Positions 1 to 64,000 of a stretch of 64,000 nt of DNA are shown in pieces (positions within the stretch are counted from its first letter, which is position 1; each line of letters begins with the position of its first letter). The stretch covers positions 6,428 through 70,427 of the forward strand of contig CAMWLC010000004.1 in assembly GCA_947174995.1 (NCBI GenBank), in the 5' to 3' direction. Made by a program: the position numbers and the translations under genes. Below the pieces are notes generated by a model. It was not told where the DNA came from, searched no databases, and saw only the letters and a program-made list of their open reading frames with translations. This stretch comes from an uncultured Porphyromonadaceae bacterium (lineage in GTDB: Bacteria > Bacteroidota > Bacteroidia > Bacteroidales > Muribaculaceae).

Positions 1-198
1 CCCCACGAGGCCGCCGCCGAGAGACTCTCGGGATGGCATGATTCGTGGATGATATTCGCTGCTTACGCGTTGGTAGTGGCCGTGCTTTTCGTGATAATCT
101 TCCGCGATTCCTCCGGCCATGCCAAAGTGACTGAAAAGGAAATCGAGGAGAGTGAGAGCGCCGACCCGGCAGGTTTCATCATCGAAGAAGAGAAATGA
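1..198 (+). CDS. 3' end of a membrane-protein gene entering from upstream (partial, product unassigned)
   Basis: Frame 1 is open from the window edge to TGA at 196-198. The translation ...SWMIFAAYALVVAVLFVIIFRD... is one hydrophobic helix followed by an acidic tail. The stop overlaps the rsmE ATG (ATGA). Confidence 0.4.
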   Translation, partial: PHEAAAERLSGWHDSWMIFAAYALVVAVLFVIIFRDSSGHAKVTEKEIEESESADPAGFIIEEEK

Positions 199-920
199 TA
201 CAGTTTTATGCACCTGAAATAGAGAGCACCGGATTCCTCCCTGAGGCGGAATCCGGTCACTGTGTGCGGGTGCTCCGGATGAAGGAGGGGGACACGCTTT
301 ATGTCACGGACGGGCGCGGCAGCCGGTTTGGATGTCGCATAGTGGAGGCGCATCCACGCCATGTGGGAGTGGAGATTGTCTCAACTGAGAAGATCGAACC
401 GGTGATCGGCGTGTCGATAGTGCTGGCGGTAGCCCCCTCCAAGAACATGGACCGCATGGAGTGGCTCGTGGAGAAGGCCGTTGAAATCGGCGTGACGCGC
501 ATCGTGATGCTCAGATGCGCTCGTAGCGAGAGGAAAGTGGTGAAACCCGAGAGGCTGATGCGTATCGCCGTCTCGGCCATGAACCAGAGCCTGAAGGGAT
601 GTATCCCCGAAGTCACGGAGATGACGGACTTTCAGGACTTCATCTCCTCCTTGCCCGCGGGGCAGGCCTTCATGGGCTACTGCGCACCGGATGTGGAACG
701 CCGCGAGTTTGTGGCGGAATGTAAGCCCGACACTGACACAACCATTCTCATCGGACCCGAGGGAGACTTCACCGAGGCTGAGGTGGCGCGGGCCATGGAT
801 GCCGGGGTGACACCCGTGACATTCGGCAATGCCCGTCTGCGCACCGAGACAGCCGCGCTTTTCGGCGTGCAGGGGGTGCATATCATAAACCAATTGGCTT
901 GCTCGGGAAAACTTAAATAA
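195..920 (+). CDS. rsmE: 16S rRNA (uracil1498-N3)-methyltransferase RsmE
   Basis: 241-aa ORF. The N-terminal PUA-like region (GHCVRVLRMKEGD..YVTDGRG) and the C-terminal SPOUT motifs (LAVAPSKNMDRMEWLVEKAVEIGV, GPEGDFTEAEV) are typical of RsmE. Confidence 0.85.
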   Translation: MIQFYAPEIESTGFLPEAESGHCVRVLRMKEGDTLYVTDGRGSRFGCRIVEAHPRHVGVEIVSTEKIEPVIGVSIVLAVAPSKNMDRMEWLVEKAVEIGVTRIVMLRCARSERKVVKPERLMRIAVSAMNQSLKGCIPEVTEMTDFQDFISSLPAGQAFMGYCAPDVERREFVAECKPDTDTTILIGPEGDFTEAEVARAMDAGVTPVTFGNARLRTETAALFGVQGVHIINQLACSGKLK

Positions 921-1002
921 AGCGTACGATCTGAAAATGCTATTGCGTATCAAGATTCAATCTCAAAGAGCATTAAAGATCAAGATTCAATCAGAAGGAT
1001 AA

Positions 1003-1869
1003 ATGAAATTCAACGATTCGGATATAACCGGTTATCTTCAGCCCGCGGGGGGAGAGAACTTCTTTCTGCTTGCGGGGCCGTGTGTCATAGAGGGTGAAGC
1101 GATGGCCCTTGACATCGCGGAACAGATGGTGCGCCTCACAGAGAGGCTGCACATCCCGTATGTATTCAAGGGGAGCTACCGAAAGGCCAACCGCTCGCGT
1201 CTGGATTCCTTCACGGGTATCGGCGACGAGAAGGCACTCAAGATATTGCGCAAGGTGCGCGAGACCTTCGGTATCCCGGTGGTCACAGACATCCATGAGA
1301 CGCACGAGGCCAGCATGGCCGCCGAGTATGTGGATATACTCCAGATACCCGCTTTCCTGTGTCGCCAGACGGAATTGCTCGTTGCCGCCGCCCGCACCGG
1401 ACGCATGGTGAACATCAAGAAAGGACAGTTTCTCTCGGGCGAGGCCATGGGCAACGCCGTGGAAAAAGTGCGTGCGACGGGCAATATGCAGGTGGCAGTC
1501 ACGGAAAGAGGCACCACTTTCGGCTATACGGACCTCGTGGTGGACATGCGCTCCATACCGGCCATGAAAAAGGCGTGCGGATGTCCGGTCATCATGGATG
1601 TCACTCATTCGCTCCAGCAGCCCAATCAGTCGAGCGGAGTCACCGGCGGAGTGCCGGAAATGGCCTTCACTGTCGCCAACTGCGCGATAGCCGCCGGGGC
1701 GGACGGCCTCTTCATGGAGACCCATCGCAATCCGCGTGAGGCGAAAAGCGACGGGGCCAACATGGTGGCTCTCGCGGGCATGGAGTCACTCCTTGAGGAC
1801 CTGTGTCTGCTGCGCAAGGCTGTCATTGCGCAGAAACACGCGACGCACCGCGCGGAGTGCTGTCAGTGA
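1003..1869 (+). CDS. kdsA: 3-deoxy-8-phosphooctulonate (KDO-8-P) synthase
   Basis: 288-aa ORF with LLAGPCVIE, FKGSYRKANRSR, QIPAFLCRQTELL and KKGQF motifs characteristic of KdsA. Confidence 0.9.
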   Translation: MKFNDSDITGYLQPAGGENFFLLAGPCVIEGEAMALDIAEQMVRLTERLHIPYVFKGSYRKANRSRLDSFTGIGDEKALKILRKVRETFGIPVVTDIHETHEASMAAEYVDILQIPAFLCRQTELLVAAARTGRMVNIKKGQFLSGEAMGNAVEKVRATGNMQVAVTERGTTFGYTDLVVDMRSIPAMKKACGCPVIMDVTHSLQQPNQSSGVTGGVPEMAFTVANCAIAAGADGLFMETHRNPREAKSDGANMVALAGMESLLEDLCLLRKAVIAQKHATHRAECCQ

Positions 1870-2434
1870 CGAGCACCGGTTTGCGGTAGAAAGCGCTGAA
1901 GAGCCGGGCCATCTGTTGCCGTCCCTCCTTGCGGGCGTTGGCTATCACGCCGTCTTTGTACAACCGTTCCAGCGAACGCGCGTGCAGGCGGCGTTTCACT
2001 GTATTGTCTTCCGCGTTGGTCAGTGTGCCGCTGCGGAACATGGATAGGCTTTTGGTGTCGATAACTTCGTAGGCATCGTCATCCGTGGCCTCATACAGTT
2101 CGACAATCTCGGGAGGGAGACAGAACCTCACGGTGTCGCCCGAGGAGTCCACGTGCAGTTTTTCGAGATCAAAGGAAACTGACCCGCGCTGCTTCTGCAC
2201 AGCCATGATGACCTTGCCGTTGATGGTGTCGAGCACGGGGAGTTCGCTATAAATATCCACGGTGCAGAGGCGTGCCATGGTCTTGACGTCCTTGACGACT
2301 GCCGGACGCACGGTAGTCACGGGCGGTTTGCGGAACTCCTTGGAAAGATAGCGGTACCCCGCCGTGACAGCCACCCCCAATATCAGGAGCAGGAAGGCGT
2401 ATAGTATTATTTTGCCTATGATATATTTCTTCAT
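1823..2434 (-). CDS. DUF4230-like membrane-anchored protein
   Basis: 203-aa ORF with an N-terminal TM helix (IILYAFLLLILGVAV). Its overall pattern resembles the paralogue immediately downstream. The family name is from memory. The 3' end overlaps kdsA convergently by 47 nt. Confidence 0.5.
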   Translation of the reverse strand: MKKYIIGKIILYAFLLLILGVAVTAGYRYLSKEFRKPPVTTVRPAVVKDVKTMARLCTVDIYSELPVLDTINGKVIMAVQKQRGSVSFDLEKLHVDSSGDTVRFCLPPEIVELYEATDDDAYEVIDTKSLSMFRSGTLTNAEDNTVKRRLHARSLERLYKDGVIANARKEGRQQMARLFSAFYRKPVLVTDSTPRGASRVSAQ

Positions 2435-2474
2435 ATCGGATTGACTTTATAGTGATTCGCGGGGAGCCGCTCGT

Positions 2475-3074
2475 TTATTTGAAATTGATGGTCGCTTCGT
2501 AGCCGTTTGATTCAAAGAAACTCCTGAAATAATCCCTTGCCTTGTTCTGTGCGCGCTCGGTGATAATCTTTTTGAAGGAATCGTTTCGGGCGAGTTCCTT
2601 CTTGAAATCCTTGTTGGCCGCCTCCTTTGCCTTTGCTCGCTCGGCCGAACCGAACCGTGAGCGGAGCAACCCGATGTTGGTGTATTCCTCGCGCAGGGTC
2701 ATGTCGCGTCCCGAGAGATCCACTTCCACGGGCGGCAGGGTGACAGTGACGGTGTGCGCATCGTCGTCAAAGATTAGGTCATCGGGTGAAAAGCGTGACA
2801 TATCTACTGAAGCGCGAAGATATGTATCGTAGGAATATACCCCGATTCGCTTGCCCCAGAGCTTCGAGTCATCAGTCACGGCGGTCTTTGTCACGGACAT
2901 GGAGGCAAAGACCATGCGGTCGGTGCGTGTAAGCTCGCGGTAAAGGTCGGAATGAAATGCTTTCATATCCGGTGTGGCGTCATCCTTCGAGCCGGAAGTG
3001 TCGGAACATGAGGCGCCTCCGAAGGCCAGCATAAGGAACGTCAGTATATTCAGCAGGGAAACACTTTGCTTCAT
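2475..3074 (-). CDS. DUF4230-like lipoprotein
   Basis: The start is taken at MKQSVSLLNILTFLMLAFGGASC (lipobox), not at the upstream Met of the 207-aa track ORF. It is paralogous in layout to 1823-2434. Confidence 0.5.
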   Translation of the reverse strand: MKQSVSLLNILTFLMLAFGGASCSDTSGSKDDATPDMKAFHSDLYRELTRTDRMVFASMSVTKTAVTDDSKLWGKRIGVYSYDTYLRASVDMSRFSPDDLIFDDDAHTVTVTLPPVEVDLSGRDMTLREEYTNIGLLRSRFGSAERAKAKEAANKDFKKELARNDSFKKIITERAQNKARDYFRSFFESNGYEATINFK

Positions 3075-3108
3075 AGAATTGTGGTATTGAAGGTACACTC
3101 TCTGAAAG

Positions 3109-3303
3109 TAAGTAAGTATTCAAATTTAAACGATATAATCAAAAGTAAGTGCTCACTTGATCTTTTATACAATCTGCGGCTTCTTTTTTGCCGCTTTCAG
3201 CTTGTCGCTCAGTCGCATAGCTCGCTATGCTCCCTCTCTCCGCACAGAAATCGTCTAAAAAACAAGCTCGCATATTGTATAAATTAAATTTGAACACTTA
3301 CTT
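3109..3303. mobile_element. TIR element, copy A (195 bp, inverted relative to copies B and C)
   Basis: Starts TAAGTAAGTATTCAAATTTAAA and ends TTAAATTTGAACACTTACTTA. It is nearly identical to the reverse complement of 33570-33766, while the flanking DNA is unrelated. Confidence 0.85.
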
Positions 3304-3462
3304 ATGGAATTAGATTTGTATACTCCCTTAGACAGTGAATTGGGACGTGAGTTTAGGTGATAAATCTCAAGAAATGTTAACGGAGTGGGGAATATATACG
3401 GGAAATCGAGGAAAATTTTAAAAAAACAGCTTGAAAAATTTGGATGTGATGAAAATAATGCT

Positions 3463-3470
3463 TAACTTTG
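3463..3470 (+). promoter_or_regulatory. Bacteroidetes-type -7 box (TAACTTTG) upstream of tRNA-Cys
   Basis: Matches TAnnTTTG, 40 nt upstream of the tRNA 5' end. Confidence 0.4.
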
Positions 3471-3509
3471 CACTCGCAAACGGGGGATAACCCGGGAGCA
3501 AGAAAATTT

Positions 3510-3580
3510 GGTTCCATGTCCGAGTGGTTAGGTACCGGTCTGCAAAACCGTTTACACCAGTTCGAGTCTGGTTGGAACCT
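3510..3580 (+). tRNA. tRNA-Cys (anticodon GCA)
   Basis: Folded by hand. It has a 7-bp acceptor stem (GGTTCCA/TGGAACC), a perfect 5-bp T stem (ACCAG/CTGGT) with a TTCGAGT loop, and the anticodon loop CTGCAAA. The discriminator is U, the CysRS identity element. The D stem is irregular and the top anticodon-stem pair is mismatched. Confidence 0.8.
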
Positions 3581-3587
3581 CTTGAGC

Positions 3588-3616
3588 AGGATTGCCCGTC
3601 GGGCAATCCTTTTTTG
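3588..3616 (+). terminator. Rho-independent terminator after tRNA-Cys
   Basis: AGGATTGCCC-GTC-GGGCAATCCT followed by TTTTTT. Confidence 0.8.
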
Positions 3617-3679
3617 TATCTGTACGGACTTGACTTGCCAAGTCCGCCATCCCGTTTTGTCTCTGTCACCTCATGGACT

Positions 3680-4717
3680 TCACCGATATCGGGCGTAAAT
3701 GTCCGCTCCTTTCTGTTTGGCTATCCTGATGTGTTCGGGATTGTGTGGGTCAACACCATATTTCGACAACGGGGGCACCACCACCGGGGTGCCGGGGCGT
3801 ATGCGATCGGGATGTCCGAGAATAGCGGAGTTCTCTTCATATATATAGGGCCAGAGATTGAAGTTGCCGTAATGATCTTTGGCCATGGTGGTGAGATAGC
3901 GGGTGCGGGTGATGGTGTCTATCACCGCTTCAGTAGCTGCGGAGGCCATATCTCCCGAGGAATCAGACGGGCGCGTCGGAACGGCCTCTTCGGAAATACC
4001 GGGTTCCTGGTTGGATATGGTATCGGCACCGTCGCTTGCGGGCCATTGCTCTGCAATTACCGTATCGGATAAACCGTCCGCGGAGAAATCGGGAATCAAC
4101 CGGTCGCGGTATATGTACAGCATCGCCCCCCCGGCTATTATAGCCGCTGTCACGAAACCGGCAGCGAATCCAAGGCCAAACCTCCATCTTCTGCGTGAAC
4201 CGTGATGGTGACGGGAGCGATGATGATGAGTTGTCTCCGGTTCTTCATGAACAGTTTCTTCCTGCAGTGGTTCTTCATGAACAGTTTCTTCCTGCAGTGG
4301 TTCTTCCTGCACTGTTTCTTCGGGAGCGATATTTTCATTCTCCGTTTCGACCGGTTCCGGTGAGGGTGACTCCTGGAGTCGGTCATCAGGGAGGTCGGAG
4401 GGTATCTCAACCGTATCAAAGGCACCGAACGGAGCGTTGACGGCCCGGGAGAGATCCCTGGACGGTGTGAACGAAACCTTGTAGTGGCCGGCTATCTCGA
4501 TATTCTCGCCGGAGGTGACATCCACACTGCGACGCGGCTGTACGGGGATGGTGCGGAAAGATCCGAGACCCTTTATCCTCACTGTTTCCGAGACTTCGAG
4601 CGCAGCGGATGCCTCCTGACATAATTCCCTCACGAAATCCTCGCATACCTTTTTGCTCAGGCCGGTCTGCTTGCTCATCAAGGAGGATATGCCGGGAAGT
4701 GTTAGCTTGTTGTTCAT
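3680..4717 (-). CDS. HU-like N-terminal domain / acidic repeat / TM / LysM-like C-terminal protein
   Basis: 345 aa. The N-terminus (VRIKGLGSFRT..., HYKVSFTPS) resembles an HU/IHF fold. It is followed by EEPLQEETVH repeats, His/Arg-rich and TM segments, and a C-terminus (HYGNFNLWPYIYEEN...IRPGTPVVVP) that is LysM-like. Confidence 0.55.
   Translation of the reverse strand: MNNKLTLPGISSLMSKQTGLSKKVCEDFVRELCQEASAALEVSETVRIKGLGSFRTIPVQPRRSVDVTSGENIEIAGHYKVSFTPSRDLSRAVNAPFGAFDTVEIPSDLPDDRLQESPSPEPVETENENIAPEETVQEEPLQEETVHEEPLQEETVHEEPETTHHHRSRHHHGSRRRWRFGLGFAAGFVTAAIIAGGAMLYIYRDRLIPDFSADGLSDTVIAEQWPASDGADTISNQEPGISEEAVPTRPSDSSGDMASAATEAVIDTITRTRYLTTMAKDHYGNFNLWPYIYEENSAILGHPDRIRPGTPVVVPPLSKYGVDPHNPEHIRIAKQKGADIYARYR
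4241..4310. repeat. 30-bp in-frame tandem repeat (about 2.3 units) inside the HU-like/LysM gene
   Basis: TTCTTCATGAACAGTTTCTTCCTGCAGTGG occurs at 4241-4270 and 4271-4300, followed by a partial third unit. Confidence 0.9.
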
Positions 4718-5061
4718 CAGTCGTTAGGTTCAGCTTGGTTGTCGTCGGAGGTGTCGGAAATGTCGGGATTTGCATTCATCGGGGAGATGTCCCGGATCCT
4801 GCGCTTCAGTGTGGCGGAGGGCCGGAACGCCACGGCCACGCGCGGCGGCACAAGGAGCCGGCGTCCGGTGGAGGGCTGCACCGACACTCGCTCGGCCCTG
4901 AACCGGGGCTCGAAAGAGCCGAATCCGGGTAAGGATACTGTGTCACCCTCCGACACCGTGTTTCGGATGATGCTGACGAAAGATTCCGCCAGGCTTTCAG
5001 CCTCTCCGGAGGTGATGCCAAGCGTGGATATTATTTTATCGGTGAGTGACTTGTGCTCCAT
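4717..5061 (-). CDS. HU family DNA-binding protein
   Basis: The start is taken at MEHKSLTDKII. The motifs LPGFGSFEPR and RVAVAFRPS are typical of HU. The stop shares 1 nt with the start of the downstream gene (TGATG). Confidence 0.7.
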   Translation of the reverse strand: MEHKSLTDKIISTLGITSGEAESLAESFVSIIRNTVSEGDTVSLPGFGSFEPRFRAERVSVQPSTGRRLLVPPRVAVAFRPSATLKRRIRDISPMNANPDISDTSDDNQAEPND

Positions 5062-5209
5062 AAGGTAAGATATGCGACTTTCAGGATGGAAAATCACTTA
5101 CAAAATTAAGTAAATTATCCCGGAATCAAAAATATTTCTTAACTTTGACACATAGTTCGTTTAATTTTTGAGAATTACTTATACTCTGTAAATTTTGAGA
5201 ACTTCGTAT

Positions 5210-6130
5210 ATGGCGATGAAGAGAACCGGTTTGCGTGCTGTCCTTTCGGCAGTATTGTTGATGATAGGTGTGCTTGCTTTGCAAGCCCAGTTATTATATA
5301 AGGTGAAAGGTCGCGGACTGCGTGACGCCTCATATATCTTCGGCACACATCATTTGGCCCCGTTGAGCATGGTTGACAGCGTGGGTGGCGCCCGCGAGGC
5401 CTTCGATGCATCCGAAGTAGTGGTGGGGGAGATAGACATGACAGTCAGTCCCCTGGCGACGGCGGCCGCCATGCAGCCCTATATGAAAGCACCTGCCGAC
5501 AGCACTCTCTCCGCTGTGCTCCCTGCTGAGGTATATGCCGATGCCGCACGAAAGTTCATCGGACTGACGGGATTGCCGTTGGAGTCGTTTGAGGAAATGA
5601 AGCCGATGGTCGCCGTAACGGTGCTGTCTGTCCTGACGGCCGCGAAGCTTATGGATAACCACAATCCTGCGGAGCAGCTCGACAGCTATTTTCAGACCCG
5701 GGGTATGGCCGACGGCAAATCCGTACGCGCACTTGAGACCGCCGCCGAACAAGCGGAGCTGCTCTATGACACACGCAGCATCCGGGCGCAGGCCGACATC
5801 CTGCTGGAGACTCTCGCCGATCCGGACGCACTCGCCGAGACAGCCCGCAAACTTAACGAGGCATACATGACACGCGACCTGGAGACCATTTATCTTATCG
5901 GTGTGGCCGAGGAGAGCGATCCGCAATTCATGGAACAGTTGCTGACACGTCGCAACAGGGCCTGGGTAGGCAAACTCGTCGAAATGATGGAAGCCTTCCC
6001 CTGCTTCATCGCGGTGGGCGCCCTTCACTTGCCCGGGGAGGAGGGCTTGCTAAATCTCTTGAAACAGGAGGGTTATGAAATAATCCCCTTGGATTTGCGG
6101 GATGGCTCGACACGGACTGCGGGAAGATAA
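5210..6130 (+). CDS. TraB/GumN family protein (secreted)
   Basis: A signal peptide is followed by LLYKVKGRGLRDASYIFGTHHL and a C-terminal FIAVGALHLPGEEGLL, both typical of the TraB/GumN family. The first ATG is at 5210; the track ORF starts at a TTG. Confidence 0.65.
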   Translation: MAMKRTGLRAVLSAVLLMIGVLALQAQLLYKVKGRGLRDASYIFGTHHLAPLSMVDSVGGAREAFDASEVVVGEIDMTVSPLATAAAMQPYMKAPADSTLSAVLPAEVYADAARKFIGLTGLPLESFEEMKPMVAVTVLSVLTAAKLMDNHNPAEQLDSYFQTRGMADGKSVRALETAAEQAELLYDTRSIRAQADILLETLADPDALAETARKLNEAYMTRDLETIYLIGVAEESDPQFMEQLLTRRNRAWVGKLVEMMEAFPCFIAVGALHLPGEEGLLNLLKQEGYEIIPLDLRDGSTRTAGR

Positions 6131-6259
6131 GAACTACTTAAATCGAATATTTTTTTGATGTTTTTTGCATATTAGGGAAAATATCGTTAACTTTGCCGCG
6201 TAAGTCCCCCGGGCATCGACCCAATAGCGACACAATCTAACTCTAACATAAATTTTATC

Positions 6260-7639
6260 ATGGAAATCCCCTTTGCAGAAGCGTGGAAGATCAAAATGAT
6301 CGAACCCATCCACAAAAGCACCCGCGAGCAGCGTGAGAAATGGCTTAAGGAAGCCCACTACAACGTATTCCAGCTCAAGTCAGACCATGTGTATATCGAC
6401 TGTCTGACCGACTCCGGCACAGGAGCCATGAGCGATCGCCAGTGGGCAGCCATGATGACCGGCGACGAGAGCTACGCCGGAGCCCGCTCCTTCTTCGAGC
6501 TCAAGGACACCATCAACCGCATCACAGGATTCGACTATGTGATTCCCACCCACCAGGGACGTGCTGCCGAGAACGTGCTCTTCTCCCATCTCGTACACGA
6601 GGGTGACATTGTGCCGGGCAATTCCCACTTCGACACCACCAAGGGCCACATCGAGTTCCGCAAGGCATTCGCAGTGGACTGCACCGTAGACGAGGCCAAG
6701 AACACCCAGCTCGAGGTGCCCTTCAAAGGCAACGTCGACCTCAAGAAACTCGAGGCCGTGCTTGAGAAGGACCACGAGAGGGTGCCCTTCATCATCGTCA
6801 CCATCACCAACAACACCGCCGGCGGACAGCCCGTGTCCATGGAGAATCTCCGCGGTGTACGCCGTCTGGCCGACAAATATGGCAAGCGCGTGGTGTTTGA
6901 CTCCGCCCGTTTCGCCGAGAACGCATATTTCATCAAGACCCGCGAGCCCGAGTTCAAGGACGCCACCATCAAGGAGATCTGCCGCGAGATGTTCTCATAC
7001 GCCGACGCCATGACCATGTCTTCCAAGAAGGATGGTCTTGTCAACATGGGCGGCTTCATCGCAACCCGCTGGGAAGACATCTACGAGGGTGCCAAGAAGT
7101 TTGTGATTCCCTTCGAGGGCTATCTCACATACGGCGGCATGAACGGCCGCGACATGGCCGCACTCGCAGTAGGTCTCGACGAGAACACCGAGTTCGACAT
7201 GCTGGAGACCCGCATCAAGCAGGTGGAGTATCTTGCATCCAAACTTGATGAATACGGCATACCCTATCAGCGTCCCGTAGGCGGTCACGCCATCTTCGTA
7301 GACGCCGACCGCGTCCTGGACCAGGTGCCCAAGGAGGAGTTCCCCGCCCAGACTCTGACCATCGAGCTCTACAAGGAGGCAGGTGTGCGCGGTTGTGAGA
7401 TCGGCTATATCCTCGCCGACCGTGATCCGGTGACCCGCGAGAACCGTTTCGGAGGTCTCGATCTGCTCCGTCTCTGCATCTGCCGCCGCACGTACACCAA
7501 CAACCACATGGATGTCATCGCGGCAGCTCTCAAGAACGTGTATGACCGTCGCCACGAGATCAAGCACGGCGTACGCATCACTTGGGAGACCGAGCTCATG
7601 CGCCACTTCACCGTCCAGCTCGAGCCCATCACCGACTGA
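6260..7639 (+). CDS. tnaA: Tryptophanase (beta-eliminating lyase family)
   Basis: 459 aa with AEAWKIKMIEPI, DCLTDSGTGAMS, IPTHQGRAAE and MSSKKDGLVNMGG (the PLP-lysine region). A tyrosine phenol-lyase cannot be excluded by eye. Confidence 0.8.
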   Translation: MEIPFAEAWKIKMIEPIHKSTREQREKWLKEAHYNVFQLKSDHVYIDCLTDSGTGAMSDRQWAAMMTGDESYAGARSFFELKDTINRITGFDYVIPTHQGRAAENVLFSHLVHEGDIVPGNSHFDTTKGHIEFRKAFAVDCTVDEAKNTQLEVPFKGNVDLKKLEAVLEKDHERVPFIIVTITNNTAGGQPVSMENLRGVRRLADKYGKRVVFDSARFAENAYFIKTREPEFKDATIKEICREMFSYADAMTMSSKKDGLVNMGGFIATRWEDIYEGAKKFVIPFEGYLTYGGMNGRDMAALAVGLDENTEFDMLETRIKQVEYLASKLDEYGIPYQRPVGGHAIFVDADRVLDQVPKEEFPAQTLTIELYKEAGVRGCEIGYILADRDPVTRENRFGGLDLLRLCICRRTYTNNHMDVIAAALKNVYDRRHEIKHGVRITWETELMRHFTVQLEPITD

Positions 7640-7665
7640 TCACAGACCCAAACCATAGAAAAAGA

Positions 7666-7704
7666 AAAATCCGGCCCGTCCAAGCGGGCCGGATTTTCTT
7701 TTTT
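7666..7704 (+). terminator. Rho-independent terminator after tnaA
   Basis: AAAATCCGGCCCG-TCCAAG-CGGGCCGGATTTT followed by a T-rich run. Confidence 0.85.
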
Positions 7705-7826
7705 AAATTTTCTTAGCTAATTTGGTGAAATATAAAAAAATATATATCTTTGCTGCGAAATGCTGCTCACGCCTTATTTCATAACGAGATTTATTTTCTA
7801 ATTCTAACCACAAACATTTGATTCTT

Positions 7827-10800
7827 ATGCCAAGATTCTACGCATTGTTGCTGACTCTGCTGATTTGCATATTCGGCGGATCCGAAGCATTGGCTTGGAA
7901 TGCCACTTACTATGCCAAGGCGGTGGCCAAGCCCTCAGACACCGGAGGAGGCAAGGTGTATGCCTCCGCCACGGCCGATGCTCCGGCCGATGACGCATAC
8001 GTTGACACCGAGTCCGTAGCGGAAAACAACGAGAAGAAAAACGGCAACAGCGGCAGTGCCCCTGCCACGGCCAACGTCACTTTCTATCTCTACGCGCAGC
8101 CCGACGAGGGCCAGATGCTCCATCACTGGGAGGATGAGACGGGAAAGAACGTGGGGTCAAACAATCCCCAGTCCGTCACAATCGCTGCCGCCAACGGCAA
8201 CGAGACCGATCCCACCACGATGGTTTATACCGCCTTCTTCAAGGAGGCTTCGGCTCTGCTCCTCTCCACGGATCAGCCCGAACTGGGCACCGTGGGCATA
8301 AGCAAGCTGGAGAACGGCCTGGGAGACACTGTCACCCTCACTGCAACGATAAAGTCGCAGTGTTCTTATCAGACTCCCAATCTGATGACCAAATTCGCCG
8401 GATGGTTTGACCAGGACGGCAACTGCCTCTCTACGGAAAAGAAATTTACCCTCACCATCACCGAAAAGATGAAAGTGAAGGGAGTGTTCGAGGTGCCCAA
8501 GCTCGAGGACGGCGGATATTACCGCATATTGAGCTTCACCGGACGTCCGATGACCGTAAACGGTAATTATTCATGGAACTTCACCAACGGCACCTCTCTC
8601 GACGGTATGCTGACATGGACCACTCCCCGGGGGTACGATTACAGCTATGCCCACAATGTACCCCTCTGGAGCTGTCTTGACGAGTATGAGGTGGAGACGA
8701 TGCCCTCGACCATCATCCGACTTACCGGAGAAGTGGATGGCGGCTCCATGACAAACGCCGTGGCACACTGCCAGGGCACGGACACCAAGACAATGACTGG
8801 CAAGGTGTTCACGATAGCTCCTCATCCGGCCTCACCTTCATATCTGCACATCACCAACGGAAACCTGGCGCTGAAGTACAAGCCGGGCACGAGCAAGGAT
8901 GTGGAGTTCCAGGGAAAGACCGTCTCCGCCCTCCAGGGTCTTGTGGAGGTCGGCAATTCCTCGGCTACCTCTCCCGGTCATGCCTACGAGATAATGGCCA
9001 TCCAGCCCCTGACGGAGGAGAATGTGGACGACTATTGGTTTGGCGTCCACCCCTCGGAGGAGACACTGTATGACGGCGGCTACTGGGCTTCGATGTACAC
9101 CTCGTTCCCGTACCGCTGCCATGAGCCGGATGGTGTGGAGGCCTATTACATCAAGTCGTGCAAGGCTACCGACGGCGTGAACTACGCCCATCTGACGAAA
9201 ATCGAGGATGGCATCGTGCCGGAATACTCCGCCGTGCTCCTGAAATGCAAGGGGCATGAGTCTTCGAAGCAGAACCGCCTTATACCCCTGAATGTGCCCG
9301 ACGGCACATATCCCGCGCTTGAGGGAAATATGCTTGTGGGAGAGTTCCAGCTCAGAAACGACAAGACCAAGCCGACATACGCCACGTTTGACTCCTCTAA
9401 GATGAGGGTGCTCAATGTGGACGAGGCCGGGAACGTGGGTTTCTACAATATAGCCGAAGGCACACAGCTCTCCGGCAACATGGCCTATCTCGACCTCTCC
9501 CTTATCCCCGCCGCGCAGCGCAATATGCCAATCCGCATTTCCGCATTGGCCGCCGATGAAAGCGCCGCAGCCAACGCCGCAGCCAACGCCGCAGGCTCCG
9601 AACCCTCGATCAAGGGTTATTTCCGCATACAGAACGTGGCGGAGACCGATGGCGACGCCGGATACATCAACGTCACGGGTCCCTTCACGGCACGCCCCGT
9701 GCTCGACCACGCGCAGGCCACCTCGGCGCCCGGCACGGTGATGTATGTAGAAGCCTATCCCGCTACCATCAATGGCAAGGCCTGCCACAAGATAATGCAC
9801 TTGCGCAGCCAGGGCATAGATCTCTTCGGCGAACCGGTGGATGATTTCATGACCCGCTTCGAGGATATCTTCACCAATACCACCGGAAACTCCAGTCTCC
9901 CCGAGGAACTGATGTGGTCGATGGTGCGCCATGGATTCACTGACGGTTACACCTCCGTGGCCCGTGTGGCCCTTGAGGGTATGTTCGTGATGGTCGCTTC
10001 AAGACTCGCCGACGAGATGGATGAAGTGACCTCCGAGGAAATGGAGGATTTCGCAAAGCGCTTCGCTACCGAAGTGGCCGACAAGATCAACCTCAACTTC
10101 TATCTCGAGCCTGCATCGGACGGATCTTTCCATATATTCTACGATATGCCCACGATGGACATAGTGAGCGAATGGTATCTCAAGGATGAGAATAAGACGC
10201 TTCTCGAATATGGCATGGAGGGTCTGCGCCGCTATTTCGCCGGCAAGACTGACATTGGATCCACGGGCGAGACGTTCACATCTTCGGAAGTGGCCGAGAT
10301 GAAAGGTTGGGGTTATGACATCACGGCTTACTATCCCGCCAATGCCGAGGGAGAGGTGGAATCGAGCTACGAGGCCATCTTCGCCGATCCGACACTTCTC
10401 TTCAACTGGCTTAAGCTCAGCATAATCAAATTTACCGACCCGGAGCGCTGCCCGGATATCGAAATCAAGGGTATGTCCCTGCGCAGCATGGCACAGGCCC
10501 TCAACAGCCATCAACTGACCTCCATGATGATAGGTTATCTTCCCGATATACAGCCCGGAGGAAGATATTACATCACCAACGGAAAGGGAAGCAATACCGC
10601 CGGCCTGCTCGATTTCTCCAATCAGGAGCATCTCGACGGTATGGACGGTTATGGCAAATGGCTCTTCAAGCCCGTCACGGCTGAGGATGACGCATACTTC
10701 TGCGTGCAGGGTGTGGGAGAGCAGGATGAGCTTCACTACGCCGCCGTATATCTTGACTTCCCGGTAGTCGCTGCCGATGCCTCCGCCACGAAGCTGTATA

Positions 10801-11486
10801 CTCTTTCGGAATCCCCGCTGACAGTAACGGTCAACGGTGTTGACATCGAATATTATGACCTCGTGGAGTTCGCGGAGGGAGAGGCTGTGGCCGCGCAGAC
10901 ACCGATGATCGTGGAGATGACCACGGCCGTCGCCTCCGCCCACCGTCTCGTGCCCGATTGCGAACTGGTATGGAACCCCGGTGCGACAGCTCCCGAGGAG
11001 CCGGAGGATCCGGAAGACCCGACGACAAATGAAGTGAAGATACCCGTGAGCAACACCGAAGTGGCCGGACCGCAGCGCATACGCCGCCGGGCCGCGGGTG
11101 AGACAACGGATTTCACCGGTGTGCTTCTTGACACACCCATCTCGCCCGAGGGATTCGCATTGCGCTGGAACAAGGAATACAGCCCGATGAAGAATCCCGT
11201 GCATGTGCTCCGCACCAACGCTCTGGCCGGTACGCAGTCAGGCATCTGGTTTGAGAAGAAGACCTCCGGCACGCTCCCGGCCAATACCGCCGTGCTGATG
11301 CAGCCCACCTCCGCCATCAATGCCTTCAAGGTGGGAGAGCCTGTGCCTGACAATGAGACACTCGTCATCGGCACCGAGTCAGAGAACACCGAGGATGTGA
11401 TCTATGATCTCCGCGGCATGAGGGTGTCTAATCCGGTCAGCGGATGTATCTACATCGTCAACGGGAAGAAAGTGCTTGTAAAGTAA
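7827..11486 (+). CDS. Large secreted protein of unknown function with a T9SS C-terminal sorting domain
   Basis: The first ATG gives the signal peptide MPRFYALLLTLLICIFGGSEALA. The last ~30 aa (DVIYDLRGMRVSNPVSGCIYIVNGKKVLVK) match the T9SS CTD pattern. No catalytic motif was recognised. Confidence 0.6.
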   Translation: MPRFYALLLTLLICIFGGSEALAWNATYYAKAVAKPSDTGGGKVYASATADAPADDAYVDTESVAENNEKKNGNSGSAPATANVTFYLYAQPDEGQMLHHWEDETGKNVGSNNPQSVTIAAANGNETDPTTMVYTAFFKEASALLLSTDQPELGTVGISKLENGLGDTVTLTATIKSQCSYQTPNLMTKFAGWFDQDGNCLSTEKKFTLTITEKMKVKGVFEVPKLEDGGYYRILSFTGRPMTVNGNYSWNFTNGTSLDGMLTWTTPRGYDYSYAHNVPLWSCLDEYEVETMPSTIIRLTGEVDGGSMTNAVAHCQGTDTKTMTGKVFTIAPHPASPSYLHITNGNLALKYKPGTSKDVEFQGKTVSALQGLVEVGNSSATSPGHAYEIMAIQPLTEENVDDYWFGVHPSEETLYDGGYWASMYTSFPYRCHEPDGVEAYYIKSCKATDGVNYAHLTKIEDGIVPEYSAVLLKCKGHESSKQNRLIPLNVPDGTYPALEGNMLVGEFQLRNDKTKPTYATFDSSKMRVLNVDEAGNVGFYNIAEGTQLSGNMAYLDLSLIPAAQRNMPIRISALAADESAAANAAANAAGSEPSIKGYFRIQNVAETDGDAGYINVTGPFTARPVLDHAQATSAPGTVMYVEAYPATINGKACHKIMHLRSQGIDLFGEPVDDFMTRFEDIFTNTTGNSSLPEELMWSMVRHGFTDGYTSVARVALEGMFVMVASRLADEMDEVTSEEMEDFAKRFATEVADKINLNFYLEPASDGSFHIFYDMPTMDIVSEWYLKDENKTLLEYGMEGLRRYFAGKTDIGSTGETFTSSEVAEMKGWGYDITAYYPANAEGEVESSYEAIFADPTLLFNWLKLSIIKFTDPERCPDIEIKGMSLRSMAQALNSHQLTSMMIGYLPDIQPGGRYYITNGKGSNTAGLLDFSNQEHLDGMDGYGKWLFKPVTAEDDAYFCVQGVGEQDELHYAAVYLDFPVVAADASATKLYTLSESPLTVTVNGVDIEYYDLVEFAEGEAVAAQTPMIVEMTTAVASAHRLVPDCELVWNPGATAPEEPEDPEDPTTNEVKIPVSNTEVAGPQRIRRRAAGETTDFTGVLLDTPISPEGFALRWNKEYSPMKNPVHVLRTNALAGTQSGIWFEKKTSGTLPANTAVLMQPTSAINAFKVGEPVPDNETLVIGTESENTEDVIYDLRGMRVSNPVSGCIYIVNGKKVLVK

Positions 11487-11507
11487 CCTGAATTAATTCT
11501 ATATGAC

Positions 11508-11543
11508 GAGGGGCAGTCCGTGTGGAAAACGGGACTGCCCCTC
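11508..11543 (+). terminator. Hairpin after the large T9SS cargo gene
   Basis: GAGGGGCAGTCC-12 nt-GGACTGCCCCTC forms a 12-bp stem with no clear T tract. Confidence 0.45.
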
Positions 11544-11571
11544 ATCATGAAATGGTTTGCATATACTTTAT

Positions 11572-12744
11572 ATGAAACAATATCTTGCAATTCTTGCTTT
11601 GATGGTTGCCGGTGTAATTCGGCTGTGTGCGGAAACCGCCCTCTCCGATCCGAGGCTGCGCGATGACTTCGTGACGGCCTCTCTGCTAATGGTGACTCCC
11701 GGCGAGAGGGTGTATCAGGCTTTCGGACATGCCGCCATACGTATGGAGTGCCCATCCGAAGGTCTGGACTATGTGTTCACGTTTGAGTCGGGCGTCGGCC
11801 CGAATCTCCCGGCGGAATTTGCCCGTGGAATGGATGCCCGCTTCATTGCAGTGGAGACACCGGAGTTTATTGACGGCTTCAGAAAGGAGGGAAGAGGTAT
11901 TTATTCATACAGGCTCAATCTCTCTCCGGTGCAGAAGCAGGAGCTCTGGAGAGTGCTTGACGAACGGCTTCAGTCGGAGATGCTCGATATTGACATCAGA
12001 CGCACCAACTGTCTGAGCTCTCTTTTCGCGGCAGTGCAGGAGGCTGCGGAGGAGGAGGCCGTGGATGTGAGAGGGTCGGAAATAGCCGGGATGAGCAACG
12101 GGGAATATTTCGAGGTGCTTACGGGGGAGAATTATCCGTGGGCCGAACTTCTGTTCAAGTCCTTGTACGGGGCTCAGAGCGATGAATGTGATGAGGTGCT
12201 GGTGAGGACCTCTCCGGTGTCGTTCATGCGTGAGCATGACAGATTCAGGATCGGTGACCGCAGGCTCACTGAAGATTCCACTGTGCTCTTGAAGGAGAGA
12301 AAAACCGGCAGCGCCGGAGCCGTCACACCCGTGGCGGTGTGCATCGTGCTCGCGGCGCTGCTTATGTTGTCGGCTATTCTGAGAGTATCCGGGCGATGGC
12401 GTACCCTCAGGATTGCAATGGAAACGGTGGCTTTGACGATTATCGCGGCCGCCGGGTGTCTGGAAATGTTCTTGACCCTCTTTCCCTGGCGCATAGGTTC
12501 TGCATGGAGCTGGTCATACTTGGTGTGCAATCCTGTAGCTCCGGCTCTGCTTCTGCTGTTCAGACACAGACGGAAGGCTTACATGGGCACACTTCTCGCA
12601 TGGGGCTCGCTCTGTATGATTTATGCACTTTTCGGGAGGATGATTACCTCGGAAGCTACGGATGCCGTACGTATCCTCGCGCTCGCAATCGGTATATGGG
12701 GCCTCGCGTCAGCTCTTGTTGCCCGAAGGAGAAGGAGCTGCTGA
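11572..12744 (+). CDS. DUF4105-like (Lnb N-terminal domain) membrane protein
   Basis: The start is taken at MKQYLAILALMV. The motif LMVTPGERVYQAFGHAAIRM resembles DUF4105. The C-terminal third contains several TM helices. Confidence 0.45.
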   Translation: MKQYLAILALMVAGVIRLCAETALSDPRLRDDFVTASLLMVTPGERVYQAFGHAAIRMECPSEGLDYVFTFESGVGPNLPAEFARGMDARFIAVETPEFIDGFRKEGRGIYSYRLNLSPVQKQELWRVLDERLQSEMLDIDIRRTNCLSSLFAAVQEAAEEEAVDVRGSEIAGMSNGEYFEVLTGENYPWAELLFKSLYGAQSDECDEVLVRTSPVSFMREHDRFRIGDRRLTEDSTVLLKERKTGSAGAVTPVAVCIVLAALLMLSAILRVSGRWRTLRIAMETVALTIIAAAGCLEMFLTLFPWRIGSAWSWSYLVCNPVAPALLLLFRHRRKAYMGTLLAWGSLCMIYALFGRMITSEATDAVRILALAIGIWGLASALVARRRRSC

Positions 12745-14280
12745 TTTGCCGGAGAAGGGATCGTCAGGTGACGGAGCCTTGAAACCGTTGGCCTTGGCAT
12801 TGGCCGCCGAACCGGGATCCGAGGGGTCGGACGACTGATTGTTGAAGAAGGGATAGGGGAGACCGAAGGCCGTTGCCGGGTTGTCACTTCGGCACATATA
12901 TCCCTCAAGAATGGTGTCGCGTCCCGTGTTGGACTCGAATACATAGAGGTTGAAGCGGTAAAGCATCACGGCTATGTGCTCGAATATGGCGGCCTGTATG
13001 GCCTCGTAGGGGAACCATGATGATGTGTTGGTGAACGCATACACCTGGAGGGGGATACCCTGCGCGGTCTGCGGGAGAGTGGTTATGAAGTTGTCGCTGT
13101 CATGGGCTATATGCTGACTGGCGTTGAGATACAGCTGGAGATATGCGCGGAAGACTCCGAGGTTGGATTCGATAGAACCGTTGACCAAGCCTGCCGGATT
13201 GTTGACATCCTCCGTCTGTCCGGCATCACGCTGCTGGATTTTCTTTTCGATCCATTCCTTCAGCAGGGGTAGCTTGGCATATTCGGCCAGCATCTCGTCG
13301 GTGGTGGGAACGACGCTGTCCGAATCGATGAGATAGCTGCGCTGTATGCGGCGTGTCATCGACTGCTGCATGGTGCGGTAGTTGGTGAATGACCCGCTGA
13401 CGAGAGTGTAAGGGGGAACCATGGTTGTGGTCTTGTCCCAGTTCTGGATCTTAACTGCCGTGAGGCTGACCTCGGTGACGGTGCCGTTGGCATCCGTGCC
13501 GGCCACCTTGATCCAGTCTCCGACATGGAGGGAATCGTTTTCGGCGAGCTGCACTCCGGCCACGACCCCGAGTATGCTGTCCTTGAAGACAAGCATCAGC
13601 ACTGCAGCGAAAGCACCGAGGCCTGCAAGCAGCGAGCCGGGAGATTTGTTGACGAGCACCGCCACGGTGATTATGATGGCTATGATCCAGAGAACGCCCT
13701 GGATTAGCTGCACGAGACCTTTGAGGGGGAGATGACGCTTGTTGCGGCGCTCATCCACCTGACGCCATATCACCGACAGCAGCACGGACAAAGCGCGGGT
13801 GACCACGAAAACGAGATATATCACCGTGATGCGCGTGAACCATGTGGCGATGGATGCATGGTTGTTGAGAGTGAACTGAATGAAAATCAGAAACACGATG
13901 GGGGGTACGATGCGGCAGGTGCGCGAGAAGAACTTTGCATCTGTCAGATACTGGAAAAATTGGGTCTTCCAATGGCGCTTCCATACGCGTACAATAAGGA
14001 GTATGATCCACTGGGCCACGGTGCCGATGCCCCAGGCGATGGCGAACACCGCGATGGCGTATGTCCACAAGAAGAGAGTTTCATCTCCCCCCATACCGAT
14101 AAGGTTGAGCAGCCACTCAACGATTTTCATCACCCAGCGGGCGAGGAAATATGTGTTTTCTTCGGTACGTGTTCCGAACATTGCCGAAGGGAGGGCCTTT
14201 GCAGCATCCTCGGCGATATGAGCGCCGGTCTGTACCGCAGGAGCCGAAAGCAAAGAGAGAAGGATGGAATTCAAAGTCAT
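12709..14280 (-). CDS. Mechanosensitive ion channel (MscS family) protein
   Basis: 523 aa with multiple TM helices followed by LHVGDWIKV..GTVTEVSLTAVKIQNWDKTTTMVPPY, the MscS beta-domain signature. Confidence 0.8.
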   Translation of the reverse strand: MTLNSILLSLLSAPAVQTGAHIAEDAAKALPSAMFGTRTEENTYFLARWVMKIVEWLLNLIGMGGDETLFLWTYAIAVFAIAWGIGTVAQWIILLIVRVWKRHWKTQFFQYLTDAKFFSRTCRIVPPIVFLIFIQFTLNNHASIATWFTRITVIYLVFVVTRALSVLLSVIWRQVDERRNKRHLPLKGLVQLIQGVLWIIAIIITVAVLVNKSPGSLLAGLGAFAAVLMLVFKDSILGVVAGVQLAENDSLHVGDWIKVAGTDANGTVTEVSLTAVKIQNWDKTTTMVPPYTLVSGSFTNYRTMQQSMTRRIQRSYLIDSDSVVPTTDEMLAEYAKLPLLKEWIEKKIQQRDAGQTEDVNNPAGLVNGSIESNLGVFRAYLQLYLNASQHIAHDSDNFITTLPQTAQGIPLQVYAFTNTSSWFPYEAIQAAIFEHIAVMLYRFNLYVFESNTGRDTILEGYMCRSDNPATAFGLPYPFFNNQSSDPSDPGSAANAKANGFKAPSPDDPFSGKSAAPSPSGNKS

Positions 14281-14719
14281 ATATGGCGTAATTTTAAGTT
14301 TTCAGGGGGAATCTGTGATATTATGTTAAAATTTGTGGAGAAATATCTCACAATGTATAGACAATGAATACCGTTATAAAGTTCGATAGTGATAATAATT
14401 GCCGGGAAAGAGGGAAGAGCAGGTGTGCAAGTGGCTGAGGAGGACACGGTTAAAATAACGTTAACATCCTTTAACACTTAGTGGAGCCGATAAATTGCAC
14501 ACACTTCGGAAGCGTGTGCAGGGGAATAAAAAATATTTCAAAAAAGTTACAAAGCGCAAATTATTGATAATCATGGTGTTATCAATAAGATTCGCTTGAT
14601 ATGAATGAATTTGAGAAAATTTAACGTGCTGATTATTTGGATATAGTCAAGAAAAGATATACCTTTGAGCAGTCAAAAAGAGCATAATATTAAAAAATCT
14701 TAAGAAGAGATATATAGTC

Positions 14720-15187
14720 ATGGAGCAGACACTTGTCATCCTTAAGCCATCGGCAGTGGAGCGTTGCCTTATCGGCGAAATCATCACCCGTATCCAGAAT
14801 CGCGGACTCATCATCACCGGTATGAAGATGATGCAGCTTGACGAGGCAATACTGCGCGAGCATTACGCACATCTGGTTGACAAGCCCTTCTTCCCCTCAA
14901 TCGTGAAGTCGATGACGGCATCTCCGGTGATCGTGATGGTGCTCAAGGGAGTGGAAGTCGTGGAGGTGTTCCGCGCCATGACGGGAGTGACCAACGGTCG
15001 CAAGGCGGCTCCCGGCACTCTGCGCGGCGACTTCTGCATGAGCGGTCAGGCCAACATCGTGCATGCTTCCGACTCGGTGGAGAACGCCCTCATAGAGATA
15101 GCGCGCTTCTTCAAGCCCGAAGAGGTGTTTGACTATACTCCTGCCAACATCGATTTCCTCTACGGAGATGACGAGCAGAAGCAGTAA
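14720..15187 (+). CDS. ndk: Nucleoside-diphosphate kinase
   Basis: 155 aa with the TLVILKPSAV, FFPSIV, GTLRGDF and NIVHASDS motifs. Confidence 0.9.
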   Translation: MEQTLVILKPSAVERCLIGEIITRIQNRGLIITGMKMMQLDEAILREHYAHLVDKPFFPSIVKSMTASPVIVMVLKGVEVVEVFRAMTGVTNGRKAAPGTLRGDFCMSGQANIVHASDSVENALIEIARFFKPEEVFDYTPANIDFLYGDDEQKQ

Positions 15188-15233
15188 TGATTCAACCGAA
15201 AGAGAGTAATACTGAAAGACTCGAAAACAAGAG

Positions 15234-16181
15234 ATGGAAATACTTAATAAAATCATCATAGCCGGGGGCATAGCACTCCTCACAATGGGAGCGGGCGTTG
15301 CAGACGCACAGACGGTATCCTCCCGTAAGTCACACAGCGCCGTTCACAAGGAGCTTCTCGCGAAGCAGAACTCCGGCAAGGAGCAGATCCGCCTCATCGA
15401 GAACAATACGTTCATCGATCTGATCGAGGATCTTGAGCCCGAGCTTGACATCTACACCGAGGGCTGGAACTCCAAGCGCGTCAATCCCTTCAGCGAGGCT
15501 GATGTCCCCGCAAGCGCGGTGATTGATGTGACGGGCTACCACATGCCCCATCCCGCATGCCGCGTGACTTCCAATTACGGCTATCGCGCCAAATTCGGAC
15601 GTATGCACAAGGGCGTTGACCTCGGCATCAAGAGCAACGACACCATTTACGCCGCTTTCGACGGAAAGGTGCGTCTGACGGCTTACGAGGCGAAGGGATA
15701 TGGCAACTACGTCATCATGCGCCATCCCAACGGTCTTGAGACCGTCTACGGCCACCTCAACAAGGCTCTCGTGAAGCCCGACCAGGTGGTGCGTGCCGGC
15801 CAGCCTATCGGTCTGGGTGGCTCCACCGGGCGAAGCACAGGGCCTCATCTCCATTTCGAGACCCGCTTCATGGGATATGCCATCAATCCGGCTGCCATCT
15901 TCGATTTCGCCAACAAGACCACTCACACCGATACCTACACCTTCTCCAAAAAGACTTACCAGCAGCCGCGCAATTATGCTCCGTCGCGTCAGCCCTCCAA
16001 GTCTGAAGGTGGCAACACATATCGTGCGGGAGCCGATGTCGACACCTACACCGTCAAGAAGGGTGACACGCTCTCATCGATAGCCAAGGCTTACGGTCTC
16101 TCGGCCACCACGCTCCGCAAACTCAACAATCTCGGTTCCTCATCCACAATCCGCGTAGGACAGGAACTTAAGCTGAAATAA
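15234..16181 (+). CDS. M23 family metallopeptidase with C-terminal LysM domain
   Basis: HKGVDLG, GYGNYVIMRHPNGLETVYGHL and GSTGRSTGPHLHFE are M23 motifs. YTVKKGDTLSSIAKAYGL...IRVGQELKL is LysM. Confidence 0.85.
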   Translation: MEILNKIIIAGGIALLTMGAGVADAQTVSSRKSHSAVHKELLAKQNSGKEQIRLIENNTFIDLIEDLEPELDIYTEGWNSKRVNPFSEADVPASAVIDVTGYHMPHPACRVTSNYGYRAKFGRMHKGVDLGIKSNDTIYAAFDGKVRLTAYEAKGYGNYVIMRHPNGLETVYGHLNKALVKPDQVVRAGQPIGLGGSTGRSTGPHLHFETRFMGYAINPAAIFDFANKTTHTDTYTFSKKTYQQPRNYAPSRQPSKSEGGNTYRAGADVDTYTVKKGDTLSSIAKAYGLSATTLRKLNNLGSSSTIRVGQELKLK

Positions 16182-16200
16182 AATTTGTACCAGCCAAATA

Positions 16201-16245
16201 AAAATCGCGGGCGTTACGAAATAGTCGTAACGCCCGCGATTTTTA
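16201..16245. terminator. Bidirectional terminator between convergent genes
   Basis: AAAATCGCGGGCGTTACG-loop-CGTAACGCCCGCGATTTT, with A and T runs on either side. Confidence 0.85.
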
Positions 16246-16257
16246 TTTGCCTGCGTC

Positions 16258-19239
16258 TTATTTCTTGAGAACAGATGCGCCACGCAGGATGTAAACGCCT
16301 TTCGGTAGAGCAAGGAACTGCTCGCGGGTGGCCTGAGAAAGAACTCTAACTCCGGTTAGTGTATAGACATCCGTTTCCGTCCATTCTGCGTTGACTCCTT
16401 CAATCCCGGACGCGTCGGCGGAGGAGAAATGCACTGTGCCGGAATATCCATTCAACGCCGGAAGAAGCGCCATACCTATGAAATCGGATTCACCCTTGTC
16501 GCCGTTCTCAATCTCCCATGAGAAATGCCCTACCGTACCCTCGGGAGTGCCGAGATTGACTGCCAGTCTCGAATCAGCCCCTATATAATAAGGAGAGTAG
16601 GGACGATTTGTGAGGGGATCGAGAATAAGGCCGCTCACGGTGCAGTCGGCATCTGCTGTGATGGTCCAGTTGGATATGATAAACTCGCCCCAGGAGGGTT
16701 CGGCGGCGTAGAGGTTGGCCGAGGTATCCGCAGGGGAGAGGATGATTCCCTCGGGACGACCCTCATCAAAAGCCTCCTGCCAGAGCACGGGTACCTCGGT
16801 GGCGTTCACGTCGACACGCTCAAGTGCGGAGGCACTGAAGAATGTGCCGGGAGCGACAGCGGTGATGCCCGGGGGGAGCGTGACATGGGTCAGAGCATCG
16901 GCAAAAGTGAAGGCATCGGCGCGCACTTCGACGATTCTGTATCCATCGATGGATTCGGGGATATATACTTTCCCGGCGTATTCACCCTCGGCAGATGAAA
17001 TTACGGCGGCGGTCTTGTCAGCCTCCGAAATCACCTTATATGTTATGCCATCGGTCGTGCGGGACGCTCCTGTCACAATCAGCGGATGCGCCAGACCTGC
17101 GGGGGCTCCGTCGATGTCTATGGCCCAATAGTATGTGCCGGCCACCAGAGAAAGTTCAGGCGTCTGCATCTGAAGGTTGGTGACCTGCTCGGGCTGGAAC
17201 ACTATCTCCTGGGACGTGAGCGTACGGATGGTGTTGAAGTCTTTATCAAGGAGCTTCAGTGTAAGTGGCTTGGCAAGTGTCTGTGCGGAGCTGTTTTCCA
17301 CGATTATGGAGAGACGCACAGCCTCGTCGGTGGCCGTGATGAAGTTCGGGGAAATTTCTGAAACTTTAAGCCGGATGTCGGAAGAGGGGAGGGCGATGTT
17401 GGCATCGACAACTTCGAGTGCGAGTTCGGGACCGATGGGACTCTCGTCGATGTCGAAATACATATCGTAGGTGCCCGGCGCGAGAATTTCATCGGAAGTG
17501 AACTCCACTATCGTGGAACTCTTTCCGGGAAGCATCACGCGGCTCTGAAGACTGGCGATGTCGCCGAAGGGATTCTGTGAATCGGACAGCGTCATGTATA
17601 GGTTGGCGTTGAAATCGCCGTCATTCACATTGCTGACCACCACACTGATAGCTTTTGCCGTGTTGCCGTAGAGTTCGGAAGTCACCGACGGGAGTCCGAC
17701 GATGAGGCGGGGAGCGAGTGACTCGTCGGTGCCGTCGTTGGAATACGAGTAATCCGACCCCTTGACTTCAAGCGTGACATACTGCTGCACACCCGAGGGC
17801 ACCTGCACATCGTCCCAGTCGCCGTATTGGTTGCGGAATGCGGGATATACGCGGTATTTGCCGGAGGAGAGTCCGGAAGGTGTGGCCGTGATTTCCTTGA
17901 TGCCATACATGGGCTTGAGTGTCGAAGCCGCCGCCATGGGGAAATACTTGACCTCTTCCGGGTTGTCCCATGACACTACCTTGATGCCGAATGTGGCCGA
18001 GAGCTGGCGCATGAGGGGGTTGTAGATCATGAAGTAGCCACGGGGGTCATCCTCTATGACATACCGGCCGTTGCGGTAACAGAAACTGCCCGTGGAGAGG
18101 GCGGCGGTCTGATACTGAGTCTCGCCGTCGTTCTTGATGACGTTGGTGAGGATCATCTGGTTGCTGTTGTATCCTCCGGCGTATGAGCCGGTGCCACCTG
18201 TCAGGGGATTCAGCGCGGAGAGGAGGAAATATCCGTCCTGGTAGCCGCCCCAGCCCCAGTTGAAGTGGAAATATCCGTTGGCCAGATAGCCATCACACAC
18301 GAAAGCGTGTCCACCGCGGGTAGAGGAGCCGCAGTAGTACACCGGACGATTGGCAGCAAGCTCGGCGTATACCATATCGTCCCAGTCGCGCTGTCGGTGA
18401 TAGTCACGCCACTGGAGGCGTACCTTCCGGGAATAATCGAAATATTCAGTCAGGGCAATGGGGACATTCTCGGAGTATGCACCGGACTCGTAGGCGGAAT
18501 ACATCATCGAGACGCCCGCGCCACACTGACGCATAAGCTGGGCAACAGCGGCGGCCTGCACGGGAGTGTATGAGCCGGAGTAGTCGTCGATCATATTCTC
18601 CCAGTCGAGGGTAGTGCCGGAGAAGACATAGCCGTTGGCGGAGCCTTGCGGGTTGAGGGGCCACTCATAGTGGTGCATGACCTGGGCGAGGGCCGTGGCC
18701 ACGCATCCCGTCACCGAATTGCGGCCTACGGTGTAGTCGACCGGGCAGTCATTGTTATAGGGAGCACCCTGGTCCCATTGCGTCGATATGATCTGCGCGA
18801 TTGGCTCGCGGTCCTGTGTCATGGCCCTTGACACGTGGCACCCTAACTGAGGGTCAGCATCGAGAAACGCAGAGATCTGTGCCTCGTACTCACCTAACCA
18901 CCACTTCACGTTGACCGGAATATTTTCGGGGTCAAACGAGCCGTTGTCGGAGAAACCAAGCACACCGGGAAGCCTGTCGTCGGCGCTGACGATGGCGAAT
19001 CCCTGACCGTCGGGATTGTTGAAGACATAGAAACAGGTCGCGCCGGTGGGGGCAGACGCGCTGTATACCAGCTCGAGCTCGCCGGATTCGGCGGCGGGAG
19101 CGCGGTGCAGCCGCGCACTGTTCATGCGGCGGAAATCCTGCAATTCCTTGCGAGCGGCGTCGGGAGACACCGGAGCAGCCAAGGCTGACACCGCCGTGAA
19201 TCCGGCCATAAGCAGGGATAATGTAAATTTGATTTTCAT
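16258..19239 (-). CDS. C10 family cysteine peptidase (streptopain-like) with Spi-type prodomain and T9SS CTD
   Basis: The start is taken at the internal MKIKFTLSLLMAGFTAVSALA signal peptide. The prodomain block is FYVFNNPDGQGFAIVSADDRLPGVLGFS. The catalytic Cys block is GCVATALAQVMHHYEWP and the His block is GGHAFVCDGY. The CTD is DVYTLTGVRVL...GVYILRGASVLKK. Confidence 0.8.
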   Translation of the reverse strand: MKIKFTLSLLMAGFTAVSALAAPVSPDAARKELQDFRRMNSARLHRAPAAESGELELVYSASAPTGATCFYVFNNPDGQGFAIVSADDRLPGVLGFSDNGSFDPENIPVNVKWWLGEYEAQISAFLDADPQLGCHVSRAMTQDREPIAQIISTQWDQGAPYNNDCPVDYTVGRNSVTGCVATALAQVMHHYEWPLNPQGSANGYVFSGTTLDWENMIDDYSGSYTPVQAAAVAQLMRQCGAGVSMMYSAYESGAYSENVPIALTEYFDYSRKVRLQWRDYHRQRDWDDMVYAELAANRPVYYCGSSTRGGHAFVCDGYLANGYFHFNWGWGGYQDGYFLLSALNPLTGGTGSYAGGYNSNQMILTNVIKNDGETQYQTAALSTGSFCYRNGRYVIEDDPRGYFMIYNPLMRQLSATFGIKVVSWDNPEEVKYFPMAAASTLKPMYGIKEITATPSGLSSGKYRVYPAFRNQYGDWDDVQVPSGVQQYVTLEVKGSDYSYSNDGTDESLAPRLIVGLPSVTSELYGNTAKAISVVVSNVNDGDFNANLYMTLSDSQNPFGDIASLQSRVMLPGKSSTIVEFTSDEILAPGTYDMYFDIDESPIGPELALEVVDANIALPSSDIRLKVSEISPNFITATDEAVRLSIIVENSSAQTLAKPLTLKLLDKDFNTIRTLTSQEIVFQPEQVTNLQMQTPELSLVAGTYYWAIDIDGAPAGLAHPLIVTGASRTTDGITYKVISEADKTAAVISSAEGEYAGKVYIPESIDGYRIVEVRADAFTFADALTHVTLPPGITAVAPGTFFSASALERVDVNATEVPVLWQEAFDEGRPEGIILSPADTSANLYAAEPSWGEFIISNWTITADADCTVSGLILDPLTNRPYSPYYIGADSRLAVNLGTPEGTVGHFSWEIENGDKGESDFIGMALLPALNGYSGTVHFSSADASGIEGVNAEWTETDVYTLTGVRVLSQATREQFLALPKGVYILRGASVLKK

Positions 19240-19410
19240 GATTATGTCGGGTTGAACAAATGATATGTCTAAGAATGACAAAATTAATGAAAAATTGTTG
19301 GTTTCAGCAATGCAATAGGAATAAAATAGCCGGATTACCCCAAAATATCCCCGTGTGAGGATGATTTTTTTGGTTGGATGGGGGATTATGAGTAATTTTA
19401 CAATCCTATT

Positions 19411-20607
19411 ATGACACGTCAAACCATGGAGAGACATCCGGAATCCCTGTGTACGGGGATTTTCAACGACAGCTTTCCTCCGATCATGGATGGAGTGACG
19501 CTTACCGTTGACAACTATGCGCGAGGACTTCTGCGCATGGGTCTGAATCCGTGTGTCGTCACTCCATGGAATCCATGCCGCGTGGAGGTGCCGTATCAAG
19601 TGGTGAAATATTTCTCCCTTCCCATTCATAACCGCCATCCATACCGGTACGGCTACCCGAAACTGGATCCCTTCATCTGGCGTCGTCTGCGCCGGATGCC
19701 TTTCAGCATAGTTCATGCGCATTCCCCCTTTTCTGCCGGGAGACTGGGCGTGTATGTGAAGAAAAAGCAGGGTGTGCCCCTGATCGGAACGTTTCATTCG
19801 AAATACCGAGACGACCTTCGCCATTCTTTCACGGGGCCGATGTCCTGGATGGTGGATGTCATCATGAAGCGAATACTGGACTTCTTCAATGCCTGCGATG
19901 AGGTGTGGATACCGCAGGCCAAGGTGGCAGACACGGTGAGGGAATATGGATTTAAGGGGGAACTGACGGTCGTGGACAACGGAAATGACTACGCCGGCAT
20001 GGGCGATGCGGAGCTTGAACTCTATCGCCATGAGAGCCGCATGAAGCTCGGCATGACGAGCGGGGGGATGAATCTTCTTTTCGTGGGTCAGCACATATTC
20101 GAGAAGGGGACGGATGTCATAATCCGGAGCCTCGGACTGCTTCGTGACCGCACTGACCTGCGCATGGACTTCATAGGCACCGGATATGCTGCTGAAGAAC
20201 TCAAGCATCTCTCGCAGCGGGAGGGTGTGGCCGACAGGGTCCTTTTCCACGGAGTGATTCATGACCGCGAGACACTTCGCCGGCATTATGCGGCGGCAGA
20301 CCTTTTCCTCTTCCCCTCGATGTATGACAATGCCCCTATCGTGGTGCGCGAAGCCGCCGCCATGGGAACGCCGTCGGTGCTTCCTTTCGGGTGTACCGCC
20401 TCGGAAGTGATAGAGGACGGAGTCAACGGATTCCTGACGCAGAGGAGTCCCGAAGCATACGCCCGCATCATTTCACGGCTCTCCTCCGACCCTCGGGCCG
20501 TGAGGGTGGCGGCTGCCGGAGCCAGAACATCCCTGGCCCGGAGCTGGGATGACGTGGTGGAGGAGGTGGCAGACAGATACCAACATCTCATCAGACGCAA
20601 TGGGTGA
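19411..20607 (+). CDS. Glycosyltransferase family 4 (GT-B, GT1-type C-terminal domain)
   Basis: 398 aa with the N-terminal DGVTLTVDNYARGL and the C-terminal FLFPSMYDNAPIVVREAAAMGTPSV...EVIEDGVNGFL, an EX7E-like region. Confidence 0.75.
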   Translation: MTRQTMERHPESLCTGIFNDSFPPIMDGVTLTVDNYARGLLRMGLNPCVVTPWNPCRVEVPYQVVKYFSLPIHNRHPYRYGYPKLDPFIWRRLRRMPFSIVHAHSPFSAGRLGVYVKKKQGVPLIGTFHSKYRDDLRHSFTGPMSWMVDVIMKRILDFFNACDEVWIPQAKVADTVREYGFKGELTVVDNGNDYAGMGDAELELYRHESRMKLGMTSGGMNLLFVGQHIFEKGTDVIIRSLGLLRDRTDLRMDFIGTGYAAEELKHLSQREGVADRVLFHGVIHDRETLRRHYAAADLFLFPSMYDNAPIVVREAAAMGTPSVLPFGCTASEVIEDGVNGFLTQRSPEAYARIISRLSSDPRAVRVAAAGARTSLARSWDDVVEEVADRYQHLIRRNG

Positions 20608-21655
20608 CAACGGAGCAAATAAATTCAGCGCCTGGAAAGTGGTGCTCCCCATATTGATAGGGGTCACGGTGGTCGTGCTGATGTTCGTGCACGATGCCCG
20701 CAAGGAGAATCTCGAGGCCGTGTGGCACTCCCTTCACTGGGATTTCCGCACACTTCTCTGCATTGCCCTGGGTTTTGTCTTCATGTTCGGCAGGGATTTC
20801 GGCTTGAGCTGGCGATTCCGGGCGTTGACCGACAGACAGCTGCGCTGGAGCCAGGTCTTCAAGGTGGATTTCCTCTGCGAGTTCACATCCTGCGTCACGC
20901 CCTCCGCAGTGGGGGGAAGCTCGCTCGGAATGGTGTTTCTCAACAGCCAGGGAATAGAGTTCGGGCGCGCCACCACCCTGATGATGACCACGCTTTTCCT
21001 TGACGAACTTTTCTTCGTAGTGTTCTGTCCCCTGGTGTGTCTCGTCACTCCCGGACACTCGCTGTTCAGTTCGGGCGAAGCCATGTTCTCCCACGGACTG
21101 GAGCTCACTTTCTGGCTCGTATATTCCGGAATAGCGGCATGGACCGCCATACTTTTCGTCGGCATAATCCTTTATCCATCGTGGGTGAGGGGAGTACTCA
21201 GGAAGGCGACCTCGTGGAAACTCTTCCGCCGCTGGCATTCCCAGGCCTCGGCATTGGGCGACAATATGGTGGCCACCTCCAAAGAATTGCGCACTAAGCC
21301 GTTTGGCTTTTGGCTGGAGGTGTTTGGCGGCACCGCCTTGTCGTGGACATCGCGCTATCTTGTGGTCAATGCATTGTTTTTGGGATTCGTCCCCTCGGCA
21401 GACGCTGACCAGTGGCTGATATTCGCCCGGGAATTCGTGATGTGGGTGGTGCTGATGGTGAGTCCCACCCCTGGTGGGGCCGGACTCAGCGAATGGCTGT
21501 TTTCATCATATTACGGCGATCTTGTCACCTCTGCCGGACTGGCCCTGATCCTGGCCGTGTTCTGGCGTATCATATCATATTACGTGTATCTGGGCATCGG
21601 GGCCGTGCTGATGCCCTCGTGGATTAAACAGACTTACCGACGATTAAAAAAATGA
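20600..21655 (+). CDS. Flippase-like (lysylphosphatidylglycerol synthase TM-region / UPF0104) membrane protein
   Basis: The start is taken at MGDNGANKF and overlaps the GT4 stop by 8 nt. The protein is polytopic and its N-terminus resembles the UPF0104 family. The GT4 pairing is typical. Confidence 0.6.
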   Translation: MGDNGANKFSAWKVVLPILIGVTVVVLMFVHDARKENLEAVWHSLHWDFRTLLCIALGFVFMFGRDFGLSWRFRALTDRQLRWSQVFKVDFLCEFTSCVTPSAVGGSSLGMVFLNSQGIEFGRATTLMMTTLFLDELFFVVFCPLVCLVTPGHSLFSSGEAMFSHGLELTFWLVYSGIAAWTAILFVGIILYPSWVRGVLRKATSWKLFRRWHSQASALGDNMVATSKELRTKPFGFWLEVFGGTALSWTSRYLVVNALFLGFVPSADADQWLIFAREFVMWVVLMVSPTPGGAGLSEWLFSSYYGDLVTSAGLALILAVFWRIISYYVYLGIGAVLMPSWIKQTYRRLKK

Positions 21656-22404
21656 AGAAAGACGTTCTGGTGATTATTCCGGCGCGATATGCGTCAAGCC
21701 GGTTTCCCGGCAAGCCACTGGCCCGCATCGGGGGCGTGGAGATGATAGTGAGGGTGTGCCGACGCGTCAGCGAAGGGGGCTGGCCCCTGATCGTAGCTAC
21801 TGACGACACACGTATAGCTGACTGCGTGGAGAGGGCCGGATTCCGCGCTATAATGACCGATGCCGCGCATCCCAACGGTACACACCGTGTGGAGGAGGCG
21901 TTGCGTCTCTCGGGACTGACTCCGGAGATCGTAATCAACGTGCAGGGCGACGAGCCCTTCATCGCCACTGAGCAGCTCTATGCCCTTGCCGGATGCTTTG
22001 ACAATCCCGGAGTGGATATAGCCACCCTCGTCAGGAAATTTCCGGCTGACGCACCCTATTCACGGCTGGAGGATCCGGGACTGGTGAAAGTGGTGACAGC
22101 AGAAGATGGACGCGCACTCTATTTCTCGCGCAGTGTCATACCCTATCTCCGGGGTGTGGAGCGCGAGGAATGGCCGTCGAGAGGGGAATACCTCACTCAT
22201 GTGGGAGTGTATGCCTACCGGCGCGAGGTGCTGGGGCTTCTGGTCACGATGCCGCAGGGGCGTCTGGAGAAAGCAGAATCCCTCGAACAGCTCTGCTGGC
22301 TAGAAGGGGGCCTCACCATCGCCACGGCCCTCACGGATGCTCCCACCATAGGCATTGATACACCGGAGGACCTCGCCGAGGCGGAAAAGTGGCTCGCAAA
22401 ATAA
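21652..22404 (+). CDS. kdsB: 3-deoxy-manno-octulosonate cytidylyltransferase
   Basis: 250 aa with IIPARYASSRFPGKPL, NVQGDEPF and a LEQLR-like LEQLCWLE motif. Confidence 0.9.
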   Translation: MKKDVLVIIPARYASSRFPGKPLARIGGVEMIVRVCRRVSEGGWPLIVATDDTRIADCVERAGFRAIMTDAAHPNGTHRVEEALRLSGLTPEIVINVQGDEPFIATEQLYALAGCFDNPGVDIATLVRKFPADAPYSRLEDPGLVKVVTAEDGRALYFSRSVIPYLRGVEREEWPSRGEYLTHVGVYAYRREVLGLLVTMPQGRLEKAESLEQLCWLEGGLTIATALTDAPTIGIDTPEDLAEAEKWLAK

Positions 22405-22602
22405 ATTTTTGTGTGGCTAAGGTCTAAAATATTGCCGCGTCATATTGCGTATATGGCGAAAAATCACTAATTTTGCAGTCTTGAAGAGCACCCGATGCGA
22501 TATGCGGGCGCCAGCGGTCTCCCAAGCCGCCAACGAGATTGAAATTTGGGAAAAACAGGAATTGCAAATATAATCCATCAAGGTAAAAAAGAATAACACG
22601 CA

Positions 22603-24258
22603 ATGAAAAAAAGTCCGCTCCAGAGAATCAGATCCGAGTATCAGCCCAAGCTCCCCAAGGCGCTTCAGGGCCCGGTGAAACTGAAAGTAGGCGACCCAAC
22701 CCAGTCAGTGGCCGACCAGGAAGAAATCAAGTCTCTTTTCCCCAATACCTACGGTATGCCCGTAGTGGAGTTTGAGCGCGACGAAGCCCCCGAGCGCGTA
22801 GAGGAACCCTTCAACGTCGGCATCATCCTCTCCGGAGGCCAGGCGCCCGGTGGACACAATGTGGTAAGCGGCATTTTCGACGGTATCAAGAGCCTCAACA
22901 AGGAGAGCCGTCTCTATGGCTTCCTCATGGGTCCCGCAGGATTCATCAACCATCAGTATATGGAGCTCACCGCCGGCTACATCAAGGAATACCGCAACAC
23001 CGGCGGATTTGACATCATCGGTTCGGGACGCACGAAACTCGAACACCCCGATCAGTTTGATGCCGGTCTCAAGGTGCTTGAAGAGCTTGACATCAAGGCC
23101 CTCGTGATCATCGGCGGCGATGACTCCAACACCAACGCGGCCGTACTCGCCGAATATTACAAGAACAAGGGAGTGGACGTGAAGGTCATCGGTGTGCCCA
23201 AGACCATTGACGGCGACCTGAAGAACAAGTGGATCGAAACCTCCTTCGGATTCGACACCGCCTGCAAGGTTTACAGCGAGGTCATCGGCAACATCCAGCG
23301 AGACTGCAACTCCGCCAAGAAATATTACCACTTCATCAAGCTCATGGGTCGCTCCGCTTCCCATATCGCCTTGGAGTGCGCCCTCCAGACCCAGCCCAAC
23401 TACTGCATCATCTCCGAGGAGGTGCAGGCAAAGCGCATGACGCTCGACAACATCGTCAATGCCCTCTGCTACATGATTACGGAGCGTGCCAAGAACGGCT
23501 GGAACTTCGGTACTGTCCTCGTTCCCGAGGGTCTTATCGAGTTCATTCCCTCGATGAAGGCTCTTATCCAGGAACTCAACGACGTGCTTGTCGACAAAGC
23601 CGGGGATCTTGAGGGAAAGGAAGAGCTGGACAAGCTCGAGGCAATCCACAGCTTCCTCACCCCCACCAACGCCGCTCTCTTCAAATCCCTTCCCAAGGAC
23701 ATCGCGCTCCAGCTTTGTCTTGACCGCGACAGCCACGGCAACGTGCAGGTGTCGCTCATCGAGACCGAGAGCCTCATCTCCCGCATGGTGGGCGAGCGTC
23801 TCGAGCAGTTGGCACTCGAGGGTGAGTATGTGGGCAAGTTCGCCACTCAGCATCACTTCTTCGGCTATGAAGGCCGCTGCGCAGATCCGACCAACTTCGA
23901 CGCCGACTACTGCTACGCTCTGGGCTACAACGCCGCCATGCTGATCAACTCCGGCCTCACCGGCTACATGAGCAGCGTGCGCAATCTGACGGCACCCTCC
24001 GAGGAGTGGATCGCCGGCGGCATACCCATCACGATGATGATGAACATGGAGCGCCGCAACGGAAAGATGAAGCCCGTGATCCAGAAGGCTTTGGTCAACC
24101 TGAACGGCCGTCCCTATCTGAAGTTCGCCTCCATGCGTGACACCCTCATGCTGAACACCCTCTATCAGTATCCCGGCCCGATCCAGTATTTCGGCCCCTC
24201 CGAGATCTGCGACCGTCCCTCGATGACCCTCCTCCTGGAGCACGACAAGGAAATCTGA
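22603..24258 (+). CDS. pfp: Diphosphate--fructose-6-phosphate 1-phosphotransferase (PPi-PFK)
   Basis: 551 aa with GIILSGGQAPGGHNV, IGGDDSNTNA, PKTIDGDL and MGRSASH motifs, and a length typical of long PPi-dependent PFKs. Confidence 0.85.
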   Translation: MKKSPLQRIRSEYQPKLPKALQGPVKLKVGDPTQSVADQEEIKSLFPNTYGMPVVEFERDEAPERVEEPFNVGIILSGGQAPGGHNVVSGIFDGIKSLNKESRLYGFLMGPAGFINHQYMELTAGYIKEYRNTGGFDIIGSGRTKLEHPDQFDAGLKVLEELDIKALVIIGGDDSNTNAAVLAEYYKNKGVDVKVIGVPKTIDGDLKNKWIETSFGFDTACKVYSEVIGNIQRDCNSAKKYYHFIKLMGRSASHIALECALQTQPNYCIISEEVQAKRMTLDNIVNALCYMITERAKNGWNFGTVLVPEGLIEFIPSMKALIQELNDVLVDKAGDLEGKEELDKLEAIHSFLTPTNAALFKSLPKDIALQLCLDRDSHGNVQVSLIETESLISRMVGERLEQLALEGEYVGKFATQHHFFGYEGRCADPTNFDADYCYALGYNAAMLINSGLTGYMSSVRNLTAPSEEWIAGGIPITMMMNMERRNGKMKPVIQKALVNLNGRPYLKFASMRDTLMLNTLYQYPGPIQYFGPSEICDRPSMTLLLEHDKEI

Positions 24259-24280
24259 CTATAAAACTCCACGATACTCA

Positions 24281-24318
24281 AAACCGTCACATTCGCCTAA
24301 ACGCGAATGTGACGGTTT
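24281..24318 (+). terminator. Hairpin terminator after pfp
   Basis: AAACCGTCACATTCGC-CTAAAC-GCGAATGTGACGGTTT forms a 16-bp stem followed by CCTTT. Confidence 0.75.
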
Positions 24319-24323
24319 CCTTT

Positions 24324-24631
24324 AGTAGAGGAGACTTCCAGCCTCCTCAAATCAGCAGCGAAATTTAGAAAGGAGGGTGGAAGCCTCCTCTACTTTATGT
24401 TGCGAAATTGTTAAACTTTGGGGGTTGGTTCAACCGATTTTGTGGGAGGTACGTTACACTGATACAAAAGCAAGAAATCGTTTCATGATGTTAGGTTAGT
24501 TAGTTAGAAAAGTATTATGGAAAACACTGACAGAGGGCCCGCTGCGAAGCGGGCCCTTTGCCGTCACAGTAGAGGAGGCTTCCAGCCTCCTTGCATCCGG
24601 CAGTGCAAGTAGAGGAGGCTTCCAGCCTCCT
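24324..24631. repeat. Cluster of four copies of the 24-nt hairpin motif AGTAGAGGAGGCTTCCAGCCTCCT
   Basis: Copies lie at 24324-24347 (one substitution), 24371-24394 (inverted, one substitution), 24568-24591 and 24608-24631 (identical direct copies). Each contains an AGGAGGC/GCCTCCT stem. Confidence 0.85.
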
Positions 24632-24632
24632 T

Positions 24633-24830
24633 ATAAGTAGTTCTCAAAAATTAATGAATACATAAAACTTAGATGTTTTTGAGGCGATTCGGGTGCGGAA
24701 TGAGGGAGAATACGTATGTATTCGACTGAATGACAAATCCGAAGCGGCCAAAAACAGCAAGTTTTATGATTCAAGATTTTTCTTGAAATACTTTGAAATA
24801 TATGTCGTTTAATTTTTGAGAACTACTTAT
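24633..24830. mobile_element. TIR element, diverged copy D (198 bp)
   Basis: ATAAGTAGTTCTCAAAAATTAA ... TTAATTTTTGAGAACTACTTAT is a perfect 22-bp inverted repeat. The interior aligns with copies A-C, and substitutions in the stems are paired (see findings). Confidence 0.8.
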
Positions 24831-24873
24831 TCATTTTTTGGATGAAACAGCGTGGATTTGCCAAAAAAATTCG

Positions 24874-24881
24874 TAATTTTG
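24874..24881 (+). promoter_or_regulatory. -7 box (TAATTTTG) upstream of the WG-repeat/caspase gene
   Basis: Matches TAnnTTTG, 78 nt upstream of the ATG at 24959. Confidence 0.4.
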
Positions 24882-24958
24882 CAGATTAAAACATATATGA
24901 CGTTATCGCAGGGAAGAGTTTTCATGTCCCGGAGCGATATTTACATGGACCTGCATCT

Positions 24959-27520
24959 ATGAACAAAAAGACATACACCACTTTACTTTTGCTCGCCGCT
25001 CTGGCCGGACAGGCCGGCGCGCAGAAAATCACGCTGAATAACCAGAGCCGATGGGGCTTCGAGAGCGAACACGCCGGATGGATTGAAATCCAGGAGCGCA
25101 TAAGCGACGGAGGACAATTCTCCGAGGGACTCGCATCCGTTAAGAAGGGTAAGAAATGGGGATTTATCAATCTTCTTGCACAGATGGAGATACCGCCTCA
25201 GTTTGATGAGGTGAAGGAGTTTCACAATGGTTTCGCTGCAGTGAGAATAGGGAAGATGTGGGGCATAATCGGCAATGACGGCCGCGAGGTCATTCCTGCC
25301 GAGTATGACTACACAGATGGCTTCCGTGACGGCCTTGCGCTCGTGAAGAAAAACGGCAAATACGGATACATAAATGCCGACAACGACCTGGTTATCGGTT
25401 TCAACTTCCCGATGGCCACTTCCTTCAACTACGGCCTTGCGGCCGTGAAAGAGGAAGATAGCGGGAAGTTCGGATATATCGACAAGAACGGCAACTTCAA
25501 GATTCCGTGCAATTACGACGATGCCAAGGCCTTTGAAGATGGCATAGCACAGGTGAAGGCGGGTGGACGCAAGTTTTATATCGACACCAACGGCGCATAT
25601 TATGGCAAGCGCGACGAGGCGTTGCTCGCCGCGTCGCAGATTCAGCGTCGACAGAGCGCCCAGGTGGTGTCGAACGCTGCCTCGGGTATAGTGGGGGATA
25701 TGCCTGCATGGGCCAACGGGGGTGTCGCCACTCAGCTGACAATTTCCCCCAACGTGGCCACCGAAACCCTTAGGGACTTCCTTCTCCGCTGCGGAGTGGA
25801 CAGTTCGGAAATTGGGGCAGTGGTGTCAAAGAAACTCAAGGAATGGCAGAAAAAGGGTGCATACGAAACGGCGGCCAACTATGCCACTCGTGTCACGCCC
25901 GAGACCATCGAAGAGAAGCGCAAGAATCTTTACGCGGAATATACCGAGAAATTCAACGGTTACTGCCGTCCCTACATACAGGCCTTCAAGGATGCCAAGC
26001 GCCAGGAGTTTCTTTCTCCGGACCACATATTTACGCTTAACGAATATGATGCCGCTACGCAGCGTTACCGTATAACGAGCAACCGTATCGGTGACATTTA
26101 TGTGAGTGTCCCGGCCAACCGTGCCAAGCTTTTCCAAGACAGATGGGACAAGATTCTGAGAGGCCTCAACTGCATCTTCGTACCCAATGGTGATGACCTC
26201 CGTCTGGCCGAACTTGACTTTGCCGGCTACCGTTACGAATTCGAACTTCCGAAGGAGGATCTCGCCTCAACCTTGATGGCTGACAACGCCGCCCCCGAAG
26301 AGGAGGAAGCCCCGGTGGCCCAAGAAGTTGCGCCCGCCCCGGAGGTAGTGAAATTTGTAAGCGATGTGGATCGCATCATCCCGGAAGGTATCAATCCGGA
26401 TGCCTCACGCACATTCGCCATCATCATAGGAAACGAGCATTACAGCGAGTCAGACTGTGCAGATGTGCCCTACGCCATTAACGACGCCACATCCTTCAAG
26501 GAATACTGCGTGCGTGCCCTCGGACTTCCGGAGAAGAACATTTACTTCCGCACCGATGCCACGCTCAACAATATGCGCCGCGCCATACGCTTCATACGCG
26601 ACCGCGCCAATGTGCTGGACGGCGACTTGAAAGTGCTGGTGTATTATGCCGGTCATGGCATCCCCAACGAGAATGGCACAGACTCCTATCTGCTTCCTGC
26701 CGACGGCATACCGGGAGACTACGAATCGGCCTACCAGCTCAGTAAATTCTATGAGGACCTGGGCGAGATACCATCGAAAAACACTACCGTCTTCCTGGAC
26801 GCATGTTTCAGCGGAGCCAAGCGTAGCGGCGGCATGCTGATGTCGGCGCGTGCCGTGGCCGTGGATGTTCCCGAAGTGGAGCCGATTGGAAATATGGTGG
26901 TGTTCTCCGCAGCTACAGGAGAAGAGACAGCAATGCCTTATAATGACCAGGAGCACGGACTCTTCACTTACTTCCTGCTTAAAAAGCTTCAGGAGACAGG
27001 TGGCAATACCACATACAGGGATCTTTACAATTACATAAGCGACAATGTGCGCTATCACTCGGTGGTCGATAACAATAAAGCGCAGACGCCCACCGTGGAG
27101 CCCTCCTTTGAAATGGAACAGGTGTGGGGTACGCTCGTGCTCAATAGTGAGGGTGTCGGCTTGTCGCGGGCTGAGCTTAGCAAAGCCTCAGCTCCCGTGG
27201 TGCCGGAACCGGAACCGATTGAGCAGACTCCGGTGTCAGTGTCAGCAGCCGCAATCTCCGCCGCTACTGAGGGCGCGAAGCCTCAGACGGCAACTTCCGA
27301 TGAAAATGTGGAATCACCTGTCGAAACACCTGTCGTTGAGACAGTGGAAGAGCTTGTCGAAGAACTCCCGAAGGAAGTGACCGTGGAACCGGTTGTCTCT
27401 CCCTCGGTGAGCGCAGTTTCGGCTGCAGCCGCCGCTGCCGCCACGGAGTCGGCGCCCGCGACCCCTCCGGCAGAAGAGAATAATGAACCCGAGATCTCCC
27501 TCCCCATCACCCCGATGTGA
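24959..27520 (+). CDS. Secreted WG-repeat protein with caspase-like (C14) domain and low-complexity tail
   Basis: Starts with a signal peptide. WG/KWG-type repeats follow (KKWGFIN, KMWGIIGNDG, GKYGYINADN, GKFGYIDKNG). The caspase His block is VYYAGHG and the Cys block is FLDACFSGA. The C-terminus is rich in P, E, V and A. Confidence 0.7.
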   Translation: MNKKTYTTLLLLAALAGQAGAQKITLNNQSRWGFESEHAGWIEIQERISDGGQFSEGLASVKKGKKWGFINLLAQMEIPPQFDEVKEFHNGFAAVRIGKMWGIIGNDGREVIPAEYDYTDGFRDGLALVKKNGKYGYINADNDLVIGFNFPMATSFNYGLAAVKEEDSGKFGYIDKNGNFKIPCNYDDAKAFEDGIAQVKAGGRKFYIDTNGAYYGKRDEALLAASQIQRRQSAQVVSNAASGIVGDMPAWANGGVATQLTISPNVATETLRDFLLRCGVDSSEIGAVVSKKLKEWQKKGAYETAANYATRVTPETIEEKRKNLYAEYTEKFNGYCRPYIQAFKDAKRQEFLSPDHIFTLNEYDAATQRYRITSNRIGDIYVSVPANRAKLFQDRWDKILRGLNCIFVPNGDDLRLAELDFAGYRYEFELPKEDLASTLMADNAAPEEEEAPVAQEVAPAPEVVKFVSDVDRIIPEGINPDASRTFAIIIGNEHYSESDCADVPYAINDATSFKEYCVRALGLPEKNIYFRTDATLNNMRRAIRFIRDRANVLDGDLKVLVYYAGHGIPNENGTDSYLLPADGIPGDYESAYQLSKFYEDLGEIPSKNTTVFLDACFSGAKRSGGMLMSARAVAVDVPEVEPIGNMVVFSAATGEETAMPYNDQEHGLFTYFLLKKLQETGGNTTYRDLYNYISDNVRYHSVVDNNKAQTPTVEPSFEMEQVWGTLVLNSEGVGLSRAELSKASAPVVPEPEPIEQTPVSVSAAAISAATEGAKPQTATSDENVESPVETPVVETVEELVEELPKEVTVEPVVSPSVSAVSAAAAAAATESAPATPPAEENNEPEISLPITPM

Positions 27521-27576
27521 AATTCATAATTTTCCTTTGAATTTGAACACTTACTAAATATTCAATACCGAACCAC

Positions 27577-29295
27577 ATGGCAAACACTACTGCTGCGGTC
27601 ACGCCTAAGAGCGTACCGTTGAACGACAAGGCCTGGGCACGCTGGACAGCCCTGCTTCTGCTGGCTTTGGCGATGTTCTGTTCCTACATCTTCATGGATG
27701 TGCTCTCGCCCATCAAGAATCTCCTTCAGGACACGCGCGGATGGGACAACACCGCCTTCGGCACCATGCAGAGCGCCGAGACGTTTCTCAACGTATTCAT
27801 TTTCTTCCTGATTTTCGCGGGCATTATCCTTGACAAACTGGGTGTCCGTTTCACGGCCCTCCTTTCCGGAGCCGTGATGCTTGTCGGCGCTGTCATCAAC
27901 TGGTACGCCCTCACCCCTGAGTTTGAGGGTACCGCGCTGCAGCAGTGGTTTACCGACAATCTCAACTATATTCCCATTTTCGAGCAGTTGGGTGTATCAC
28001 CCTTCTATGAAGGAATGCCTGCCTCGGCCAAACTTTCCGCCATCGGCTTCATGATATTCGGATGCGGAACGGAGATGGCCGGTATAACAGTGAGCCGGGG
28101 TATCGTAAAATGGTTCCAGGGACGCGAAATGGCCCTTGCTATGGGTTCCGAAATGGCCCTCGCACGTCTCGGGGTCGCCACCTGCATGATATTCTCGCCT
28201 GTATTCGCCAACCTCGGCGGCCATGTTGAGGTGAGCCGTTCCGTGGCCTTCGGCGTCGTGATGCTGATGATCGCCATGATTATGTTCATCGTCTATTTCT
28301 TCATGGACCGCAAACTTGATGAGCAGACCAATATCGAGGAAGAAAAGGATGACCCCTTCAGAATTTCCGACATCGGCAAGATTCTGCGCTCAAGCGGATT
28401 CTGGCTTGTGGCAATGCTCTGCGTGCTCTATTACTCCGCTATCTTCCCCTTCCAGAAGTATGCCGTCAATATGCTTCAGTGCAATCTCACCTTCACCGAT
28501 GTCGATCCCGACTCCTTCTGGGCCTCGGATGCCGTGTCGGTGGTGCAATATGTTGTGATGCTCGCTGCAGCCGCCACAGCCTTCGCAAGCAACTTCATGA
28601 GCAACAAGGGAATGAAATATGGTCTGCTCGGAGCCGGTATCTGCGCTCTTGTGGCCTACTGCTACATGGGCTATATGAGGCAGAGCGCGGCAGCAATCTT
28701 TGCCGTGTTCCCCCTCCTCGCAGTTGGCATCACTCCCATACTCGGCAAATACGTGGATTACAAAGGCAAAGCGGCCTCCATGCTCGTGATAGGTTCCTTG
28801 CTACTGATAGCATGTCATCTTACTTTCGCCTTCATCCTGCCCGAGTTCAAGAACAGCCCGGTGGGAGGCGTCATCGTGGCTTATCTTACGATTCTCGTGC
28901 TCGGTGCCTCCTTCTCGCTGGTGCCCGCCTCGTTGTGGCCGAGTGTGCCGAAGCTCGTAGACTCCAAGATCATCGGATCGGCTTACGCCCTCATTTTCTG
29001 GATTCAGAACATAGGATTGTGGCTTTTCCCGCTTTTGATCGGAAAGGTGCTTGACGCCACAAACACAGATGTTGTGGCCCAGGTAGCTGCCGGAACGATG
29101 ACTGAGGATCAGGCAGCCGTCAGCTACAACTACACCTACGCCCTTCTCATGCTCGCGGGGCTTGGTGTGGCCGCGTTGCTGATCGGGCTTTGGCTTAAGG
29201 TGATCGACCGCAAGCATCACTATGGTCTTGAGGAGCCCAACGTCAAACCGACGGCAGCCTCTGAAGAGGCTGAGGTCGTCGCTGCCGAAGAGTAA
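27577..29295 (+). CDS. MFS transporter
   Basis: 572 aa with about 12 or more hydrophobic helices and an MFS-like N-terminal half. The substrate is unknown. Confidence 0.65.
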   Translation: MANTTAAVTPKSVPLNDKAWARWTALLLLALAMFCSYIFMDVLSPIKNLLQDTRGWDNTAFGTMQSAETFLNVFIFFLIFAGIILDKLGVRFTALLSGAVMLVGAVINWYALTPEFEGTALQQWFTDNLNYIPIFEQLGVSPFYEGMPASAKLSAIGFMIFGCGTEMAGITVSRGIVKWFQGREMALAMGSEMALARLGVATCMIFSPVFANLGGHVEVSRSVAFGVVMLMIAMIMFIVYFFMDRKLDEQTNIEEEKDDPFRISDIGKILRSSGFWLVAMLCVLYYSAIFPFQKYAVNMLQCNLTFTDVDPDSFWASDAVSVVQYVVMLAAAATAFASNFMSNKGMKYGLLGAGICALVAYCYMGYMRQSAAAIFAVFPLLAVGITPILGKYVDYKGKAASMLVIGSLLLIACHLTFAFILPEFKNSPVGGVIVAYLTILVLGASFSLVPASLWPSVPKLVDSKIIGSAYALIFWIQNIGLWLFPLLIGKVLDATNTDVVAQVAAGTMTEDQAAVSYNYTYALLMLAGLGVAALLIGLWLKVIDRKHHYGLEEPNVKPTAASEEAEVVAAEE

Positions 29296-29349
29296 CCGCA
29301 CGCGATGTCCCTACGACATCAAATTAACGCTGACTATATTTAAAATAGC

Positions 29350-29379
29350 AAAAGCCCCGCATATAATGCGGGGCTTTTG
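29350..29379 (+). terminator. Rho-independent terminator after the MFS gene
   Basis: AAAAGCCCCGC-ATATAAT-GCGGGGCTTTTG. Confidence 0.85.
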
Positions 29380-29391
29380 CGTTATATTGAT

Positions 29392-30525
29392 ATGAAGCAG
29401 TCTATTCACCTAATGCTCGCTGTGGCGGCAGCCATGTTCACGGCGCCTCAAGCAGGGGCCGAGATAGTCACCCACGCCCAGGCCATGCGCCTTGCCCAGC
29501 AGTTTTTCAACGAGGCTGCAGGGGAGGTCACGTCCCCGGTGGTGATGGTTTACAAGGGAAAGAATCTGACTACCAACAAGCTCTTTACCCCTTTCTATAC
29601 CTTCAACAGTCCGCGCGGAGGGTTTGTGATCATATCTGCCGAAAACAAGACATTCCCGATTCTTGCATACAGCCTGACGGATGTCTTTGATGAGAATAAG
29701 CTCGCTCCCGGAGAGCGGCAGCTGCTGCGTGCATACGCCCGTGATGTGGAACTTATTCGCTATGACTCGCGTGTACCGCAGGAGGCTATTGCCGCATGGA
29801 GCAATTACCCTCAATATGTCCACGGGCTGCTTCACTCTCCCGGCGAAATCTATTCTTCCGCGCCCGGTGCTCCCGATGATGGCGAGGCACAGGATATAAT
29901 AGGCCGTATCCTGGCGTCTGATGATTCAGATGATTTGTACAGCTCACTTTATTCTCCCGACCAGTGGGAGGGGATGTCCGATGACCAGCTTGGCAGGGAC
30001 AGATATGTATTGATGGGAGTGGTGGAATCGGAAGACACCGCGTGGCCCATGACCGTAAGCGGAAAGCGAGACGGGATGTATCGAGTGTCGTTCGGTAATG
30101 GAAAAAGCCCGTGGATGGCGCGTCTGAACGCCACTGAATATCTGAGCGGCGGACTGCTTGCAGATTTCCGGTATGTGCCTGCAAGTGAAGAATCGGTCAT
30201 TGAGGAGCATCCGTTTGAGTTATATGAATCGACAGTCGCGGAGTTTTCCGCTGCGAGAGAGGCTGCTCAGCGGGCAGTGGAGGAATCCCTGAGGCCGACA
30301 GAGCCGATGCTGAAGGCGCTCGGAGGAGGTCGTTTCAGCATAGATATGCCCGGTGAAGTCAGTCTTGTGAGGATATACAATGTAGGAGGCGCGATGATAG
30401 GACAGAATACCTACAAGGGCACCCATACGGCCTGGATAGACCTGGGACACGAGCCAGGAGGATTCTATCTCGCACAGATATTCAGCGAAGGTTCGGATCC
30501 CGTCACGATGAAACTATACAGATAA
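29392..30525 (+). CDS. C10-prodomain-like (Spi inhibitor-type) protein with T9SS CTD and no protease domain
   Basis: Starts at MKQSIHLMLAVAAAMFTAPQAGA. The block FYTFNSPRGGFVIISAENKTFPILAYS is paralogous to the C10 prodomain block at 16258-19239. No Cys or His catalytic blocks are present. The CTD is VRIYNVGGAMIG...GFYLAQIFSEGSDPVTMKLYR. Confidence 0.6.
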   Translation: MKQSIHLMLAVAAAMFTAPQAGAEIVTHAQAMRLAQQFFNEAAGEVTSPVVMVYKGKNLTTNKLFTPFYTFNSPRGGFVIISAENKTFPILAYSLTDVFDENKLAPGERQLLRAYARDVELIRYDSRVPQEAIAAWSNYPQYVHGLLHSPGEIYSSAPGAPDDGEAQDIIGRILASDDSDDLYSSLYSPDQWEGMSDDQLGRDRYVLMGVVESEDTAWPMTVSGKRDGMYRVSFGNGKSPWMARLNATEYLSGGLLADFRYVPASEESVIEEHPFELYESTVAEFSAAREAAQRAVEESLRPTEPMLKALGGGRFSIDMPGEVSLVRIYNVGGAMIGQNTYKGTHTAWIDLGHEPGGFYLAQIFSEGSDPVTMKLYR

Positions 30526-30530
30526 AAAAT

Positions 30531-30842
30531 ATGGCAGACAACACTTCCGGAAAAGGGAATATTGGAACTTCCGGCCCAAAGAATCTAAGGCGCAGCAAGA
30601 TCACCTCATGGCTTGCGCTTGTGATAGCAGTGGTGATAATCATTATGACTTTCTCTATGCGTGCGGTATGGTGGCAGTTTATTGACGTATTTTTCCTGTT
30701 CATGTGTGCCTTCACGCGGCTTCTGAGCGTCTATTTCGGGGGAATCAGCCCGGCGGCTGCCCGCAAGCTCAACAGCATCAGTCTTGTCTGCTGCATCGGC
30801 TTTGTCATTGCTTTCGTGGTGGAGTTTTTCCTCATGCAATGA
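30531..30842 (+). CDS. Small membrane protein (three predicted TM helices), function unknown
   Basis: 103-aa ORF starting 6 nt after the preceding gene, with hydrophobic segments. No family was recognised. Confidence 0.45.
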   Translation: MADNTSGKGNIGTSGPKNLRRSKITSWLALVIAVVIIIMTFSMRAVWWQFIDVFFLFMCAFTRLLSVYFGGISPAAARKLNSISLVCCIGFVIAFVVEFFLMQ

Positions 30843-30850
30843 TGCAATAG

Positions 30851-31018
30851 CACCCGGAGACAGACTGCTTCACCCGGAGACGGACTGTTCCACCCGAAGA
30901 CGGACAGCACCACCATGATACAGACAAGGCCGGCCCGGTAAATGGGTCGGCCTTGTTTCTTTCCAGGTGCTATTGTTTGTCTCCGGGTGCTTCCCGGGTG
31001 GTTGTTTGTCTCCGGGTG
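30851..31018. repeat. CACCCGGAGACA motif array (3 direct 20-mers, 2 inverted copies) around a terminator hairpin
   Basis: 20-bp units start at 30851, 30871 and 30891. The inverse TGTCTCCGGGTG lies at 30978-30989 and 31007-31018. The central hairpin CAAGGCCGGCCC/GGGTCGGCCTTG (30925-30955) is followed by a T-rich run. Confidence 0.8.
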
Positions 31019-31040
31019 CTCGGGTACTTCCCGGGGAGGA

Positions 31041-31970
31041 TTAGCAGGGGAGAGCCTCGTTGGTCTTGCGGACGGCAGCGGCGCTCTTTGCGAAGAGCTC
31101 CTTCTCCTCGGCGTTCATATTGATGTTGACGATCTCTTTGATGCCGCCCTTGCCAAGCTTGCAGAGCACGCCGATGCAGAGGTCGCTCTCGCCGTATTCG
31201 CCCTCTACGAGTGCGGAGCAGGGGATGATGGCATCCTGGTCGTGGATTACGGCCTCAACCACTTCGGCTGCCGCTGCGCCGGGAGCGTACCATGCAGAAG
31301 TGCCGAGGAGCTTGGTGAGGGTTGCGCCGCCTACCATGGTGTCGGCAACCACCTTGTCGAGAGTCTCCTTGTCGAGGAGGGTCTCCACGGGTATGCCGCG
31401 CAGGGTTGCGAAGCGCTTCATGGGAATCATGGTGGTGTCGCCGTGACCGCCGATCACGAAGCCCTCTACCTCATTGGGATTGGCGTTGAGAGCCTTGGAG
31501 AGGTAGTATTTGAAACGGCTGCTGTCAAGCGCGCCACCCATGCCGATGATGCGGTTCTTGGGGAGACCGGAGATCTTGTGGATGAGGTAGGTCATGGTGT
31601 CCATGGGGTTGGAAACGCACACGATCACTGCATCGGGGCTGTATTTGAGCACGCTCTCGGTCACCTGCTTCACGATGCCGGCGTTCACGCCGATGAGCTC
31701 CTCGCGGGTCATGCCGGGCTTGCGGGGGATACCGGAAGTGATGACCACTACGTCGGAACCGGCGGTAGCCTCGTAGTCGTTGGTGACACCCTTGATGCGG
31801 GTGTTCATGTCAAGAAGGTTGGCGGTCTGCATCATGTCCATGGCCTTGCCTTCGGACACACCCTCCTTGATATCGATCATTACCACTTCGTCGGCCACCT
31901 CGCGGATAGCCATCACGTTAGCTGCGGTAGCGCCTACGTTGCCGGCGCCTACGACTGTTACTTTAGACAT
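31041..31970 (-). CDS. mdh: Malate dehydrogenase (LDH-like MDH)
   Basis: 309 aa with VVGAGNVGAT, ITSGIPRKPGMTREEL and the GGHGDT motif. Confidence 0.9.
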   Translation of the reverse strand: MSKVTVVGAGNVGATAANVMAIREVADEVVMIDIKEGVSEGKAMDMMQTANLLDMNTRIKGVTNDYEATAGSDVVVITSGIPRKPGMTREELIGVNAGIVKQVTESVLKYSPDAVIVCVSNPMDTMTYLIHKISGLPKNRIIGMGGALDSSRFKYYLSKALNANPNEVEGFVIGGHGDTTMIPMKRFATLRGIPVETLLDKETLDKVVADTMVGGATLTKLLGTSAWYAPGAAAAEVVEAVIHDQDAIIPCSALVEGEYGESDLCIGVLCKLGKGGIKEIVNINMNAEEKELFAKSAAAVRKTNEALPC

Positions 31971-32075
31971 TGTTTATATGTGCTTTTTAGAGTTATCCGC
32001 TTTCCTCCGGTCTCCCGGCGGAACATCGGAATGGTATATGAATTTGGTCTGTGCAAAATTAGCAAAAAAAATCGG

Positions 32076-32684
32076 TCATTGCAACTCTCCGCGCCCCTGA
32101 CGGCGGATTTCGCAGTCATTACCTATGCAATACACTACGGTCGAGGCTTCCGTCATGCCCTCTTCCCCCTCTACGAGGAGATCTACATTGTCGGCATAGG
32201 CTTCGGCAATCAGTCCGGGTTCACGCGCATGGTCCTCATCCTCATACTCTATGGAGGTGGTCATGACGGGATTGCCAAGGCGTTCGGCGATAAGCCGTGA
32301 CGTGGCGCAGTCGGGAATACGGATACCGACCTCCTTGCGGTTCTTGAAGGCTTTAGGGAGTCCGGAGAGGGCACGGAAGATGAATGTGAAAGGCCCGGGA
32401 GTATTGGCACGGAGCAGATGGTAAGAGGCATCATCGATTTTTGCGTATTCCGCGGCCATCGAGATGTCGGAGCATATCACCGACAGGGGAGCCTTCTCCG
32501 GATTGAGTCCCTTGAGGTGGCATATTTTCTCTATGGCCTTGGGATTCAGGGCATCGCAGGCCACGCCGTAGAGTGTGTCAGTGGGGATAATCACCACATC
32601 GCCGTCTCGCAGGGAGTCTGCTATCTCATCGAGCTGACGCTCCGAGGGTGAGTCGTTCCATATCTTGATGGTCTTCATGGTCAC
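32076..32684 (-). CDS. tsaC: L-threonylcarbamoyladenylate synthase (TsaC/YrdC family)
   Basis: 202 aa with IIPTDTLYGVACDA, KGLNPEKAPLSVI and PGPFTFIF motifs. Confidence 0.8.
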   Translation of the reverse strand: MTMKTIKIWNDSPSERQLDEIADSLRDGDVVIIPTDTLYGVACDALNPKAIEKICHLKGLNPEKAPLSVICSDISMAAEYAKIDDASYHLLRANTPGPFTFIFRALSGLPKAFKNRKEVGIRIPDCATSRLIAERLGNPVMTTSIEYEDEDHAREPGLIAEAYADNVDLLVEGEEGMTEASTVVYCIGNDCEIRRQGRGELQ

Positions 32685-32817
32685 ACGTGGGGTTTACACG
32701 TGCAAAGTTACGGCGGATTGCGGAGAAAAACAAATTGAAAGTAAATTATTTTCCTTTTGCGGCGTTATTAGAGTGTGATTAAATTCAAAGACACTCTTAG
32801 ACAAATTTATTTGTATA

Positions 32818-33519
32818 GTGATGAAAATAGGAATACTCGCGGCCATGCAGAAGGAGCTGGCTCTTCTTCTGCCGCTGCTTGAAGGGAGGAAAGAGGAGAG
32901 TGTGGACGGACTTGCGCTCCACACCGGACGCATCGGAGGTCATGAAGTGGCCATGATGCAGTGTGGCATCGGCAAAGTCAACTCCGCGCTCAACACATAC
33001 AGGCTGATCCATGCCTTCTCACCCGAGCTGATCATAAATTCCGGAGTAGCGGGAGGGGCGGACAAATCCATGAAAATAGGTACGGTGCTCGTGGCCGAAT
33101 ATGCCGCTTATCACGACGTGTGGTGCGGCCCGGGCACTGAGACGGGTGCCGCAGACGGTATGTCGGTATTTCTCCCCGCTGCCGAAGATGTCGTGGCTAC
33201 CGCGCGCAGAGTTCTGCCGGAGGATGGTGTTAGATATGGTCTGATTTGCAGCGGAGACCGTTTTATCTCCACGGCCGCCGAAGTGCGTGCCATAAAGAAG
33301 AGTTTTCCCTCGGCGTTGGCCTGCGACATGGAATCGGCTTCGATAGCCCAGGTGTCGCTGGGTTGCGGAGTGCCGTTCAGTATAGTCAGAGTTGTGAGCG
33401 ACACTCCCGGAGAGGGAGAGAATATCGAGCAGTACAAGGACTTCTGGACCGAGGCTCCGCGCAAGACCTTCGAGGTGGTCAAGAGAATAATTGACGCACT
33501 TCCGGTGGAGCCGAAATAA
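32818..33519 (+). CDS. mtnN: 5'-methylthioadenosine/S-adenosylhomocysteine nucleosidase
   Basis: 233 aa with KIGILAAMQKEL, QCGIGKVNSA, INSGVAGG and DMESASIAQV motifs. Confidence 0.85.
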   Translation: MMKIGILAAMQKELALLLPLLEGRKEESVDGLALHTGRIGGHEVAMMQCGIGKVNSALNTYRLIHAFSPELIINSGVAGGADKSMKIGTVLVAEYAAYHDVWCGPGTETGAADGMSVFLPAAEDVVATARRVLPEDGVRYGLICSGDRFISTAAEVRAIKKSFPSALACDMESASIAQVSLGCGVPFSIVRVVSDTPGEGENIEQYKDFWTEAPRKTFEVVKRIIDALPVEPK

Positions 33520-33569
33520 CCGGGCCCCGCGCTGTCCTTTCCTATTTGATGGAGTTTAAGTCCTTTTCT

Positions 33570-33766
33570 TAAGTAAGTGTTCAAATTTAATTTATACAAT
33601 AGGCGAGCCTGTTTTTTTAGACGATTTCTGTGCGGAGAGAGGGAGCATAGCGAGCTATGCGACTGAGCGACAAGCTGAAAGCGGCAAAAAAGAAGCCGCA
33701 GATTGTATAAAAGATCAAGTGAGCACTTACTTTTGATTATATCGTTTAAATTTGAACACTTACTTA
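33570..33766. mobile_element. TIR element, copy B (197 bp)
   Basis: TAAGTAAGTGTTCAAATTTAA ... TTTAAATTTGAACACTTACTTA. The last A of the element is the A of the ATG of the following small ORF. Confidence 0.85.
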
Positions 33767-33927
33767 TGGATACCAATCTTATTTTACAATATTCCGCCGT
33801 GGGAGGCTCATTTCTTCTCGCCGGTGTCCTTATGGTAATGAGGAGATGCCGCCGGCCCCGCAAAAGGGGCGGAGGCTGCTGCGGGTGCGCTCTGAAGGAA
33901 TCCTGCGCTTCGCGTAAGAGGGAGTGA
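33766..33927 (+). CDS. FeoB-associated Cys-rich membrane protein-like small protein (53 aa)
   Basis: MDTNLILQYSAVGGSFLLAGVLMVMRRCRRPRKRGGGCCGCALKESC is one TM helix followed by a basic stretch and a GCCGC cluster, as in the FeoB-associated Cys-rich family. No feoB gene is present in the window. Confidence 0.55.
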   Translation: MDTNLILQYSAVGGSFLLAGVLMVMRRCRRPRKRGGGCCGCALKESCASRKRE

Positions 33928-33952
33928 GGGGGAGGAGTAAGTGTTGAGGGTT

Positions 33953-33998
33953 AAGTGATATGGGTTAGAGGTTTGTAAACCTCTAACCCATATCACTT
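33953..33998 (+). terminator. Long perfect hairpin after the small Cys-rich ORF
   Basis: AAGTGATATGGGTTAGAGGTTT-GT-AAACCTCTAACCCATATCACTT. The 3' arm abuts or overlaps the start of element copy C. Confidence 0.6.
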
Positions 33999-34193
33999 AT
34001 GTAAGTGTTCAAATTTAATTTATACAATATGCGAGTTTATTTTTTAGCTGATTTCAGTGCGGAGGAAAGGAGCATAGCGAGCTATGCGACTGAGCGACAA
34101 GCTGAAAGCGGCAAAAAAGAAGCCGCAGATTGTATAAAAGATCAAGTGAGCATTTACTTTTGATTATATCGTTTAAATTTGAACACTTACTTA
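33998..34193. mobile_element. TIR element, copy C (196 bp, same orientation as B)
   Basis: TATGTAAGTGTTCAAATTTAA ... TTTAAATTTGAACACTTACTTA. Relative to B, the interior carries several substitutions and a 1-nt indel. Confidence 0.85.
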
Positions 34194-34214
34194 ATATTGC
34201 TTTTGGAAGTTGAA

Positions 34215-35291
34215 TTATCGGATGACTACCTTGGTGGCTTTACAGTCGGCGACACGGATGAAGATACCGGCGGAGGGGTTGTTGACTTTCACACCCTGGA
34301 GGGAGTAGTAAGCCACGGGAGTCTCGGCGGCACCTACTGACGAGATGCCGGTGGAGTTGCTCTGCGCGAGATATGTGAGGATGTTTCCGGTGAGCTTCTC
34401 GAGATTGGAGTGGAAAGCATTGTTCTCTGTCCGGGGAGCCCATTCGCAGGCGGCGAGACCGTTGGCCACTATTCTGCCTTTGATCTCGGTGGTAGGGTTG
34501 AAGTCTACCAGACCGGCCACACAGTAGTCCTGCACGTGGCCCCAGGTGCCGATGACGGTGCAGTCAAACTGGCTCTCGAACTTCTCGAGGGTGTTCTTTC
34601 CCTCGGTGGTGTAGGAGTATGCGTTGAGGTCCCACATGCAGTTGTGGTCTTCACGATGGATGGCGGTGCCATCGGCAGTGCCCTCCATGGGGAAGCTCTC
34701 GTGGGGGTATCCCGTCTTTTCAGGAGCGATAGTCTCCAGACCTGCGTATGCGGGATGGTTGCGGCGGTCATATACCTGCGTCAGGTCGGGTTCGGCGGCA
34801 TTGAACTGCATGGAGCCGAAAAGTGCGTTGACTGTCCAGATGTCAGTGCCCCGGCCTCCGTCGCCGTCACCGAAAATGCCGGGAGCATAGTTCTCGGGAA
34901 GGCGGCCGAGAGCCGATACGAGCTGGGTGGCGTGTTTGGAGAGATAGAGGGAGCCGCCATCCTTGATATAGTTGGTGAGGGCCTCCTTTACGGCCGCGCC
35001 GGCCATTTCCTCGGGAAGACGGTCGGCTCCGTGACCGATGCCGATACGGTCGATATGGATCCAGAGCGCGTCCAGATCGGCGGCATTGATTTTCTCAATG
35101 GAGGAAAGGGTGATGAGCGCGCCCTCGGGAAACGCGCTTGTGAACCATGCTGCCGCGGCGGCCTCCTGCGCGTTGGCGGCGGACATATCGTCATGGCCTA
35201 CGAGCATACCCACCTTTTCGGCGGAAGCGTTCATCGGGAGAGAAGCCATCATAGCGGTGGCGGCAAGTGTGAGGGAAGTAAAGATTTTCAT
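34215..35291 (-). CDS. DUF4960-like secreted protein with T9SS CTD
   Basis: 358 aa with a signal peptide. The blocks DALWIHIDRIG, GGSLYLSKHATQ, REDHNCMW, TWGH and ANGLAA are shared with two modules of the GH32-like protein. The CTD is YYSLQGVKVNNPSAGIFIRVADCKATKVVIR. Confidence 0.6.
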   Translation of the reverse strand: MKIFTSLTLAATAMMASLPMNASAEKVGMLVGHDDMSAANAQEAAAAAWFTSAFPEGALITLSSIEKINAADLDALWIHIDRIGIGHGADRLPEEMAGAAVKEALTNYIKDGGSLYLSKHATQLVSALGRLPENYAPGIFGDGDGGRGTDIWTVNALFGSMQFNAAEPDLTQVYDRRNHPAYAGLETIAPEKTGYPHESFPMEGTADGTAIHREDHNCMWDLNAYSYTTEGKNTLEKFESQFDCTVIGTWGHVQDYCVAGLVDFNPTTEIKGRIVANGLAACEWAPRTENNAFHSNLEKLTGNILTYLAQSNSTGISSVGAAETPVAYYSLQGVKVNNPSAGIFIRVADCKATKVVIR

Positions 35292-35476
35292 GTCAGTGAA
35301 GTTAAAAAATTTGAAAAGTGTTGCGGAAAAGATTCCGGCGGCAAAATTAGAGTCGGATTATCGCAACGCCTTTCATTTCACTGACATATACTTGACAAAT
35401 CATTATTTTGAAAGGAAATGTCAGAATATAGCAAATACATGCCCCCAACTCATGAAATTTCAGAGCCTCCGGGGCC

Positions 35477-38254
35477 TCAGTCTTTCCGGATTGAATTGCG
35501 CAGTTCCGAGGGTGAGGTGCCATAGCAGTCGCGGAAGCACTTGGAGAGATATGCCGGGGAGGAGAAGCCCGATTCGTAGGCGATTTCGCTGATGCTGCGG
35601 TCAGTGGTGAGGAGCAGTTCGCGGGCCATCTTGAGCCGGAGATTGCGGAGTATCTCCGAAGCCGTGAGTCCCGTGAGGGCCTTCAGTTTCCTTGACATCT
35701 GCGCCGGACCGAGACCGAGGCGCGAGGCGATCTCCTCCAGGCTCGCGGATGAATCCGATATCCTTGCCTTTGCCTCCTTGAGAAAAGCTCTGTAAAACTC
35801 GCTCTCCAGGCTTCCGGCATCGTTGATGTCTATATCCTTTCCGGCGATGCGGTCACCGGAGGGTTGTCTCACCGACTCTTCGTCATATAACTCCCGGATA
35901 CGACGCCTGTTTTCGAGCAGATTCCGACATCGTGCCGTGAGCAGCTCGTGGCTGAAGGGCTTGGTGATATATCCGTCGGCACCGGAATCGTAACTCTCCA
36001 CGCGTTGTTCCTCAAGCTGGCAGGCTGTCAGCATAAGCACGGGAATGTGGGAGGTGGAGACCTCCTTTTTCAGGGCCGCGCAACACTCCAGACCATCCAT
36101 GCGGGGCATCATCAGGTCGCATATTATAAGGTCGGGCACATATCTTGTGGCCAACCCGAGAGCTTTGCGTCCATCAGAGGCCTTTATCACATTATATTCA
36201 TTGCCGAGAATATTGCCCACAAGACTGAGAATGTCGGGATTATCGTCAATTGCGAGCACAATGGGCTTGTCGGCGTCGAAAGTGGCGCCACCGCTTTCGG
36301 GGGGTGTAAAAATCACATCCACATCATCATTGTCCGGTTTCACCTCCGGAGTCTGTTCCTCATCCGAAACATGAATCACGGGGATCGTGACCGTAAACCG
36401 CGAGCCCTTGCCGGGAGTACTTTCCACGGAAATTCCGCCGCCGTGCATCTCTGCGAAGGCCCGCGCGAGGGCGAGTCCGATGCCCGAACCCTTGGGATTC
36501 ACGCGGTCCACCTGATAGAACCGCTCGAAAATCTTCTCCAGTTCGCCGGCCGCTATGCCGCTGCCGGTATCCTCTATGGAGAAAATGAAATTTTCCGGAG
36601 TCTGCCTGCACTCCAGCGTGATACATCCATGGCTCGGAGTGAACTTGAAGGCATTTGACATCAGATTGAAGAATATTCTTTCGATTTTCTCCACATCTAC
36701 AGCCATCCTGAAGTCCGAGGGTGTGCCGAAATCAGCTGAAAAACCTATATCACGTTTTCCCGCAACATTCAGGAATGAATCGGCCCACTCGCGGAAGAGA
36801 GACTGCATGTTTACCTCGGTGAGATGTAACTCGGATCTGCCGTTCTCATATTTCCTGAAATCCAGAATCTGGTCTATCATACGGCGCAGGATTCTGACAT
36901 TCCTGACGGCTATCTTCATCAGCCCGCGGTCGGTCTGGCTCAGGTTGCGGCTTTCGGCCAGACGCTCCACAGGTTCCGCAATCAGCGTGAGAGGAGTGCG
37001 CAGGTCGTGTGACACGTTGGTGAAAAACACGAGCTTCGACTTCGTGGCCTCGTCAAGAGCCTTGTAGAGGGCATCCTGCTTGTCGCGTTCCTCCGAGAGT
37101 TGCGCGTTTTTGGCGGTCAGAATGTTCTGATACTTGGTGCGTTGGCGAATGACTCTGACAGCCATGAAAATCGCTGCTCCGAGGAGCAGGGCTATTGCCA
37201 CGATGGAGTAGAGGAAGTAAGACTGTGCCCTGTGGCGCGACCAGATGTCGTCATACTTGGACTGGAGCAGGCGTATCTTGTTGGTCTCATCGTCAAGCAG
37301 ACGGTATTGCCTCAGCATTATATCGGCATTGTTGGAATCCACCGGGGGGAGGGCAGGACTGATCTGCACCTTGTCAAACGGACGATTCTGAAGGATGTCA
37401 AGGGCCGTTTTCACGAGACGATGGCCGTCTGTAGGATATATGAATGTTGCGTCTATAACGGAATCTGCCACTGCCTTGATGCCCAGGGCCGGAGCGGCAT
37501 CCGTGCCGAGCACCATCACATCCTCGCGTCCTGCTTTTTTCAGAGCCTTGGCCGCCCCGATGGCCATTAGGTCGTTATGAGCATATATGAGGCGGATATC
37601 CGGGTGTTTGCGTATAAGCGAATCGGCCACTCTCCCGGCGGGCACTTCCTTCCATCGTGCCGACACGGATGCCACATTGTGAAGTGCGGGAAAATCGGCA
37701 AGACGCGACACGAAGCCCTTGTGACGCAGAGCGGCCGGCGTAGAGCCCTCAAGACCTGTGATTTCAGCTATTGTCCCTCCTCCGTGAAGATGAGAGGCTG
37801 CATACTCGGCAGCCGTGCGTCCGATACCCTCGTTGTCAAACTCTATGAAAGCCGTGAAATCATCTCCCGTCACTCCTCTGTCGAATACGATCACCGGGAT
37901 ACCCTTGCGGTAGGCCTTGCTGAGCACCGGAGTCAGGGCCTCGGCCTGGTTTGGCGCGGCTATTATGACGTCCACGCCCTCTTCTATGAAATGTTCGATG
38001 TCGGCTATCTGACGGGCGTTGTCGTCATCGGCTGTGCGTATCTCCACATCAACCTCTGGATGAAACAGCACCTCGCGGTAGATCTCATCGTTCATCTTGG
38101 TGCGCCAGATGTCGTCGCTGCACTGCGACACCCCGATGCGCCAGGTGGCCTCTTTCTTTTCGCTGCATCCCCCGGATAATATAATGACCGACATCAGGAG
38201 CAAACCGGAAAAGAGATATGTGAGAGTCCCGAAGCCGAATGATTGCCGTTGCAT
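35477..38254 (-). CDS. Hybrid two-component system sensor/regulator (periplasmic sugar-binding domain, HisKA/HATPase, receiver, AraC HTH)
   Basis: 925 aa. The N-terminal type-I periplasmic-binding fold (WRIGVSQCSDDIWR..., IPVIVFDRG) is followed by a TM segment. Next come the H-box (FFTNVSHDLRTPLT), the G-boxes and the receiver (ILAIDDNPD...DLMMPRMDG). The C-terminus is an AraC HTH. The architecture matches the B. thetaiotaomicron fructose sensor BT1754. Confidence 0.8.
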   Translation of the reverse strand: MQRQSFGFGTLTYLFSGLLLMSVIILSGGCSEKKEATWRIGVSQCSDDIWRTKMNDEIYREVLFHPEVDVEIRTADDDNARQIADIEHFIEEGVDVIIAAPNQAEALTPVLSKAYRKGIPVIVFDRGVTGDDFTAFIEFDNEGIGRTAAEYAASHLHGGGTIAEITGLEGSTPAALRHKGFVSRLADFPALHNVASVSARWKEVPAGRVADSLIRKHPDIRLIYAHNDLMAIGAAKALKKAGREDVMVLGTDAAPALGIKAVADSVIDATFIYPTDGHRLVKTALDILQNRPFDKVQISPALPPVDSNNADIMLRQYRLLDDETNKIRLLQSKYDDIWSRHRAQSYFLYSIVAIALLLGAAIFMAVRVIRQRTKYQNILTAKNAQLSEERDKQDALYKALDEATKSKLVFFTNVSHDLRTPLTLIAEPVERLAESRNLSQTDRGLMKIAVRNVRILRRMIDQILDFRKYENGRSELHLTEVNMQSLFREWADSFLNVAGKRDIGFSADFGTPSDFRMAVDVEKIERIFFNLMSNAFKFTPSHGCITLECRQTPENFIFSIEDTGSGIAAGELEKIFERFYQVDRVNPKGSGIGLALARAFAEMHGGGISVESTPGKGSRFTVTIPVIHVSDEEQTPEVKPDNDDVDVIFTPPESGGATFDADKPIVLAIDDNPDILSLVGNILGNEYNVIKASDGRKALGLATRYVPDLIICDLMMPRMDGLECCAALKKEVSTSHIPVLMLTACQLEEQRVESYDSGADGYITKPFSHELLTARCRNLLENRRRIRELYDEESVRQPSGDRIAGKDIDINDAGSLESEFYRAFLKEAKARISDSSASLEEIASRLGLGPAQMSRKLKALTGLTASEILRNLRLKMARELLLTTDRSISEIAYESGFSSPAYLSKCFRDCYGTSPSELRNSIRKD

Positions 38255-38434
38255 TGGTGTAATTATTATGTGGTCATTAATTTTTCAGAGCTACTTAAGA
38301 ACTACTTATTCATTTCGGTGCAAAAATAAACCATACTCTTTTGAAATACAAATAATTGCTTTCAATATGCCGACAACTCCACAAATGTGATACAAAATGC
38401 ACGATTTTTGATACTCCCCTCCAGGCCGCCTCTC

Positions 38435-38442
38435 TACTTTTG
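38435..38442 (+). promoter_or_regulatory. -7 box (TACTTTTG) upstream of the GH32-like gene
   Basis: Matches TAnnTTTG, 92 nt upstream of the ATG at 38534. Its position argues against the 38387 start of the track ORF. Confidence 0.4.
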
Positions 38443-38533
38443 CATCGCCGTCCTCCCCGGCATAGTCATTCAACGGGCTTTCCCTCCGGAATGGAGACGA
38501 CGGACAGAAACGAAAACCAACAACCAAAAAATA

Positions 38534-41500
38534 ATGCTTTTTTCTATGACCGACAACATGACAAAACTCTGTATGGCCGCCCTGCTTACGGCAGCCGGAC
38601 ATACGGCGGCGGTCCATGCGGATCGTGTGGCATGGTTTCCCATGGATGTGCAGTCAGGGCTTAACGAGAGAGTCTCGGGAGGCCACTGGGACATCCAGGG
38701 CAACTTCGCGCCTATGCAGATTTCGCTTGACGCATCCCGTCCGGCCTGGCGCACGGACGGATATACATCGAAAGCCGTGGCTCATCTGGGCAATCTGGTG
38801 GATGGCTCCGAGATGAGCGCCACCGTCTGGGTGGCTCCCGACACATATCCCATCATCGTGCATGAGCATCCTACGGAGGAGAAGAGCGAAATTGTCAGCT
38901 GCCTGACCGACAACTCCGGATTCGGATTCTTCCTCGGACGCACCGGACATTATTCCTTCGTGACATACGTCGGAGGCGTGCGTGTGGAGGTGGAGTCAGA
39001 CCGGCTGCTTCCCCTTTGGGAGTGGACCTGCCTCTCCGGCGTGGTGTCAGACGGCAAGGTGCGCCTCTATGCAGGAAAGACCCTCGTCGGCGAGGCCGAC
39101 GCTCCCGGCAATGTGCGGGTAGCCGACAGCGAACTCTTCATCGCACGCCGCAATGACGGCGGCGACTGGCCCGGCGTGAATGTGCGTACATTCAACGGCG
39201 GCATCGGCGAAATCGCAGTTTACAGCAATGCTATCGGCGTCGACGAGATGGAGGACACCATGCCCGCGCTCCTCAATCTTCCCGCCGACCATTATAAAGG
39301 CAACCGCATGCGTGCCGGTTTTCACGGTCAGCCCGAGATGAACTGGACCAACGAGACCCACGGACTCATATACAGCGGTGGGCTCTATCACCTCTTCTTC
39401 CAGAAGACCGGCTCAGCGCCCGTGATGACACATCAACACTGGGGCCACATCGTGTCGGAAGACCTCATGCACTGGCGCGACACCCGACCCGCTCTCGCTC
39501 CCGGAGAGAGCTATGACATCAAGGGATGCTGGAGCGGCTGCGTGGCCATCGATCGGGCCCTCAACGGAGGCGCTCCCACCATTTTCTACACCGGTGTGGA
39601 CTACGCGCAGCCCTATCTCGCCATGGCCACCGCCACGGACGCTACACTCGCCAATTGGGAGAAATCGGCATCCAATCCCATCGTCACTCTCAAAGATGGT
39701 GCCGAGTCTCACTTCCGCGACTGCTTCTATTTCAAGGGAGACGACGGATGCTGCTATATGATCACCGGCACTTCCAAAGATGGACGCGCCGCCACTATGC
39801 TCCACCGTCTCGATGGCGACTCATGGACCGACCTCGGTTACAGCTGGGTATCGGAGGACGCAGGTGTAGATGGGAACTTTGCGGAAATGCCCAACCTCGT
39901 CAAACTCGGCGACAAGTGGATGATGACCACCACAGCACTCGGTTCCGATCAGGGTGTCGTATGCCGCTATCGCCTGGGTTCGCTTGACGGCGGACGTTTC
40001 GTGCCGGACGAAGCATACCGTCTGCCCCGCAAGGTGGACATCCTCGCGGAGCGCGGATTCGGACTCATGTCTCCCTCTCCCTCTGTGGATGCTTCGGGCA
40101 ATGTGATCGCCATGGGTATTGTGGCCGACAAGCTCCCCACCCATTATAACCTTTCCAACGGATTCGCGCATCTTTACAGCCTCCCGCGCGTGTGGACGCT
40201 CAGCGACGGCGAACTCGCCCAGGCTCCGCATCCCATGACGGAGACTCTGCGTGCCGAAGATGCCTTCGGCCAGTATCATGCAGCCGACGTAGCTCTCAAC
40301 GGCACTCTCAGCCTGGAGAACGTGCGTGGACGCGCCGCCGAAATCGACGCCCGCTTCACGGTAGGCACTTCCACCTTCGGCATCAACTTCTTCAAGAACG
40401 CCAAGGGTCGCCAGGCCACGCTTTCCTATAATCCCGCCACCCATGAACTCGCCGTTGACTTCGGCGGCATCAAGCGCTGGGGCCAGGATGAGGGAAATCC
40501 CAACCGTTTCTCCGCCATCATTCCCGCTGACCGCGCGCCGCGCGAGGGTGAGGAATTCCGCCTCCATCTTTTCCTTGACCGCTCCATCCTCGACATCTTT
40601 GCCGGAGACCGCTATGCAGCTTCCGTGAGAGTGTTCTGCGAGGATGATGAAGCCGACAACATCGAGCTTTTCGCCGACGGCCTCACCACTGTGGCGAGTG
40701 TTGATGCATATCTCATGGATGGTGGTGACCACACCGCAGAGCCTGTCGCTCCCAAGGAGTTCCAACTCCCGGCCAACAACGGCAAGGTGGCCTTCCTCAA
40801 GAGCAGCCTCGGCGTGAGTCAGCAGGAACAGGCCGCGCTTGATTTCTTCCGGCGCACCAATCCCAAAGGCACGGTTTTTGAAACTTCCGACCTCTCCGGC
40901 CTGAACACCAAGAAGATCGACTGCCTCTGGATCCACATCGACCGCATGGGTCTTGAACATGGTTGGGAGCATCTCCCTGCGGAGTTCGTGGCTCCCGAGG
41001 TTGTGGAGGCCGTGCAGAACTATCTCGAAGCCGGAGGCAACATCTACCTCACCTCACACGCCACGCAGTATGCCGTGGCAATCGGCCGACTCAACTCCCA
41101 CTACGCACCCAATGAGATAGCCACCGGCGAAGGTGGCCACGGCACCGACTCCTGGACCGTCAACCCCCGCATCATGCAGAGGTATGACCACTCCTCCCAC
41201 GCTATCTACAATGACCTGGAAGAGTGTGACATCTTTGAATGGAACGAAGGCACCTTCGGCCTTCTCTACGGCGGCGGCGCCAACATACATCGCGAAGACC
41301 ACAACTGCATGTGGCGTCTACGAGACTTCCACTTCAGCTCCGAGGGAGACAACCGCATAGAGCAGTTCGAGAACGCTACCCACTCCCGGGTGATCGGTAC
41401 ATGGGGCCAGGACAACTCCGACGAATTTGCCGGCATCATCGAGTTCTATCCCATGCAGAACGCCGACCATGAATACGGAGGCACCATTATAGCCAACGGT

Positions 41501-42664
41501 CTCGCCGCCTGCCAGTGGTATGTGGAGGGTGAGAACGCCTACGAGCAGAACCTCCAGCTCCTCACCGCCAACACATTCACATATCTCGCCAATCCCAACA
41601 AGGAGGAGCAGCCCGAAAATCCCGGCGGCGGTGAATACGTTGAGCCGGAAACCCCGGAAATCCCCGAATCCACAGGCAATGTGGCAATGTACATCGGTGC
41701 ATCCATGGCCGAGGTGATGAACAACGAGCAGGAATGGGGCGCTGTACAGCTCTTCCAGTCCCTCTATCCCGGAGCCACTGTCATCTATGGTCTCCCCGAG
41801 CTCATCAATGAATCGGAAACTCCCTACGATTGCCTCTGGGTACACGCTGAGCGCGACCACATCGGAGCCGGTTGGCAGAACGTGACCGGACTCAATGACG
41901 AGGCCACAATCAAAGCCCTGAGCGAGTATCTGAGCAACGGCGGAAACCTTTACCTCTCCAAGCATGCAGCCCAGCTCGTTGTGGCCCTCGGCCGCACGGA
42001 TGCAGCTCCGACCGAGTTCGGCAACACCGATCCGAACATCATCCTGGAGCGTCCCGACCATGATGAGTGGCAGGCCAACATCTACGCCAACGGCGAGGAC
42101 TGGTCAGAACACACCATCTTCTATCAGATTCCCTACATAGATGTGGAGCACGGCAAGGTGATCGACCTTCTCGGCAAGGGTGCAAGACACTATGACCGCA
42201 ACTGCATGTGGAAGCTCAACGACTTCGGCGGTCATGACGAGTTCTGTCGCAACCACAACGCCCGCGTGCTCGCCACATGGGGCCACAACGGCGGCCAGGC
42301 TTGGGGGGGCATCATAGAGTTCATGCCCCGCACAGGCACCATGAACCGCGCCATATCCCAGGATCGTGTTGAGGCTCGCAAGGGCACGGTAGTGGCCAAC
42401 GGCCTCGCAGCTTACCAAATAGCTCCTCTCCAGGGGTCCGTGAATCCCTATCAGGACAATATCAACAAGCTCACCTCCAATATCCTCGCCTATCTCTCGC
42501 CCGTGGCTGAGGAGGATCTGTCAACCGGTGTCGCCGGTGTTTCGACAGCCGAGGCTCCCGTGCGCTGGTTCACTCTCCAGGGAGTCGAGGTGGTTCGCCC
42601 GAGCGCAGCCGGCATCTACATCCGCGTCTGCGGCAAGGAGAGCCACAAGGTAATAGTGAAGTAA
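38534..42664 (+). CDS. Multidomain secreted GH32-like fructanase: LamG-like domain + GH32-like catalytic domain + 2 x DUF4960-like modules + T9SS CTD
   Basis: The start is taken at the first Met before the signal peptide (MTKLCMAALLTAAGHTAAVHA); 38546 or 38558 are also possible. GH32 blocks are LYHLFFQ, HWGHIVSEDLMHWRD, GCWSGCVAI, FRDC and AEMPNL. Two DUF4960-like modules lie at about 40785-41590 and 41680-42510. The CTD is RWFTLQGVEVVRPSAAGIYIRVCGKESHKVIVK. Confidence 0.75.
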   Translation: MLFSMTDNMTKLCMAALLTAAGHTAAVHADRVAWFPMDVQSGLNERVSGGHWDIQGNFAPMQISLDASRPAWRTDGYTSKAVAHLGNLVDGSEMSATVWVAPDTYPIIVHEHPTEEKSEIVSCLTDNSGFGFFLGRTGHYSFVTYVGGVRVEVESDRLLPLWEWTCLSGVVSDGKVRLYAGKTLVGEADAPGNVRVADSELFIARRNDGGDWPGVNVRTFNGGIGEIAVYSNAIGVDEMEDTMPALLNLPADHYKGNRMRAGFHGQPEMNWTNETHGLIYSGGLYHLFFQKTGSAPVMTHQHWGHIVSEDLMHWRDTRPALAPGESYDIKGCWSGCVAIDRALNGGAPTIFYTGVDYAQPYLAMATATDATLANWEKSASNPIVTLKDGAESHFRDCFYFKGDDGCCYMITGTSKDGRAATMLHRLDGDSWTDLGYSWVSEDAGVDGNFAEMPNLVKLGDKWMMTTTALGSDQGVVCRYRLGSLDGGRFVPDEAYRLPRKVDILAERGFGLMSPSPSVDASGNVIAMGIVADKLPTHYNLSNGFAHLYSLPRVWTLSDGELAQAPHPMTETLRAEDAFGQYHAADVALNGTLSLENVRGRAAEIDARFTVGTSTFGINFFKNAKGRQATLSYNPATHELAVDFGGIKRWGQDEGNPNRFSAIIPADRAPREGEEFRLHLFLDRSILDIFAGDRYAASVRVFCEDDEADNIELFADGLTTVASVDAYLMDGGDHTAEPVAPKEFQLPANNGKVAFLKSSLGVSQQEQAALDFFRRTNPKGTVFETSDLSGLNTKKIDCLWIHIDRMGLEHGWEHLPAEFVAPEVVEAVQNYLEAGGNIYLTSHATQYAVAIGRLNSHYAPNEIATGEGGHGTDSWTVNPRIMQRYDHSSHAIYNDLEECDIFEWNEGTFGLLYGGGANIHREDHNCMWRLRDFHFSSEGDNRIEQFENATHSRVIGTWGQDNSDEFAGIIEFYPMQNADHEYGGTIIANGLAACQWYVEGENAYEQNLQLLTANTFTYLANPNKEEQPENPGGGEYVEPETPEIPESTGNVAMYIGASMAEVMNNEQEWGAVQLFQSLYPGATVIYGLPELINESETPYDCLWVHAERDHIGAGWQNVTGLNDEATIKALSEYLSNGGNLYLSKHAAQLVVALGRTDAAPTEFGNTDPNIILERPDHDEWQANIYANGEDWSEHTIFYQIPYIDVEHGKVIDLLGKGARHYDRNCMWKLNDFGGHDEFCRNHNARVLATWGHNGGQAWGGIIEFMPRTGTMNRAISQDRVEARKGTVVANGLAAYQIAPLQGSVNPYQDNINKLTSNILAYLSPVAEEDLSTGVAGVSTAEAPVRWFTLQGVEVVRPSAAGIYIRVCGKESHKVIVK

Positions 42665-42717
42665 CGTCTGAAGTAGAGGAGGCATCCCTGCCTCCTTACT
42701 ACAATCTGTCGTACAGT

Positions 42718-42748
42718 TGAGGAGGCATCTTTGCCTCCTCACTTTTTT
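42718..42748 (+). terminator. Rho-independent terminator after the GH32-like gene
   Basis: TGAGGAGGC-ATCTTT-GCCTCCTCA followed by CTTTTTT. It is preceded by a second hairpin of the same family at 42677-42696. Confidence 0.8.
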
Positions 42749-42823
42749 ATAGACTGCACGCGATGTTTCCGTATTTGATTCTTATAACATCACCATGATA
42801 TTGCATTTCTCCGAACAAATAGT

Positions 42824-42831
42824 TAATTTTG
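42824..42831 (+). promoter_or_regulatory. -7 box (TAATTTTG) upstream of the AAA-ATPase/PD-(D/E)XK gene
   Basis: Matches TAnnTTTG, 21 nt upstream of the ATG at 42852. Confidence 0.4.
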
Positions 42832-42851
42832 TGGATTGACAACGACAGATT

Positions 42852-44432
42852 ATGAAGCAAGCTGAAGAAAAGGAGATAAAATATCCGGTCGGAATACAGA
42901 ACTTCTCGAAACTCCGTGAGGGAGGATATATGTATGTGGACAAGACCCGGATCATCTATGAACTGATCCGTAACTCAGGATATTATTTCCTGTCTCGCCC
43001 GCGACGCTTCGGAAAAAGCCTCATGCTTTCGACCCTGGAGGCCTACTATCAGGGAAGACGGGACCTCTTCAAGGGTCTGGCGCTTGAATCACTCGCGGAG
43101 AATTGGGAGCCGTGTCCCGTTCTACATCTCGACCTCAATAACGGAAATTACCGGGATGTCGAGGATCTCGAGAATGTCCTTGACTATCATTTGCGTGGGT
43201 GGGAAAAGGAATACGACATTCCGGCATCGGATGCGGAGCAGTGGTCGCTACCCCTTAGGTTCGCCACGGTAATACGCCGGGCATTCGAGATGTCGGGCAG
43301 CCGGGTGGCCATCCTCGTGGACGAGTATGACAAACCCATGCTTAACGCTGTGGGCGACGAGACCTTGGCCGAGAACTTCCGGTCGATACTCAAGGCTTTC
43401 TATTCCAACCTCAAGACGATGGACCGCTATATCCGGATCGGAGTCATGACCGGAGTGGCGAGATTCAGCAAGATATCCATCTTCTCGGATCTCAATAACC
43501 TGCGTGACATCTCATTCGAGGATGTTTTCTCCTCCATTTGCGGAATAACCTCGGATGAACTCACCTCATATTTTGCCGACGGTATTCAAGCATTGGCCAT
43601 GAAATACGGGAAATCCGCTGAAGAGATTCACAAGGATCTGGCTGTCAATTACGACGGATACCATTTCTCCATCAACAGCCCCGGCATATACAATCCCTTC
43701 AGCCTTATGAATGTTTTCGCATCTTCGGAAATAAGGAGTTATTGGTTTGAGTCGGGCACTCCGAGTTTCCTATTGAAACTCGTAGGACGGTCCGGGCGCA
43801 AGTTGGAAGACATATCCAATGTCGAGATAGGGGAGTCTACGCTCGTCTCTGCCGGTATCACGACCACAGATCCCATACCGGCCCTGTACCAATCAGGCTA
43901 TCTTACGATCAAAGGGTATGATCCCGAATTCAAGATTATCACTCTCGGCTATCCTAATCGGGAAGTGAAAGAGGGTTTTCTTAAATTCCTGTTGCCCCAT
44001 TACGTCAACATGGAAGATTCAGACAACGCGATGTATATACACAGGTTCGTTATGGATGTCAGAAACGGGGATCCGCGGGCTTTCATGCACAGACTTGCCG
44101 GACTGGTCGCGTGTGTGCCATATTCTGAAAAAGGTTCTGCGGAAGCACATTTTCAAAACGTATGCTATCTCATATTTACCCTTATGGGATATTTCACGAG
44201 AATGGAGCAACGTACCTCCGATGGTAGGATCGATTTGACGGTAGAAACAGACAAGTATGTCTATATCTTCGAGTTCAAGACGAATTCCACTGCAAGTGCA
44301 GCCATTGATCAAATATTTCGGAGGCAGTACTGGCTACCGTATGTTCATTCCGGGAAGAAGATCTTCCTCATCGGAGCCAATTTCAATACTAAGACACGCA
44401 GGATCTCCGAGTATGAAATCAAGACTCCGTAA
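42852..44432 (+). CDS. AAA-ATPase-like N-terminal domain + PD-(D/E)XK nuclease-like C-terminal domain protein (the multi-copy Bacteroidales 'ATP-binding protein' family)
   Basis: 526 aa. The N-terminus YPVGIQNFSKLREGGYMYVDKT...YYFLSRPRRFGKSL (Walker A-like) and ILVDEYD are typical of the AAA-ATPase_like family. The C-terminus (GRIDLTVETDKYVYIFEFK) is typical of the PDDEXK_9-type domain. Family names are from memory. Confidence 0.7.
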   Translation: MKQAEEKEIKYPVGIQNFSKLREGGYMYVDKTRIIYELIRNSGYYFLSRPRRFGKSLMLSTLEAYYQGRRDLFKGLALESLAENWEPCPVLHLDLNNGNYRDVEDLENVLDYHLRGWEKEYDIPASDAEQWSLPLRFATVIRRAFEMSGSRVAILVDEYDKPMLNAVGDETLAENFRSILKAFYSNLKTMDRYIRIGVMTGVARFSKISIFSDLNNLRDISFEDVFSSICGITSDELTSYFADGIQALAMKYGKSAEEIHKDLAVNYDGYHFSINSPGIYNPFSLMNVFASSEIRSYWFESGTPSFLLKLVGRSGRKLEDISNVEIGESTLVSAGITTTDPIPALYQSGYLTIKGYDPEFKIITLGYPNREVKEGFLKFLLPHYVNMEDSDNAMYIHRFVMDVRNGDPRAFMHRLAGLVACVPYSEKGSAEAHFQNVCYLIFTLMGYFTRMEQRTSDGRIDLTVETDKYVYIFEFKTNSTASAAIDQIFRRQYWLPYVHSGKKIFLIGANFNTKTRRISEYEIKTP

Positions 44433-44461
44433 CCCCGGGAGCGCACAGAGTCTCGTTATTG

Positions 44462-44564
44462 GCGCGGAGTTCACTCTCCAGGGTGTCGAGGTAGCTCGTC
44501 CGGGCGCACCGGCATCTACATACGCGTCTGCGGCAAGGAGAGTCACAAGGTAATAGTGAAGTAA
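44462..44564 (+). pseudogene. Remnant of a T9SS C-terminal domain coding end (duplicate of 42562-42664, frameshifted)
   Basis: About 90% identical by eye to the last ~100 nt of the GH32-like gene, including the TAA stop and the following GTCTGAAGT(A/T)GAGGAGG. A 1-nt deletion (CGCAGCCGGC versus CGCACCGGC) breaks the frame, and there is no upstream ORF. Confidence 0.7.
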
Positions 44565-44824
44565 CGTCTGAAGTTGAGGAGGTATCTCGAATTTTTTTGG
44601 TCAAAATAGGATATTATTGGAATAAATGGGGGTAATTGGAACTCTTGTTTACTCGGAATTGATTTCATAATTTTGATGTGGAAATGATAACACCATTATC
44701 AAATGCGAATCACATCTTAAATTATATCAATATGAAACATTTCTGCTTCTGTGCCTAATATGCTGATTATGGATATGCCACCATTTCCGGCAGCGGCAGG
44801 AACTTCAGTCTTTTAATTTCTCCG

Positions 44825-45436
44825 ATGGTCTACGCTGGAGGAAATTACGAGATTTACATTCCCGAGGCTACCTTCCGTAATGCTGCCGAAGAGGCCGATG
44901 CAACGAATTTCAGCAGCGAACTCTATTATCACTATCATAAGAGGCAGCCCAAGGTGATAACCGTGACCGAAAAGATTCCGGCACAAAACGCAGAATTGTA
45001 CGGCTTCGACACCGGAGAGGGTATTACTATCGTGACTGATCCGAGAGGTATGGCAGCCAGGATGGAACTTGAATTAACCTCGTATCCTGTGGAAGACTAT
45101 CAATATGAAGGTGGAATTATACTACTCCGTACCGAAACAACCACCAGGAATGAAGAGGGCGACATCTGCTGGATAAATGATGGTCCCGAAATCGAATTCT
45201 CCAAGGACAGACGATACGAGGTGCGTTTTATTCTCTTTGATGCTGAAGGCACTGCTCTCCGCCAGGGTGCCATTGAATATAATTATCCCGCTGATTCCGT
45301 TGGTATAGATACAATAACCGGATCGGAAAGCGAGAGAAAGGTGTACAATATTCAAGGTATGCGTCTTGGTAACGATATCGATGCTCTTCCCGCAGGACTC
45401 TACATCATTGACGGCAAGAAAGTGGTGAAGAAGTAA
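44825..45436 (+). CDS. T9SS CTD-containing protein, probably a 5'-truncated or decayed gene
   Basis: 203-aa ORF ending in the CTD KVYNIQGMRLGNDIDALPAGLYIIDGKKVVKK, but with no signal peptide. Short broken ORFs (MKHFCFCA*, MLIMDMPPFPAAAGTSVF*) lie just upstream. Confidence 0.45.
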   Translation: MVYAGGNYEIYIPEATFRNAAEEADATNFSSELYYHYHKRQPKVITVTEKIPAQNAELYGFDTGEGITIVTDPRGMAARMELELTSYPVEDYQYEGGIILLRTETTTRNEEGDICWINDGPEIEFSKDRRYEVRFILFDAEGTALRQGAIEYNYPADSVGIDTITGSESERKVYNIQGMRLGNDIDALPAGLYIIDGKKVVKK

Positions 45437-45496
45437 TGTATAGTTGACAGTGTTGAGTGTCCGGTTGACAATGGACGCGATAACACGATAGATGAC

Positions 45497-45528
45497 AAAG
45501 TGAGGAGGCAGGGATGCCTCCTCACTTT
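45497..45528. terminator. Bidirectional hairpin between convergent genes
   Basis: AAAGTGAGGAGGCA-GGGA-TGCCTCCTCACTTT, the same GAGGAGGC/GCCTCCTC stem family as at 42718-42748. Confidence 0.75.
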
Positions 45529-45622
45529 GTTAACGGATATCCCACGCGACATTCATGTTTTTTTTCTGTAAATCAATAATAGAGGCATAACCCGAATATA
45601 CAGTGCATGTGAGGGATTGGGG

Positions 45623-47443
45623 TCAGGAGATCTTTTTGCCGGAGTTGTCCGCGAAGACGGAGAGTGTGATCTGCGAGATCATCTCCTTGAGGCGGGCGAT
45701 GAACTCATCGGCGCTGTATTCCCCGCGCTCTATGGCACGGAGGCGCCCCTCCCAGATGCCGGTGAGCTTGGCGCTCTTGAGCAGTTCCTCGTTGATTATG
45801 CCGATGAGGTCAATGCCGGCTTTGGTAGCGCGGAGCGTCTTTCCCTGACGACCGCATTTTTCGATATATCCCCGCTTGTAAAGCACCTCGATGATGGCGG
45901 AACGTGTGGAGGGGCGCCCCAGGCCGTTGGCCTTCAGGGCCTCGCGCAGATCCTCGTCCTCAACCGTTGAGCCTGCTGTCTCCATCGCCTTGAGCAGAGA
46001 GCCCTCGTCAAAATATTTCGGAGGCTTGGAGGTCTTCTTCACCAGATGCGGTTCGTGAGGGCCTGTTTCTCCGCGTTTGAAAGGGGGGAGTTCAGTCTGT
46101 TCGGACTCCGATTCCTTTTTGTTTTCACGCTCGGGATCTTTGTCGCGGGCATATACGGCTTTCCATCCCTGCGCCATAATCACGCGCCCCGAGGCCTTGA
46201 ACTCCACATCAGCAGGCGTATCTTTGACCGTTCCCTTCACAATGGTCTGGTCATACTCCATATCGGGATAGAACACCGATATGAAACGCCGTGCTATCAG
46301 GTCGAACACCTCGTATTCCGCCCGGCTCAATCCCTGCGGCAGAGGTATACCCGTGGGTATGATGGCATGATGATCGGTGACTTTGGAATTGTCAAACACC
46401 TTTTTCGACTTCCTGAGCTTGCTGCCGCGAAGAGGCTGGAGCAACTCGGAATATTGCGTCAGGGAGTTGAGGATGGGGCCGCACTTGGGGTATATGTCGT
46501 CCGTGAGGTAAGTGGTGTCCACACGCGGGTATGTGGCGAGCTTTTTCTCATACAGGCTCTGGATGGTGCGCAGTGTCTCCTCGGCCCCCATGTTGAGCCG
46601 CTTGTTCGCCTCCACCTGGAGAGCCGTCAGGTCGAAGAGGCGGGGTGGAAACTCGCGCCCTTTCTTGCGGCTCACCTCGGTGACGGTAAACGGCGAGGCC
46701 TTGAGGCGCTCCGGCACGGCTGCTCCCGCCTCCTGAGTCTCGAAAGGATCAAGCTGTGTGGAGAAGGTGACACCTCTATATATGGTGCGCAGCTCGAAAG
46801 TGTCCTTCGGCACGAAATTCTCTATTTCATGCTGACGGTTGACCACCATGGCGAGGGTAGGGGTTTGCACGCGCCCGATGGAGAGGAGATTGCGATCCGT
46901 GCCATATTTGAGGGAGTAGAGACGCGTTGCGTTGATGCCCAATATCCAGTCGCCTATCGCGCGGCAGAGTCCGGCGGTGTAGAGCGACTCAAGTTCCTTG
47001 TGTGGGCGCAGATGCTTGAATCCCTCGCGGATAGCCTCGTCGGTGAGGGAGCTTATCCAGAGGCGTTCCACCGGTTTGTCGCATCCCGCCTTCTGCATCA
47101 CCCAACGCTGGATTACCTCACCCTCCTGTCCGGCATCACCGCAGTTGATGATGCGTTCACACTGCCGTATCAGCCCCTCTATGGTCTCGAACTGCCGCTT
47201 TATACTCGCCTGGGGGATCACCTTGATTCCGAACCGGGGGGGAATCATAGGGAGCGACGAGAGTGACCACCGCTGCCAGGCGGGGGTATAGTCTGCCGGT
47301 TCCTTGAGGGTGCAGAGATGTCCGAAGGTCCATGTCACGCAGTATTCGGGACCCTCGAAATAGCCGTCGCGGCGAATGGTCGCGCCGAGCACGTCGGCGA
47401 TGGTCTTGCCGACGCTCGGCTTCTCGGTGATGCAGAGTATCAA
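45623..47443 (-). CDS. topB: DNA topoisomerase III (type IA, short form)
   Basis: 606 aa with a Toprim N-terminus (ILCITEKPSVGKTIA, GHLCTL, NCGDAGQEGE). The active-site region is RVQTPTLAMV, followed by ...TYLTDD... Confidence 0.8.
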   Translation of the reverse strand: MILCITEKPSVGKTIADVLGATIRRDGYFEGPEYCVTWTFGHLCTLKEPADYTPAWQRWSLSSLPMIPPRFGIKVIPQASIKRQFETIEGLIRQCERIINCGDAGQEGEVIQRWVMQKAGCDKPVERLWISSLTDEAIREGFKHLRPHKELESLYTAGLCRAIGDWILGINATRLYSLKYGTDRNLLSIGRVQTPTLAMVVNRQHEIENFVPKDTFELRTIYRGVTFSTQLDPFETQEAGAAVPERLKASPFTVTEVSRKKGREFPPRLFDLTALQVEANKRLNMGAEETLRTIQSLYEKKLATYPRVDTTYLTDDIYPKCGPILNSLTQYSELLQPLRGSKLRKSKKVFDNSKVTDHHAIIPTGIPLPQGLSRAEYEVFDLIARRFISVFYPDMEYDQTIVKGTVKDTPADVEFKASGRVIMAQGWKAVYARDKDPERENKKESESEQTELPPFKRGETGPHEPHLVKKTSKPPKYFDEGSLLKAMETAGSTVEDEDLREALKANGLGRPSTRSAIIEVLYKRGYIEKCGRQGKTLRATKAGIDLIGIINEELLKSAKLTGIWEGRLRAIERGEYSADEFIARLKEMISQITLSVFADNSGKKIS

Positions 47444-48252
47444 TTCTTATCTATGGTCTTTGTCTGATCTATGGTCTTCGCCTCCTCCCAGATGGCGTCC
47501 ATCTCGGCCAGGGACATATCCTTCAAGGAGCGTCCCATCTCCTTGGCGCGGGCTTCGAGGTGATTGAAACGTCGGATGAACTTGCGGTTGGTGCGCTCAA
47601 GGGCATTTTCGGGATTCACGCCGTAGAGGCGGGCAGCATTGATGACGGAGAATAGCAGGTCTCCGAACTCGCCCTCCAGGGCCTCGGCATCGCCCGACTT
47701 CATTTCGCGTTCCACCTCGGCCGTCTCCTCCCTCACCTTGTCCCAGACCTGATCGGGGGTTTCCCAGTCGAATCCCACATTCCGGGCCTTTTCCTGGATA
47801 CGGTTGGCCTTGATGAGTGCGGGCAGGGCGGAGGGCACGCCGCCGAGGACGGTCTTGTTGCCCCCTTTTTCCTTGAGCTTGATCTGTTCCCAGTTTTGCG
47901 TCACTTTTTCCGCCGTGTCCGCCTGCACGTCGCCGAAGACGTGAGGATGACGGAAAATCAGTTTGTCGGTAAGCGCGTCGCATACGTCGGCGATGTCGAA
48001 ATCTCCTGACTCGGATGCGATCTTGGAATAGAAAGCCACGTGCAGCAGCACATCTCCCAGCTCCTTGCGGATATTGGCGGAATCACCCGTCAGCAGAGCG
48101 TCGGCGAGTTCGTAGACTTCCTCCACTGTGTTGGGGCGCAGGGAGTCATAGGTCTGCTTCGCATCCCAGGGGCACTTCACCCTCAGAATGTCGAGCACAT
48201 CGAGCATGCGGCCGAAAGCGGCCATCTTTTCCTCTTTAGTATGCATAGTCAT
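47440..48252 (-). CDS. mazG: Nucleoside triphosphate pyrophosphohydrolase MazG
   Basis: The start is taken at MTMHTKEEK. It has KCPWDAKQT, the tandem EExxE-type motifs (VEEVYELADA, EETAEVERE) and RHPHVF. The stop overlaps the topB start by 4 nt. Confidence 0.8.
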   Translation of the reverse strand: MTMHTKEEKMAAFGRMLDVLDILRVKCPWDAKQTYDSLRPNTVEEVYELADALLTGDSANIRKELGDVLLHVAFYSKIASESGDFDIADVCDALTDKLIFRHPHVFGDVQADTAEKVTQNWEQIKLKEKGGNKTVLGGVPSALPALIKANRIQEKARNVGFDWETPDQVWDKVREETAEVEREMKSGDAEALEGEFGDLLFSVINAARLYGVNPENALERTNRKFIRRFNHLEARAKEMGRSLKDMSLAEMDAIWEEAKTIDQTKTIDKN

Positions 48253-48371
48253 CGGCGGGGCCGCAAGGGCCCTTGGAAAATGAAAATTACGGTTTTTGAT
48301 TCTTTTGACTGCAAAGTTAGTCAGAAATTCGGAGATAATTAGTATCTTTGCCATTTGAAAAGCTAAACAGG

Positions 48372-49421
48372 ATGAAAAAGTTTCTTTCAACGGCTGATGT
48401 GGCGCGGTTTGAGGAGTTGCTTGCTAATTCGGAGAAAATCGTGCTGACCTGCCATGTGCGTCCCGATGGGGATGCCATGGGGAGCACATTGGGATGGTAT
48501 CATCTTCTGAAGGGGTTGGGCAAGAAACCGATGGTGGTGACGCCCGACCAGCCGCCGCGCACCCTCTCGTTCATGCCCGGATTCAGGGAGGTGGCTGTCT
48601 ACACGCGCCATGATCCCTATTGCCAGAGCCTGATGGAGGAGGCTGACCTCATCATCTGCTGCGACTTCAACAAGCCTTCGCGGCAGGATCAACTCGGGCC
48701 TCTGACAAGAGACGCCAAGTGCCGCAAGGTGCTGATAGACCATCATCAAGATCCCGACCACTTCTGCGACGTCACATTCTCATATCCCGACATGTCGAGC
48801 ACGTGCGAGATGACGTTTCGCATCATGGCCGCCATGGGGCTGTATGAAGACATGGGGCGCGATTGTGCCGAGTGTCTTGTGACGGGTATGGTGACCGATA
48901 CGCGCAATTTCTCCGTCAACATCAAGAGTCCCGACATATACGAAGTGCTCGAGCGGCTTCTTGAGAAGGGGGTGGACAAGACGCGCATCGTGAAGGAGGC
49001 TCTGATGACGCGCACCTACGGCAGCGTCAGGCTCCACGCCTACGCCTTGAGCGAGAAGATGGAGATACTTCCGCGTCAGCACGCATCCATCATCACCCTC
49101 AGCCTCGAGGAGCTAAAGCAGTTTCATTACGAGCGCGGCGACTCGGAGGGATTGGTCAATACTCCTTTGGAAATCAGGGGTGTCGTCAGCTCTTTCTTCC
49201 TGCGCGAAGACGAGGATTGCATCAAGGTCTCGGCCCGTAGTATCAACGACTTCCCGGTGTCGCTCGTGTGTGGCGACCTCTTCGGAGGAGGAGGCCACAT
49301 AATGGCAGCCGGAGCCGAGTTTCACGGCACCCTGGAGGAGGCCCGGCGTATGCTCGTGGAGGCTCTCCCGGCCTACGATAAATACATCAAGGGGCATCCC
49401 GACAGGATAGACCTCTGGTGA
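48372..49421 (+). CDS. nrnA: DHH/DHHA1 family phosphoesterase (NrnA-like oligoribonuclease/pAp phosphatase)
   Basis: The start is taken at MKKFLSTADV. Motifs are HVRPDGDAMGS, DHHQD and GGGHIMAAGA. Confidence 0.75.
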   Translation: MKKFLSTADVARFEELLANSEKIVLTCHVRPDGDAMGSTLGWYHLLKGLGKKPMVVTPDQPPRTLSFMPGFREVAVYTRHDPYCQSLMEEADLIICCDFNKPSRQDQLGPLTRDAKCRKVLIDHHQDPDHFCDVTFSYPDMSSTCEMTFRIMAAMGLYEDMGRDCAECLVTGMVTDTRNFSVNIKSPDIYEVLERLLEKGVDKTRIVKEALMTRTYGSVRLHAYALSEKMEILPRQHASIITLSLEELKQFHYERGDSEGLVNTPLEIRGVVSSFFLREDEDCIKVSARSINDFPVSLVCGDLFGGGGHIMAAGAEFHGTLEEARRMLVEALPAYDKYIKGHPDRIDLW

Positions 49422-49434
49422 ACAGCATCATCTC

Positions 49435-50040
49435 ATGACTGACAAAATCATAATGAAGACCACTATACACAATATTCTTCTTCCCGCTTTCGCCGGTGTG
49501 CTGGCGGCCGGCATGACGGCCTGCAGCGACTCCGAGAGCTATTCCGACCTTCTGCGCGACGAGACCAGGGCCGTCAACTGGTATCTGGCGCGTCAGCACG
49601 TGGAGACGGAGATTCCGGCTGACAGCGTGTTTCAGACAGGTCCCGACGCCCCGTTCTACAAAATGGACGAGGAGGGGCATCTCTATATGCAGGTGATCAA
49701 CCCCGGTTCGGCAGTCAAGCCCAAGAAGGGGGATATGGTCTATTTCCTGTATTCGGCGCAGAACATCCTTCAGATGGAGCAGACGGGCAATATGGATGTG
49801 CCCGCCGTAGGCAACGCCATAAATATGCCCTCCGTAGGGCCCACTTCATTTGAATACGGCAACAACTACCTCACCTCCACGCTCAAATACGGCACCGGTA
49901 TCCAGGTGCCTCTCGGCTATCTCGGCTACGACAGCGAGGTGAATCTCGTCATGAAGTCATACGTAGGCTTCACCGAGGCCAATCAGGGCACGTGCATACC
50001 TTACCTGATGAACGTGCGCTATTTCAAGGCACAGTACTAA
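49435..50040 (+). CDS. Lipoprotein of unknown function (DUF4827-like)
   Basis: 201 aa with the lipobox LAAGMTAC. It sits immediately upstream of glmM, as in other Bacteroidales. The family name is from memory. Confidence 0.45.
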   Translation: MTDKIIMKTTIHNILLPAFAGVLAAGMTACSDSESYSDLLRDETRAVNWYLARQHVETEIPADSVFQTGPDAPFYKMDEEGHLYMQVINPGSAVKPKKGDMVYFLYSAQNILQMEQTGNMDVPAVGNAINMPSVGPTSFEYGNNYLTSTLKYGTGIQVPLGYLGYDSEVNLVMKSYVGFTEANQGTCIPYLMNVRYFKAQY

Positions 50041-50067
50041 TCGATAAAGCAAGAAATTACTCAAGAT

Positions 50068-51450
50068 ATGTCACTCATAAAATCAATCTCTGGAATAAGA
50101 GGCACCATCGGAGGCCGCTCGGGCGAGGGTCTCGGCGGTGTGGACATCGTGAAATTCGCAGCTGCTTACGCTGAATATATGCGCCGCGAGAACGGCGGCG
50201 CCTCAGGGCGAATAGTAGTGGGCCGTGACGCCCGTATCTCCGGAAAGATGGTAGACCATCTCGTGACCGGTGCCCTCATGGCAATGGGTATGGATGTCAT
50301 CAACATAGGACTCGCCACTACCCCGACCACCGAACTGGCCGTGACCGGGGAGAAGGCTCTCGGTGGCATCATCATCACCGCAAGCCACAACCCCGTGCAA
50401 TGGAATGCCCTGAAGCTCCTCGACTCCAAAGGAGAGTTCCTGACTGATGAGGCAGGACGCAAGGTGATTGAAATAGCCGAGAAGGAGGATTTTACTTTTG
50501 CTGAAGTGTTTGATCTCGGCGGCGAATATCACAACGACACCTGGGGCGAGCGTCACATCGACATGGTGGCCGCCCTTCCTCTCGTAGATACGGAAGCCAT
50601 ACGCAAAGCCGGCTTCACAGTGGCCCTGGACGCAGTCAACTCCGTCGGCGGCGTGGTGATACCCCGTCTGCTCCGCCGCCTTGGTGTGAAGGAAGTGATC
50701 GAACTCAACTGCGAGCCCACGGGTCATTTCTCCCACACTCCCGAGCCTATACCCGAAAACCTCACACAGATCGCCGACCTCATGAAGGAGGGAAGGGCCG
50801 ATGTGGGCTTTGTGGTGGATCCGGACGTCGACCGCCTTGCCATCGTGATGGAGAACGGCGAGATGTTCGTGGAGGAATACACGCTTGTGGCTGTGGCTGA
50901 CTATGTGCTCGGCCATACACCCGGCTCAACGGTGTCCAACCTCTCCAGCTCCCGCGCCCTGCGCGACGTGACCCGCGCCCACGGATGTGACTACTCGGCA
51001 GCAGCTGTCGGTGAAGTGAACGTCGTGGCAAAGATGAAGGAGACCGGAGCCATCATAGGGGGCGAAGGAAACGGCGGAGTCATTTATCCCGAGCTCCATT
51101 ACGGACGTGACGCCCTGGTGGGTGTGGCCCTCTTCCTGACCCTTATGGCCAAGAGCGGAAAGAAGGTGACGGAACTGAAGGCCGGCTATCCCAAGTATGC
51201 CATTGCCAAGAACAAGATCCAGCTCACTCCCGACATCGACGTGGACGCGATCCTCGAAGCCGTGAAGCGGAAATTCGCAAATGAGGAAATCAACGACATC
51301 GATGGCGTGAAGATAGACTTCAAGGACTGCTGGGTACACCTTCGCAAGTCCAACACGGAGCCCATCATCCGCATCTACAGCGAGGCTGAAACGATGGACA
51401 AGGCCGAGAAACTCGCGGAGGAAATCAAAACCGTCATAGCCTCATGCTGA
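50068..51450 (+). CDS. glmM: Phosphoglucosamine mutase
   Basis: 460 aa with SGIRGTIGG, ITASHNP and DPDVDRL motifs. Confidence 0.85.
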   Translation: MSLIKSISGIRGTIGGRSGEGLGGVDIVKFAAAYAEYMRRENGGASGRIVVGRDARISGKMVDHLVTGALMAMGMDVINIGLATTPTTELAVTGEKALGGIIITASHNPVQWNALKLLDSKGEFLTDEAGRKVIEIAEKEDFTFAEVFDLGGEYHNDTWGERHIDMVAALPLVDTEAIRKAGFTVALDAVNSVGGVVIPRLLRRLGVKEVIELNCEPTGHFSHTPEPIPENLTQIADLMKEGRADVGFVVDPDVDRLAIVMENGEMFVEEYTLVAVADYVLGHTPGSTVSNLSSSRALRDVTRAHGCDYSAAAVGEVNVVAKMKETGAIIGGEGNGGVIYPELHYGRDALVGVALFLTLMAKSGKKVTELKAGYPKYAIAKNKIQLTPDIDVDAILEAVKRKFANEEINDIDGVKIDFKDCWVHLRKSNTEPIIRIYSEAETMDKAEKLAEEIKTVIASC

Positions 51451-53234
51451 AGAAATTTTTCATGAACCTGCTCTCCTCCTTCGTGGGAGCATGGATTGCG
51501 CTGGTGCTCTTCGGAGTGGTGGCGGTGATAGTGTGCGTGGGCGTGGCCGCCCGTATGGGCGACAGCTCCGAGACTCCGTCGGTCAAGAAGCACAGCGTGA
51601 TGGTGCTTGACCTGAAGGGAGTGATAGAGGAGGCGGAGGCCGGATCCGATATGGATTTCAGCGACATCGTGATGAGCGGGGGCAAAATCGACCGTCCCCT
51701 GGTGCTCTCCGAACTCGTGAGCGGTATCCGTGAGGGCAAGAATGACAAGTCTGTCGAAGCCCTTTACATCAAATGCGAGGGTGTACGTGCCGGAGTTAGC
51801 ACTCTGCGCTCGCTGCGCGAGGAGATAGAAAGCTTCCGAAAGAGCGGAAAGAGGGTATATGCCTATTCCGACTCCTATTCCCAGGCCGACTATTATGTCG
51901 CTACGGCCGCAGACAGCATTTTCCTGAACGCCGCCGGAGCAGTGGACATCCGCGGCATAGGGGGCACTGTGGAATACCTGAAGGGGCTTTTTGATAAGAT
52001 CGGCGTCACTTTCCAGGTATTCAAGGTCGGCACTTTCAAGTCAGCCGTGGAGCCATACATAATGACTCAAATGAGTGAACCGGCCCGTATGCAGCTTGAC
52101 ACCCTCTACGGCAATATATGGAAAGAAATCCGCACCGCCATGGCTCAGTCGCGCAAGATGAAGGAGGGGGAAATCAACCGCATGGCCTCCGAAGAGTTCA
52201 CTGTGATGCGTGATGCCTCCTGGGCTTTGGGCCACAAGCTCGTGGACCGCGTGGTGTATCAGCGCCAGATGGATGACATCATCGGAAAAATCGTCGATAA
52301 GGAAGGGAAGGACGTCAACTTCGTGGATGTCGCCACTATGGCCGCGCGTGCCTCCTGGGGACGTGACTACACCTCCAAGAAGCAGATAGCCGTGCTTTAT
52401 GCCTCCGGCGAGATAGCCGAGAGCGAAAGAGCCGGGATATATTGCGAGAAACTGGTGCCCGAGATTGTAAAACTCGCCGACGACGACAATATCAAGGGGC
52501 TGGTGATGCGTGTCAACTCCCCCGGCGGTTCTGTCTTCGGCAGCGAACAGATAGCCGAGGCTCTGGCCTATTTCAAGAGCAAGAAGAAGCCTTTCGCCGT
52601 TTCCATGGGAGACTATGCGGCCTCCGGCGGATACTGGATTTCAGCCGACGCCGACCGTATCTTCGCCTCTCCGCTGACCATCACGGGTTCGATTGGCATA
52701 TTCGGCCTCGTCCCGAACGTGGGGAATCTTCTCGGAAAGATTGGCGTGAGTCCCCAGGGTGTCTACACCAATCCCGAGGCTGACTTCCCGAATCCCTATC
52801 ATGACATGACCCCCGCCCAGAGCGAGGCCATGCAGCGCGGCATCGAAGAGGGGTATGACAAGTTCATAGCCCGCGTGGCCAAGGGGCGCAAGATGAAGGA
52901 GGCCCGTGTGCGTCAGATAGCCGAAGGACGTGTGTGGGACGGCAGCACGGCACTGCGTCTCGGACTCGTCGATCAGCTCGGTTCCCTTCAGGACGCCATA
53001 GACTGGGTGGCCGGAAAATGCGACATGAAAGGCAATCACGGCGTGGCCTGCTATCCGCAGTATGAACCCGGATTCTGGGATCTCCTCTCGGGCAGCCTCA
53101 ACACCGAACTGGGTGAGGTCATGGCGCAGTATGGCGTTGACCGTCCCGAAGCGGTGCTTATCCGCTACGCCCTGGACATCGTGGGGCGCGAACCGGTGCA
53201 GGCCAGGATGATTCCCGTCAGAGTGAGGCTTTAA
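51444..53234 (+). CDS. sppA: Signal peptide peptidase SppA (67K type)
   Basis: 596 aa with an N-terminal TM helix, two S49 repeats and the SGGYWIS serine motif. It overlaps glmM by 7 nt. Confidence 0.8.
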   Translation: MLKKFFMNLLSSFVGAWIALVLFGVVAVIVCVGVAARMGDSSETPSVKKHSVMVLDLKGVIEEAEAGSDMDFSDIVMSGGKIDRPLVLSELVSGIREGKNDKSVEALYIKCEGVRAGVSTLRSLREEIESFRKSGKRVYAYSDSYSQADYYVATAADSIFLNAAGAVDIRGIGGTVEYLKGLFDKIGVTFQVFKVGTFKSAVEPYIMTQMSEPARMQLDTLYGNIWKEIRTAMAQSRKMKEGEINRMASEEFTVMRDASWALGHKLVDRVVYQRQMDDIIGKIVDKEGKDVNFVDVATMAARASWGRDYTSKKQIAVLYASGEIAESERAGIYCEKLVPEIVKLADDDNIKGLVMRVNSPGGSVFGSEQIAEALAYFKSKKKPFAVSMGDYAASGGYWISADADRIFASPLTITGSIGIFGLVPNVGNLLGKIGVSPQGVYTNPEADFPNPYHDMTPAQSEAMQRGIEEGYDKFIARVAKGRKMKEARVRQIAEGRVWDGSTALRLGLVDQLGSLQDAIDWVAGKCDMKGNHGVACYPQYEPGFWDLLSGSLNTELGEVMAQYGVDRPEAVLIRYALDIVGREPVQARMIPVRVRL

Positions 53235-53249
53235 TGATCAGTAAAGGCG

Positions 53250-54455
53250 ATGGATTCCACGTGGAATAAAGTTATAAAGTGCGTGCTTACGCCACTGTCC
53301 TGGATTTACGGGTCGGTGGTGTGGACACGCAACAAGATGTTTGACTGGGGCATCCTGCCTCAGGAGACATTCCCGGTTCCGGTGGTGTGCGTAGGCAATA
53401 TCACCGTCGGAGGCACCGGCAAGACCCCACATACGGAATACATCGTTTCGCGTCTAGGCAGACGCATGAAAGTGGCCGTGCTCAGCAGGGGCTACAAGCG
53501 CAAGACAAAGGGATTCATATTGGCTAATTCCCACTCCACACCGGAGATGATAGGAGATGAGCCGATGCAGATATTCCATAAGTTCGGACGCGCGGTGAAG
53601 GTGGCCGTATGCGAGAACCGCCGCACCGGCATCCGTGAGCTGCTGCGTCTCTTCCCTGACCTGGAGCTGATAGTGCTCGACGACGCATTCCAGCACCGCT
53701 ATGTCAAGCCCACTGTCGCAGTGCTGCTCACCGAGTACAACCGTCCGGTCCACAACGACCATCTTCTCCCCCTGGGGCGTCTGCGCGAGAGCGTCATGGC
53801 TGTCAACCGTGCCGACATCGTGGTGGTGACGAAATGTCCCGAAAACATGTCAGCCCTTGACAAGAGCCTGAAAAAGAAGGATCTTGACCTGATGTCGTTC
53901 CAGCAGCCCTTCTTCTCGCGCTATGAATACGAAGGCCTGTCGCCGGTGTTTCCCGAGGAATGTCCGTATCATGTCAGGCTGGGCGCCCTCACCTCCAAAG
54001 ATGGAGTGCTGCTCGTCACCGGCATAGCCCATCCGCGATATTTCGTCAGACACTTCTCCCACTTCCCCTTCAAGGTGAAGGTGCTTCATTTTCCCGACCA
54101 TCACGACTTTACCCGCAAGGACATCGAGGAGATACGCAAGCGTTACGATGCCCTGCCGGGAGAGCATAAGATCATCGTCACCACGGAGAAGGATGCCGTG
54201 CGCTTGGCCTACAACCCATATTTCCCGCAGCGGCTAAAGCCCTTCGTTTTCTATCAACCCATCACGGTCAATATGATCGACGACGGATTTATCCGGGCGA
54301 TACTCCGGGGCATCGGGCGCGCCGACCTGATACCCGGCGGCGATGACGCTCCCACCGTATCGCCTGTCATGAGCGGATACACCCCGGCGCCCTCCGAAAG
54401 CACTGACACCGGAGACGTGCCCGGGCATGAAGAGGATGAAATATCGGAACTATAA
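53250..54455 (+). CDS. lpxK: Tetraacyldisaccharide 4'-kinase
   Basis: P-loop VGNITVGGTGKTP with a typical LpxK layout, plus a ~40-aa acidic C-terminal extension. Confidence 0.85.
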   Translation: MDSTWNKVIKCVLTPLSWIYGSVVWTRNKMFDWGILPQETFPVPVVCVGNITVGGTGKTPHTEYIVSRLGRRMKVAVLSRGYKRKTKGFILANSHSTPEMIGDEPMQIFHKFGRAVKVAVCENRRTGIRELLRLFPDLELIVLDDAFQHRYVKPTVAVLLTEYNRPVHNDHLLPLGRLRESVMAVNRADIVVVTKCPENMSALDKSLKKKDLDLMSFQQPFFSRYEYEGLSPVFPEECPYHVRLGALTSKDGVLLVTGIAHPRYFVRHFSHFPFKVKVLHFPDHHDFTRKDIEEIRKRYDALPGEHKIIVTTEKDAVRLAYNPYFPQRLKPFVFYQPITVNMIDDGFIRAILRGIGRADLIPGGDDAPTVSPVMSGYTPAPSESTDTGDVPGHEEDEISEL

Positions 54456-54499
54456 TCCCCATTAGATTGTTAACCTATCAACCACTTACAAAAACTCAC

Positions 54500-55327
54500 A
54501 TGGAAAAGTCAATGCTTGACATAATCAAGAATACAGCGGAGTTCATCCGCGCGAAAGTAGGGGGTGAGATGCCCCGCACAGGTATAATCCTCGGTACCGG
54601 TCTTGGCGATCTGGTCAACCATATTGAGGTTTCCGCCGAAATCGACTACAAGACCATACCCAATTTCCCCGTCTCCACGGTGGAGGGTCACAGCGGCAAG
54701 CTCATTTTCGGAGTGCTGGGAGGCCGTCCCGTGGTGGCCATGCAGGGCCGTTTCCACTACTACGAAGGGTATGACATGAAGCAGGTCACCTTCCCGGTGC
54801 GCGTCATGAAGGCCCTCGGAGTGGAAACTCTCGTGGTGAGCAACGCCGCAGGAGGCATGAACAAGGAGTTCAAGGTAGGCGACGTGATGATAATCACTGA
54901 CCATATCAACCTTTTCCCGGAGAATCCGCTGCGCGGCAAGAACTACAACGAGCTTGGCGACCGTTTCCCGGCCATGACAGAGGCATACAGCAAGCGTCTC
55001 ATAGCCCTCGCTGACGAGATTGCGGCCGAGAAGGATTTCCGCCTGATGCACGGCGTGTACGTAGGTACTACGGGACCCACTTTCGAGACTCCCGCGGAAT
55101 ACGAATATTTCCGCATCATCGGCGGCGACGCCGTGGGTATGTCCACGGTGCCCGAAGTGATTGTGGCCAACCATAGCGGCATGAAGGTGTTCGGACTTTC
55201 CGTAATCACCGACCTCGGAGGCAAGGACATCACCGAGGTGCCCAGCCACGAGGAGGTGCAGAAAGCAGCACTCACGGCGCAACCCGTCATCACCCTCCTC
55301 ATGAAGGAGATGATGGTCCGTATGTAA
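54500..55327 (+). CDS. Purine nucleoside phosphorylase (PNP/MTAP family, trimeric type)
   Basis: The start is taken at MEKSML. Motifs are ILGTGLG, EGHSGKL, GRFHYYEGY and MSTVPEV. Confidence 0.85.
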   Translation: MEKSMLDIIKNTAEFIRAKVGGEMPRTGIILGTGLGDLVNHIEVSAEIDYKTIPNFPVSTVEGHSGKLIFGVLGGRPVVAMQGRFHYYEGYDMKQVTFPVRVMKALGVETLVVSNAAGGMNKEFKVGDVMIITDHINLFPENPLRGKNYNELGDRFPAMTEAYSKRLIALADEIAAEKDFRLMHGVYVGTTGPTFETPAEYEYFRIIGGDAVGMSTVPEVIVANHSGMKVFGLSVITDLGGKDITEVPSHEEVQKAALTAQPVITLLMKEMMVRM

Positions 55328-55391
55328 TTGATCCTGTAAGAATAATCGCGGCTCCGGAAATATTCCGGAGCCGTTTAAATTATCAGACTCT

Positions 55392-56471
55392 ATGCAGACA
55401 GAAATATCAAAGCTCGGCGAGTTCGGGCTTATTGACCACCTGACGCGTGACTTCCCTCTCCGAAATCCCGAGAGCCGGCTCGGTGTGGGCGACGATGCCG
55501 CCATCCTCGACATGGGAGACAACGACACCCTTGTCACTACTGACCTTCTCCTGGAAGGGATACATTTCGATCTCAGATATGTGCCCCTCAAACATCTCGG
55601 CTATAAGTCCGCTATCGTAAACTTCAGCGACATTTACGCCATGGGGGGTGATCCGAAGCAGATCACCGTGAGCCTCGGGGTTTCAAGCCGGTTTACAGTG
55701 GAGCATATCGAAGCCCTCTATTCCGGTATACGCCTCGCCTGCGAAATCTACGGCGTGGACCTCGTGGGTGGAGACACCAGCGCGAGTGTCACGGGACTCG
55801 TCATCAGCATCACCTGCCTGGGCACGGCGCCCAAGGGGGAGGAGATACGCCGCAGCGGAGCCAAACCCACCGACCTGATATGCGTCAGCGGAGACCTGGG
55901 GGCGGCCTTTATGGGTTTACAGCTTCTGGAACGGGAGAACCGTGTGGGAGCCGAATCCGGCGACCCCGGTTTTCAGCCGGACTTCGCCGGAAAGGAGTAT
56001 ATACTGGAGCGCCAGCTCAAGCCCGAGGCGCGCCGCGACGTTATCCGCATGTTGCGCGAACACGGACTGAAACCCACCTCCATGATGGATGTCAGCGATG
56101 GCCTTTCATCGGAGCTTCTGCATATATGCAAGGCCTCGGGAGTGGGATGCAGGGTGTATGAGGATCGCATCCCCATCGACTACCAAACGGCCCTGATGGC
56201 GGAAGAACTCAACATGAATCTCGTCACGGCAGCTATGAATGGTGGCGAGGACTACGAGCTGCTCTTCACCCTCCCCCTGACCGACAACGAGAAAATCAAG
56301 GACCTTCCCGGTGTCAAGATGATAGGCTACATCACTGAGCCGCAGTTGGGGGCGGCCATGGTGACGCGCGATGGCGGCGAGATACCTATACGCGCCCAGG
56401 GATGGAACGCCTTCACGCAAGAGTCTCCGCAGACGGAAGACACCTCAGAGTCAACTCCGGAGAAAGAATGA
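55392..56471 (+). CDS. thiL: Thiamine-monophosphate kinase
   Basis: 359 aa with GEFGLIDHL, GVGDDAAIL, GGDTS and DVSDGL motifs. Confidence 0.8.
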   Translation: MQTEISKLGEFGLIDHLTRDFPLRNPESRLGVGDDAAILDMGDNDTLVTTDLLLEGIHFDLRYVPLKHLGYKSAIVNFSDIYAMGGDPKQITVSLGVSSRFTVEHIEALYSGIRLACEIYGVDLVGGDTSASVTGLVISITCLGTAPKGEEIRRSGAKPTDLICVSGDLGAAFMGLQLLERENRVGAESGDPGFQPDFAGKEYILERQLKPEARRDVIRMLREHGLKPTSMMDVSDGLSSELLHICKASGVGCRVYEDRIPIDYQTALMAEELNMNLVTAAMNGGEDYELLFTLPLTDNEKIKDLPGVKMIGYITEPQLGAAMVTRDGGEIPIRAQGWNAFTQESPQTEDTSESTPEKE

Positions 56472-56480
56472 CACTGCATT

Positions 56481-56513
56481 AAGCTAAATTAACACAATTA
56501 ATTTAGCTTTTTC
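56481..56513 (+). terminator. Rho-independent terminator after thiL
   Basis: AAGCTAAATTA-loop-TAATTTAGCTT followed by TTT. Confidence 0.7.
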
Positions 56514-56599
56514 GTTATAAATAGGTATTTTTGCGCGTGAATAGGCCCACCGGCCTCAATAGGTGCATAAAATTGAATAAATCAGTACAATTATAGATA

Positions 56600-57595
<996 letters not shown>

Positions 57596-57610
57596 TAAAA
57601 TCCTCAGAAC

Positions 57611-58492
57611 ATGATGGATGCCAACGAACTGCTCAGGAAGGTCCGCAAGATAGAGATCAAGACGCGCGGACTGAGCCAGAATATTTTTGCCGGTGAGTAT
57701 CACACGGCGTTCAAAGGGCGTGGCATGATGTTTTCCGAGGTACGCGAATACCAGCCAGGCGATGATGTGCGCGATATCGACTGGAATGTCACCGCACGCC
57801 ACAACAAGCCATACGTGAAGGTTTACGAGGAGGAGCGCGAACTGACCATGATGCTCCTTGTGGATGTGAGCGGCAGCGGGGAGTTCGGCGCCGTCGGCCC
57901 GCGCAAGCAGGAGGTGATGGCCGAAATCGCAGCCACGCTTGCATTCTCGTCGATTCAGAACAACGACAAGGTGGGAGTGATTCTTTTCAGCGACCGCATA
58001 GAGAAATTCATCCCTCCCAAGAAGGGACGCAAACATATCCTGCTCATCATCCGTGAGATTATCGACTTCAAGCCCGAGAGCAGGGGCACCGACATAGACG
58101 TGGCTCTCAAGTTCATGACCAACGCCATCAAGAAGCGTTGCTCGGCCTTTCTGATAAGCGACTTCATCGACGATCACGACTATTCCGGCTCCATGGCCAT
58201 AGCCAACCGCAAGCACGAACTCGCGGCGGTGCAGGTATATGACCTGCGCGACGGACAGCTCCCCAATGTGGGGCTTATGCGTGTGCGCGACCTTGAGACC
58301 GGGCTCGACCGCTGGGTAGACACCTCTTCGGCGTCAGCCCGCAAGGCTTACGACCGCCTCTGGTATGACCGTCAGCAGAAACTCGCCTCGGTCACTGCCC
58401 GATGTGGCGTGGACCTCGCTTCGGTGCGCACCGATGAAGATTACGTGAAGGCCCTTCTCGCCATGTTCCGCCGTCGTAGCGGAGCACGGTGA
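57611..58492 (+). CDS. DUF58 domain protein (MoxR partner)
   Basis: 293 aa with the REYQPGDDVRDIDW motif typical of DUF58. Confidence 0.85.
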   Translation: MMDANELLRKVRKIEIKTRGLSQNIFAGEYHTAFKGRGMMFSEVREYQPGDDVRDIDWNVTARHNKPYVKVYEEERELTMMLLVDVSGSGEFGAVGPRKQEVMAEIAATLAFSSIQNNDKVGVILFSDRIEKFIPPKKGRKHILLIIREIIDFKPESRGTDIDVALKFMTNAIKKRCSAFLISDFIDDHDYSGSMAIANRKHELAAVQVYDLRDGQLPNVGLMRVRDLETGLDRWVDTSSASARKAYDRLWYDRQQKLASVTARCGVDLASVRTDEDYVKALLAMFRRRSGAR

Positions 58493-58534
58493 GGCAGCGG
58501 CGCAATATGAGGGGTAGGGGAAATTTTTGAATTT

Positions 58535-59542
58535 ATGAGAAAGAAATTTTTCACGAAAGGATACATCGCGCCGCTTGCGGGGCTGCTGATGGCCATGGGA
58601 GGCGTGACAGCCGCTAACGCCGGTCCCGTGACGGTCAAGGCGAGCCTTGACTCCGTGCAGATTCTGATGGGGCGCATGGCCACCATGCGCCTTCAGGTGG
58701 TGCAGGACGAGAATGTGCGCGGCACGTTCCCGCTCCTTCAGCCCAACGAGCGCGGATATGCAGCGGTGTGCGGCGACAGTGTGGAGTTGCGCACATCTAT
58801 AAAGCGCGACACCACTCCCCTTGGCTCCGGGAGGATTCAGGTGGACTGGCAGGTGCCCGTACAGGCCTTCGACTCGGGAGTGTACCGTCTCCCGGAGATG
58901 GTGTATGTGGCCGGGCGTGACAGCGTACGCTCCAACCCCCTCACGTTTAAGGTGACCCCCTTCCCGGGAGTCACGGCCGAGGACAAGATAGCAGACTTCG
59001 CGGGCACGGTTGACCCCGCCGGAAAGTCATTCTGGGATTTTCTGCCCGACTGGCTCGTGGAATGGGGGTGGCTCATCCTCTTCATCATGATGCTGGCTCT
59101 CATAGCCTTCGAGGAGACACTCTCGCGCCGTCCGCGCGGGGGGCTCATCCCGGCTCCGCAGGTGCCTAAGGAGGCTCCTGACGCCGAGGCGCTCCGACGT
59201 CTCGGCGAGCTCAAGGAGCGGAAGCTCTGGGAGCAGGGGCAGGAGAAGGAATATTTCACCATCCTCACGGATATCCTGAGAAACTATCTGGACAGAAGAT
59301 TCGGCATCAACGCCATGGAGATGACCTCCAGGCAGATCATGCAGACTCTCGCCGCGGACTCCACGCTGAAGGAGAAGCGCGGTCTGGTGCGTCAGATTCT
59401 CGACATGGCCGACTTCGTGAAGTTCGCCAAGGTGCGTCCGCTGCCTGACGACAGCGTGGCCGCATGGAACAACGCCGTGGCCTTTGTCAACGAGACCAAG
59501 TCGATATCCGCCACCGCCGAGGAGAAAGGAGGTGAGTCATGA
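58535..59542 (+). CDS. Bat-operon membrane protein (DUF4381-like)
   Basis: 335 aa with a signal peptide and a central TM helix (WGWLILFIMMLALIAF). It lies between DUF58 and batA. The family name is from memory. Confidence 0.5.
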   Translation: MRKKFFTKGYIAPLAGLLMAMGGVTAANAGPVTVKASLDSVQILMGRMATMRLQVVQDENVRGTFPLLQPNERGYAAVCGDSVELRTSIKRDTTPLGSGRIQVDWQVPVQAFDSGVYRLPEMVYVAGRDSVRSNPLTFKVTPFPGVTAEDKIADFAGTVDPAGKSFWDFLPDWLVEWGWLILFIMMLALIAFEETLSRRPRGGLIPAPQVPKEAPDAEALRRLGELKERKLWEQGQEKEYFTILTDILRNYLDRRFGINAMEMTSRQIMQTLAADSTLKEKRGLVRQILDMADFVKFAKVRPLPDDSVAAWNNAVAFVNETKSISATAEEKGGES

Positions 59543-60516
59543 TGCTGCATAATCCCCGTATGCTCTGGCTCCTGCTGGTGCTTGTGCCTCTGACGGCGTG
59601 GTATGTATGGAAGCAGCGCAATTCGCGTCCATGGCTCGGAATCTCTTCGGCCAAGGCCTTCGTGAAGCTCCCCCTTCCCCGGAAGATTTGGGTGATGCAC
59701 TTCTGTTTCCTTCTCCAGCTCTTGGCTGTGGCCGCCCTTATAGTGGCCCTCGCCCGACCTCAAACCACCGACTCGGAGCGCACCTCGCGCATTGTCGGCA
59801 CGGACATAGTGCTTGCCATCGATATCTCGGGCAGCATGAGCGCCACCGACTTCGCCCCCAACCGTTTCGAAGCGGCGAAGCAGACCGCCACACAGTTTGT
59901 CAACAACCGTCCCAACGACAATATGGGCCTCGTGGTCTTCGCCGGGGAGAGCCTCTCCCTCATGCCCCTCACGACTGACCGCGCCGCCCTTGTCAATGCC
60001 GTGCAGGGTATCAGTATGGGCGCTCTCGACGACGGCACGGCCATCGGCGACGGCCTCTCCAGCGCCATTAACCGTATAGCCTCCGGCAAAGCGAAGTCCA
60101 AGAGCATCATCATGCTCACCGACGGCACCAACAATGCCGGAAACGTGCCCCCTCTCACGGCGGCCGCCATCGCCAAGCAAAAGGGTATCAAAGTCTACAC
60201 CATCGGAGTGGGAACCAACGGCACTGTCCAGATCACCGATCCCTACGGATTCTCCTCCACCACGCTCGAAACCAAAATTGACGAGGAATCCCTGAAGTCC
60301 ATAGCGGCCACCACCGGCGGCAAGTATTTCAGGGCGAAGGATGAGAAGATGCTCCGCAAGGTGTTTGACGAGATCGACTCGCTTGAGAAAACCGAGCTCG
60401 ACGTGGACCAGTACACCCAGACCGATGAGAATTACATGCCCTGGGTGTGGATCGCCATGGGAGCCTGGAGCCTTTTCCTGCTGTTACGTTACACATTGTT
60501 GAGGAGAATCCCTTGA
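59539..60516 (+). CDS. batA: VWA domain protein BatA
   Basis: 325 aa with N-terminal TM helices, the MIDAS motif DISGSM and a C-terminal TM helix. It overlaps the previous gene by 4 nt. Confidence 0.8.
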   Translation: MMLHNPRMLWLLLVLVPLTAWYVWKQRNSRPWLGISSAKAFVKLPLPRKIWVMHFCFLLQLLAVAALIVALARPQTTDSERTSRIVGTDIVLAIDISGSMSATDFAPNRFEAAKQTATQFVNNRPNDNMGLVVFAGESLSLMPLTTDRAALVNAVQGISMGALDDGTAIGDGLSSAINRIASGKAKSKSIIMLTDGTNNAGNVPPLTAAAIAKQKGIKVYTIGVGTNGTVQITDPYGFSSTTLETKIDEESLKSIAATTGGKYFRAKDEKMLRKVFDEIDSLEKTELDVDQYTQTDENYMPWVWIAMGAWSLFLLLRYTLLRRIP

Positions 60517-60558
60517 GGAGGTCCCAAGGAGATATTCACTTGATGAAAAGAGATAAGA

Positions 60559-61614
60559 ATGTTTAGTTTCGCATATCCAAAAGTATTGTTGCTGCTCATA
60601 GCCGTGCCGGTGTACTGTCTTCTGTACTTCCTGGCGCGATACAGCCGCAGGCGCAAGCTCAGGAAGTTCGGCAATCCCGAGACTCTCGAAAGACTCATGC
60701 CGGATGCCTCCCCCTACAAGCCCCCCTTCAAACTCGTGCTCGAAATGCTCGCGTTGACGCTCATCATCATCGCGGCCGCGAGGCCGTGGGGTGGCGTCAA
60801 GGACATGAAGACCTCCAAGGAGGGTATTGAGGTGGTGATAGCGGTGGATGCCTCCAACTCCATGCTGGCCTCTTCGACAGCTGATCCGAATGCACCCGAC
60901 CGTATGCGCACGGCCAAGCTAATGCTCGAAAAGCTGATAAACCGTCTCGACAATGACCGCGTCGGACTCATCGTCTACGCCGGAGGGGCTTATACCCTCA
61001 TCCCCGTGACAAGCGACTACGTGTCAGCGAAGATGTTTCTCAATTCCATCGATCCCTCGCAATTCACCAACCAGGGTACGAACATCGCGGCAGCCATCGA
61101 TTTGGCCACCAAGTCATTCAGCCCCGACAAGAATGTAGGAAAGGCCCTCGTGCTGATCACGGATGCCGAGGAACTCGAGGACCGCGACGAGGTGATGCAG
61201 GCGGCCCGCACGGCGGCCAAGAACAAAGTGCAACTCGATGTCATAGGTGTCGGCACCCCGGTGGCCGTGCCTGTCAGCATCAAGGGGCGCCCTCTGATCG
61301 ACCCCGAGACAGGGGATCAGGTCATGACACGCCTGGATGAGAAAATGGCCGAGGACATTGCCCGCGAGGGTGACGGCATATATGTGAACGCCACCGCTCC
61401 CGGTGCTCTCAACGAGCTTGGCAAGCAACTCGACACCCTGAAGAAAACCACCCTCGACTCAAGCCTCTACGCTGTTCACGACGAGCTGTTCCCTATTTTC
61501 GTATGGCTTGCGTTGGGCGTCATAGTGTTCAACGTCTTCATACTCGACCGAAAGATCGGATGGCTTGACAAGATTACCTTCTTCAAGAAGGAATCCGGAA
61601 AACTGAAACTTTAA
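60559..61614 (+). CDS. batB: VWA domain protein BatB
   Basis: 351 aa with TM helices and the MIDAS-like motif DASNSM. Confidence 0.75.
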   Translation: MFSFAYPKVLLLLIAVPVYCLLYFLARYSRRRKLRKFGNPETLERLMPDASPYKPPFKLVLEMLALTLIIIAAARPWGGVKDMKTSKEGIEVVIAVDASNSMLASSTADPNAPDRMRTAKLMLEKLINRLDNDRVGLIVYAGGAYTLIPVTSDYVSAKMFLNSIDPSQFTNQGTNIAAAIDLATKSFSPDKNVGKALVLITDAEELEDRDEVMQAARTAAKNKVQLDVIGVGTPVAVPVSIKGRPLIDPETGDQVMTRLDEKMAEDIAREGDGIYVNATAPGALNELGKQLDTLKKTTLDSSLYAVHDELFPIFVWLALGVIVFNVFILDRKIGWLDKITFFKKESGKLKL

Positions 61615-61619
61615 GAGCG

Positions 61620-62387
61620 ATGAATATCAAGAATATAATGTGGATCGCCGCTATCGGGCTCACAGTGGCTTCCTGCGGGAACTCGACTCCCCCGGAGAGC
61701 ACCCGTGCCGAGCGCAAGCACATACTGGAGGGCAATGACCTATACGGAAAGGGTGACTTCCAGGGAGCCATCGGAAGCTATAACGCGGCCCTTGAGGAGC
61801 GGGAAGGCTCGGTGGAGGCAAGATACAACCTTGGTGTCAGCCAGATTCGCCGCTCGCAGACGCTGGAGACCGATTCCCTGAAGCAGGCATTCATGCAGAC
61901 GGCCCTCGGACACACGCGGGAAGTGACGCGCCACGGTGCCGACAAACCCCTCGTGGCCTCGCGTGCCAACTACAATCTCGGCAATGTCTCGTTTGACGGA
62001 GAGGATTATGCCGCGGCGATAGAGCAATACAAACAGGCCCTGCGCCTCAATCCTTCCGACGAGGCCGCGCGTCGCAATCTTCGCATAGCCCAGCTCAAGA
62101 AGCAGCAGCAGGACGACAAGAACGACGACAACAATCAGAATCAGGACCACCAGAACCAGCAGAATCAGGATCAGCAGGATCAGCAGCAGAACCGGGACCA
62201 ACAGCAGGAGGATCAGCAGGACCGGCAGCAACCACCGCAGCAGGATGAACAGGAGATCAACCCGCAGACTTCCGAGCAGATACTCAAGGCAATGGAAAAC
62301 AAGGAGAATCAGACCCGTGCCCGCGTGATGAGGGGACAGAACGGCCAGGAGGCCGCCGGCTCCGCCCGACACAGAAAGAACTGGTGA
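61620..62387 (+). CDS. batC: TPR protein BatC with Q/D/N-rich tail
   Basis: 255 aa with the lipobox-like LTVASC, TPR repeats, and a QQQDDKNDDNNQNQDHQNQQNQDQQ low-complexity region. Confidence 0.7.
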   Translation: MNIKNIMWIAAIGLTVASCGNSTPPESTRAERKHILEGNDLYGKGDFQGAIGSYNAALEEREGSVEARYNLGVSQIRRSQTLETDSLKQAFMQTALGHTREVTRHGADKPLVASRANYNLGNVSFDGEDYAAAIEQYKQALRLNPSDEAARRNLRIAQLKKQQQDDKNDDNNQNQDHQNQQNQDQQDQQQNRDQQQEDQQDRQQPPQQDEQEINPQTSEQILKAMENKENQTRARVMRGQNGQEAAGSARHRKNW

Positions 62388-62401
62388 TTCCGGAATATCG
62401 A

Positions 62402-64000
62402 ATGACTGAAATGACAAGTACGAAACATAATGTGATGCGCCGCGCCGCGGCTTTGCTGATCCTGCTTCTCGGAGTGGCGGGAATGATGCGCGGCGCCTCG
62501 GTGCAGCTCCGCGTGGAGGGAATGAGAGGAGGCGACATAGAGGTCGGTTCCAAATTCTACATATCCTATATAGTGGCCGATATGACCGACGAGCCAAAAC
62601 CTCCGACATCCGTGCCGGGAGCCACGGTGAATTACTTCACTCTCAGTGGTCACTCATCATCCTTCACCAGCGTCAACGGCCAGACCACCTCGAGCGTCAG
62701 GCTGACCTATACTGCCACGCTCACGGCCACAAAGGAGGGGAGCTATACATTCGGCCCGGTCACGGTGGGCGGCGTGAAGAGCAATGTGGTGAAATACACC
62801 ATCGTGCCCCGAGGACAGGCTGCTTCCCGCCAGCCGGGTAGCACCCCCGCAGTTGCCGGTGCACGTAACTCCGGCGGACAGTCGCAGCAGCCGGACACAC
62901 GACAGGAGGACGACGACACCCCAAAATTCATAGGTAAGGGAAACGACAACATCTTCCTCCGTGCCAGCGTGTCCAAAACCACCGCCTGGGAGCAGGAGGC
63001 GCTTGTCTACACAGTCAAGCTATACACCACATATTCCCCCATCAAGTTTATCGGGGCAACTGACGCTCCGAAATTCGACGGCTTCGTGGTGGAGGAATCC
63101 GACAACGTTTCGCACGAACTCACATTCGAGACCTACAACGGCAAACAGTATTCCACAGCCGTCATAGCCCGCTACATCATCTTCCCCCAGATGGAGGGCA
63201 AGCTGGTCGTAAAGGGCAACACATACACCGTCAGCACGGATGAGAGGGAGTATTATCACGACCCCTTCTTCCAGACCGTGTCCGTGCGCCGCCCGATACA
63301 GCTTAATGTCACGCCTAACGATCTCGTGGTCAACGTCAGGGCTCTCCCCACGCCACAGCCCGCGAATTTCTCGGGCGGAGTGGGTCAGTTCACCATATCC
63401 TCAAGTCTCGCCACAGACCGTCTGCGTGCCAACGAGGCCGCTTCGGTGGTATATACCATCCAAGGCTCGGGCAACATCAAGTATGTCCATCTTCCGGACC
63501 TGAATGCCCTCTATCCCTCGGAGCTTGAGGTGTATTCGCCGAAGACTGATGTCTCGGCCACGGTAGGGGCCTCGAATGTCAGCGGCACGGCACGCTTCGA
63601 TTATTCCTTCATGCCCATGGAGGAGGGTAACTTCAAGATTCCCGCCGTGGAGCTCTGCTATTTCAATCCCTCCACAGGCCGTTACGAGACGACGAGCACG
63701 CGCGGATATGAAGTGCAGGTGAGGAAGGGTGTCGGCGGGGGGGCATCGCAGACACGTGACCGTCTGAAATTCGACTCGGCCCTTATGACGCCTGAGAAGC
63801 TGTCGCGAGACCATACACCGCTTGTGTATGTATGGACTTACTGGTTGTGGTATATCATCCCGTTCATCGTGCTCATGACGGCGGTGGTGGTATACCGCAA
63901 GCGCATCGAGCAGCAAGCCGACCTCGTGGGTCTCCGCAGCCGCAAGGCCGGAAAGGTGGCCGCACGCCGTCTGAAAAAGGCGCGTGCATGCGTAGCCTCA
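62402..64000 (+). CDS. batD: BatD (oxygen-tolerance) protein, 3'-truncated by the window edge
   Basis: This frame is open from the ATG at 62402 to the window end (translated by hand; absent from the track because there is no stop). It has a signal peptide, BatD-like repeats and a late TM helix (YWLWYIIPFIVLMTAVVV). Starts at 62411 or 62432 are also possible. Confidence 0.7.
   Translation, partial: MTEMTSTKHNVMRRAAALLILLLGVAGMMRGASVQLRVEGMRGGDIEVGSKFYISYIVADMTDEPKPPTSVPGATVNYFTLSGHSSSFTSVNGQTTSSVRLTYTATLTATKEGSYTFGPVTVGGVKSNVVKYTIVPRGQAASRQPGSTPAVAGARNSGGQSQQPDTRQEDDDTPKFIGKGNDNIFLRASVSKTTAWEQEALVYTVKLYTTYSPIKFIGATDAPKFDGFVVEESDNVSHELTFETYNGKQYSTAVIARYIIFPQMEGKLVVKGNTYTVSTDEREYYHDPFFQTVSVRRPIQLNVTPNDLVVNVRALPTPQPANFSGGVGQFTISSSLATDRLRANEAASVVYTIQGSGNIKYVHLPDLNALYPSELEVYSPKTDVSATVGASNVSGTARFDYSFMPMEEGNFKIPAVELCYFNPSTGRYETTSTRGYEVQVRKGVGGGASQTRDRLKFDSALMTPEKLSRDHTPLVYVWTYWLWYIIPFIVLMTAVVVYRKRIEQQADLVGLRSRKAGKVAARRLKKARACVAS

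Follow-up and report, generated by a model that had tools for sequence, protein, structure and literature searches.

A probable Muribaculaceae family of TA-inserting foldback MITEs with outward-facing promoter boxes

Insertion sequences of Bacteroides such as IS1186 and IS4351 are autonomous, transposase-encoding elements of 1-2 kb whose outward promoters activate neighbouring genes. The element described here resembles them in that its end offers a candidate Bacteroidota-type promoter to the adjacent gene, but it is a 196-bp non-coding derivative. RUP, from Streptococcus pneumoniae, is a MITE derived from the IS630/Tc1-mariner group, and a matching IS630-type element is known; like RUP, the Muribaculaceae element is bounded by terminal inverted repeats (TIRs), is non-coding, inserts at TA with duplication of the TA and would be mobilised in trans, whereas no parent was found for it. 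Porphyromonas gingivalis, of the same order (Bacteroidales), carries the MITEs BrickBuilt and MITE239, which differ in host family, size and TIRs, and to which no sequence relation was seen.

[quoted passage not shown] According to PMC2649163 and PMC10969869, CREE is a non-coding, high-copy, intergenic element of ~100-200 bp whose conserved core lies between inverted repeats; one end or both may carry a promoter, the transcript forms a stable hairpin, and no cognate transposase has been identified. The Muribaculaceae element is also short, non-coding, high-copy and intergenic, and has inverted-repeat ends, a core, promoter boxes at its ends and a predicted stable hairpin; for it, too, no cognate transposase was found. 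It differs from CREE in having no sequence similarity to it, in belonging to another host phylum, in carrying a TAnnTTTG box rather than a sigma-70 promoter, and in a near-invariant purine-rich internal loop that is common to sister families.

Another multicopy non-coding family of gut Bacteroidales found near polysaccharide-utilisation genes is that of the FopS sRNAs of Bacteroides thetaiotaomicron, in which a single-stranded 5' stretch precedes a terminator hairpin and which are transcribed from promoters of their own (PMC11697453). Identity with FopS was rejected: those sRNAs have another architecture and are not known to have TIRs or a TA duplication, and they gave no Rfam match in the window. 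Bulk MITE catalogues that cover Bacteroidota already exist (PMC11602168); in the literature this element family was not found described. What is new is thus this Muribaculaceae foldback family, and what is known is its kind, the Correia-like MITE.

Copies, family and insertion sites

The window, that is, the whole stretch of 64 kb that was analysed, contains four copies of the element, A to D, which very probably belong to a Muribaculaceae family of TA-inserting, transposase-mobilised foldback MITEs with outward boxes. The copies and the solitary TIR-like sequences are the following:

3109-3304, core on the minus strand: copy A, 196 bp, between the divergent DUF4230 gene (2475-3074, minus strand) and tRNA-Cys (3510-3581, plus strand).
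33570-33766, plus strand: copy B, 197 bp; its 21-bp TIRs match perfectly.
33998-34193, plus strand: copy C, 196 bp, between the convergent 3' ends of a small ORF (33766-33927) and a DUF4960/SGBP gene (34215-35291).
24634-24829, plus strand: copy D, diverged, of a sister subfamily with the TIR TAAGTAGTTCTCAAAAATTAA.
27537-27557, minus strand: solo F1-type TIR-like 21-mer with 2 mismatches; the ATG of an MFS gene (27577-29295) lies 19 nt beyond its outward end.
5161-5181, minus strand: solo D-type TIR-like 21-mer, 1 mismatch, 28 nt 5' of the ATG (5210) of a TraB/GumN gene.
38277-38297, minus strand: solo D-type TIR-like 21-mer with 2 mismatches, located where a hybrid two-component gene (35477-38254) and a GH32 gene diverge.

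The initial annotation had reported three near-identical copies with unrelated flanks, and alignment bears this out for A, B and C (93-98% identity); the diverged copy D and the three solo 21-mers had been overlooked. Coordinates given earlier hold for B and C, while the end of A, placed at 3303, was one base short. Likewise, the TIRs had been called perfect, which is true of B only, since A and C carry one mismatch each (G>A at 3118 and A>T at 34000, respectively). B differs from A at 4 of 197 positions (98% identity over 197 nt), a difference so small that it suggests recent spread, and the family may be active at present; B and C are 93-94% identical. When the copies are aligned together with 20 bp of flank on each side, similarity begins and ends precisely at TA...TA. 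Copy D was detected by nhmmer (E=2e-20) and shows ~72% identity in the core, its arms and apical hairpin being maintained through compensatory changes.

Allowing up to 3 mismatches, the 21-mer TAAGTAAGTGTTCAAATTTAA is found at 7 places in the window, where shuffled sequence would give 0, and six of these places are the paired termini of A, B and C. The elements have a GC content of 35-38%, compared with 55% for the window. Two internal reading frames were rejected as genes. One, of 52 aa with a GTG start, is broken by a 1-nt indel in copy B and lacks conservation in the 186-bp class described below; the other, a mini-ORF of 17 aa preceded by GGAG, is likewise not conserved.

Species-representative genomes were scanned with an exact 18-mer of the TIR, which yielded at least 106 loci, nearly all of them in Muribaculaceae MAGs and isolates, plus a few chance matches in unrelated phyla; the best named relatives of the proteins flanking the copies are also from Muribaculaceae. 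A family HMM run over these loci and the window gave at least 136 non-overlapping hits, of which at least 56 are full length. Among the matches listed 186 bp is the predominant length, and deletion derivatives that keep the TIRs measure 31, 32, 66-137 and 170 bp; the window copies form a subfamily of 196-197 bp, distinguished by an insertion of 10 nt in its right arm. An apparent class of 425-490 bp in a UBA7141 MAG was discarded as an artefact of N-runs within copies. In one Paramuribaculum bin many contigs terminate 55-75 bp into the element, as would be expected if assembly breaks at a high-copy repeat. Viral contigs searched with a TIR 20-mer, as well as phage and plasmid collections, returned no match to the element; in Rfam, at gathering and E-value thresholds, tRNA-Cys alone passes, the rest being generic hairpins far below threshold. 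That the initial annotation did not recognise it as a described Bacteroidales repeat or Rfam motif agrees with Rfam, phages, plasmids and the literature alike.

The element is restricted to intergenic sequence: among the matches listed none of the 63 copies scored lies inside a long ORF, and the flanking genes are arranged in tandem in 25 cases, convergently in 9 and divergently in 7. Both ends of every copy bear TA, and in the 51 full copies among the matches listed the two ends share this TA as their sole direct repeat; of the 102 bases that follow it (again among the matches listed), 54 are T and 6 are G, and the flank bases suggest a weak A-TA-T target preference. Models with a piggyBac-like TTAA or a 3-bp target-site duplication (TSD) did not fit the flanks.

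A nested insertion shows to which side the TA belongs. At locus L102 a copy lies inside a solo TIR, in the order TAAATTTGAA, TA...TA, CTTACTTA, and removal of the element together with one TA gives back a full-length TTTGAATACTTACTTA, a TIR variant known from other copies; as TTTGAATACTTACTTA is restored only if the TA was duplicated, the terminal TA is duplicated target and not part of the element.

An uninserted site was found for copy B. In all relatives a small Cys-rich membrane ORF, whose start reads ...TATGGAT, follows the MTA/SAH nucleosidase gene. Copy B is absent from the closest of them (L113, flanking MTA nucleosidase 89% identical) and likewise from L109-L112 (79-81% protein identity), and a single TA stands at the site. 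The window reads TCT(TA)-B-(TA)TGGATACC, and less B and one TA it aligns through the start codon with this empty site, which is known from other species-level lineages with a left flank too diverged for base-level alignment. The comparison of filled and empty sites indicates that B entered a TA overlapping the ATG of ORF 33766-33927, the right-hand copy of this TA then restoring the start codon. At the locus of copy A, L114 and L115 are syntenic and lack the element, at a divergence too high for a base-level empty site. An exact 24-mer of the predicted empty site of copy B had 0 matches in metagenomes, and no within-species empty allele was obtained from exact-protein look-ups, which gave the same genome alone. 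The predicted single-TA empty sites for the window copies are ...GAAAGTATGGAATT..., ...TTTTCTTATGGATACC... and ...ATATCACTTAATATTGC....

We regard as established the repeat family with its TIRs, the TA duplication and the absence of the element from the orthologous site in relatives. The reading as a non-autonomous, TA-targeting MITE, which the initial annotation had called compatible with the TA ends, is in this way upheld by a multi-copy family, an uninserted site for B and a TA duplication revealed by nested insertion. Of what had been suggested for follow-up, copy number, empty site and TSD were obtained, whereas a transposase-encoding element with the same TIRs was not found.

The search for that parent covered several sources. 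Pfam detected no domain of a transposase, integrase or recombinase in 45 ORFs of the window, in agreement with the earlier statement that no transposase or recombinase gene is visible in the 64 kb. No pair of TIRs 0.8-3 kb apart was present among the at least 106 genome loci listed or in 30 metagenome loci, and an all-against-all comparison of 729 ORFs in ~1 Mb of loci, among the matches listed, revealed no multi-copy ORF. The metagenome scan (TIR+NR), in which MITE-type subterminal bases were filtered out, produced those 30 loci and no transposase; its termite-gut matches are a tRNA-like repeat and its marine matches AT-rich chance. The TIR sequence expected to bound the parent is AGTAAGTGTTCAAATTTAA. 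IS630/Tc1-mariner-type DDE transposases are the classical TA-duplicating family, and from the TA duplication, the single ground for the assignment, a mobilising enzyme of this type is the most likely. In the mechanism that we propose, a transposase encoded outside the window would recognise the 21-bp TIRs and put the element into a TA dinucleotide, duplicating it.

Foldback structure and conserved core

The element is predicted to fold strongly on both strands, with minimum free energies of -66 and -55 kcal/mol (z ~ -7 compared with shuffles). For the study of covariation 49 distinct copies were aligned; the TIRs, three inner helices and the apical hairpin amount to 51 pairs in this alignment. 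Pairing was found in 94.4% of the cells, and in 94.8% for the TIRs over the 49 copies, with compensatory double changes in 27 of the 51 pairs; none of 500 shuffles reached the observed values, and slid controls were 26-45% paired. Examples of compensatory sets are GCATAGC/GCTATGC, GAATAT/ATATTC and GCTTAGC/GCTAAGC in the apical stem, and TTCCGG/CCGGAA, TTTCAG/CTGAAA and TTACGG/CCGTAA in an inner helix. Part of the covariation of such a palindrome could stem from amplification of a few master copies and not from selection on each copy.

A hairpin conserved over the whole element through compensatory changes is what hairpin-recognising enzymes would select, and TTAC, the target of IS608, is found as a tetranucleotide at both ends. 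Even so, a REPIN/PATE-type repeat, mobilised as a single-stranded hairpin by an HUH (Y1) transposase (RAYT, IS200/IS605) instead of by a DDE enzyme acting on TIRs, is barely credible as an explanation: the 21-bp TIRs of the element are sharp and symmetric and come with a TA duplication, a combination not known from IS200/IS605 or REPINs, the short derivatives retain the TIRs alone, and no Y1 transposase was found among the 45 ORFs scanned in the window. In the MITE reading that we favour, the two arms pair over their whole length, and selection would maintain the hairpin and its internal loop, presumably because the propagation of a copy needs them.

Between the helices lies a purine-rich internal loop (5' GTGCGGAGnGAAGGAG, 3' CGACTGAGCGACAAG) whose conservation reaches 88% or more at almost all positions; one variable pair within it (columns 71-100) covaries, as CG 14, UA 11, UG 7 and GU 5 times. 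A covariance model of this core has exactly four instances in the window, one in each copy:

3181-3262, minus strand: core module of copy A, 97.8 bits.
33613-33694, plus strand: core module of copy B, 97.8 bits.
34040-34121, plus strand: core module of copy C, 98 bits.
24676-24757, plus strand: core module of copy D, 92.1 bits.

The same core is present in sister elements with other TIRs, namely F2 (TIR GAGCTTGTT..., ~350-390 bp, with two inverted cores; loci L057, L051, L020 and L041) and F3 (TIR TAAGAAACTGTTTAAATTT; locus L041).

Kink-turns consist of a helix, a 3-nt bulge and tandem sheared G.A/A.G pairs, and have an L7Ae-type protein as partner. Drawn on paper, the loop would be compatible with a kink-turn-like form, with GAG as the 3-nt bulge and tandem G.A pairs formed by GA/AG opposite CUGA; the covarying pair of columns 71-100 intervenes between the bulge and the G.A pairs and is extra with respect to a kink-turn. 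A hammerhead core (CUGANGA...GAAA) does not fit, as judged by eye.

These features raise the question of whether the core serves the host, as a structured RNA or a protein-binding hairpin acting on neighbouring transcripts, for instance on their stability or processing or by recruiting a protein, with the TIR-bounded repeat as a mere vehicle. The loop stays nearly constant while the adjoining helices vary by compensatory change, its one variable pair covaries, and the core recurs in F2 and F3 behind different TIRs; the latter is explained most simply by descent of the sister families from related parent insertion sequences, the foldback being selected for the propagation of the element. In the inner helices G-U pairs exceed A-C (45 vs 24), although when counted by column the figures are 19 and 14 pairs, and the strand of the core agrees with that of flanking tandem genes in 18 cases and opposes it in 7 among the matches listed, with no correction for shared ancestry. 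Both signals are weak and lineage-dependent, so that RNA and DNA cannot be told apart by them. Moreover, no Rfam family matches the core, no promoter box faces into the element, and the 31-137-bp derivatives drop the core and keep the TIRs, as expected of a selfish transposon and not of a selected RNA. We therefore consider a host-useful core unlikely. Somewhat less improbable, if still doubtful, is the broader notion that the ~80 nt of the core form a nucleic-acid module with a function of its own, either a protein-binding or processing RNA or a hairpin for a host or transposition factor, for which the loop may have a binding partner; on that reading, and with the same small probability, a foldback superfamily with differing TIRs (F1, D-type, F2 and F3) would spread the core beside genes.

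Promoter boxes and neighbouring genes

Promoters were surveyed by a census of TAnnTTTG; the sigma-70 scanner does not model Bacteroidota promoters. The window has 41 occurrences, 29 of them in the intergenic 12% of the sequence; of these 29, nine fall within MITE copies, and 17 of the 20 others lie 18-150 nt 5' of a gene start on the same strand. This placement makes the motif a specific promoter mark in this window. Each TIR carries an outward TAAATTTG, a Bacteroidota -7-type box, 12 nt from the end of the element, so the outward boxes noticed by the initial annotation in both termini are indeed found at either end of every copy; the census found no inward-facing box within the element. No TTTG -33 element at the usual ~20-nt spacing is present in the element. 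Three of the boxes are placed as follows:

3121-3128, minus strand: TAAATTTG in the left TIR of A, 46 nt 5' of the ATG of gene 2475-3074; candidate promoter.
3285-3292, plus strand: TAAATTTG in the right TIR of A, directed toward tRNA-Cys.
33747-33754, plus strand: TAAATTTG in the right TIR of B; 11 nt separate it from the start codon of the small ORF.

With an outward box in each TIR, a copy that inserts directly 5' of a gene could take over as its promoter or provide an additional one. A case in point is copy A and gene 2475-3074, which had been called DUF4230-like and matches PF14014 (E=5e-21). The gene was rightly named as the neighbour of the left end of A, the gap to its ATG being 34 nt and not 35 as first given. 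Its sole upstream boxes are two inside copy A, at 46 and 65 nt from the start codon, no TAnnTTTG being found in the 34-nt gap or beyond copy A on the upstream side; copy A is thus the candidate source of this gene's promoter and, judging from the sequence, probably supplies it. On the other side of A, tRNA-Cys has its own conserved promoter, TTTG-N20-TAACTTTG, with the box, one of those counted in the census, at 3463-3470.

The remaining copies present different situations. In relatives the small ORF at copy B is natively close-coupled to the upstream gene, so that read-through is an alternative to the box of B. Both ends of copy C are directed toward 3' ends of genes, and the gene downstream of copy D has its own box beyond the element. 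Among the matches listed, 39 element ends face gene 5' ends and 43 face gene 3' ends, which together with the position of C indicates that promoter supply is a side effect and not the reason for the family to exist. The intergenic restriction, the deletion derivatives, the structural covariation and the specificity of the promoter motif are established, and real transcription may start from the TIRs.

A segment of ~190 bp with promoter-like boxes, bounded by 21-bp inverted repeats, has the geometry of Bacteroidales invertible promoters. The element might accordingly be an inverton, a promoter segment flipped by a site-specific recombinase that switches the neighbouring genes, which would explain the inverted orientation of A; Correia elements can also invert, according to a review (PMC10969869). 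We find this highly improbable. The boxes are symmetric and point outward in both TIRs, and flipping would leave what the neighbours see unchanged; no recombinase gene was found within the 64 kb; and the copies are insertions with TA duplication for which relatives have an empty site. In addition, the orientation is the same in the two pairs of independently assembled loci that could be compared, the window and L001 (an ENA metagenome contig), and L130 and L136, and a high copy number with TIR-only deletion derivatives does not suit a regulatory switch.

Meaning for Muribaculaceae genomes

Muribaculaceae are dominant, poorly studied gut bacteria, known chiefly from fragmented metagenome bins, and this family of MITEs disrupts their assemblies: contigs stop within the repeat and copies contain N-gaps. 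The copies mark recent genome change and bring consensus promoter boxes beside genes, one such place being the edge of a fructan-utilisation locus. Were the TIR boxes active, insertion of these MITEs would be a ready source of variation in expression between strains. Should the core prove to be functional, the family would be a mobile regulatory cassette, combining outward promoters with a structured RNA, and not plain junk; and if the conserved loop has a partner, dozens of natural variants are at hand for identifying it. Otherwise it would be an ordinary selfish repeat, which annotation pipelines should name and mask.

Sister families and apparent members

Sister foldback elements, which join the core of the element (the conserved ~80-nt hairpin module common to all families) to different termini, were found in the following related loci:

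L057, 136-671
L051, 3300-3460
L020, 1000-1400
L041, 3560-3760 and 4290-4680

Elements of the F2 family carry the TIR GAGCTTGTTTAATAATAAATGTTACCGTCAGGG, two inverted cores and TAA/TTA junctions, while those of the F3 family carry the TIR TAAGAAACTGTTTAAATTT; in L057 the TIR of an F1 copy (the type of window copies A, B and C) is interrupted by an inserted F2 copy.

Runs of 240-380 Ns lie inside element copies in UBA7141 contigs (L003, L004, L028, L032, L038, L052, L053, L064, L066 and L091), and the "long" element size class that they produced in UBA7141 is false. These runs are probably scaffold gaps due to the repeat; alternatively, the genome collection reportedly masks some stretches. The exact TIR 21-mer was also found in termite-gut metagenome contigs (L118, L122, L131, L134, L139, L145 and L146), where a tRNA-like sequence, GGGGGACCGCGGTAGCACAGTGGTTAAGG...GGTTCGATCCC, recurs on several contigs immediately downstream of it. 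This sequence resembles a tRNA-derived repeat of eukaryotic origin; the 21-mers were set aside as chance matches rather than family members.

Promoter boxes, solo TIR-like sequences and the hairpin repeat

The following boxes and solo 21-mers were located in the window:

3447-3475, tRNA-Cys promoter, TTTG-N20-TAACTTTG
3140-3147, second TAnnTTTG box TACTTTTG, copy A
33728-33735, the same box, copy B
34155-34162, the same box, copy C
5161-5181, solo TIR-like 21-mer, TraB/GumN gene
27537-27557, solo TIR-like 21-mer, MFS transporter gene
38277-38297, solo TIR-like 21-mer, hybrid two-component sensor gene

The tRNA-Cys promoter has the textbook Bacteroidota form and is identical base for base in the relatives L114-L116, despite a flanking-protein identity of only 63-67%, offering a handy local standard for promoter geometry. 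The second box arises from the 10-nt insertion that defines the 196-bp subfamily of the window, and lies in the right arm, where it precedes the TIR box by 19 nt.

The solo 21-mers, with 1-2 mismatches to the TIR of F1 or of the diverged copy D, lie 19-28 nt from the start codons of the genes listed, and may be what is left, in 5' leader or promoter regions, of copies that were excised or deleted. The third of them has a second partial TIR end, GAACTACTTA, in tandem behind it at 38298.

Besides the MITE, a second small repeat type is present in the window, a 26-nt hairpin unit (AGTAGAGGAGGCTTCCAGCCTCCTT) with four copies in 24323-24633, the stretch that separates copy D from the phosphofructokinase gene:

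24323, plus strand
24395, minus strand
24567, plus strand
24607, plus strand, stopping at the left TA of copy D

The small Cys-rich ORF and the 11.7-kb interval

A 53-aa ORF (33766-33927; MDTNLILQYSAVGG...RRCRRPRKRGGGCCGCALKESC...), with a hydrophobic N-terminal segment and a C-terminal CCGC motif, is kept in all relatives 3' of the MTA/SAH nucleosidase gene. It had no match in Pfam, is likely overlooked by gene callers, and is similar to FeoB-associated Cys-rich membrane peptides.

Downstream, GAGTAAGTGTTGAGGGT (33936-33951), with the appearance of a decayed TIR, directly precedes a perfect 48-bp palindrome (33952-33999; TAAGTGATATGGGTTAGAGGTTT/AAACCTCTAACCCATATCACTTA), whose ends, TAAGTG...CACTTA, are similar to those of the MITE and which includes the left TA of the adjoining copy C. 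No second occurrence of the palindrome was found in the window or in any collected locus; it may be a terminator of the ORF or a mini-derivative of the MITE family.

In the relatives L109-L112 a topoisomerase gene directly follows the ORF, whereas in the window 11.7 kb (33928-45622) separates the two, encoding:

DUF4960/SGBP protein
hybrid two-component sensor
GH32 protein, 1376 aa
AAA-ATPase/PD-(D/E)XK protein
unknown protein, 203 aa

Copy C occupies the left junction of this interval, while a search of the right one (45437-45622) turned up no repeat. The interval may represent an island for fructan utilisation that was acquired or lost as lineages diverged.

Follow-up and report, generated by a model that had tools for sequence, protein, structure and literature searches.

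The 64,000-nucleotide stretch of DNA analysed here (the window) raises the question of what keeps a repeat in its fold while its sequence changes. The core pattern of this repeat occurs four times in the window, where none is expected, and four full copies (A to D) and three solo ends are present (Table 1). Copy D departs from the other three, and the preliminary description read its paired changes as selection on an RNA fold or a DNA cruciform and not as the neutral decay of a dead MITE. In copies A-C the terminal inverted repeats (TIRs) are TAAGTAAGTGTTCAAATTTAA and its complement, and in D they are ATAAGTAGTTCTCAAAAATTAA (24633-24654) and TTAATTTTTGAGAACTACTTAT (24809-24830), the earlier span 24633-24830 being copy D plus one more complementary base per side. 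The second stem of A-C is TTTATACAAT/ATTGTATAAA; the inner stem is TTTCAG/CTGAAA in C and TTCGG/CCGAA in D, and the central hairpin is GCATAG-CGAG-CTATGC in A-C and GAATAC-GTAT-GTATTC in D. The T-run of D, GTTTTTG (24675-24681), pairs with CAAAAAC (24749-24755). All features reported before for D, namely the TIRs, the stems, the central hairpin, the T- and A-runs and the conserved blocks GTGCGGA, GAGGGAG and CGACTGA, lie where they had been placed.

Table 1. Full copies and solo ends of the repeat in the window, and the component parts of copy D.
Feature	Position	Strand	Remarks
Copy A, first subfamily	3109-3304	-	35 nt upstream of DUF4230 gene, same orientation
Copy B, first subfamily	33570-33766	+	51 nt after MTA/SAH-nucleosidase-like gene
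Copy C, first subfamily	33998-34193	+	between 53-aa FeoB-associated-like ORF and convergent levan-binding SGBP gene
Copy D, full element of second subfamily	24634-24829	+	nhmmer E = 3e-37; TA at both ends
Left TIR of D, TAAGTAGTTCTCAAAAATTAA	24634-24654	+	partner 24809-24829
Second stem of D, 5' arm, CATAAAACTT	24661-24670	+	partner AAGTTTTATG at 24759-24768; helix 2
Conserved frame of D, 5' half: T-run GTTTTTG then AGGCGATT	24675-24689	+	partner 24742-24755 (AAGCGGCC, CAAAAAC)
G·A ladder of D, 5' side, G-GA-AT-GA-GG-GA-G	24697-24708	+	opposite 24723-24734, C-GA-CT-GA-AT-GA-C
Central hairpin of D, AATAC-GTAT-GTATT	24709-24722	+	stem kept, sequence differs among subfamilies
G·A ladder of D, 3' side, CGACTGAATGACAA	24723-24736	+	
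Side hairpin of 3' arm of D, TTCAAGA-TTTT-TCTTGAA	24770-24787	+	
Right TIR of D, TTAATTTTTGAGAACTACTTA	24809-24829	+	partner left TIR
Solo right end, D subfamily, 41 nt	5142-5182	+	88% identity to 24790-24830
Solo right-end fragment, first subfamily, TTGAATTTGAACACTTACTAA	27530-27557	+	immediately after gene stop
Solo right end, D subfamily, partly duplicated, TAATTTTTCAGAGCTACTTAAGAACTACTTAT	38265-38310	+	

Folded as RNA, copy D reaches -75.6 kcal/mol (z = -10.8), which none of 200 shuffles equalled, and as DNA -46.6 kcal/mol (z = -11.5). Relatives of D occur in other genomes (L008, L092) at 80-83% identity and, judged by its sequence, D is a member of a subfamily of its own rather than an odd decayed copy. 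D is 58% identical to A-C. Among the 68 family-structure pairs, a comparison of B with D showed 17 that differ on both sides and still pair, 2 that have changed on one side only and 9 that are lost in either copy, so that the paired changes do keep the fold, as had been proposed.

An alignment of 72 distinct copies from Muribaculaceae, Barnesiella, Paludibacteraceae and other Bacteroidales genomes was then used, in which 23 core positions are invariant because the search pattern imposes them. In this alignment 91.2% of the cells pair, against 35-47% with slid partners, and double-sided changes are found at 42 of the 68 pairs. The covariation score was 0.359, compared to 0.07-0.08 for slid partners, and was reached by none of 500 shuffles. 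RNAalifold, as an independent prediction, returned 41 pairs and compensatory change at 29 of these. Helix 1, the TIR stem, has 96.5% of its cells paired and double-sided change in 12 of its 21 pairs, while the central-hairpin pairs 79-93, 81-92 and 84-89 carry 23, 11 and 36 double-sided changes, respectively. Covariation in a larger alignment had been set beforehand as the refutation test of the preliminary description, and conservation of the fold survives it. These data show that a long hairpin of one strand has been kept by compensatory change across subfamilies.

Read from the outside in, this rod consists of the terminal-repeat stem, the second stem, the T-run/A-run stem, a frame, a short variable stem, a G·A ladder and a variable terminal hairpin. 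The frame is AGGCGAUU opposite AAGCGGC, with purine-purine mismatches, and in D conserved A·G and G·G mismatches lie within 24675-24689/24742-24755. The side hairpin of the 3' arm is variable or missing in other subfamilies. The ladder is made of three tandem G·A/A·G mismatches with covarying 2-bp helices between them and the variable hairpin adjoining; the pairs 67-105, 70-102, 71-101, 74-98, 75-97 and 78-94 flank its three GA/GA 2x2 loops. The blocks GTGCGGA, GAGGGAG and CGACTGA, previously taken to be unpaired, are thus really made of tandem G·A pairs, between which lie Watson-Crick pairs that covary. In a diverged copy matched by nhmmer only (L066:4143-4337), all three GA/GA loops are kept even though GTGC and ACAA are lost.

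The mismatches give the two strands unequal standing, GA/GA loops becoming TC/CT on the opposite strand. G·U cells outnumber A·C cells by 177:59 in the whole structure and, within the inner helix, by 113:14. With RNA parameters the GA strand is the stabler of the two in all 72 copies (-67.5 kcal/mol vs -54.8 for the complement), and with DNA parameters in 71 of 72. A structure specific to the GA strand belongs to one single strand, whether RNA or single-stranded DNA, and not to a cruciform; the cruciform offered by the preliminary description is therefore disfavoured. The strand-specific fold suggests that the element is used in single-stranded form.

The same elements have the marks of transposition. 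At least 94 stretches from Bacteroidales genomes contain the core pattern, many of them lying at contig ends, with 7-10 or more loci in each of several MAGs; in the genome collection its range is Bacteroidales only, mostly Muribaculaceae. Logan contigs break at copies, and the repeat fragments Muribaculaceae assemblies. The elements are about 184-198 bp long with 21-bp TIRs, and full copies all end in TAAG...CTTA and are flanked on each side by TA, with no longer duplication. Of the 72 copies, 30 have A and 22 have T at position -1, and 40 have T and 22 have A at position +1, giving a symmetric A-TA-T target. A filled site (L055) differs from an empty one (L012) by the element minus one TA, the exact boundary being ambiguous within a 7-nt repeat, and the element is absent from the orthologous intergenic regions in L049 and L093. 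A search for an empty site among contigs with the flanking genes returned only the same strain. A coding reading was rejected on hairpin-length indels in the interior and on the lack of a conserved frame in ORFs crossing copies. Terminal repeats, a TA at either end and a symmetric AT-rich target, together with a high copy number and presence or absence at orthologous sites, mark the element as a MITE, and a mobile one; setting a selected fold against a MITE, as had been done, was a false contrast.

Insertion contexts were also compared. Each of the four window copies lies in sense with its adjacent gene, and the last bases of copy B overlap the ATG of the 53-aa FeoB-associated-like ORF. Across loci, orientation relative to GC skew was 39:52, without significant bias, and relative to neighbouring genes 33 sense vs 20 antisense, a weak and non-significant excess. 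Orientation thus lends no direct support to a lagging-strand single-stranded DNA model or to a read-through RNA model. An exact Bacteroidetes -7 box (TAnnTTTG) is present in the repeats of subfamily 1, facing outward in 40 of the 72 copies at the right end and in 37 at the left, so that this one subfamily puts outward promoter boxes beside genes. The box is missing from the D subfamily and the others and therefore cannot explain the conserved fold. Box search and sequence reading detected neither an inward-facing Bacteroidetes promoter box nor a terminator inside the element.

Whether the fold is also guarded within individual copies was judged from their decay. In incidental copies, a small sample of 8, mismatches amount to 11.7% in the core and 14.0% elsewhere. 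Singletons per column are 0.64 at paired and 0.79 at unpaired positions, and of the 74 singletons that fall at paired positions, 38 destroy the pairing. In the frame-ascertained sample the core has diverged less than the rest (4.6% vs 11%), a comparison confounded by subfamily differences. Within individual copies the core thus appears to decay at about the same rate as the remainder, with no clear extra constraint on it, and selection therefore probably acts on the source copies that keep spreading, becoming visible between subfamilies. The original statement of selection in place of neutral decay is supported between subfamilies but not for single copies. Its caveat, that the subfamilies might be independently palindromic, comes close to this picture, except that all of them keep the same asymmetric core.

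A metagenome scan ascertained on the frame only returned sister types with other cores and the same rod; frame conservation among them is partly ascertainment, the frame being the search pattern. The G·A ladder is present in most, GA/GA accounting for 99 of about 160 2x2 loops, whereas the complementary strands have only 14 TC/TC loops. Types I, III, IV, VI and VIII have a common terminal motif, TAAG..(N)..TGTTYAAA, while types II and VII, for example, have terminal repeats without recognisable similarity to those of type I. It is possible, though we lean against it, that the selected unit is not the TIRs but an internal module (T-run/A-run, AGGCGAUU/AAGCGGC frame, G·A ladder and hairpin) defining a widespread rod superfamily, whose elements would either propagate through a strand-specific intermediate of single-stranded DNA or RNA or bear a protein-binding nucleic-acid motif of a new sort that transposition has spread. 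If this were true, the bacterial mobile elements concerned would fall outside the current IS and MITE classes.

Database searches gave the family no known identity. At the gathering threshold, Rfam matched only tRNAs in the window and the sister types and, at E values up to 10, just generic hairpins, among them those of miRNA models. BLAST found no match to copy B among plasmids or to copy D among phages, and in viral contigs the core and the terminal repeat had no occurrence and the frame pattern one stray match. The element is not described in the literature searched on MITEs of Muribaculaceae, Bacteroidales and Bacteroidetes or by its sequence strings, and a 2024 preprint holds a generic catalogue of Bacteroidota MITEs without this structure. 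By Rfam 15 and this literature, the element family is previously undescribed and its structured motif uncatalogued. Particular candidates were rejected as well. For the hammerhead ribozyme, CUGA-NN-GA misfits CUGANGA and the box order is wrong; SRP, 6S and Y RNA gave no Rfam signal; a retron ncRNA was dismissed with no RT adjacent and the copies dispersed; and a likeness to ssoA CS-6 comes from a loop, TAGCGA, found in some subfamilies only. An autonomous partner was sought as terminal-repeat pairs 0.6-4 kb apart, as repeated long segments among loci and as split frames, and neither an IS with these ends nor a transposase gene was found in the window and about 1.7 Mb of fetched loci. The candidates enclosed ordinary genes, for an outer-membrane-like protein, a hydrolase and a Gly/Trp-rich protein.

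On balance, we consider it somewhat probable that the element is a non-autonomous MITE of gut Bacteroidales that is moved in trans and keeps its rod for its own propagation or persistence. A transposase of the IS630/Tc1-mariner-like kind would bind the terminal repeats, duplicate TA and move the element in trans; since no partner transposase was found, we infer this TA-duplicating DDE mechanism rather than observe it. Only copies able to form the rod and the G·A ladder when single-stranded, either as a transcript or as transiently single-stranded DNA, would keep yielding descendants, so that the fold would serve the propagation or persistence of the element and not a host function at each locus. 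Against this explanation count the negative search for a partner, the orientation data, the small sample behind the decay of single copies and the core positions fixed by the search pattern. In addition, a conventional cut-and-paste DDE transposase works on double-stranded DNA and requires the terminal repeats alone, so that a strand-specific fold of the interior has no evident purpose, and the type II sister is without G·A loops.

A host-used structured non-coding or cis-acting RNA, selected at many loci and read from the GA strand within neighbouring mRNAs or as a separate transcript, whose ladder binds a protein or whose rod sets processing or stability, is in our judgement unlikely. ERIC, Correia and REP repeats have been reported as processing or stability determinants. 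Such a role would agree with the strand-specific fold and the G·U excess, with purine-purine mismatches typical of protein-binding RNA helices and with the mild sense excess between co-directional genes (33 vs 20), to which the four window copies conform. The lower divergence of the core in the frame-ascertained sample and the slightly fewer singletons in paired than in unpaired columns also point this way. However, the orientation bias is not significant, no Rfam family was matched even at E = 10, and the element is without the inward promoter box or terminator that were sought. Moreover, core positions are lost as fast as others in incidental copies, every second singleton at a paired position disrupts its pair, and the copies are young and polymorphic between related genomes.

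Distinctly less plausible is a strand-specific single-stranded DNA or RNA intermediate whose rod, with its frame and G·A ladder, is recognised in place of the TIRs by an enzyme, a transposase of the HUH/Y1 type or a reverse transcriptase, the TIRs being merely the base of the hairpin. An internal frame and rod common to sister types, some of which (II, VII) have unlike terminal repeats, would be expected of such an element, although frame conservation is partly ascertainment. The structure is strand-specific, D folds strongly with DNA parameters, tandem G·A pairs being stable in both DNA and RNA, and selection seems to act on source copies. Yet the symmetry of the A-TA-T target and the TA on either side agree with a DDE reaction at two ends and not with a one-sided target of the IS200/IS605 type, and most types (I, III, IV, VI, VIII) do have the common terminal motif. 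There is no orientation bias with GC skew, and no HUH or RT gene lies beside the copies among the few neighbours examined.

We give little credence to the absence of any structural selection, with palindromy renewed, and compensation mimicked, by neutral intrastrand template switching or gene conversion between the arms during replication, which alters the two arms together. Template switching is well established as a mutational process that corrects quasi-palindromes, and the little constraint in single copies and the concentration of double changes between subfamilies are consistent with it. The mismatches speak against it: such renewal would also perfect the GA/GA, A·G and G·G mismatches, which persist in every type I subfamily, in the L066 copy and in most sister types, and it predicts neither the G·U to A·C ratio of 113:14 nor the better fold of the GA strand in 72 of 72 copies.

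Hardly credible, finally, is a role in double-stranded form, whether that of a cruciform or that of a promoter cassette inverted by a site-specific recombinase, the latter also raised in the preliminary description and without support here: 21-bp inverted repeats do flank about 150 bp, and those of subfamily 1 carry the TAnnTTTG box, but a cruciform extrudes both strands and only one folds well, the box faces outward at both ends so that inversion changes nothing and is missing from the D subfamily, hundreds of copies are dispersed in unrelated contexts with no recombinase gene among the neighbours examined, and the B/C locus has the same orientation in all assemblies, which appear to be one strain.

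MITEs are usually seen as junk constrained only at their ends. Here, the interior of a MITE is constrained, a strand-specific rod being kept through dozens of compensatory changes and the G·A ladder across subfamilies and sister types with differing ends. If confirmed, this would provide a testable handle on why whole-length hairpins are common in MITEs, be it single-strand propagation or RNA activity. The closest known systems are alike in outline. Correia elements (CREE/NEMIS, Neisseria) and IS630/Tc1-mariner MITEs (the cyanobacterial Nezha and, as a eukaryotic analogue, the plant Stowaway) are likewise small (about 100-300 bp), non-coding and numerous between genes; their TIRs measure about 20-26 bp and are flanked by TA, their full length can fold into a hairpin, and their ends may contain outward promoters. 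In ordinary MITEs the ends are conserved and the interior is free, whereas the present element has a strand-specific conserved interior common to types with unlike ends, and no partner transposase was found for it in the loci searched.

ERIC/IRU and REP/BIME are also intergenic imperfect palindromes with conserved hairpin potential, and there are reports, for ERIC and REP, of compensatory substitutions and of effects on mRNA stability at the RNA level. They differ in lacking clear terminal repeats and a TA duplication of the present kind. REPs are 20-40 bp hairpins tagged GTAG or CGTC (PMC3733652). They have no target duplication and are linked to RAYT (Y1) transposases, whereas the present element is about 190 bp long with TA on both sides and a symmetric target, and was not assigned to REP/BIME. 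GTAG was found only in the terminal repeat of the D type, inside the stem. Small GTAG-tagged REP-type hairpins that fit the REP definition (24325-24632) directly adjoin copy D.

A folded single strand, strand specificity and a structure conserved more than its sequence are common to the present element, palindrome-associated IS200/IS605 elements, RAYT/REP and integron attC sites. These systems are without TIRs and target duplication, and have a one-sided target or R''/R' cores GTTRRRY, neither of which is seen here. An IS200/IS605 derivative (PATE) was rejected on the terminal repeats and the symmetric target, and attC on the ends, which are TAAGTA...TACTTA and not RYYYAAC/GTTRRRY cores. Kink-turn and box C/D RNAs, rejected as identities, have consecutive G·A/A·G pairs closed by G-C, as does the element, which also carries CUGA on its 3' side. 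Its 5' block GUGCGGA, however, misfits the C box RUGAUGA and, where these RNAs have one asymmetric loop with a 3-nt bulge, the element has three symmetric 2x2 loops spaced 2 bp apart.

The sequence at 24633-24830 (copy D) agrees exactly with the preliminary description in its ends, stems, hairpin and blocks. The claim that copy D has retained its fold through compensatory change was also borne out: copies B and D are 58% identical, and 17 pairs of the family structure were changed on both sides and still paired. The RNA fold energy was -75.6 kcal/mol for D (z = -10.8) and -66.3 kcal/mol for B (z = -6.7), with the complementary strands folding more weakly (-59.9 and -55.0 kcal/mol, respectively). 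The closest relatives of D lie in two of the fetched loci, L008 (83% identity) and L092 (80%).

Family members in the window and the parts of copy D (window positions)
Feature	Position	Strand	Sequence or remark
Copy A	3109-3304	-	similar to D
Copy B	33570-33766		similar to D
Copy C	33998-34193		similar to D
Copy D, ends	24633-24830		22 nt, mutually complementary
Copy D, second stem			CATAAAACTT paired with AAGTTTTATG
Copy D, T-run/A-run stem			GTTTTTG paired with CAAAAAC
Copy D, inner stem			TTCGG paired with CCGAA
Copy D, central hairpin			GAATAC-GTAT-GTATTC
Copy D, blocks			GTGCGGA, GAGGGAG, CGACTGA
Solo ends of elements	5142-5182; 27530-27557; 38265-38310

The surroundings in the window are ordinary chromosome, with genes for PFK, a caspase-domain protein and an MFS transporter, and a locus for levan/fructan utilisation. 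Small GTAG-tagged hairpins of the REP/BIME type (GTAGAGGAGGCTTCCAGCCTCC; 6 matches in the window versus 0.2 expected by chance) are clustered at 24325-24632 (24325+, 24372-, 24569+, 24609+), between the PFK gene and copy D, which begins 2 nt past the last of them. A perfect 15-bp hairpin (GGGTTAGAGGTTTGTAAACCTCTAACCC, with flanks) at 33949-33990 lies 8 nt ahead of copy C. That copies C and D both immediately follow hairpins might reflect a target preference. Similar GTAG tags terminate repeats at 42609-42686 and 44509-44586; the two ~120-nt segments concerned (42568-42686 and 44469-44586, 88-95% identical, separated by 1.9 kb) take in a GTAG hairpin and the 3' ends of two genes, one of the GH32 family and one for an AAA-ATPase/PD-(D/E)XK protein. 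Elsewhere, five to seven tandem 15-nt units (TTCTTCATGAACAGT / TTCTTCCTGCAGTGG) at 4241-4345 would yield a repetitive C-terminal tail in the product of gene 3680-4717 (-), a protein with an HU-type DNA-binding domain at its N terminus.

A core search pattern was built from the blocks common to copies A-D (GTGCGGA N5 GGAG N12-18 CGACTGA NN GACAA). It gave 4 matches in the window versus 0 expected, and matched at least 94 stretches of species-representative genomes, many of them at contig ends, as expected for a repeat. All the genome matches listed were from Bacteroidales: Muribaculaceae, Sangeribacter, Paramuribaculum, Barnesiella, Paludibacteraceae and MAGs labelled Bacteroides or Porphyromonadaceae. 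The pattern had zero matches in viral contigs, the element matched no plasmid, phage or Rfam family, and no published description of it was found in the literature searched. Aligning 72 distinct full copies over 203 columns (alignment A2) separated subfamilies by their terminal repeats: TAAGTAAGTGTTCAAATTTAA (A-C), TAAGTAGTTCTTAAAAATTAA (D), TAAGTAAGTGAGAAAAATTAA and AAGGTAGGTTCTATAAATTGG. Four variants (L013:6438-6669, L015:4474-4698, L075:6595-6823 and L051:2760-2992) carry a ~46-nt hairpin-like insertion (CAATTGAAAATCGACGAGTTTCCTTTA...GACGAGTC) in the A-run. Mini-elements of 71 bp (L069:3215-3285) and 87 bp (L092:5453-5539) comprise barely more than both terminal repeats and could be deletion derivatives or a minimal mobile unit.

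Covariation held on this larger alignment. The consensus structure was taken from per-sequence minimum-energy folds and pairs were counted on A2, the control being 3' partners slid by 1-3 columns. Paired cells amounted to 91.2%, versus 35-47% with slid partners, and 42 of the 68 pairs showed two-sided changes. Double-change cells numbered 600 versus 95-147, these cells being sequences rather than events and the double changes mostly separating subfamilies. The covariation score of 0.359 (0.07-0.08 when slid) was reached by 0/500 shuffles, and RNAalifold independently predicted 41 pairs, 29 with compensatory change.

The conserved blocks, previously described as unpaired, form a ladder of G·A pairs. 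At the centre (A2 columns), the 5' side G67-G68A69-N70N71-G72A73-R74G75-G76A77-G78 faces, read 3'->5', C105-A104G103-N102N101-A100G99-U98C97-A96G95-C94. Since N70-N102 (GC 49, AU 16, GU 2) and N71-N101 (UA 19, CG 10, GU 10, UG 8, GC 6) covary, the three GA of each arm oppose one another in tandem G·A/A·G mismatches, with 2-bp helices between them. The 23 invariant core positions in A2 are imposed by the search pattern; results free of this bias come from a frame-only metagenome scan and from L066:4143-4337, a diverged copy found by nhmmer only, which has lost GTGC and ACAA and kept all three GA/GA loops. The outer frame (AGGCGAUU facing AAGCGGC) adds conserved A·G and G·G mismatches together with a bulged A.

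On the complementary strand, all these purine mismatches would become pyrimidine-pyrimidine. There were more G·U than A·C cells, at 177:59 across the structure and 113:14 within the inner helix, and the GA strand was more stable than its complement in 72/72 copies with RNA parameters (-67.5 vs -54.8 kcal/mol) and in 71/72 with DNA parameters. Together these asymmetries indicate that the selected structure belongs to one single strand, either RNA or ssDNA; a cruciform, proposed earlier alongside an RNA fold, is disfavoured by the same strand specificity.

The scan by the outer frame alone (TTTTTKAG NN RATT N46-58 AAGC NN C M AAAAA) gave 123 matches, only 11 with the core of type I, the family of copies A-D. 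The remainder fell into several other types that differ at the centre, some of them also having unrelated terminal repeats. These sister types (L099-L218, metagenome contigs) have the frame TTTTTKAGGCGATT...AAGCGGCMAAAAA in common, a conservation that is partly ascertainment, the frame being the search pattern. All adopted the same rod, and the same strand always folded better. Positions adjacent to the frame, counted from the anchors without alignment, paired in 85% of sequences versus ~50% when shuffled, with varying pair types (e.g. T-A 43, G-C 31). In minimum-energy folds of 87 unique segments, GA/GA accounted for 99 of about 160 2x2 loops, versus 14 TC/TC on the complements. One sister type carries four G·A pairs in tandem; the abundant type II (38 copies, ends TAGGGCG...CGCCCTA) has no G·A loops and seems to belong to a longer repeat unit extending rightward.

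We next consider the level at which selection acts. Eight incidental copies, present in fetched loci by accident and not ascertained via the core, had 21/180 core mismatches (11.7%) versus 156/1111 elsewhere (14.0%). Within clusters, singletons numbered 0.64 per paired versus 0.79 per unpaired column, and of the 74 at paired positions 38 broke the pair, 23 gave G·U and 13 stayed Watson-Crick. In these small samples, decay of individual insertions seems to be nearly neutral, whereas rod and ladder are retained in the lineages that give rise to subfamilies. From this we infer that the fold would serve the propagation or persistence of the element and not a host function at each locus. In 19 frame-ascertained type I copies, core divergence was lower, 4.6% versus 11% elsewhere, private and subfamily-level changes being mixed. 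Orientation was of little help (33 sense and 20 antisense between co-directional genes; 18 copies between divergent and 6 between convergent genes; 39:52 relative to local GC skew).

At its right end (33746-33768), copy B contains an exact Bacteroidetes -7 box (TAAATTTG) pointing outward, and the ATG of a Cys-rich, FeoB-associated-like ORF of 53 aa (33766-33927; Pfam E = 5e-4, below cut-off) overlaps its final bases. Outward TAnnTTTG boxes occur at 40/72 right and 37/72 left ends, exclusively in subfamily 1 (that of A-C). Judged by this motif, the element may act as a mobile promoter. The invertible promoter cassette suggested earlier is unlikely, as the boxes point outward at both ends and in one subfamily only; the B/C locus had a single orientation in all assemblies, apparently of one strain. 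The element did not fit the definitions of REP, attC, kink-turn or box C/D, hammerhead or IS200/IS605-derived elements.

The element is a mobile MITE. Every full copy has TAAG...CTTA termini, and the flanks contain no direct repeat of greater length; they are AT-rich and favour A at -1 (30/72) and T at +1 (40/72), giving a symmetric A-TA-T target. The filled locus L055 and the near-identical empty L012 (CA-TA-AGTAAAAT) differ by the element minus one TA, with the boundary ambiguous inside a 7-nt repeat. The element is also absent from L049 and L093 at sites orthologous to copies in L032 and L168, and contigs assembled from short reads of the strain that the window comes from break off where copies B and C lie. 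A second repeat, whose ends look like GAGAGTGTTTGAATTTAA, interrupts or abuts copies (L080:7394-7774, L078:74-222, L186 right flank); its resemblance to sister type IV suggests nested insertions among related families. At L173:14360-14745, a copy sits in the middle of a different palindromic repeat (TTTTTACCGAACTGTTGTGA...CACAATAGTTCGGTAA); in the related locus L115:8180-8380, that position holds only a terminal-repeat-like remnant.

The preliminary description had set a selected fold against a dead MITE. Conservation of the fold stood; the contrast with a MITE did not, given the TA ends, symmetric target and filled and empty sites. The finding is real and more interesting than a decayed repeat, yet the element is a MITE, best filed as a TA-targeting family that has sister types and whose interior forms a strand-specific rod containing a conserved G·A ladder. 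Neither the window nor ~1.7 Mb of fetched loci contained a gene for a two-ended TA-duplicating transposase or a long element with these ends. IS630/Tc1-mariner enzymes are two-ended DDE transposases that duplicate TA, and the ends, target and filled and empty sites fit movement by such an enzyme, which would be IS630/Tc1-mariner-like.

Follow-up and report, generated by a model that had tools for sequence, protein, structure and literature searches.

Two direct repeats closely flank a short open reading frame (ORF) in the genome of an uncultured Muribaculaceae bacterium, within the 64,000-nt stretch of DNA analysed here (the window). A preliminary description of this sequence read the arrangement as a composite or captured gene cassette, expressed from the repeat, and the question is whether the repeats brought the ORF to this place or were inserted beside a gene that was already there. 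The repeats are copy B (33570..33766, + strand; 197 bp including the TA at each end, 33570-71 and 33765-66) and copy C (33998..34193, + strand; 196 bp including the TA at 33998-99 and 34192-93). They are 93.4% identical, start 428 nt apart and are separated by 231 nt, a segment that holds a 53-aa ORF and a perfect hairpin. The two same-orientation copies bracketing 231 bp that had been described were therefore borne out, at ~197 bp each and with terminal inverted repeats (TIRs) of 21-31 nt.

The direct repeats are copies of a high-copy MITE family

The window holds further members of the same family. Copy A (3109..3304, - strand), ~30 kb from B and in the opposite orientation, is 98% identical to B; B differs from A at 4 positions and from C at 13. 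A diverged relative (24630..24830, + strand; TIR TAAGTAGTTCTCAAAAATTAA) has the same architecture; its core shares 72% identity with B, and its apical stem has compensatory changes. A solo right-end-like terminus (TTGAATTTGAACACTTACTA; 27533..27556, + strand) is accompanied by a T-rich subterminal remnant. The 20-nt TIR string occurs seven times in the window, against 0 expected from 100 shuffles. Two of these right ends lie a short way before gene starts: a minus-strand lipoprotein-like gene has its ATG (3074) 34 nt downstream of the right end of copy A, and an MFS transporter gene starts (ATG at 27577) 20 nt downstream of the solo remnant.

The family consensus of the element is 186 bp long; in the subfamily of the window genome, which carries a 10-nt insertion (33716-33725), the length is 196-197 bp. 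Its terminal 21 nt are perfect inverted repeats and its 31-nt arms are 87% complementary, giving TIRs of ~21-31 nt. The element is an imperfect palindrome over its whole length and folds into a rod (z = -6.7 for copy B; z ~ -7 on both strands). When the fold of copy B was mapped onto the family alignment, 90.6% of cells paired versus 28-45% when the structure was slid, a comparison that favours the structure being tested. Double changes, the counts of which are not inflated by this mapping, occurred in 112 cells versus 29 in shuffles (0/500 shuffles). Because the rod covaries, the element is under clear structural constraint. RNAalifold run on the raw MAFFT alignment recovered only 10 pairs, and conservation along the element is lowest in the subterminal region.

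A metagenome TIR scan, seeded on exact TIR matches, returned at least 120 stretches, and the examined loci contain at least 73 unique full-length copies with 65-100% identity. K-mer depth in run X1 was 900-4000 for the element versus 23-31 for its flanks, i.e. 30-130 times flank depth. Metatranscriptome contigs with the family, which reach 192 kb, showed an element-to-flank depth ratio equal to that of DNA, and a search of RNA runs turned up none with the window organism. In gut Muribaculaceae, those of mouse and hamster among them, the family is abundant, and short-read assemblies break at each of its copies.

Insertion duplicates a TA target. In a nested copy (L193:4234-4419), the only strict empty-site case in the examined loci, flank + TA + flank aligns without gaps to intact copies, and TA termini were found in 67/73 full-length copies among the matches listed. 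No transposase was found between TIR pairs 0.6-4 kb apart in ~1.1 Mb of loci, where such pairs enclose host genes only, and these loci yielded no cognate autonomous element with matching TIRs. The only internal ORF (33 aa), open in many copies, was rejected as a gene since its TTG start is GAA, GGA or AGA elsewhere. The element is thus short and bounded by TIRs, duplicates its target site, lacks a transposase of its own and occurs in many dispersed copies; repeats B and C are copies of a high-copy, non-autonomous MITE family. We could not find this family described, as our literature search returned no published account of it. A derivation from IS630/Tc1-mariner elements is only a guess, because its basis is the TA target duplication, which the family shares with that group.

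A predicted small membrane-protein gene is conserved at the locus

The 53-aa ORF (33766-33927, + strand) is the Cys-rich membrane ORF that had been described, with an N-terminal QY motif, one TM helix (hydrophobic stretch AVGGSFLLAGVLMVM), a basic stretch (RRCRRPRKR) and a CCGCxLxxxC motif (CCGCALKESC). An exhaustive phmmer search returned 52 matches, ~47 of them full-length small proteins. The invariant residues Q8, Y9, C38, G40, C41 and C47 are all kept in the window ORF, as is a nearly invariant Leu. Its reading frame is undisrupted by frameshifts or early stops, and its TM helix lacks the Trp that is common in the family. Homologue searching by word index gave no candidates, a failure of sensitivity, because exhaustive phmmer found the family. 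Pfam PF12669 (FeoB_associated) was matched by 47/48 full-length homologues at E <= 0.01 (best 2.5e-10). The window ORF itself scored 20.7 bits (E = 5e-4), under the gathering threshold of 27, and has the N-terminal TM helix and C-terminal Cys-rich motif of that architecture. Since 47 of its 48 homologues match the model, the ORF is, by transitivity, a predicted divergent member of PF12669. The exact 53-aa protein is not on record by exact-sequence look-up, NCBIfam has no model for the family, and gene callers did not annotate the ORF in three same-species assemblies.

Upstream of the ORF, on the same strand, lies mtnN (5'-methylthioadenosine/S-adenosylhomocysteine nucleosidase; 32821..33519, + strand; NCBIfam NF004079, 194 bits; Pfam PNP_UDP_1), 50 nt from the small-ORF ATG in the reconstructed ancestral state. 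The exact MtnN protein (ATG start) is on record in same-species assemblies. On the other side is a DUF4960/levan-binding SGBP gene (34215..35291, - strand; Pfam PF16324), the first gene of a fructan PUL that includes an HTCS (35477-38254) and a GH32 protein (38387-42664). A topoisomerase gene (45626..47443, - strand; Topoisom_bac + Toprim in Pfam) forms the far boundary of this ~11.5-kb PUL segment, and its product is 86% identical by tblastn to the protein of L006, one of the two closest relatives. In these relatives, L006 and L007 (MtnN identity 82% and 79%), the topoisomerase gene directly adjoins the small ORF in convergent orientation, and by synteny the fructan PUL is absent from the equivalent position. 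Their ORF, which is on the mtnN strand and has no element beside it, lies 159 and 63 nt, respectively, past the point where the mtnN match ends; in L007 it starts 18 nt after the mtnN stop codon, and in L006 the start reads cTATGGATaat. Orthologues were present in 37/80 related Muribaculaceae mtnN loci, and the gene upstream of them in relatives is mtnN or a topoisomerase gene. Judged from this conservation, the ORF is a genuine, conserved gene that is ancestral at the locus.

Proteins of the PF12669 family are ~50-80 aa long and prevalent in Bacteroidetes and Firmicutes (PMC8749426). The expectation that they normally accompany feoB holds for the Pfam family generally (PMC8749426) but not in this clade, where mtnN and the topoisomerase gene are the conserved neighbours. 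The preliminary description had noted no feoB in the window, and no FeoB was found among the window ORFs scanned (469-1404 aa). The window ORF therefore resembles the family in its small size, N-terminal TM helix and C-terminal Cys motif, and differs in its sub-threshold score and in not lying beside feoB. In Muribaculaceae the 'FeoB-associated' proteins are thus a conserved gene family that stands on its own, beside genes with no relation to Feo. This bears on whether such peptides are functional, their translation being an open question (PMC8749426).

The small ORF is followed by the perfect hairpin that had been described downstream of it (33952-33974 and 33977-33999, not assigned to a strand), with 23-nt arms that are 100% complementary, a 2-nt loop and an energy of -34.7 kcal/mol. 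It sits between the convergent small ORF and SGBP gene and is most likely a bidirectional terminator or a transcript-end stem. A simple terminator scan (33400-34300) did not call it because it has no T-run, and Rfam at gathering thresholds gave nothing except a tRNA. Sub-threshold Rfam matches of the hairpin to miRNA precursors, from a permissive scan, were taken as noise. No second copy of the hairpin was found in the window or the examined loci. Copy C is inserted at the last TA of the hairpin (33998-99); taking out C and one TA extends the stem to 24 bp, supporting the TA duplication.

Two separate insertions beside a resident gene

We conclude that an old arrangement of mtnN and the small gene was hit separately by two MITE copies. 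The target of copy B is a TA made up of the base before the start codon (T, -1) and the first base of the small-ORF ATG, and the right end of B points toward the ORF. This insertion left the sequence upstream of the ATG as element throughout, with the ATG itself surviving because the TA was duplicated. The preliminary description had the ATG formed by the last base of the TIR. That A (33766) is instead part of the duplicated TA target, not of the TIR proper, and therefore the ATG predates the insertion; the start in L006, which lacks the element, reads TATGGAT. Copy C shares the orientation of B and occupies the space between the hairpin and the SGBP-gene stop codon, 21 nt from that stop, with its right end antisense into the SGBP gene. 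It entered the TA at the foot of the hairpin, beside the convergent stop codon. That B and C are two separate MITE insertions beside a resident small gene is, in our view, very probable, and we hold the whole explanation, double insertion plus the promoter step considered below, with good confidence. B and C are independent, because B is 98% identical to A versus 93% to C. The locus itself is an ordinary one: two repeat insertions on either side of a resident gene.

A cassette, in which both elements and the DNA between them were one mobile unit that brought the small gene, would fit the close spacing of the two direct copies (231 bp) and the TA found on either side of the unit. However, TA flanks every single copy and is therefore uninformative about a unit. 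By its own terms the cassette idea was to fall if relatives carried the ORF at this locus without the elements, and comparison across relatives found this arrangement: in L006 and L007 the gene follows mtnN directly, with no element, and it belongs to the mtnN/topoisomerase neighbourhood in 37/80 loci. The 231-bp middle has no second copy in the window or in ~200 loci, and in X1 it has single-copy depth (23.6 vs 29-31 for the flanks). Further B-ORF-C units, which had been suggested as something to look for, did not appear, the unit occurring once only among the loci examined; two element copies flanking an ordinary host gene are common in the MITE family. Set against a composite transposon, the segment is not foreign, the flanking copies are not closest relatives (B is closer to A than to C) and no transposase is known for the family. 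We regard the cassette as highly improbable. The same orientation and close spacing could point to a local tandem duplication of one element and adjacent DNA, but this is effectively excluded because the flanks of B and C are unrelated, with nothing outside the element duplicated. Moreover, each copy has its own TA pair, and the 13 differences between B and C compare with 4 between B and A.

Another reading accepts the insertions and takes the small ORF to have been silenced by B, leaving a decaying relic in an arrangement without function. The score under the Pfam gathering threshold (20.7 vs 27 bits), the missing TM-helix Trp and the lack of a gene call in three assemblies speak for such decay. 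Against it, none of the six invariant residues has been lost, nor has the nearly invariant Leu, the frame is undisrupted, the ATG is retained, and like junctions occur at genes of the housekeeping type (prmC, HU, fur), which are unlikely to have lost their function. A relic is thus improbable, although less so than a cassette or a tandem duplication, and double insertion beside a gene that has stayed intact is the reading we keep.

The preliminary description had also noted a partial TIR-like string after the ORF, and AGTAAGTGTT (33937-33946, + strand) is indeed an exact 10-nt match to the TIR start (76% over 25 nt). It is probably chance or ancestral sequence, and weak evidence, because L006 carries GAGTAAGGG at the equivalent place after the stop codon. 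Recombination between the direct repeats B and C could lead to loss of the small gene. No single-copy recombination product, and no allele without B, C or the middle, was seen in the three same-species assemblies, which are identical, and contigs of run X1 had no joint lacking B, C or the middle segment. Alleles lacking B or C would be expected to show the empty sites ...CCTTTTCTTATGGATACC... and ...CATATCACTTAATATTGC....

The right end of the element is a candidate promoter donor

Two -7-like boxes had been reported upstream of the ORF, and both are exact matches to TAnnTTTG, the Bacteroidota -7 motif; for its definition and for typical 5'UTR length we followed PMC7366714. The putative box TACTTTTG (33728..33735, + strand) precedes the ATG by 31 nt, is confined to the subfamily of the window genome and would give a leader of ~25 nt. 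The second, TAAATTTG (33747..33754, + strand), is in the right TIR 12 nt before the ATG, is conserved across the whole family and is present at both ends. Its putative leader of ~5-7 nt would belong to a rare Bacteroides class, leaders of <10 nt making up ~3.7% (PMC7366714). Scans of 33400-34300 for sigma-70 promoters and T-run terminators gave nothing, sigma-70 being the wrong promoter model for Bacteroidota, and a complete -33/-7 promoter was not found in the element.

Start-codon junctions like that of copy B recur in the family. Among the matches listed, the ATG of an ORF of >=53 aa was abutted by 8/73 right ends versus 0/73 left ends (Fisher p = 0.006). A terminus-based set, again among the matches listed, gave 10/106 right ends (plus 3 right-end-like variants) versus 2 doubtful cases in 104 left ends. 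Within these listed matches ~10% of right ends are wired to start codons, e.g. those of prmC, HU, fur and a HAD hydrolase. The Pfam domain starts at residues 1-9 in the HU, HAD, PrmC and ThrE_2 junction genes, and Fur, NUDIX, SIS, chorismate-binding and TPR/PD40 proteins are also Pfam-confirmed. In 9/11 junction cases among the matches listed, TAAATTTG occupies positions -19 to -12. With gene starts left out, TG follows the terminal TA equally often at right and left ends (7 vs 7 among the matches listed); because this baseline is equal, real gene starts account for all of the excess at right ends. Since both ends carry the same terminal 21 nt, -7 box included, the asymmetry needs a determinant deeper inside the element. 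Our guess is subterminal GATTTC, or TACTTTTG in the window subfamily.

The junctions at about ten other genes suggest, from their sequences, that one element end may be a portable promoter. The expression from the repeat that had been put forward is thus plausible, with indirect support from the family as a whole. For the locus studied here, the small gene would probably be transcribed from the right end of B, by way of the -7 boxes that precede the ATG by 31 and 12 nt. A transcript starting inside the element would be without the left arm of the rod, and its start codon therefore accessible, whereas in RNA reading through from mtnN the ATG would be hidden at the base of a TIR-TIR stem of >=21 bp. 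We give the expression of the small gene from the right end of copy B about an even chance. The general form of this idea, that the right end of the MITE may be a portable promoter-plus-leader which replaces a gene's whole 5' region while the gene stays expressed, is put forward more tentatively.

The main competitor keeps the double insertion and does without a promoter: read-through from mtnN across B would express the small gene, the rod hairpin perhaps being processed by RNase III as in Correia elements, and ATGs at junctions would reflect a target preference (e.g. TATGG). In L007 the ORF begins 18 nt past the mtnN stop, which implies an operon; several junctions read TATGGA; neither a sigma-70-type nor a complete -33/-7 promoter was found in the element; and RNase III is known to cut Correia TIRs that are transcribed (PMC10969869). 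However, the 7 vs 7 TG baseline shows the right-end excess to be real gene starts. In read-through RNA the 21 nt before the ATG would pair with the left TIR in either orientation, and therefore no orientation bias is predicted, against the 8 vs 0 observed among the matches listed. Read-through with no promoter is thus rather unlikely, although a more serious contender than a relic.

If the right end does act as a promoter donor in a sigma-ABfr system, the MITE family would be the Bacteroidota counterpart of the Neisseria Correia elements. It would then be a widespread transcription-rewiring agent in a dominant, poorly studied gut lineage, and would provide a compact, ready-made promoter-leader part for a clade with few genetic tools.

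Comparison with known elements

Correia elements (CREE/NEMIS) of Neisseria duplicate a TA target and, like the Muribaculaceae MITE, are short (~100-200 bp), non-autonomous, high-copy and intergenic, with TIRs of ~26 nt and no known cognate transposase. The two have no sequence relationship and their hosts differ (Neisseria vs Bacteroidota). Correia promoters are sigma-70 promoters, whereas the putative promoter of the MITE is a sigma-ABfr -7 box, and in the MITE the whole element is a covarying rod, versus the TIRs only in Correia elements. We know of no description of Correia elements in which one particular end is joined exactly to start codons. They often lie immediately upstream of genes and carry outward promoters, and their transcripts fold into hairpins that RNase III cuts at the TIRs (PMC10969869). 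ERIC/IRU sequences of Enterobacteriaceae and Yersinia are likewise MITE-like, intergenic, whole-length imperfect palindromes (ERIC ~127 bp). ERIC are co-transcribed with neighbouring genes and have orientation-dependent effects on mRNA level (PMC10969869). Unlike the MITE, to which they are unrelated in sequence and host, they are described as acting mainly at 3' ends via RNase E and have no reported start-codon junction pattern.

MITEs derived from IS630/Tc1-mariner elements, such as RUP of pneumococcus and Nezha of cyanobacteria, duplicate TA and are short, TIR-bounded, non-autonomous copies with an identifiable IS630-family parent that has matching TIRs. The Muribaculaceae MITE is alike in its TA duplication and short TIR-bounded copies and differs in having no such parent in ~1.1 Mb of loci; many accepted bacterial MITEs, e.g. 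Correia elements, are without a known parent. In Bacteroides, insertion sequences such as IS1186, IS4351 and similar elements provide outward promoters of the Bacteroides type when inserted just upstream of genes such as cfiA, ermF and cepA. These are full-size elements with transposases, usually tens of nucleotides upstream of the gene that receives the promoter, whereas the Muribaculaceae element is a 186-197-bp MITE placed exactly at the ATG.

A conserved small gene at the mtnN locus precedes the elements

Copies B (33570-33766, +) and C (33998-34193, +) of the repeat are direct repeats with 93.4% identity, separated by 231 nt that hold a 53-aa ORF (33766-33927, +) and a perfect hairpin. 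The outer 21 nt of their terminal inverted repeats (TIRs) are perfect, and 31 nt are 87% complementary. All sequence features in the preliminary description were confirmed, namely the repeats, the ORF, the hairpin and two TAnnTTTG boxes (33728 and 33747), and no FeoB was found among the window ORFs scanned. An exact-sequence look-up found no record of the 53-aa protein, no gene is called at its position in three same-species assemblies and a word-index homologue search with it gave no candidates. An exhaustive phmmer search of 1.84 billion representatives returned 52 matches at E <= 1e-3, about 47 of which are proteins of 54-87 aa that align over their full length. Residues Q8, Y9, C38, G40, C41 and C47 are invariant in the homologue alignment, and the window ORF retains all six. 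Pfam PF12669 (FeoB_associated) is matched by 47 of 48 aligned sequences (best 2.5e-10), and the window ORF itself scores 20.7 bits, below the cut-off of 27. Such peptides are described as widespread among Bacteroidetes and Firmicutes, in most cases encoded 3' of feoB, and their translation is unproven (PMC8749426). The small ORF is a real, old gene.

An MtnN scan with one genome per species placed the window in Muribaculaceae near 'Sangeribacter'. By tblastn with the 53-aa ORF, 37 of 80 species have a homologue of it <=4 kb from mtnN. The two closest relatives (loci L006 and L007, with 82% and 79% MtnN identity) carry the small gene just 3' of mtnN on the same strand, with no element at the small-gene locus in either. 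Homology to the small ORF begins 159 nt past the end of the mtnN match in L006 and 63 nt past it in L007, where an in-frame ATG is found 18 nt past the mtnN stop. The start context is ...ctacTATGGATaat... in L006, versus ...ttctTA[element]TATGGATacc... in the window. Judged by this synteny, the small gene was at the locus earlier than the elements. Both L006 and L007 also have a topoisomerase gene convergent with the small gene, and its orthologue in the window lies at 45626-47443 (86% identity). In the distant species L064, L046 and L009, the small gene is directly downstream of the topoisomerase gene on the same strand. Therefore, its conserved company in this clade is mtnN and the topoisomerase gene, not feoB.

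Copy B differs from copy A (3109-3304, orientation opposite to B and C, 98% identical to B), 30 kb away, at 4 positions and from copy C at 13, and the flanks of B and C are unrelated, each with its own TA pair. On this evidence, B and C are separate insertions. The reconstructed pre-insertion order is the mtnN stop, 50 nt, TATG..., the ORF, 24 nt, the hairpin, 20 nt and the stop of the SGBP gene. We therefore reject the earlier proposal that B, the ORF and C form a composite or captured cassette, since the small gene predates the elements and occurs at this locus without them.

The small and topoisomerase genes share a strand in L046, L009 and L064 and are convergent in L006, L007 and the window, which suggests a past local inversion. 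The small ORF of L006 is flanked by inverted copies of a GC-rich palindrome, GGGGCGCGATATATCGCGCCC (2785-2810 and 3137-3165). In the distant species L083 (UBA7141), three element copies or fragments (5649-5813, 6944-7127 and 7570-7617) lie within 2 kb of the homologous small gene (7707-7865, -), with one terminus about 90 nt beyond its stop; this is an independent association of the family with the surroundings of the same gene.

The elements form a high-copy family with TA target sites

The 20-nt TIR string occurs seven times in the window, compared with none in 100 shuffles. The extra match is a solo right-end-like terminus with a T-rich subterminal remnant (27533-27556); a caspase/WG-repeat gene stops 13 nt before it, and 20 nt separate it from the ATG (27577) of an MFS transporter gene. 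A diverged relative with the same architecture is found at about 24630-24830; its TIR differs (TAAGTAGTTCTCAAAAATTAA), the core is the same and the apical stem is compensated. Copy A has its right end 34 nt before the ATG (3074) of an ORF on the minus strand that encodes a lipoprotein-type signal peptide (MKQSVSLLNILTFLMLAFGGASC...), and a tRNA gene (3510-3580) lies about 200 nt from the other end of A.

Metagenome contigs from mouse, hamster, human and other gut samples were scanned by exact match to the 19-nt TIR, which was present in at least 120 stretches. The listed loci yielded 73 unique full-length copies, whose identity to B ranges from 65 to 100% and whose consensus is 186 nt long. 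Copies A, B and C belong to one subfamily, in which the apical stem differs and 10 nt are inserted (33716-33725). This insertion creates an internal near-copy of the TIR terminus, GAGCACTTACTT (33716-33732, also in A and C), together with a small side hairpin and an extra -7-type box, TACTTTTG. In many other subfamilies, this subterminal position is occupied by CACTTACT, possibly a second site of transposase binding. An internal 33-aa ORF was rejected as a gene because its start codon is not conserved.

At each end, 67 of 73 copies terminate in TA. The copy at L193:4234-4419 lies inside another, and its removal, keeping one TA, restored the host consensus AATTTA-TA-CAATATG without gaps, demonstrating TA target-site duplication. 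The TATGGAT start in L006 and the lengthening of the hairpin stem beside copy C on its removal fit such a duplication at the small-gene locus. Elements are inserted into each other at L193:4150-4600 and L105:9378-9563, and two independent copies occupy the same internal host-element TA (TTTA|TA|CAAT), which suggests that the element itself contains a preferred target site. Several loci have clusters of copies and fragments.

Between TIRs spaced 0.6-4 kb apart lay ordinary host genes (C1-like peptidase, DEAD-box helicase, SIMPL, outer-membrane protein and PAP2) and never a transposase. Hence the element is non-autonomous, and its density makes 'element-gene-element' units commonplace. In X1, a DNA run of this organism, element k-mer depth was 900-4000 versus 23-31 for the flanks; TIR(B)-ORF-hairpin-TIR(C) is covered by a 285-nt contig with the depth of a single copy, and the run showed no joint of an empty site. 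Logan short-read contigs of this species break inside the TIRs on either side of the locus, 77 nt past mtnN in L002 and 49 nt past the SGBP gene in L005; the family systematically causes assemblies of Muribaculaceae MAGs to break.

No paper in the literature searched describes a Muribaculaceae MITE. The element has the defining features of a MITE except an identified autonomous parent, and the TA duplication hints at an IS630/Tc1-mariner-type transposase, although the element is not filed there. It appears closest in how it works to the Correia elements of Neisseria and to ERIC, which are likewise high-copy, TIR-bounded, hairpin-forming and intergenic with no known transposase, and which influence neighbouring genes.

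The element folds into a constrained rod

The fold of either strand is a single long rod, with energies of -66 and -55 kcal/mol and z-scores of -6.7 and -7.2, and no Rfam family matched. When the fold was mapped onto a 74-sequence alignment, 90.6% of rod cells were paired, versus 28-45% with slid partner columns. Compensatory double changes occupied 112 cells, versus 29 +/- 4.5 in shuffles (0 of 500 reached this number) and 21-40 when slid. Several pairs have three Watson-Crick types, including TATACAAT/ATTGTATA versus TATGCTTT/AAAGCATA, CCGG/CCGG versus ACGG/CCGT and, in the apical stem, GAATAT/ATATTC versus GCATAG/CTATGC. The covariation clearly points to a hairpin under constraint, with the proviso that copies share descent and a few events may be counted many times.

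Some right ends of the element abut start codons

What is of note is the start-codon junction pattern of the family rather than the B-ORF-C arrangement itself. In 15 of the 73 full-length copies, TG follows the right-end TA and an ATG forms across the junction, as in copy B, where this end faces the small ORF; with eight of these ATGs, ORFs of 53-282 aa begin. The left-end TA is followed by TG in seven copies, and the longest ORF there is 26 aa (8/73 versus 0/73, Fisher p = 0.006). With gene starts removed, TG is equally frequent after TA at both ends (7 right versus 7 left); the excess is therefore due to gene starts and not target preference. Among all termini recognised by subterminal signature, such ORFs abut 10/106 right ends, plus three with right-end-like variant signatures, and 2/104 left ends; the first of these two runs into a neighbouring element, and the second is a 69-aa ORF without a Pfam hit. 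That is, about 10% of right ends and about 0% of left ends abut a true ATG. Pfam matches confirm real genes with their start at the junction ATG: the proteins match HU (residues 1-89, profile 1-89/90), HAD (5-168 on 1-189), PrmC (PrmC_N, 6-76), ThrE_2 (9-147), Fur, NUDIX and SIS, and include a chorismate-binding enzyme and a TPR/PD40 protein with a signal peptide. Junctions occur, for example, at L127:5871(+), L165:5210(-), L111:1042(+), L173:9251(+), L198:8192(+), L153:3115(+), L181:102(-), L159:516(-), L087:131(+) and window 33766.

Insertion at T|ATG would put the native promoter and leader beyond a rod of 186-197 nt. The main rival to a promoter within the element is read-through from mtnN, possibly with RNase III-type processing of the rod, as described for Correia elements (PMC10969869). 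Whichever way the element is oriented, the 21 nt preceding the ATG would be paired with the left TIR in a read-through RNA. Junction insertions, however, survive in one orientation only, which argues that transcripts start in the element and exit through its right end. Among the RNA runs searched, none contained this organism; in mouse metatranscriptome runs, consensus-like copies lay only on unstranded contigs and had the same element-to-flank depth ratio as in DNA. We give transcription from inside the element through its right end roughly an even chance. It is plausible that the small gene is driven from the repeat, a proposal with a testable, family-wide basis.

Both ends share the terminal 21 nt, so the determinant has to lie subterminally. 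One candidate is GATTTC, which is T-rich, lies about 18-19 nt 5' of the TIR box and is absent from the left end. The TIR box, TAAATTTG, is at -19 to -12 in 9 of 11 junction cases; the primary sigma factor of Bacteroidetes has TAnnTTTG as its -7 consensus, and in B. thetaiotaomicron the modal 5' UTR is about 23 nt, with about 3.7% of leaders <10 nt (PMC7366714). A second candidate, in the window subfamily, is TACTTTTG, a perfect box at -38 to -31; starting from it, the AU-rich leader would have a typical length of ~25 nt.

Hairpins and a fructan PUL lie beyond the small gene

The perfect hairpin (33952-33999; 23-nt arms, -34.7 kcal/mol) is single-copy and lies between two convergent genes. Copy C targeted its final TA, and removing C plus one TA extends the stem from 22-23 bp to 24 bp. 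A simple terminator scan did not call the hairpin, which has no T-run; we read it as a transcript-end stem. The partial TIR-like string reported after the ORF, AGTAAGTGTT, is present as a weak 10-nt match; it is probably not element-derived, since L006 carries GAGTAAGGG at the corresponding spot after the small-gene stop.

Between the small ORF and the topoisomerase gene, the window contains about 11.5 kb with a fructan polysaccharide locus (PUL; 34215-45600), including the SGBP/DUF4960 gene, a hybrid two-component sensor and a GH32 protein among others. This segment is missing from L006 and L007 (compared at L006:3033-3203 and L007:4897-4920). Copy C and the perfect hairpin are at its left edge, and its right edge has no element, just a GC-rich hairpin of a common terminator type. 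After genes, a family of short hairpins rich in GC (GAGGAGGC-loop-GCCTCCTC) recurs (42675-42749, 45499-45532 and 24571-24633); these are probably intrinsic terminators and differ from the 23-bp hairpin. A GTAGAGGAGGCTTCCAGCCTCCTT hairpin is found twice (24571-24594 and 24610-24633) ahead of the diverged element relative at 24630. Two adjacent direct repeats (42568-42686 and 44469-44586; 40 nt at 88% and 78 nt at 95%) span the 3' ends of two neighbouring PUL genes and DNA beyond. These two genes share a C-terminal tail, ...GIYIRVCGKESHKVIVK, which may be a sorting or anchoring domain or reflect a recent partial duplication.
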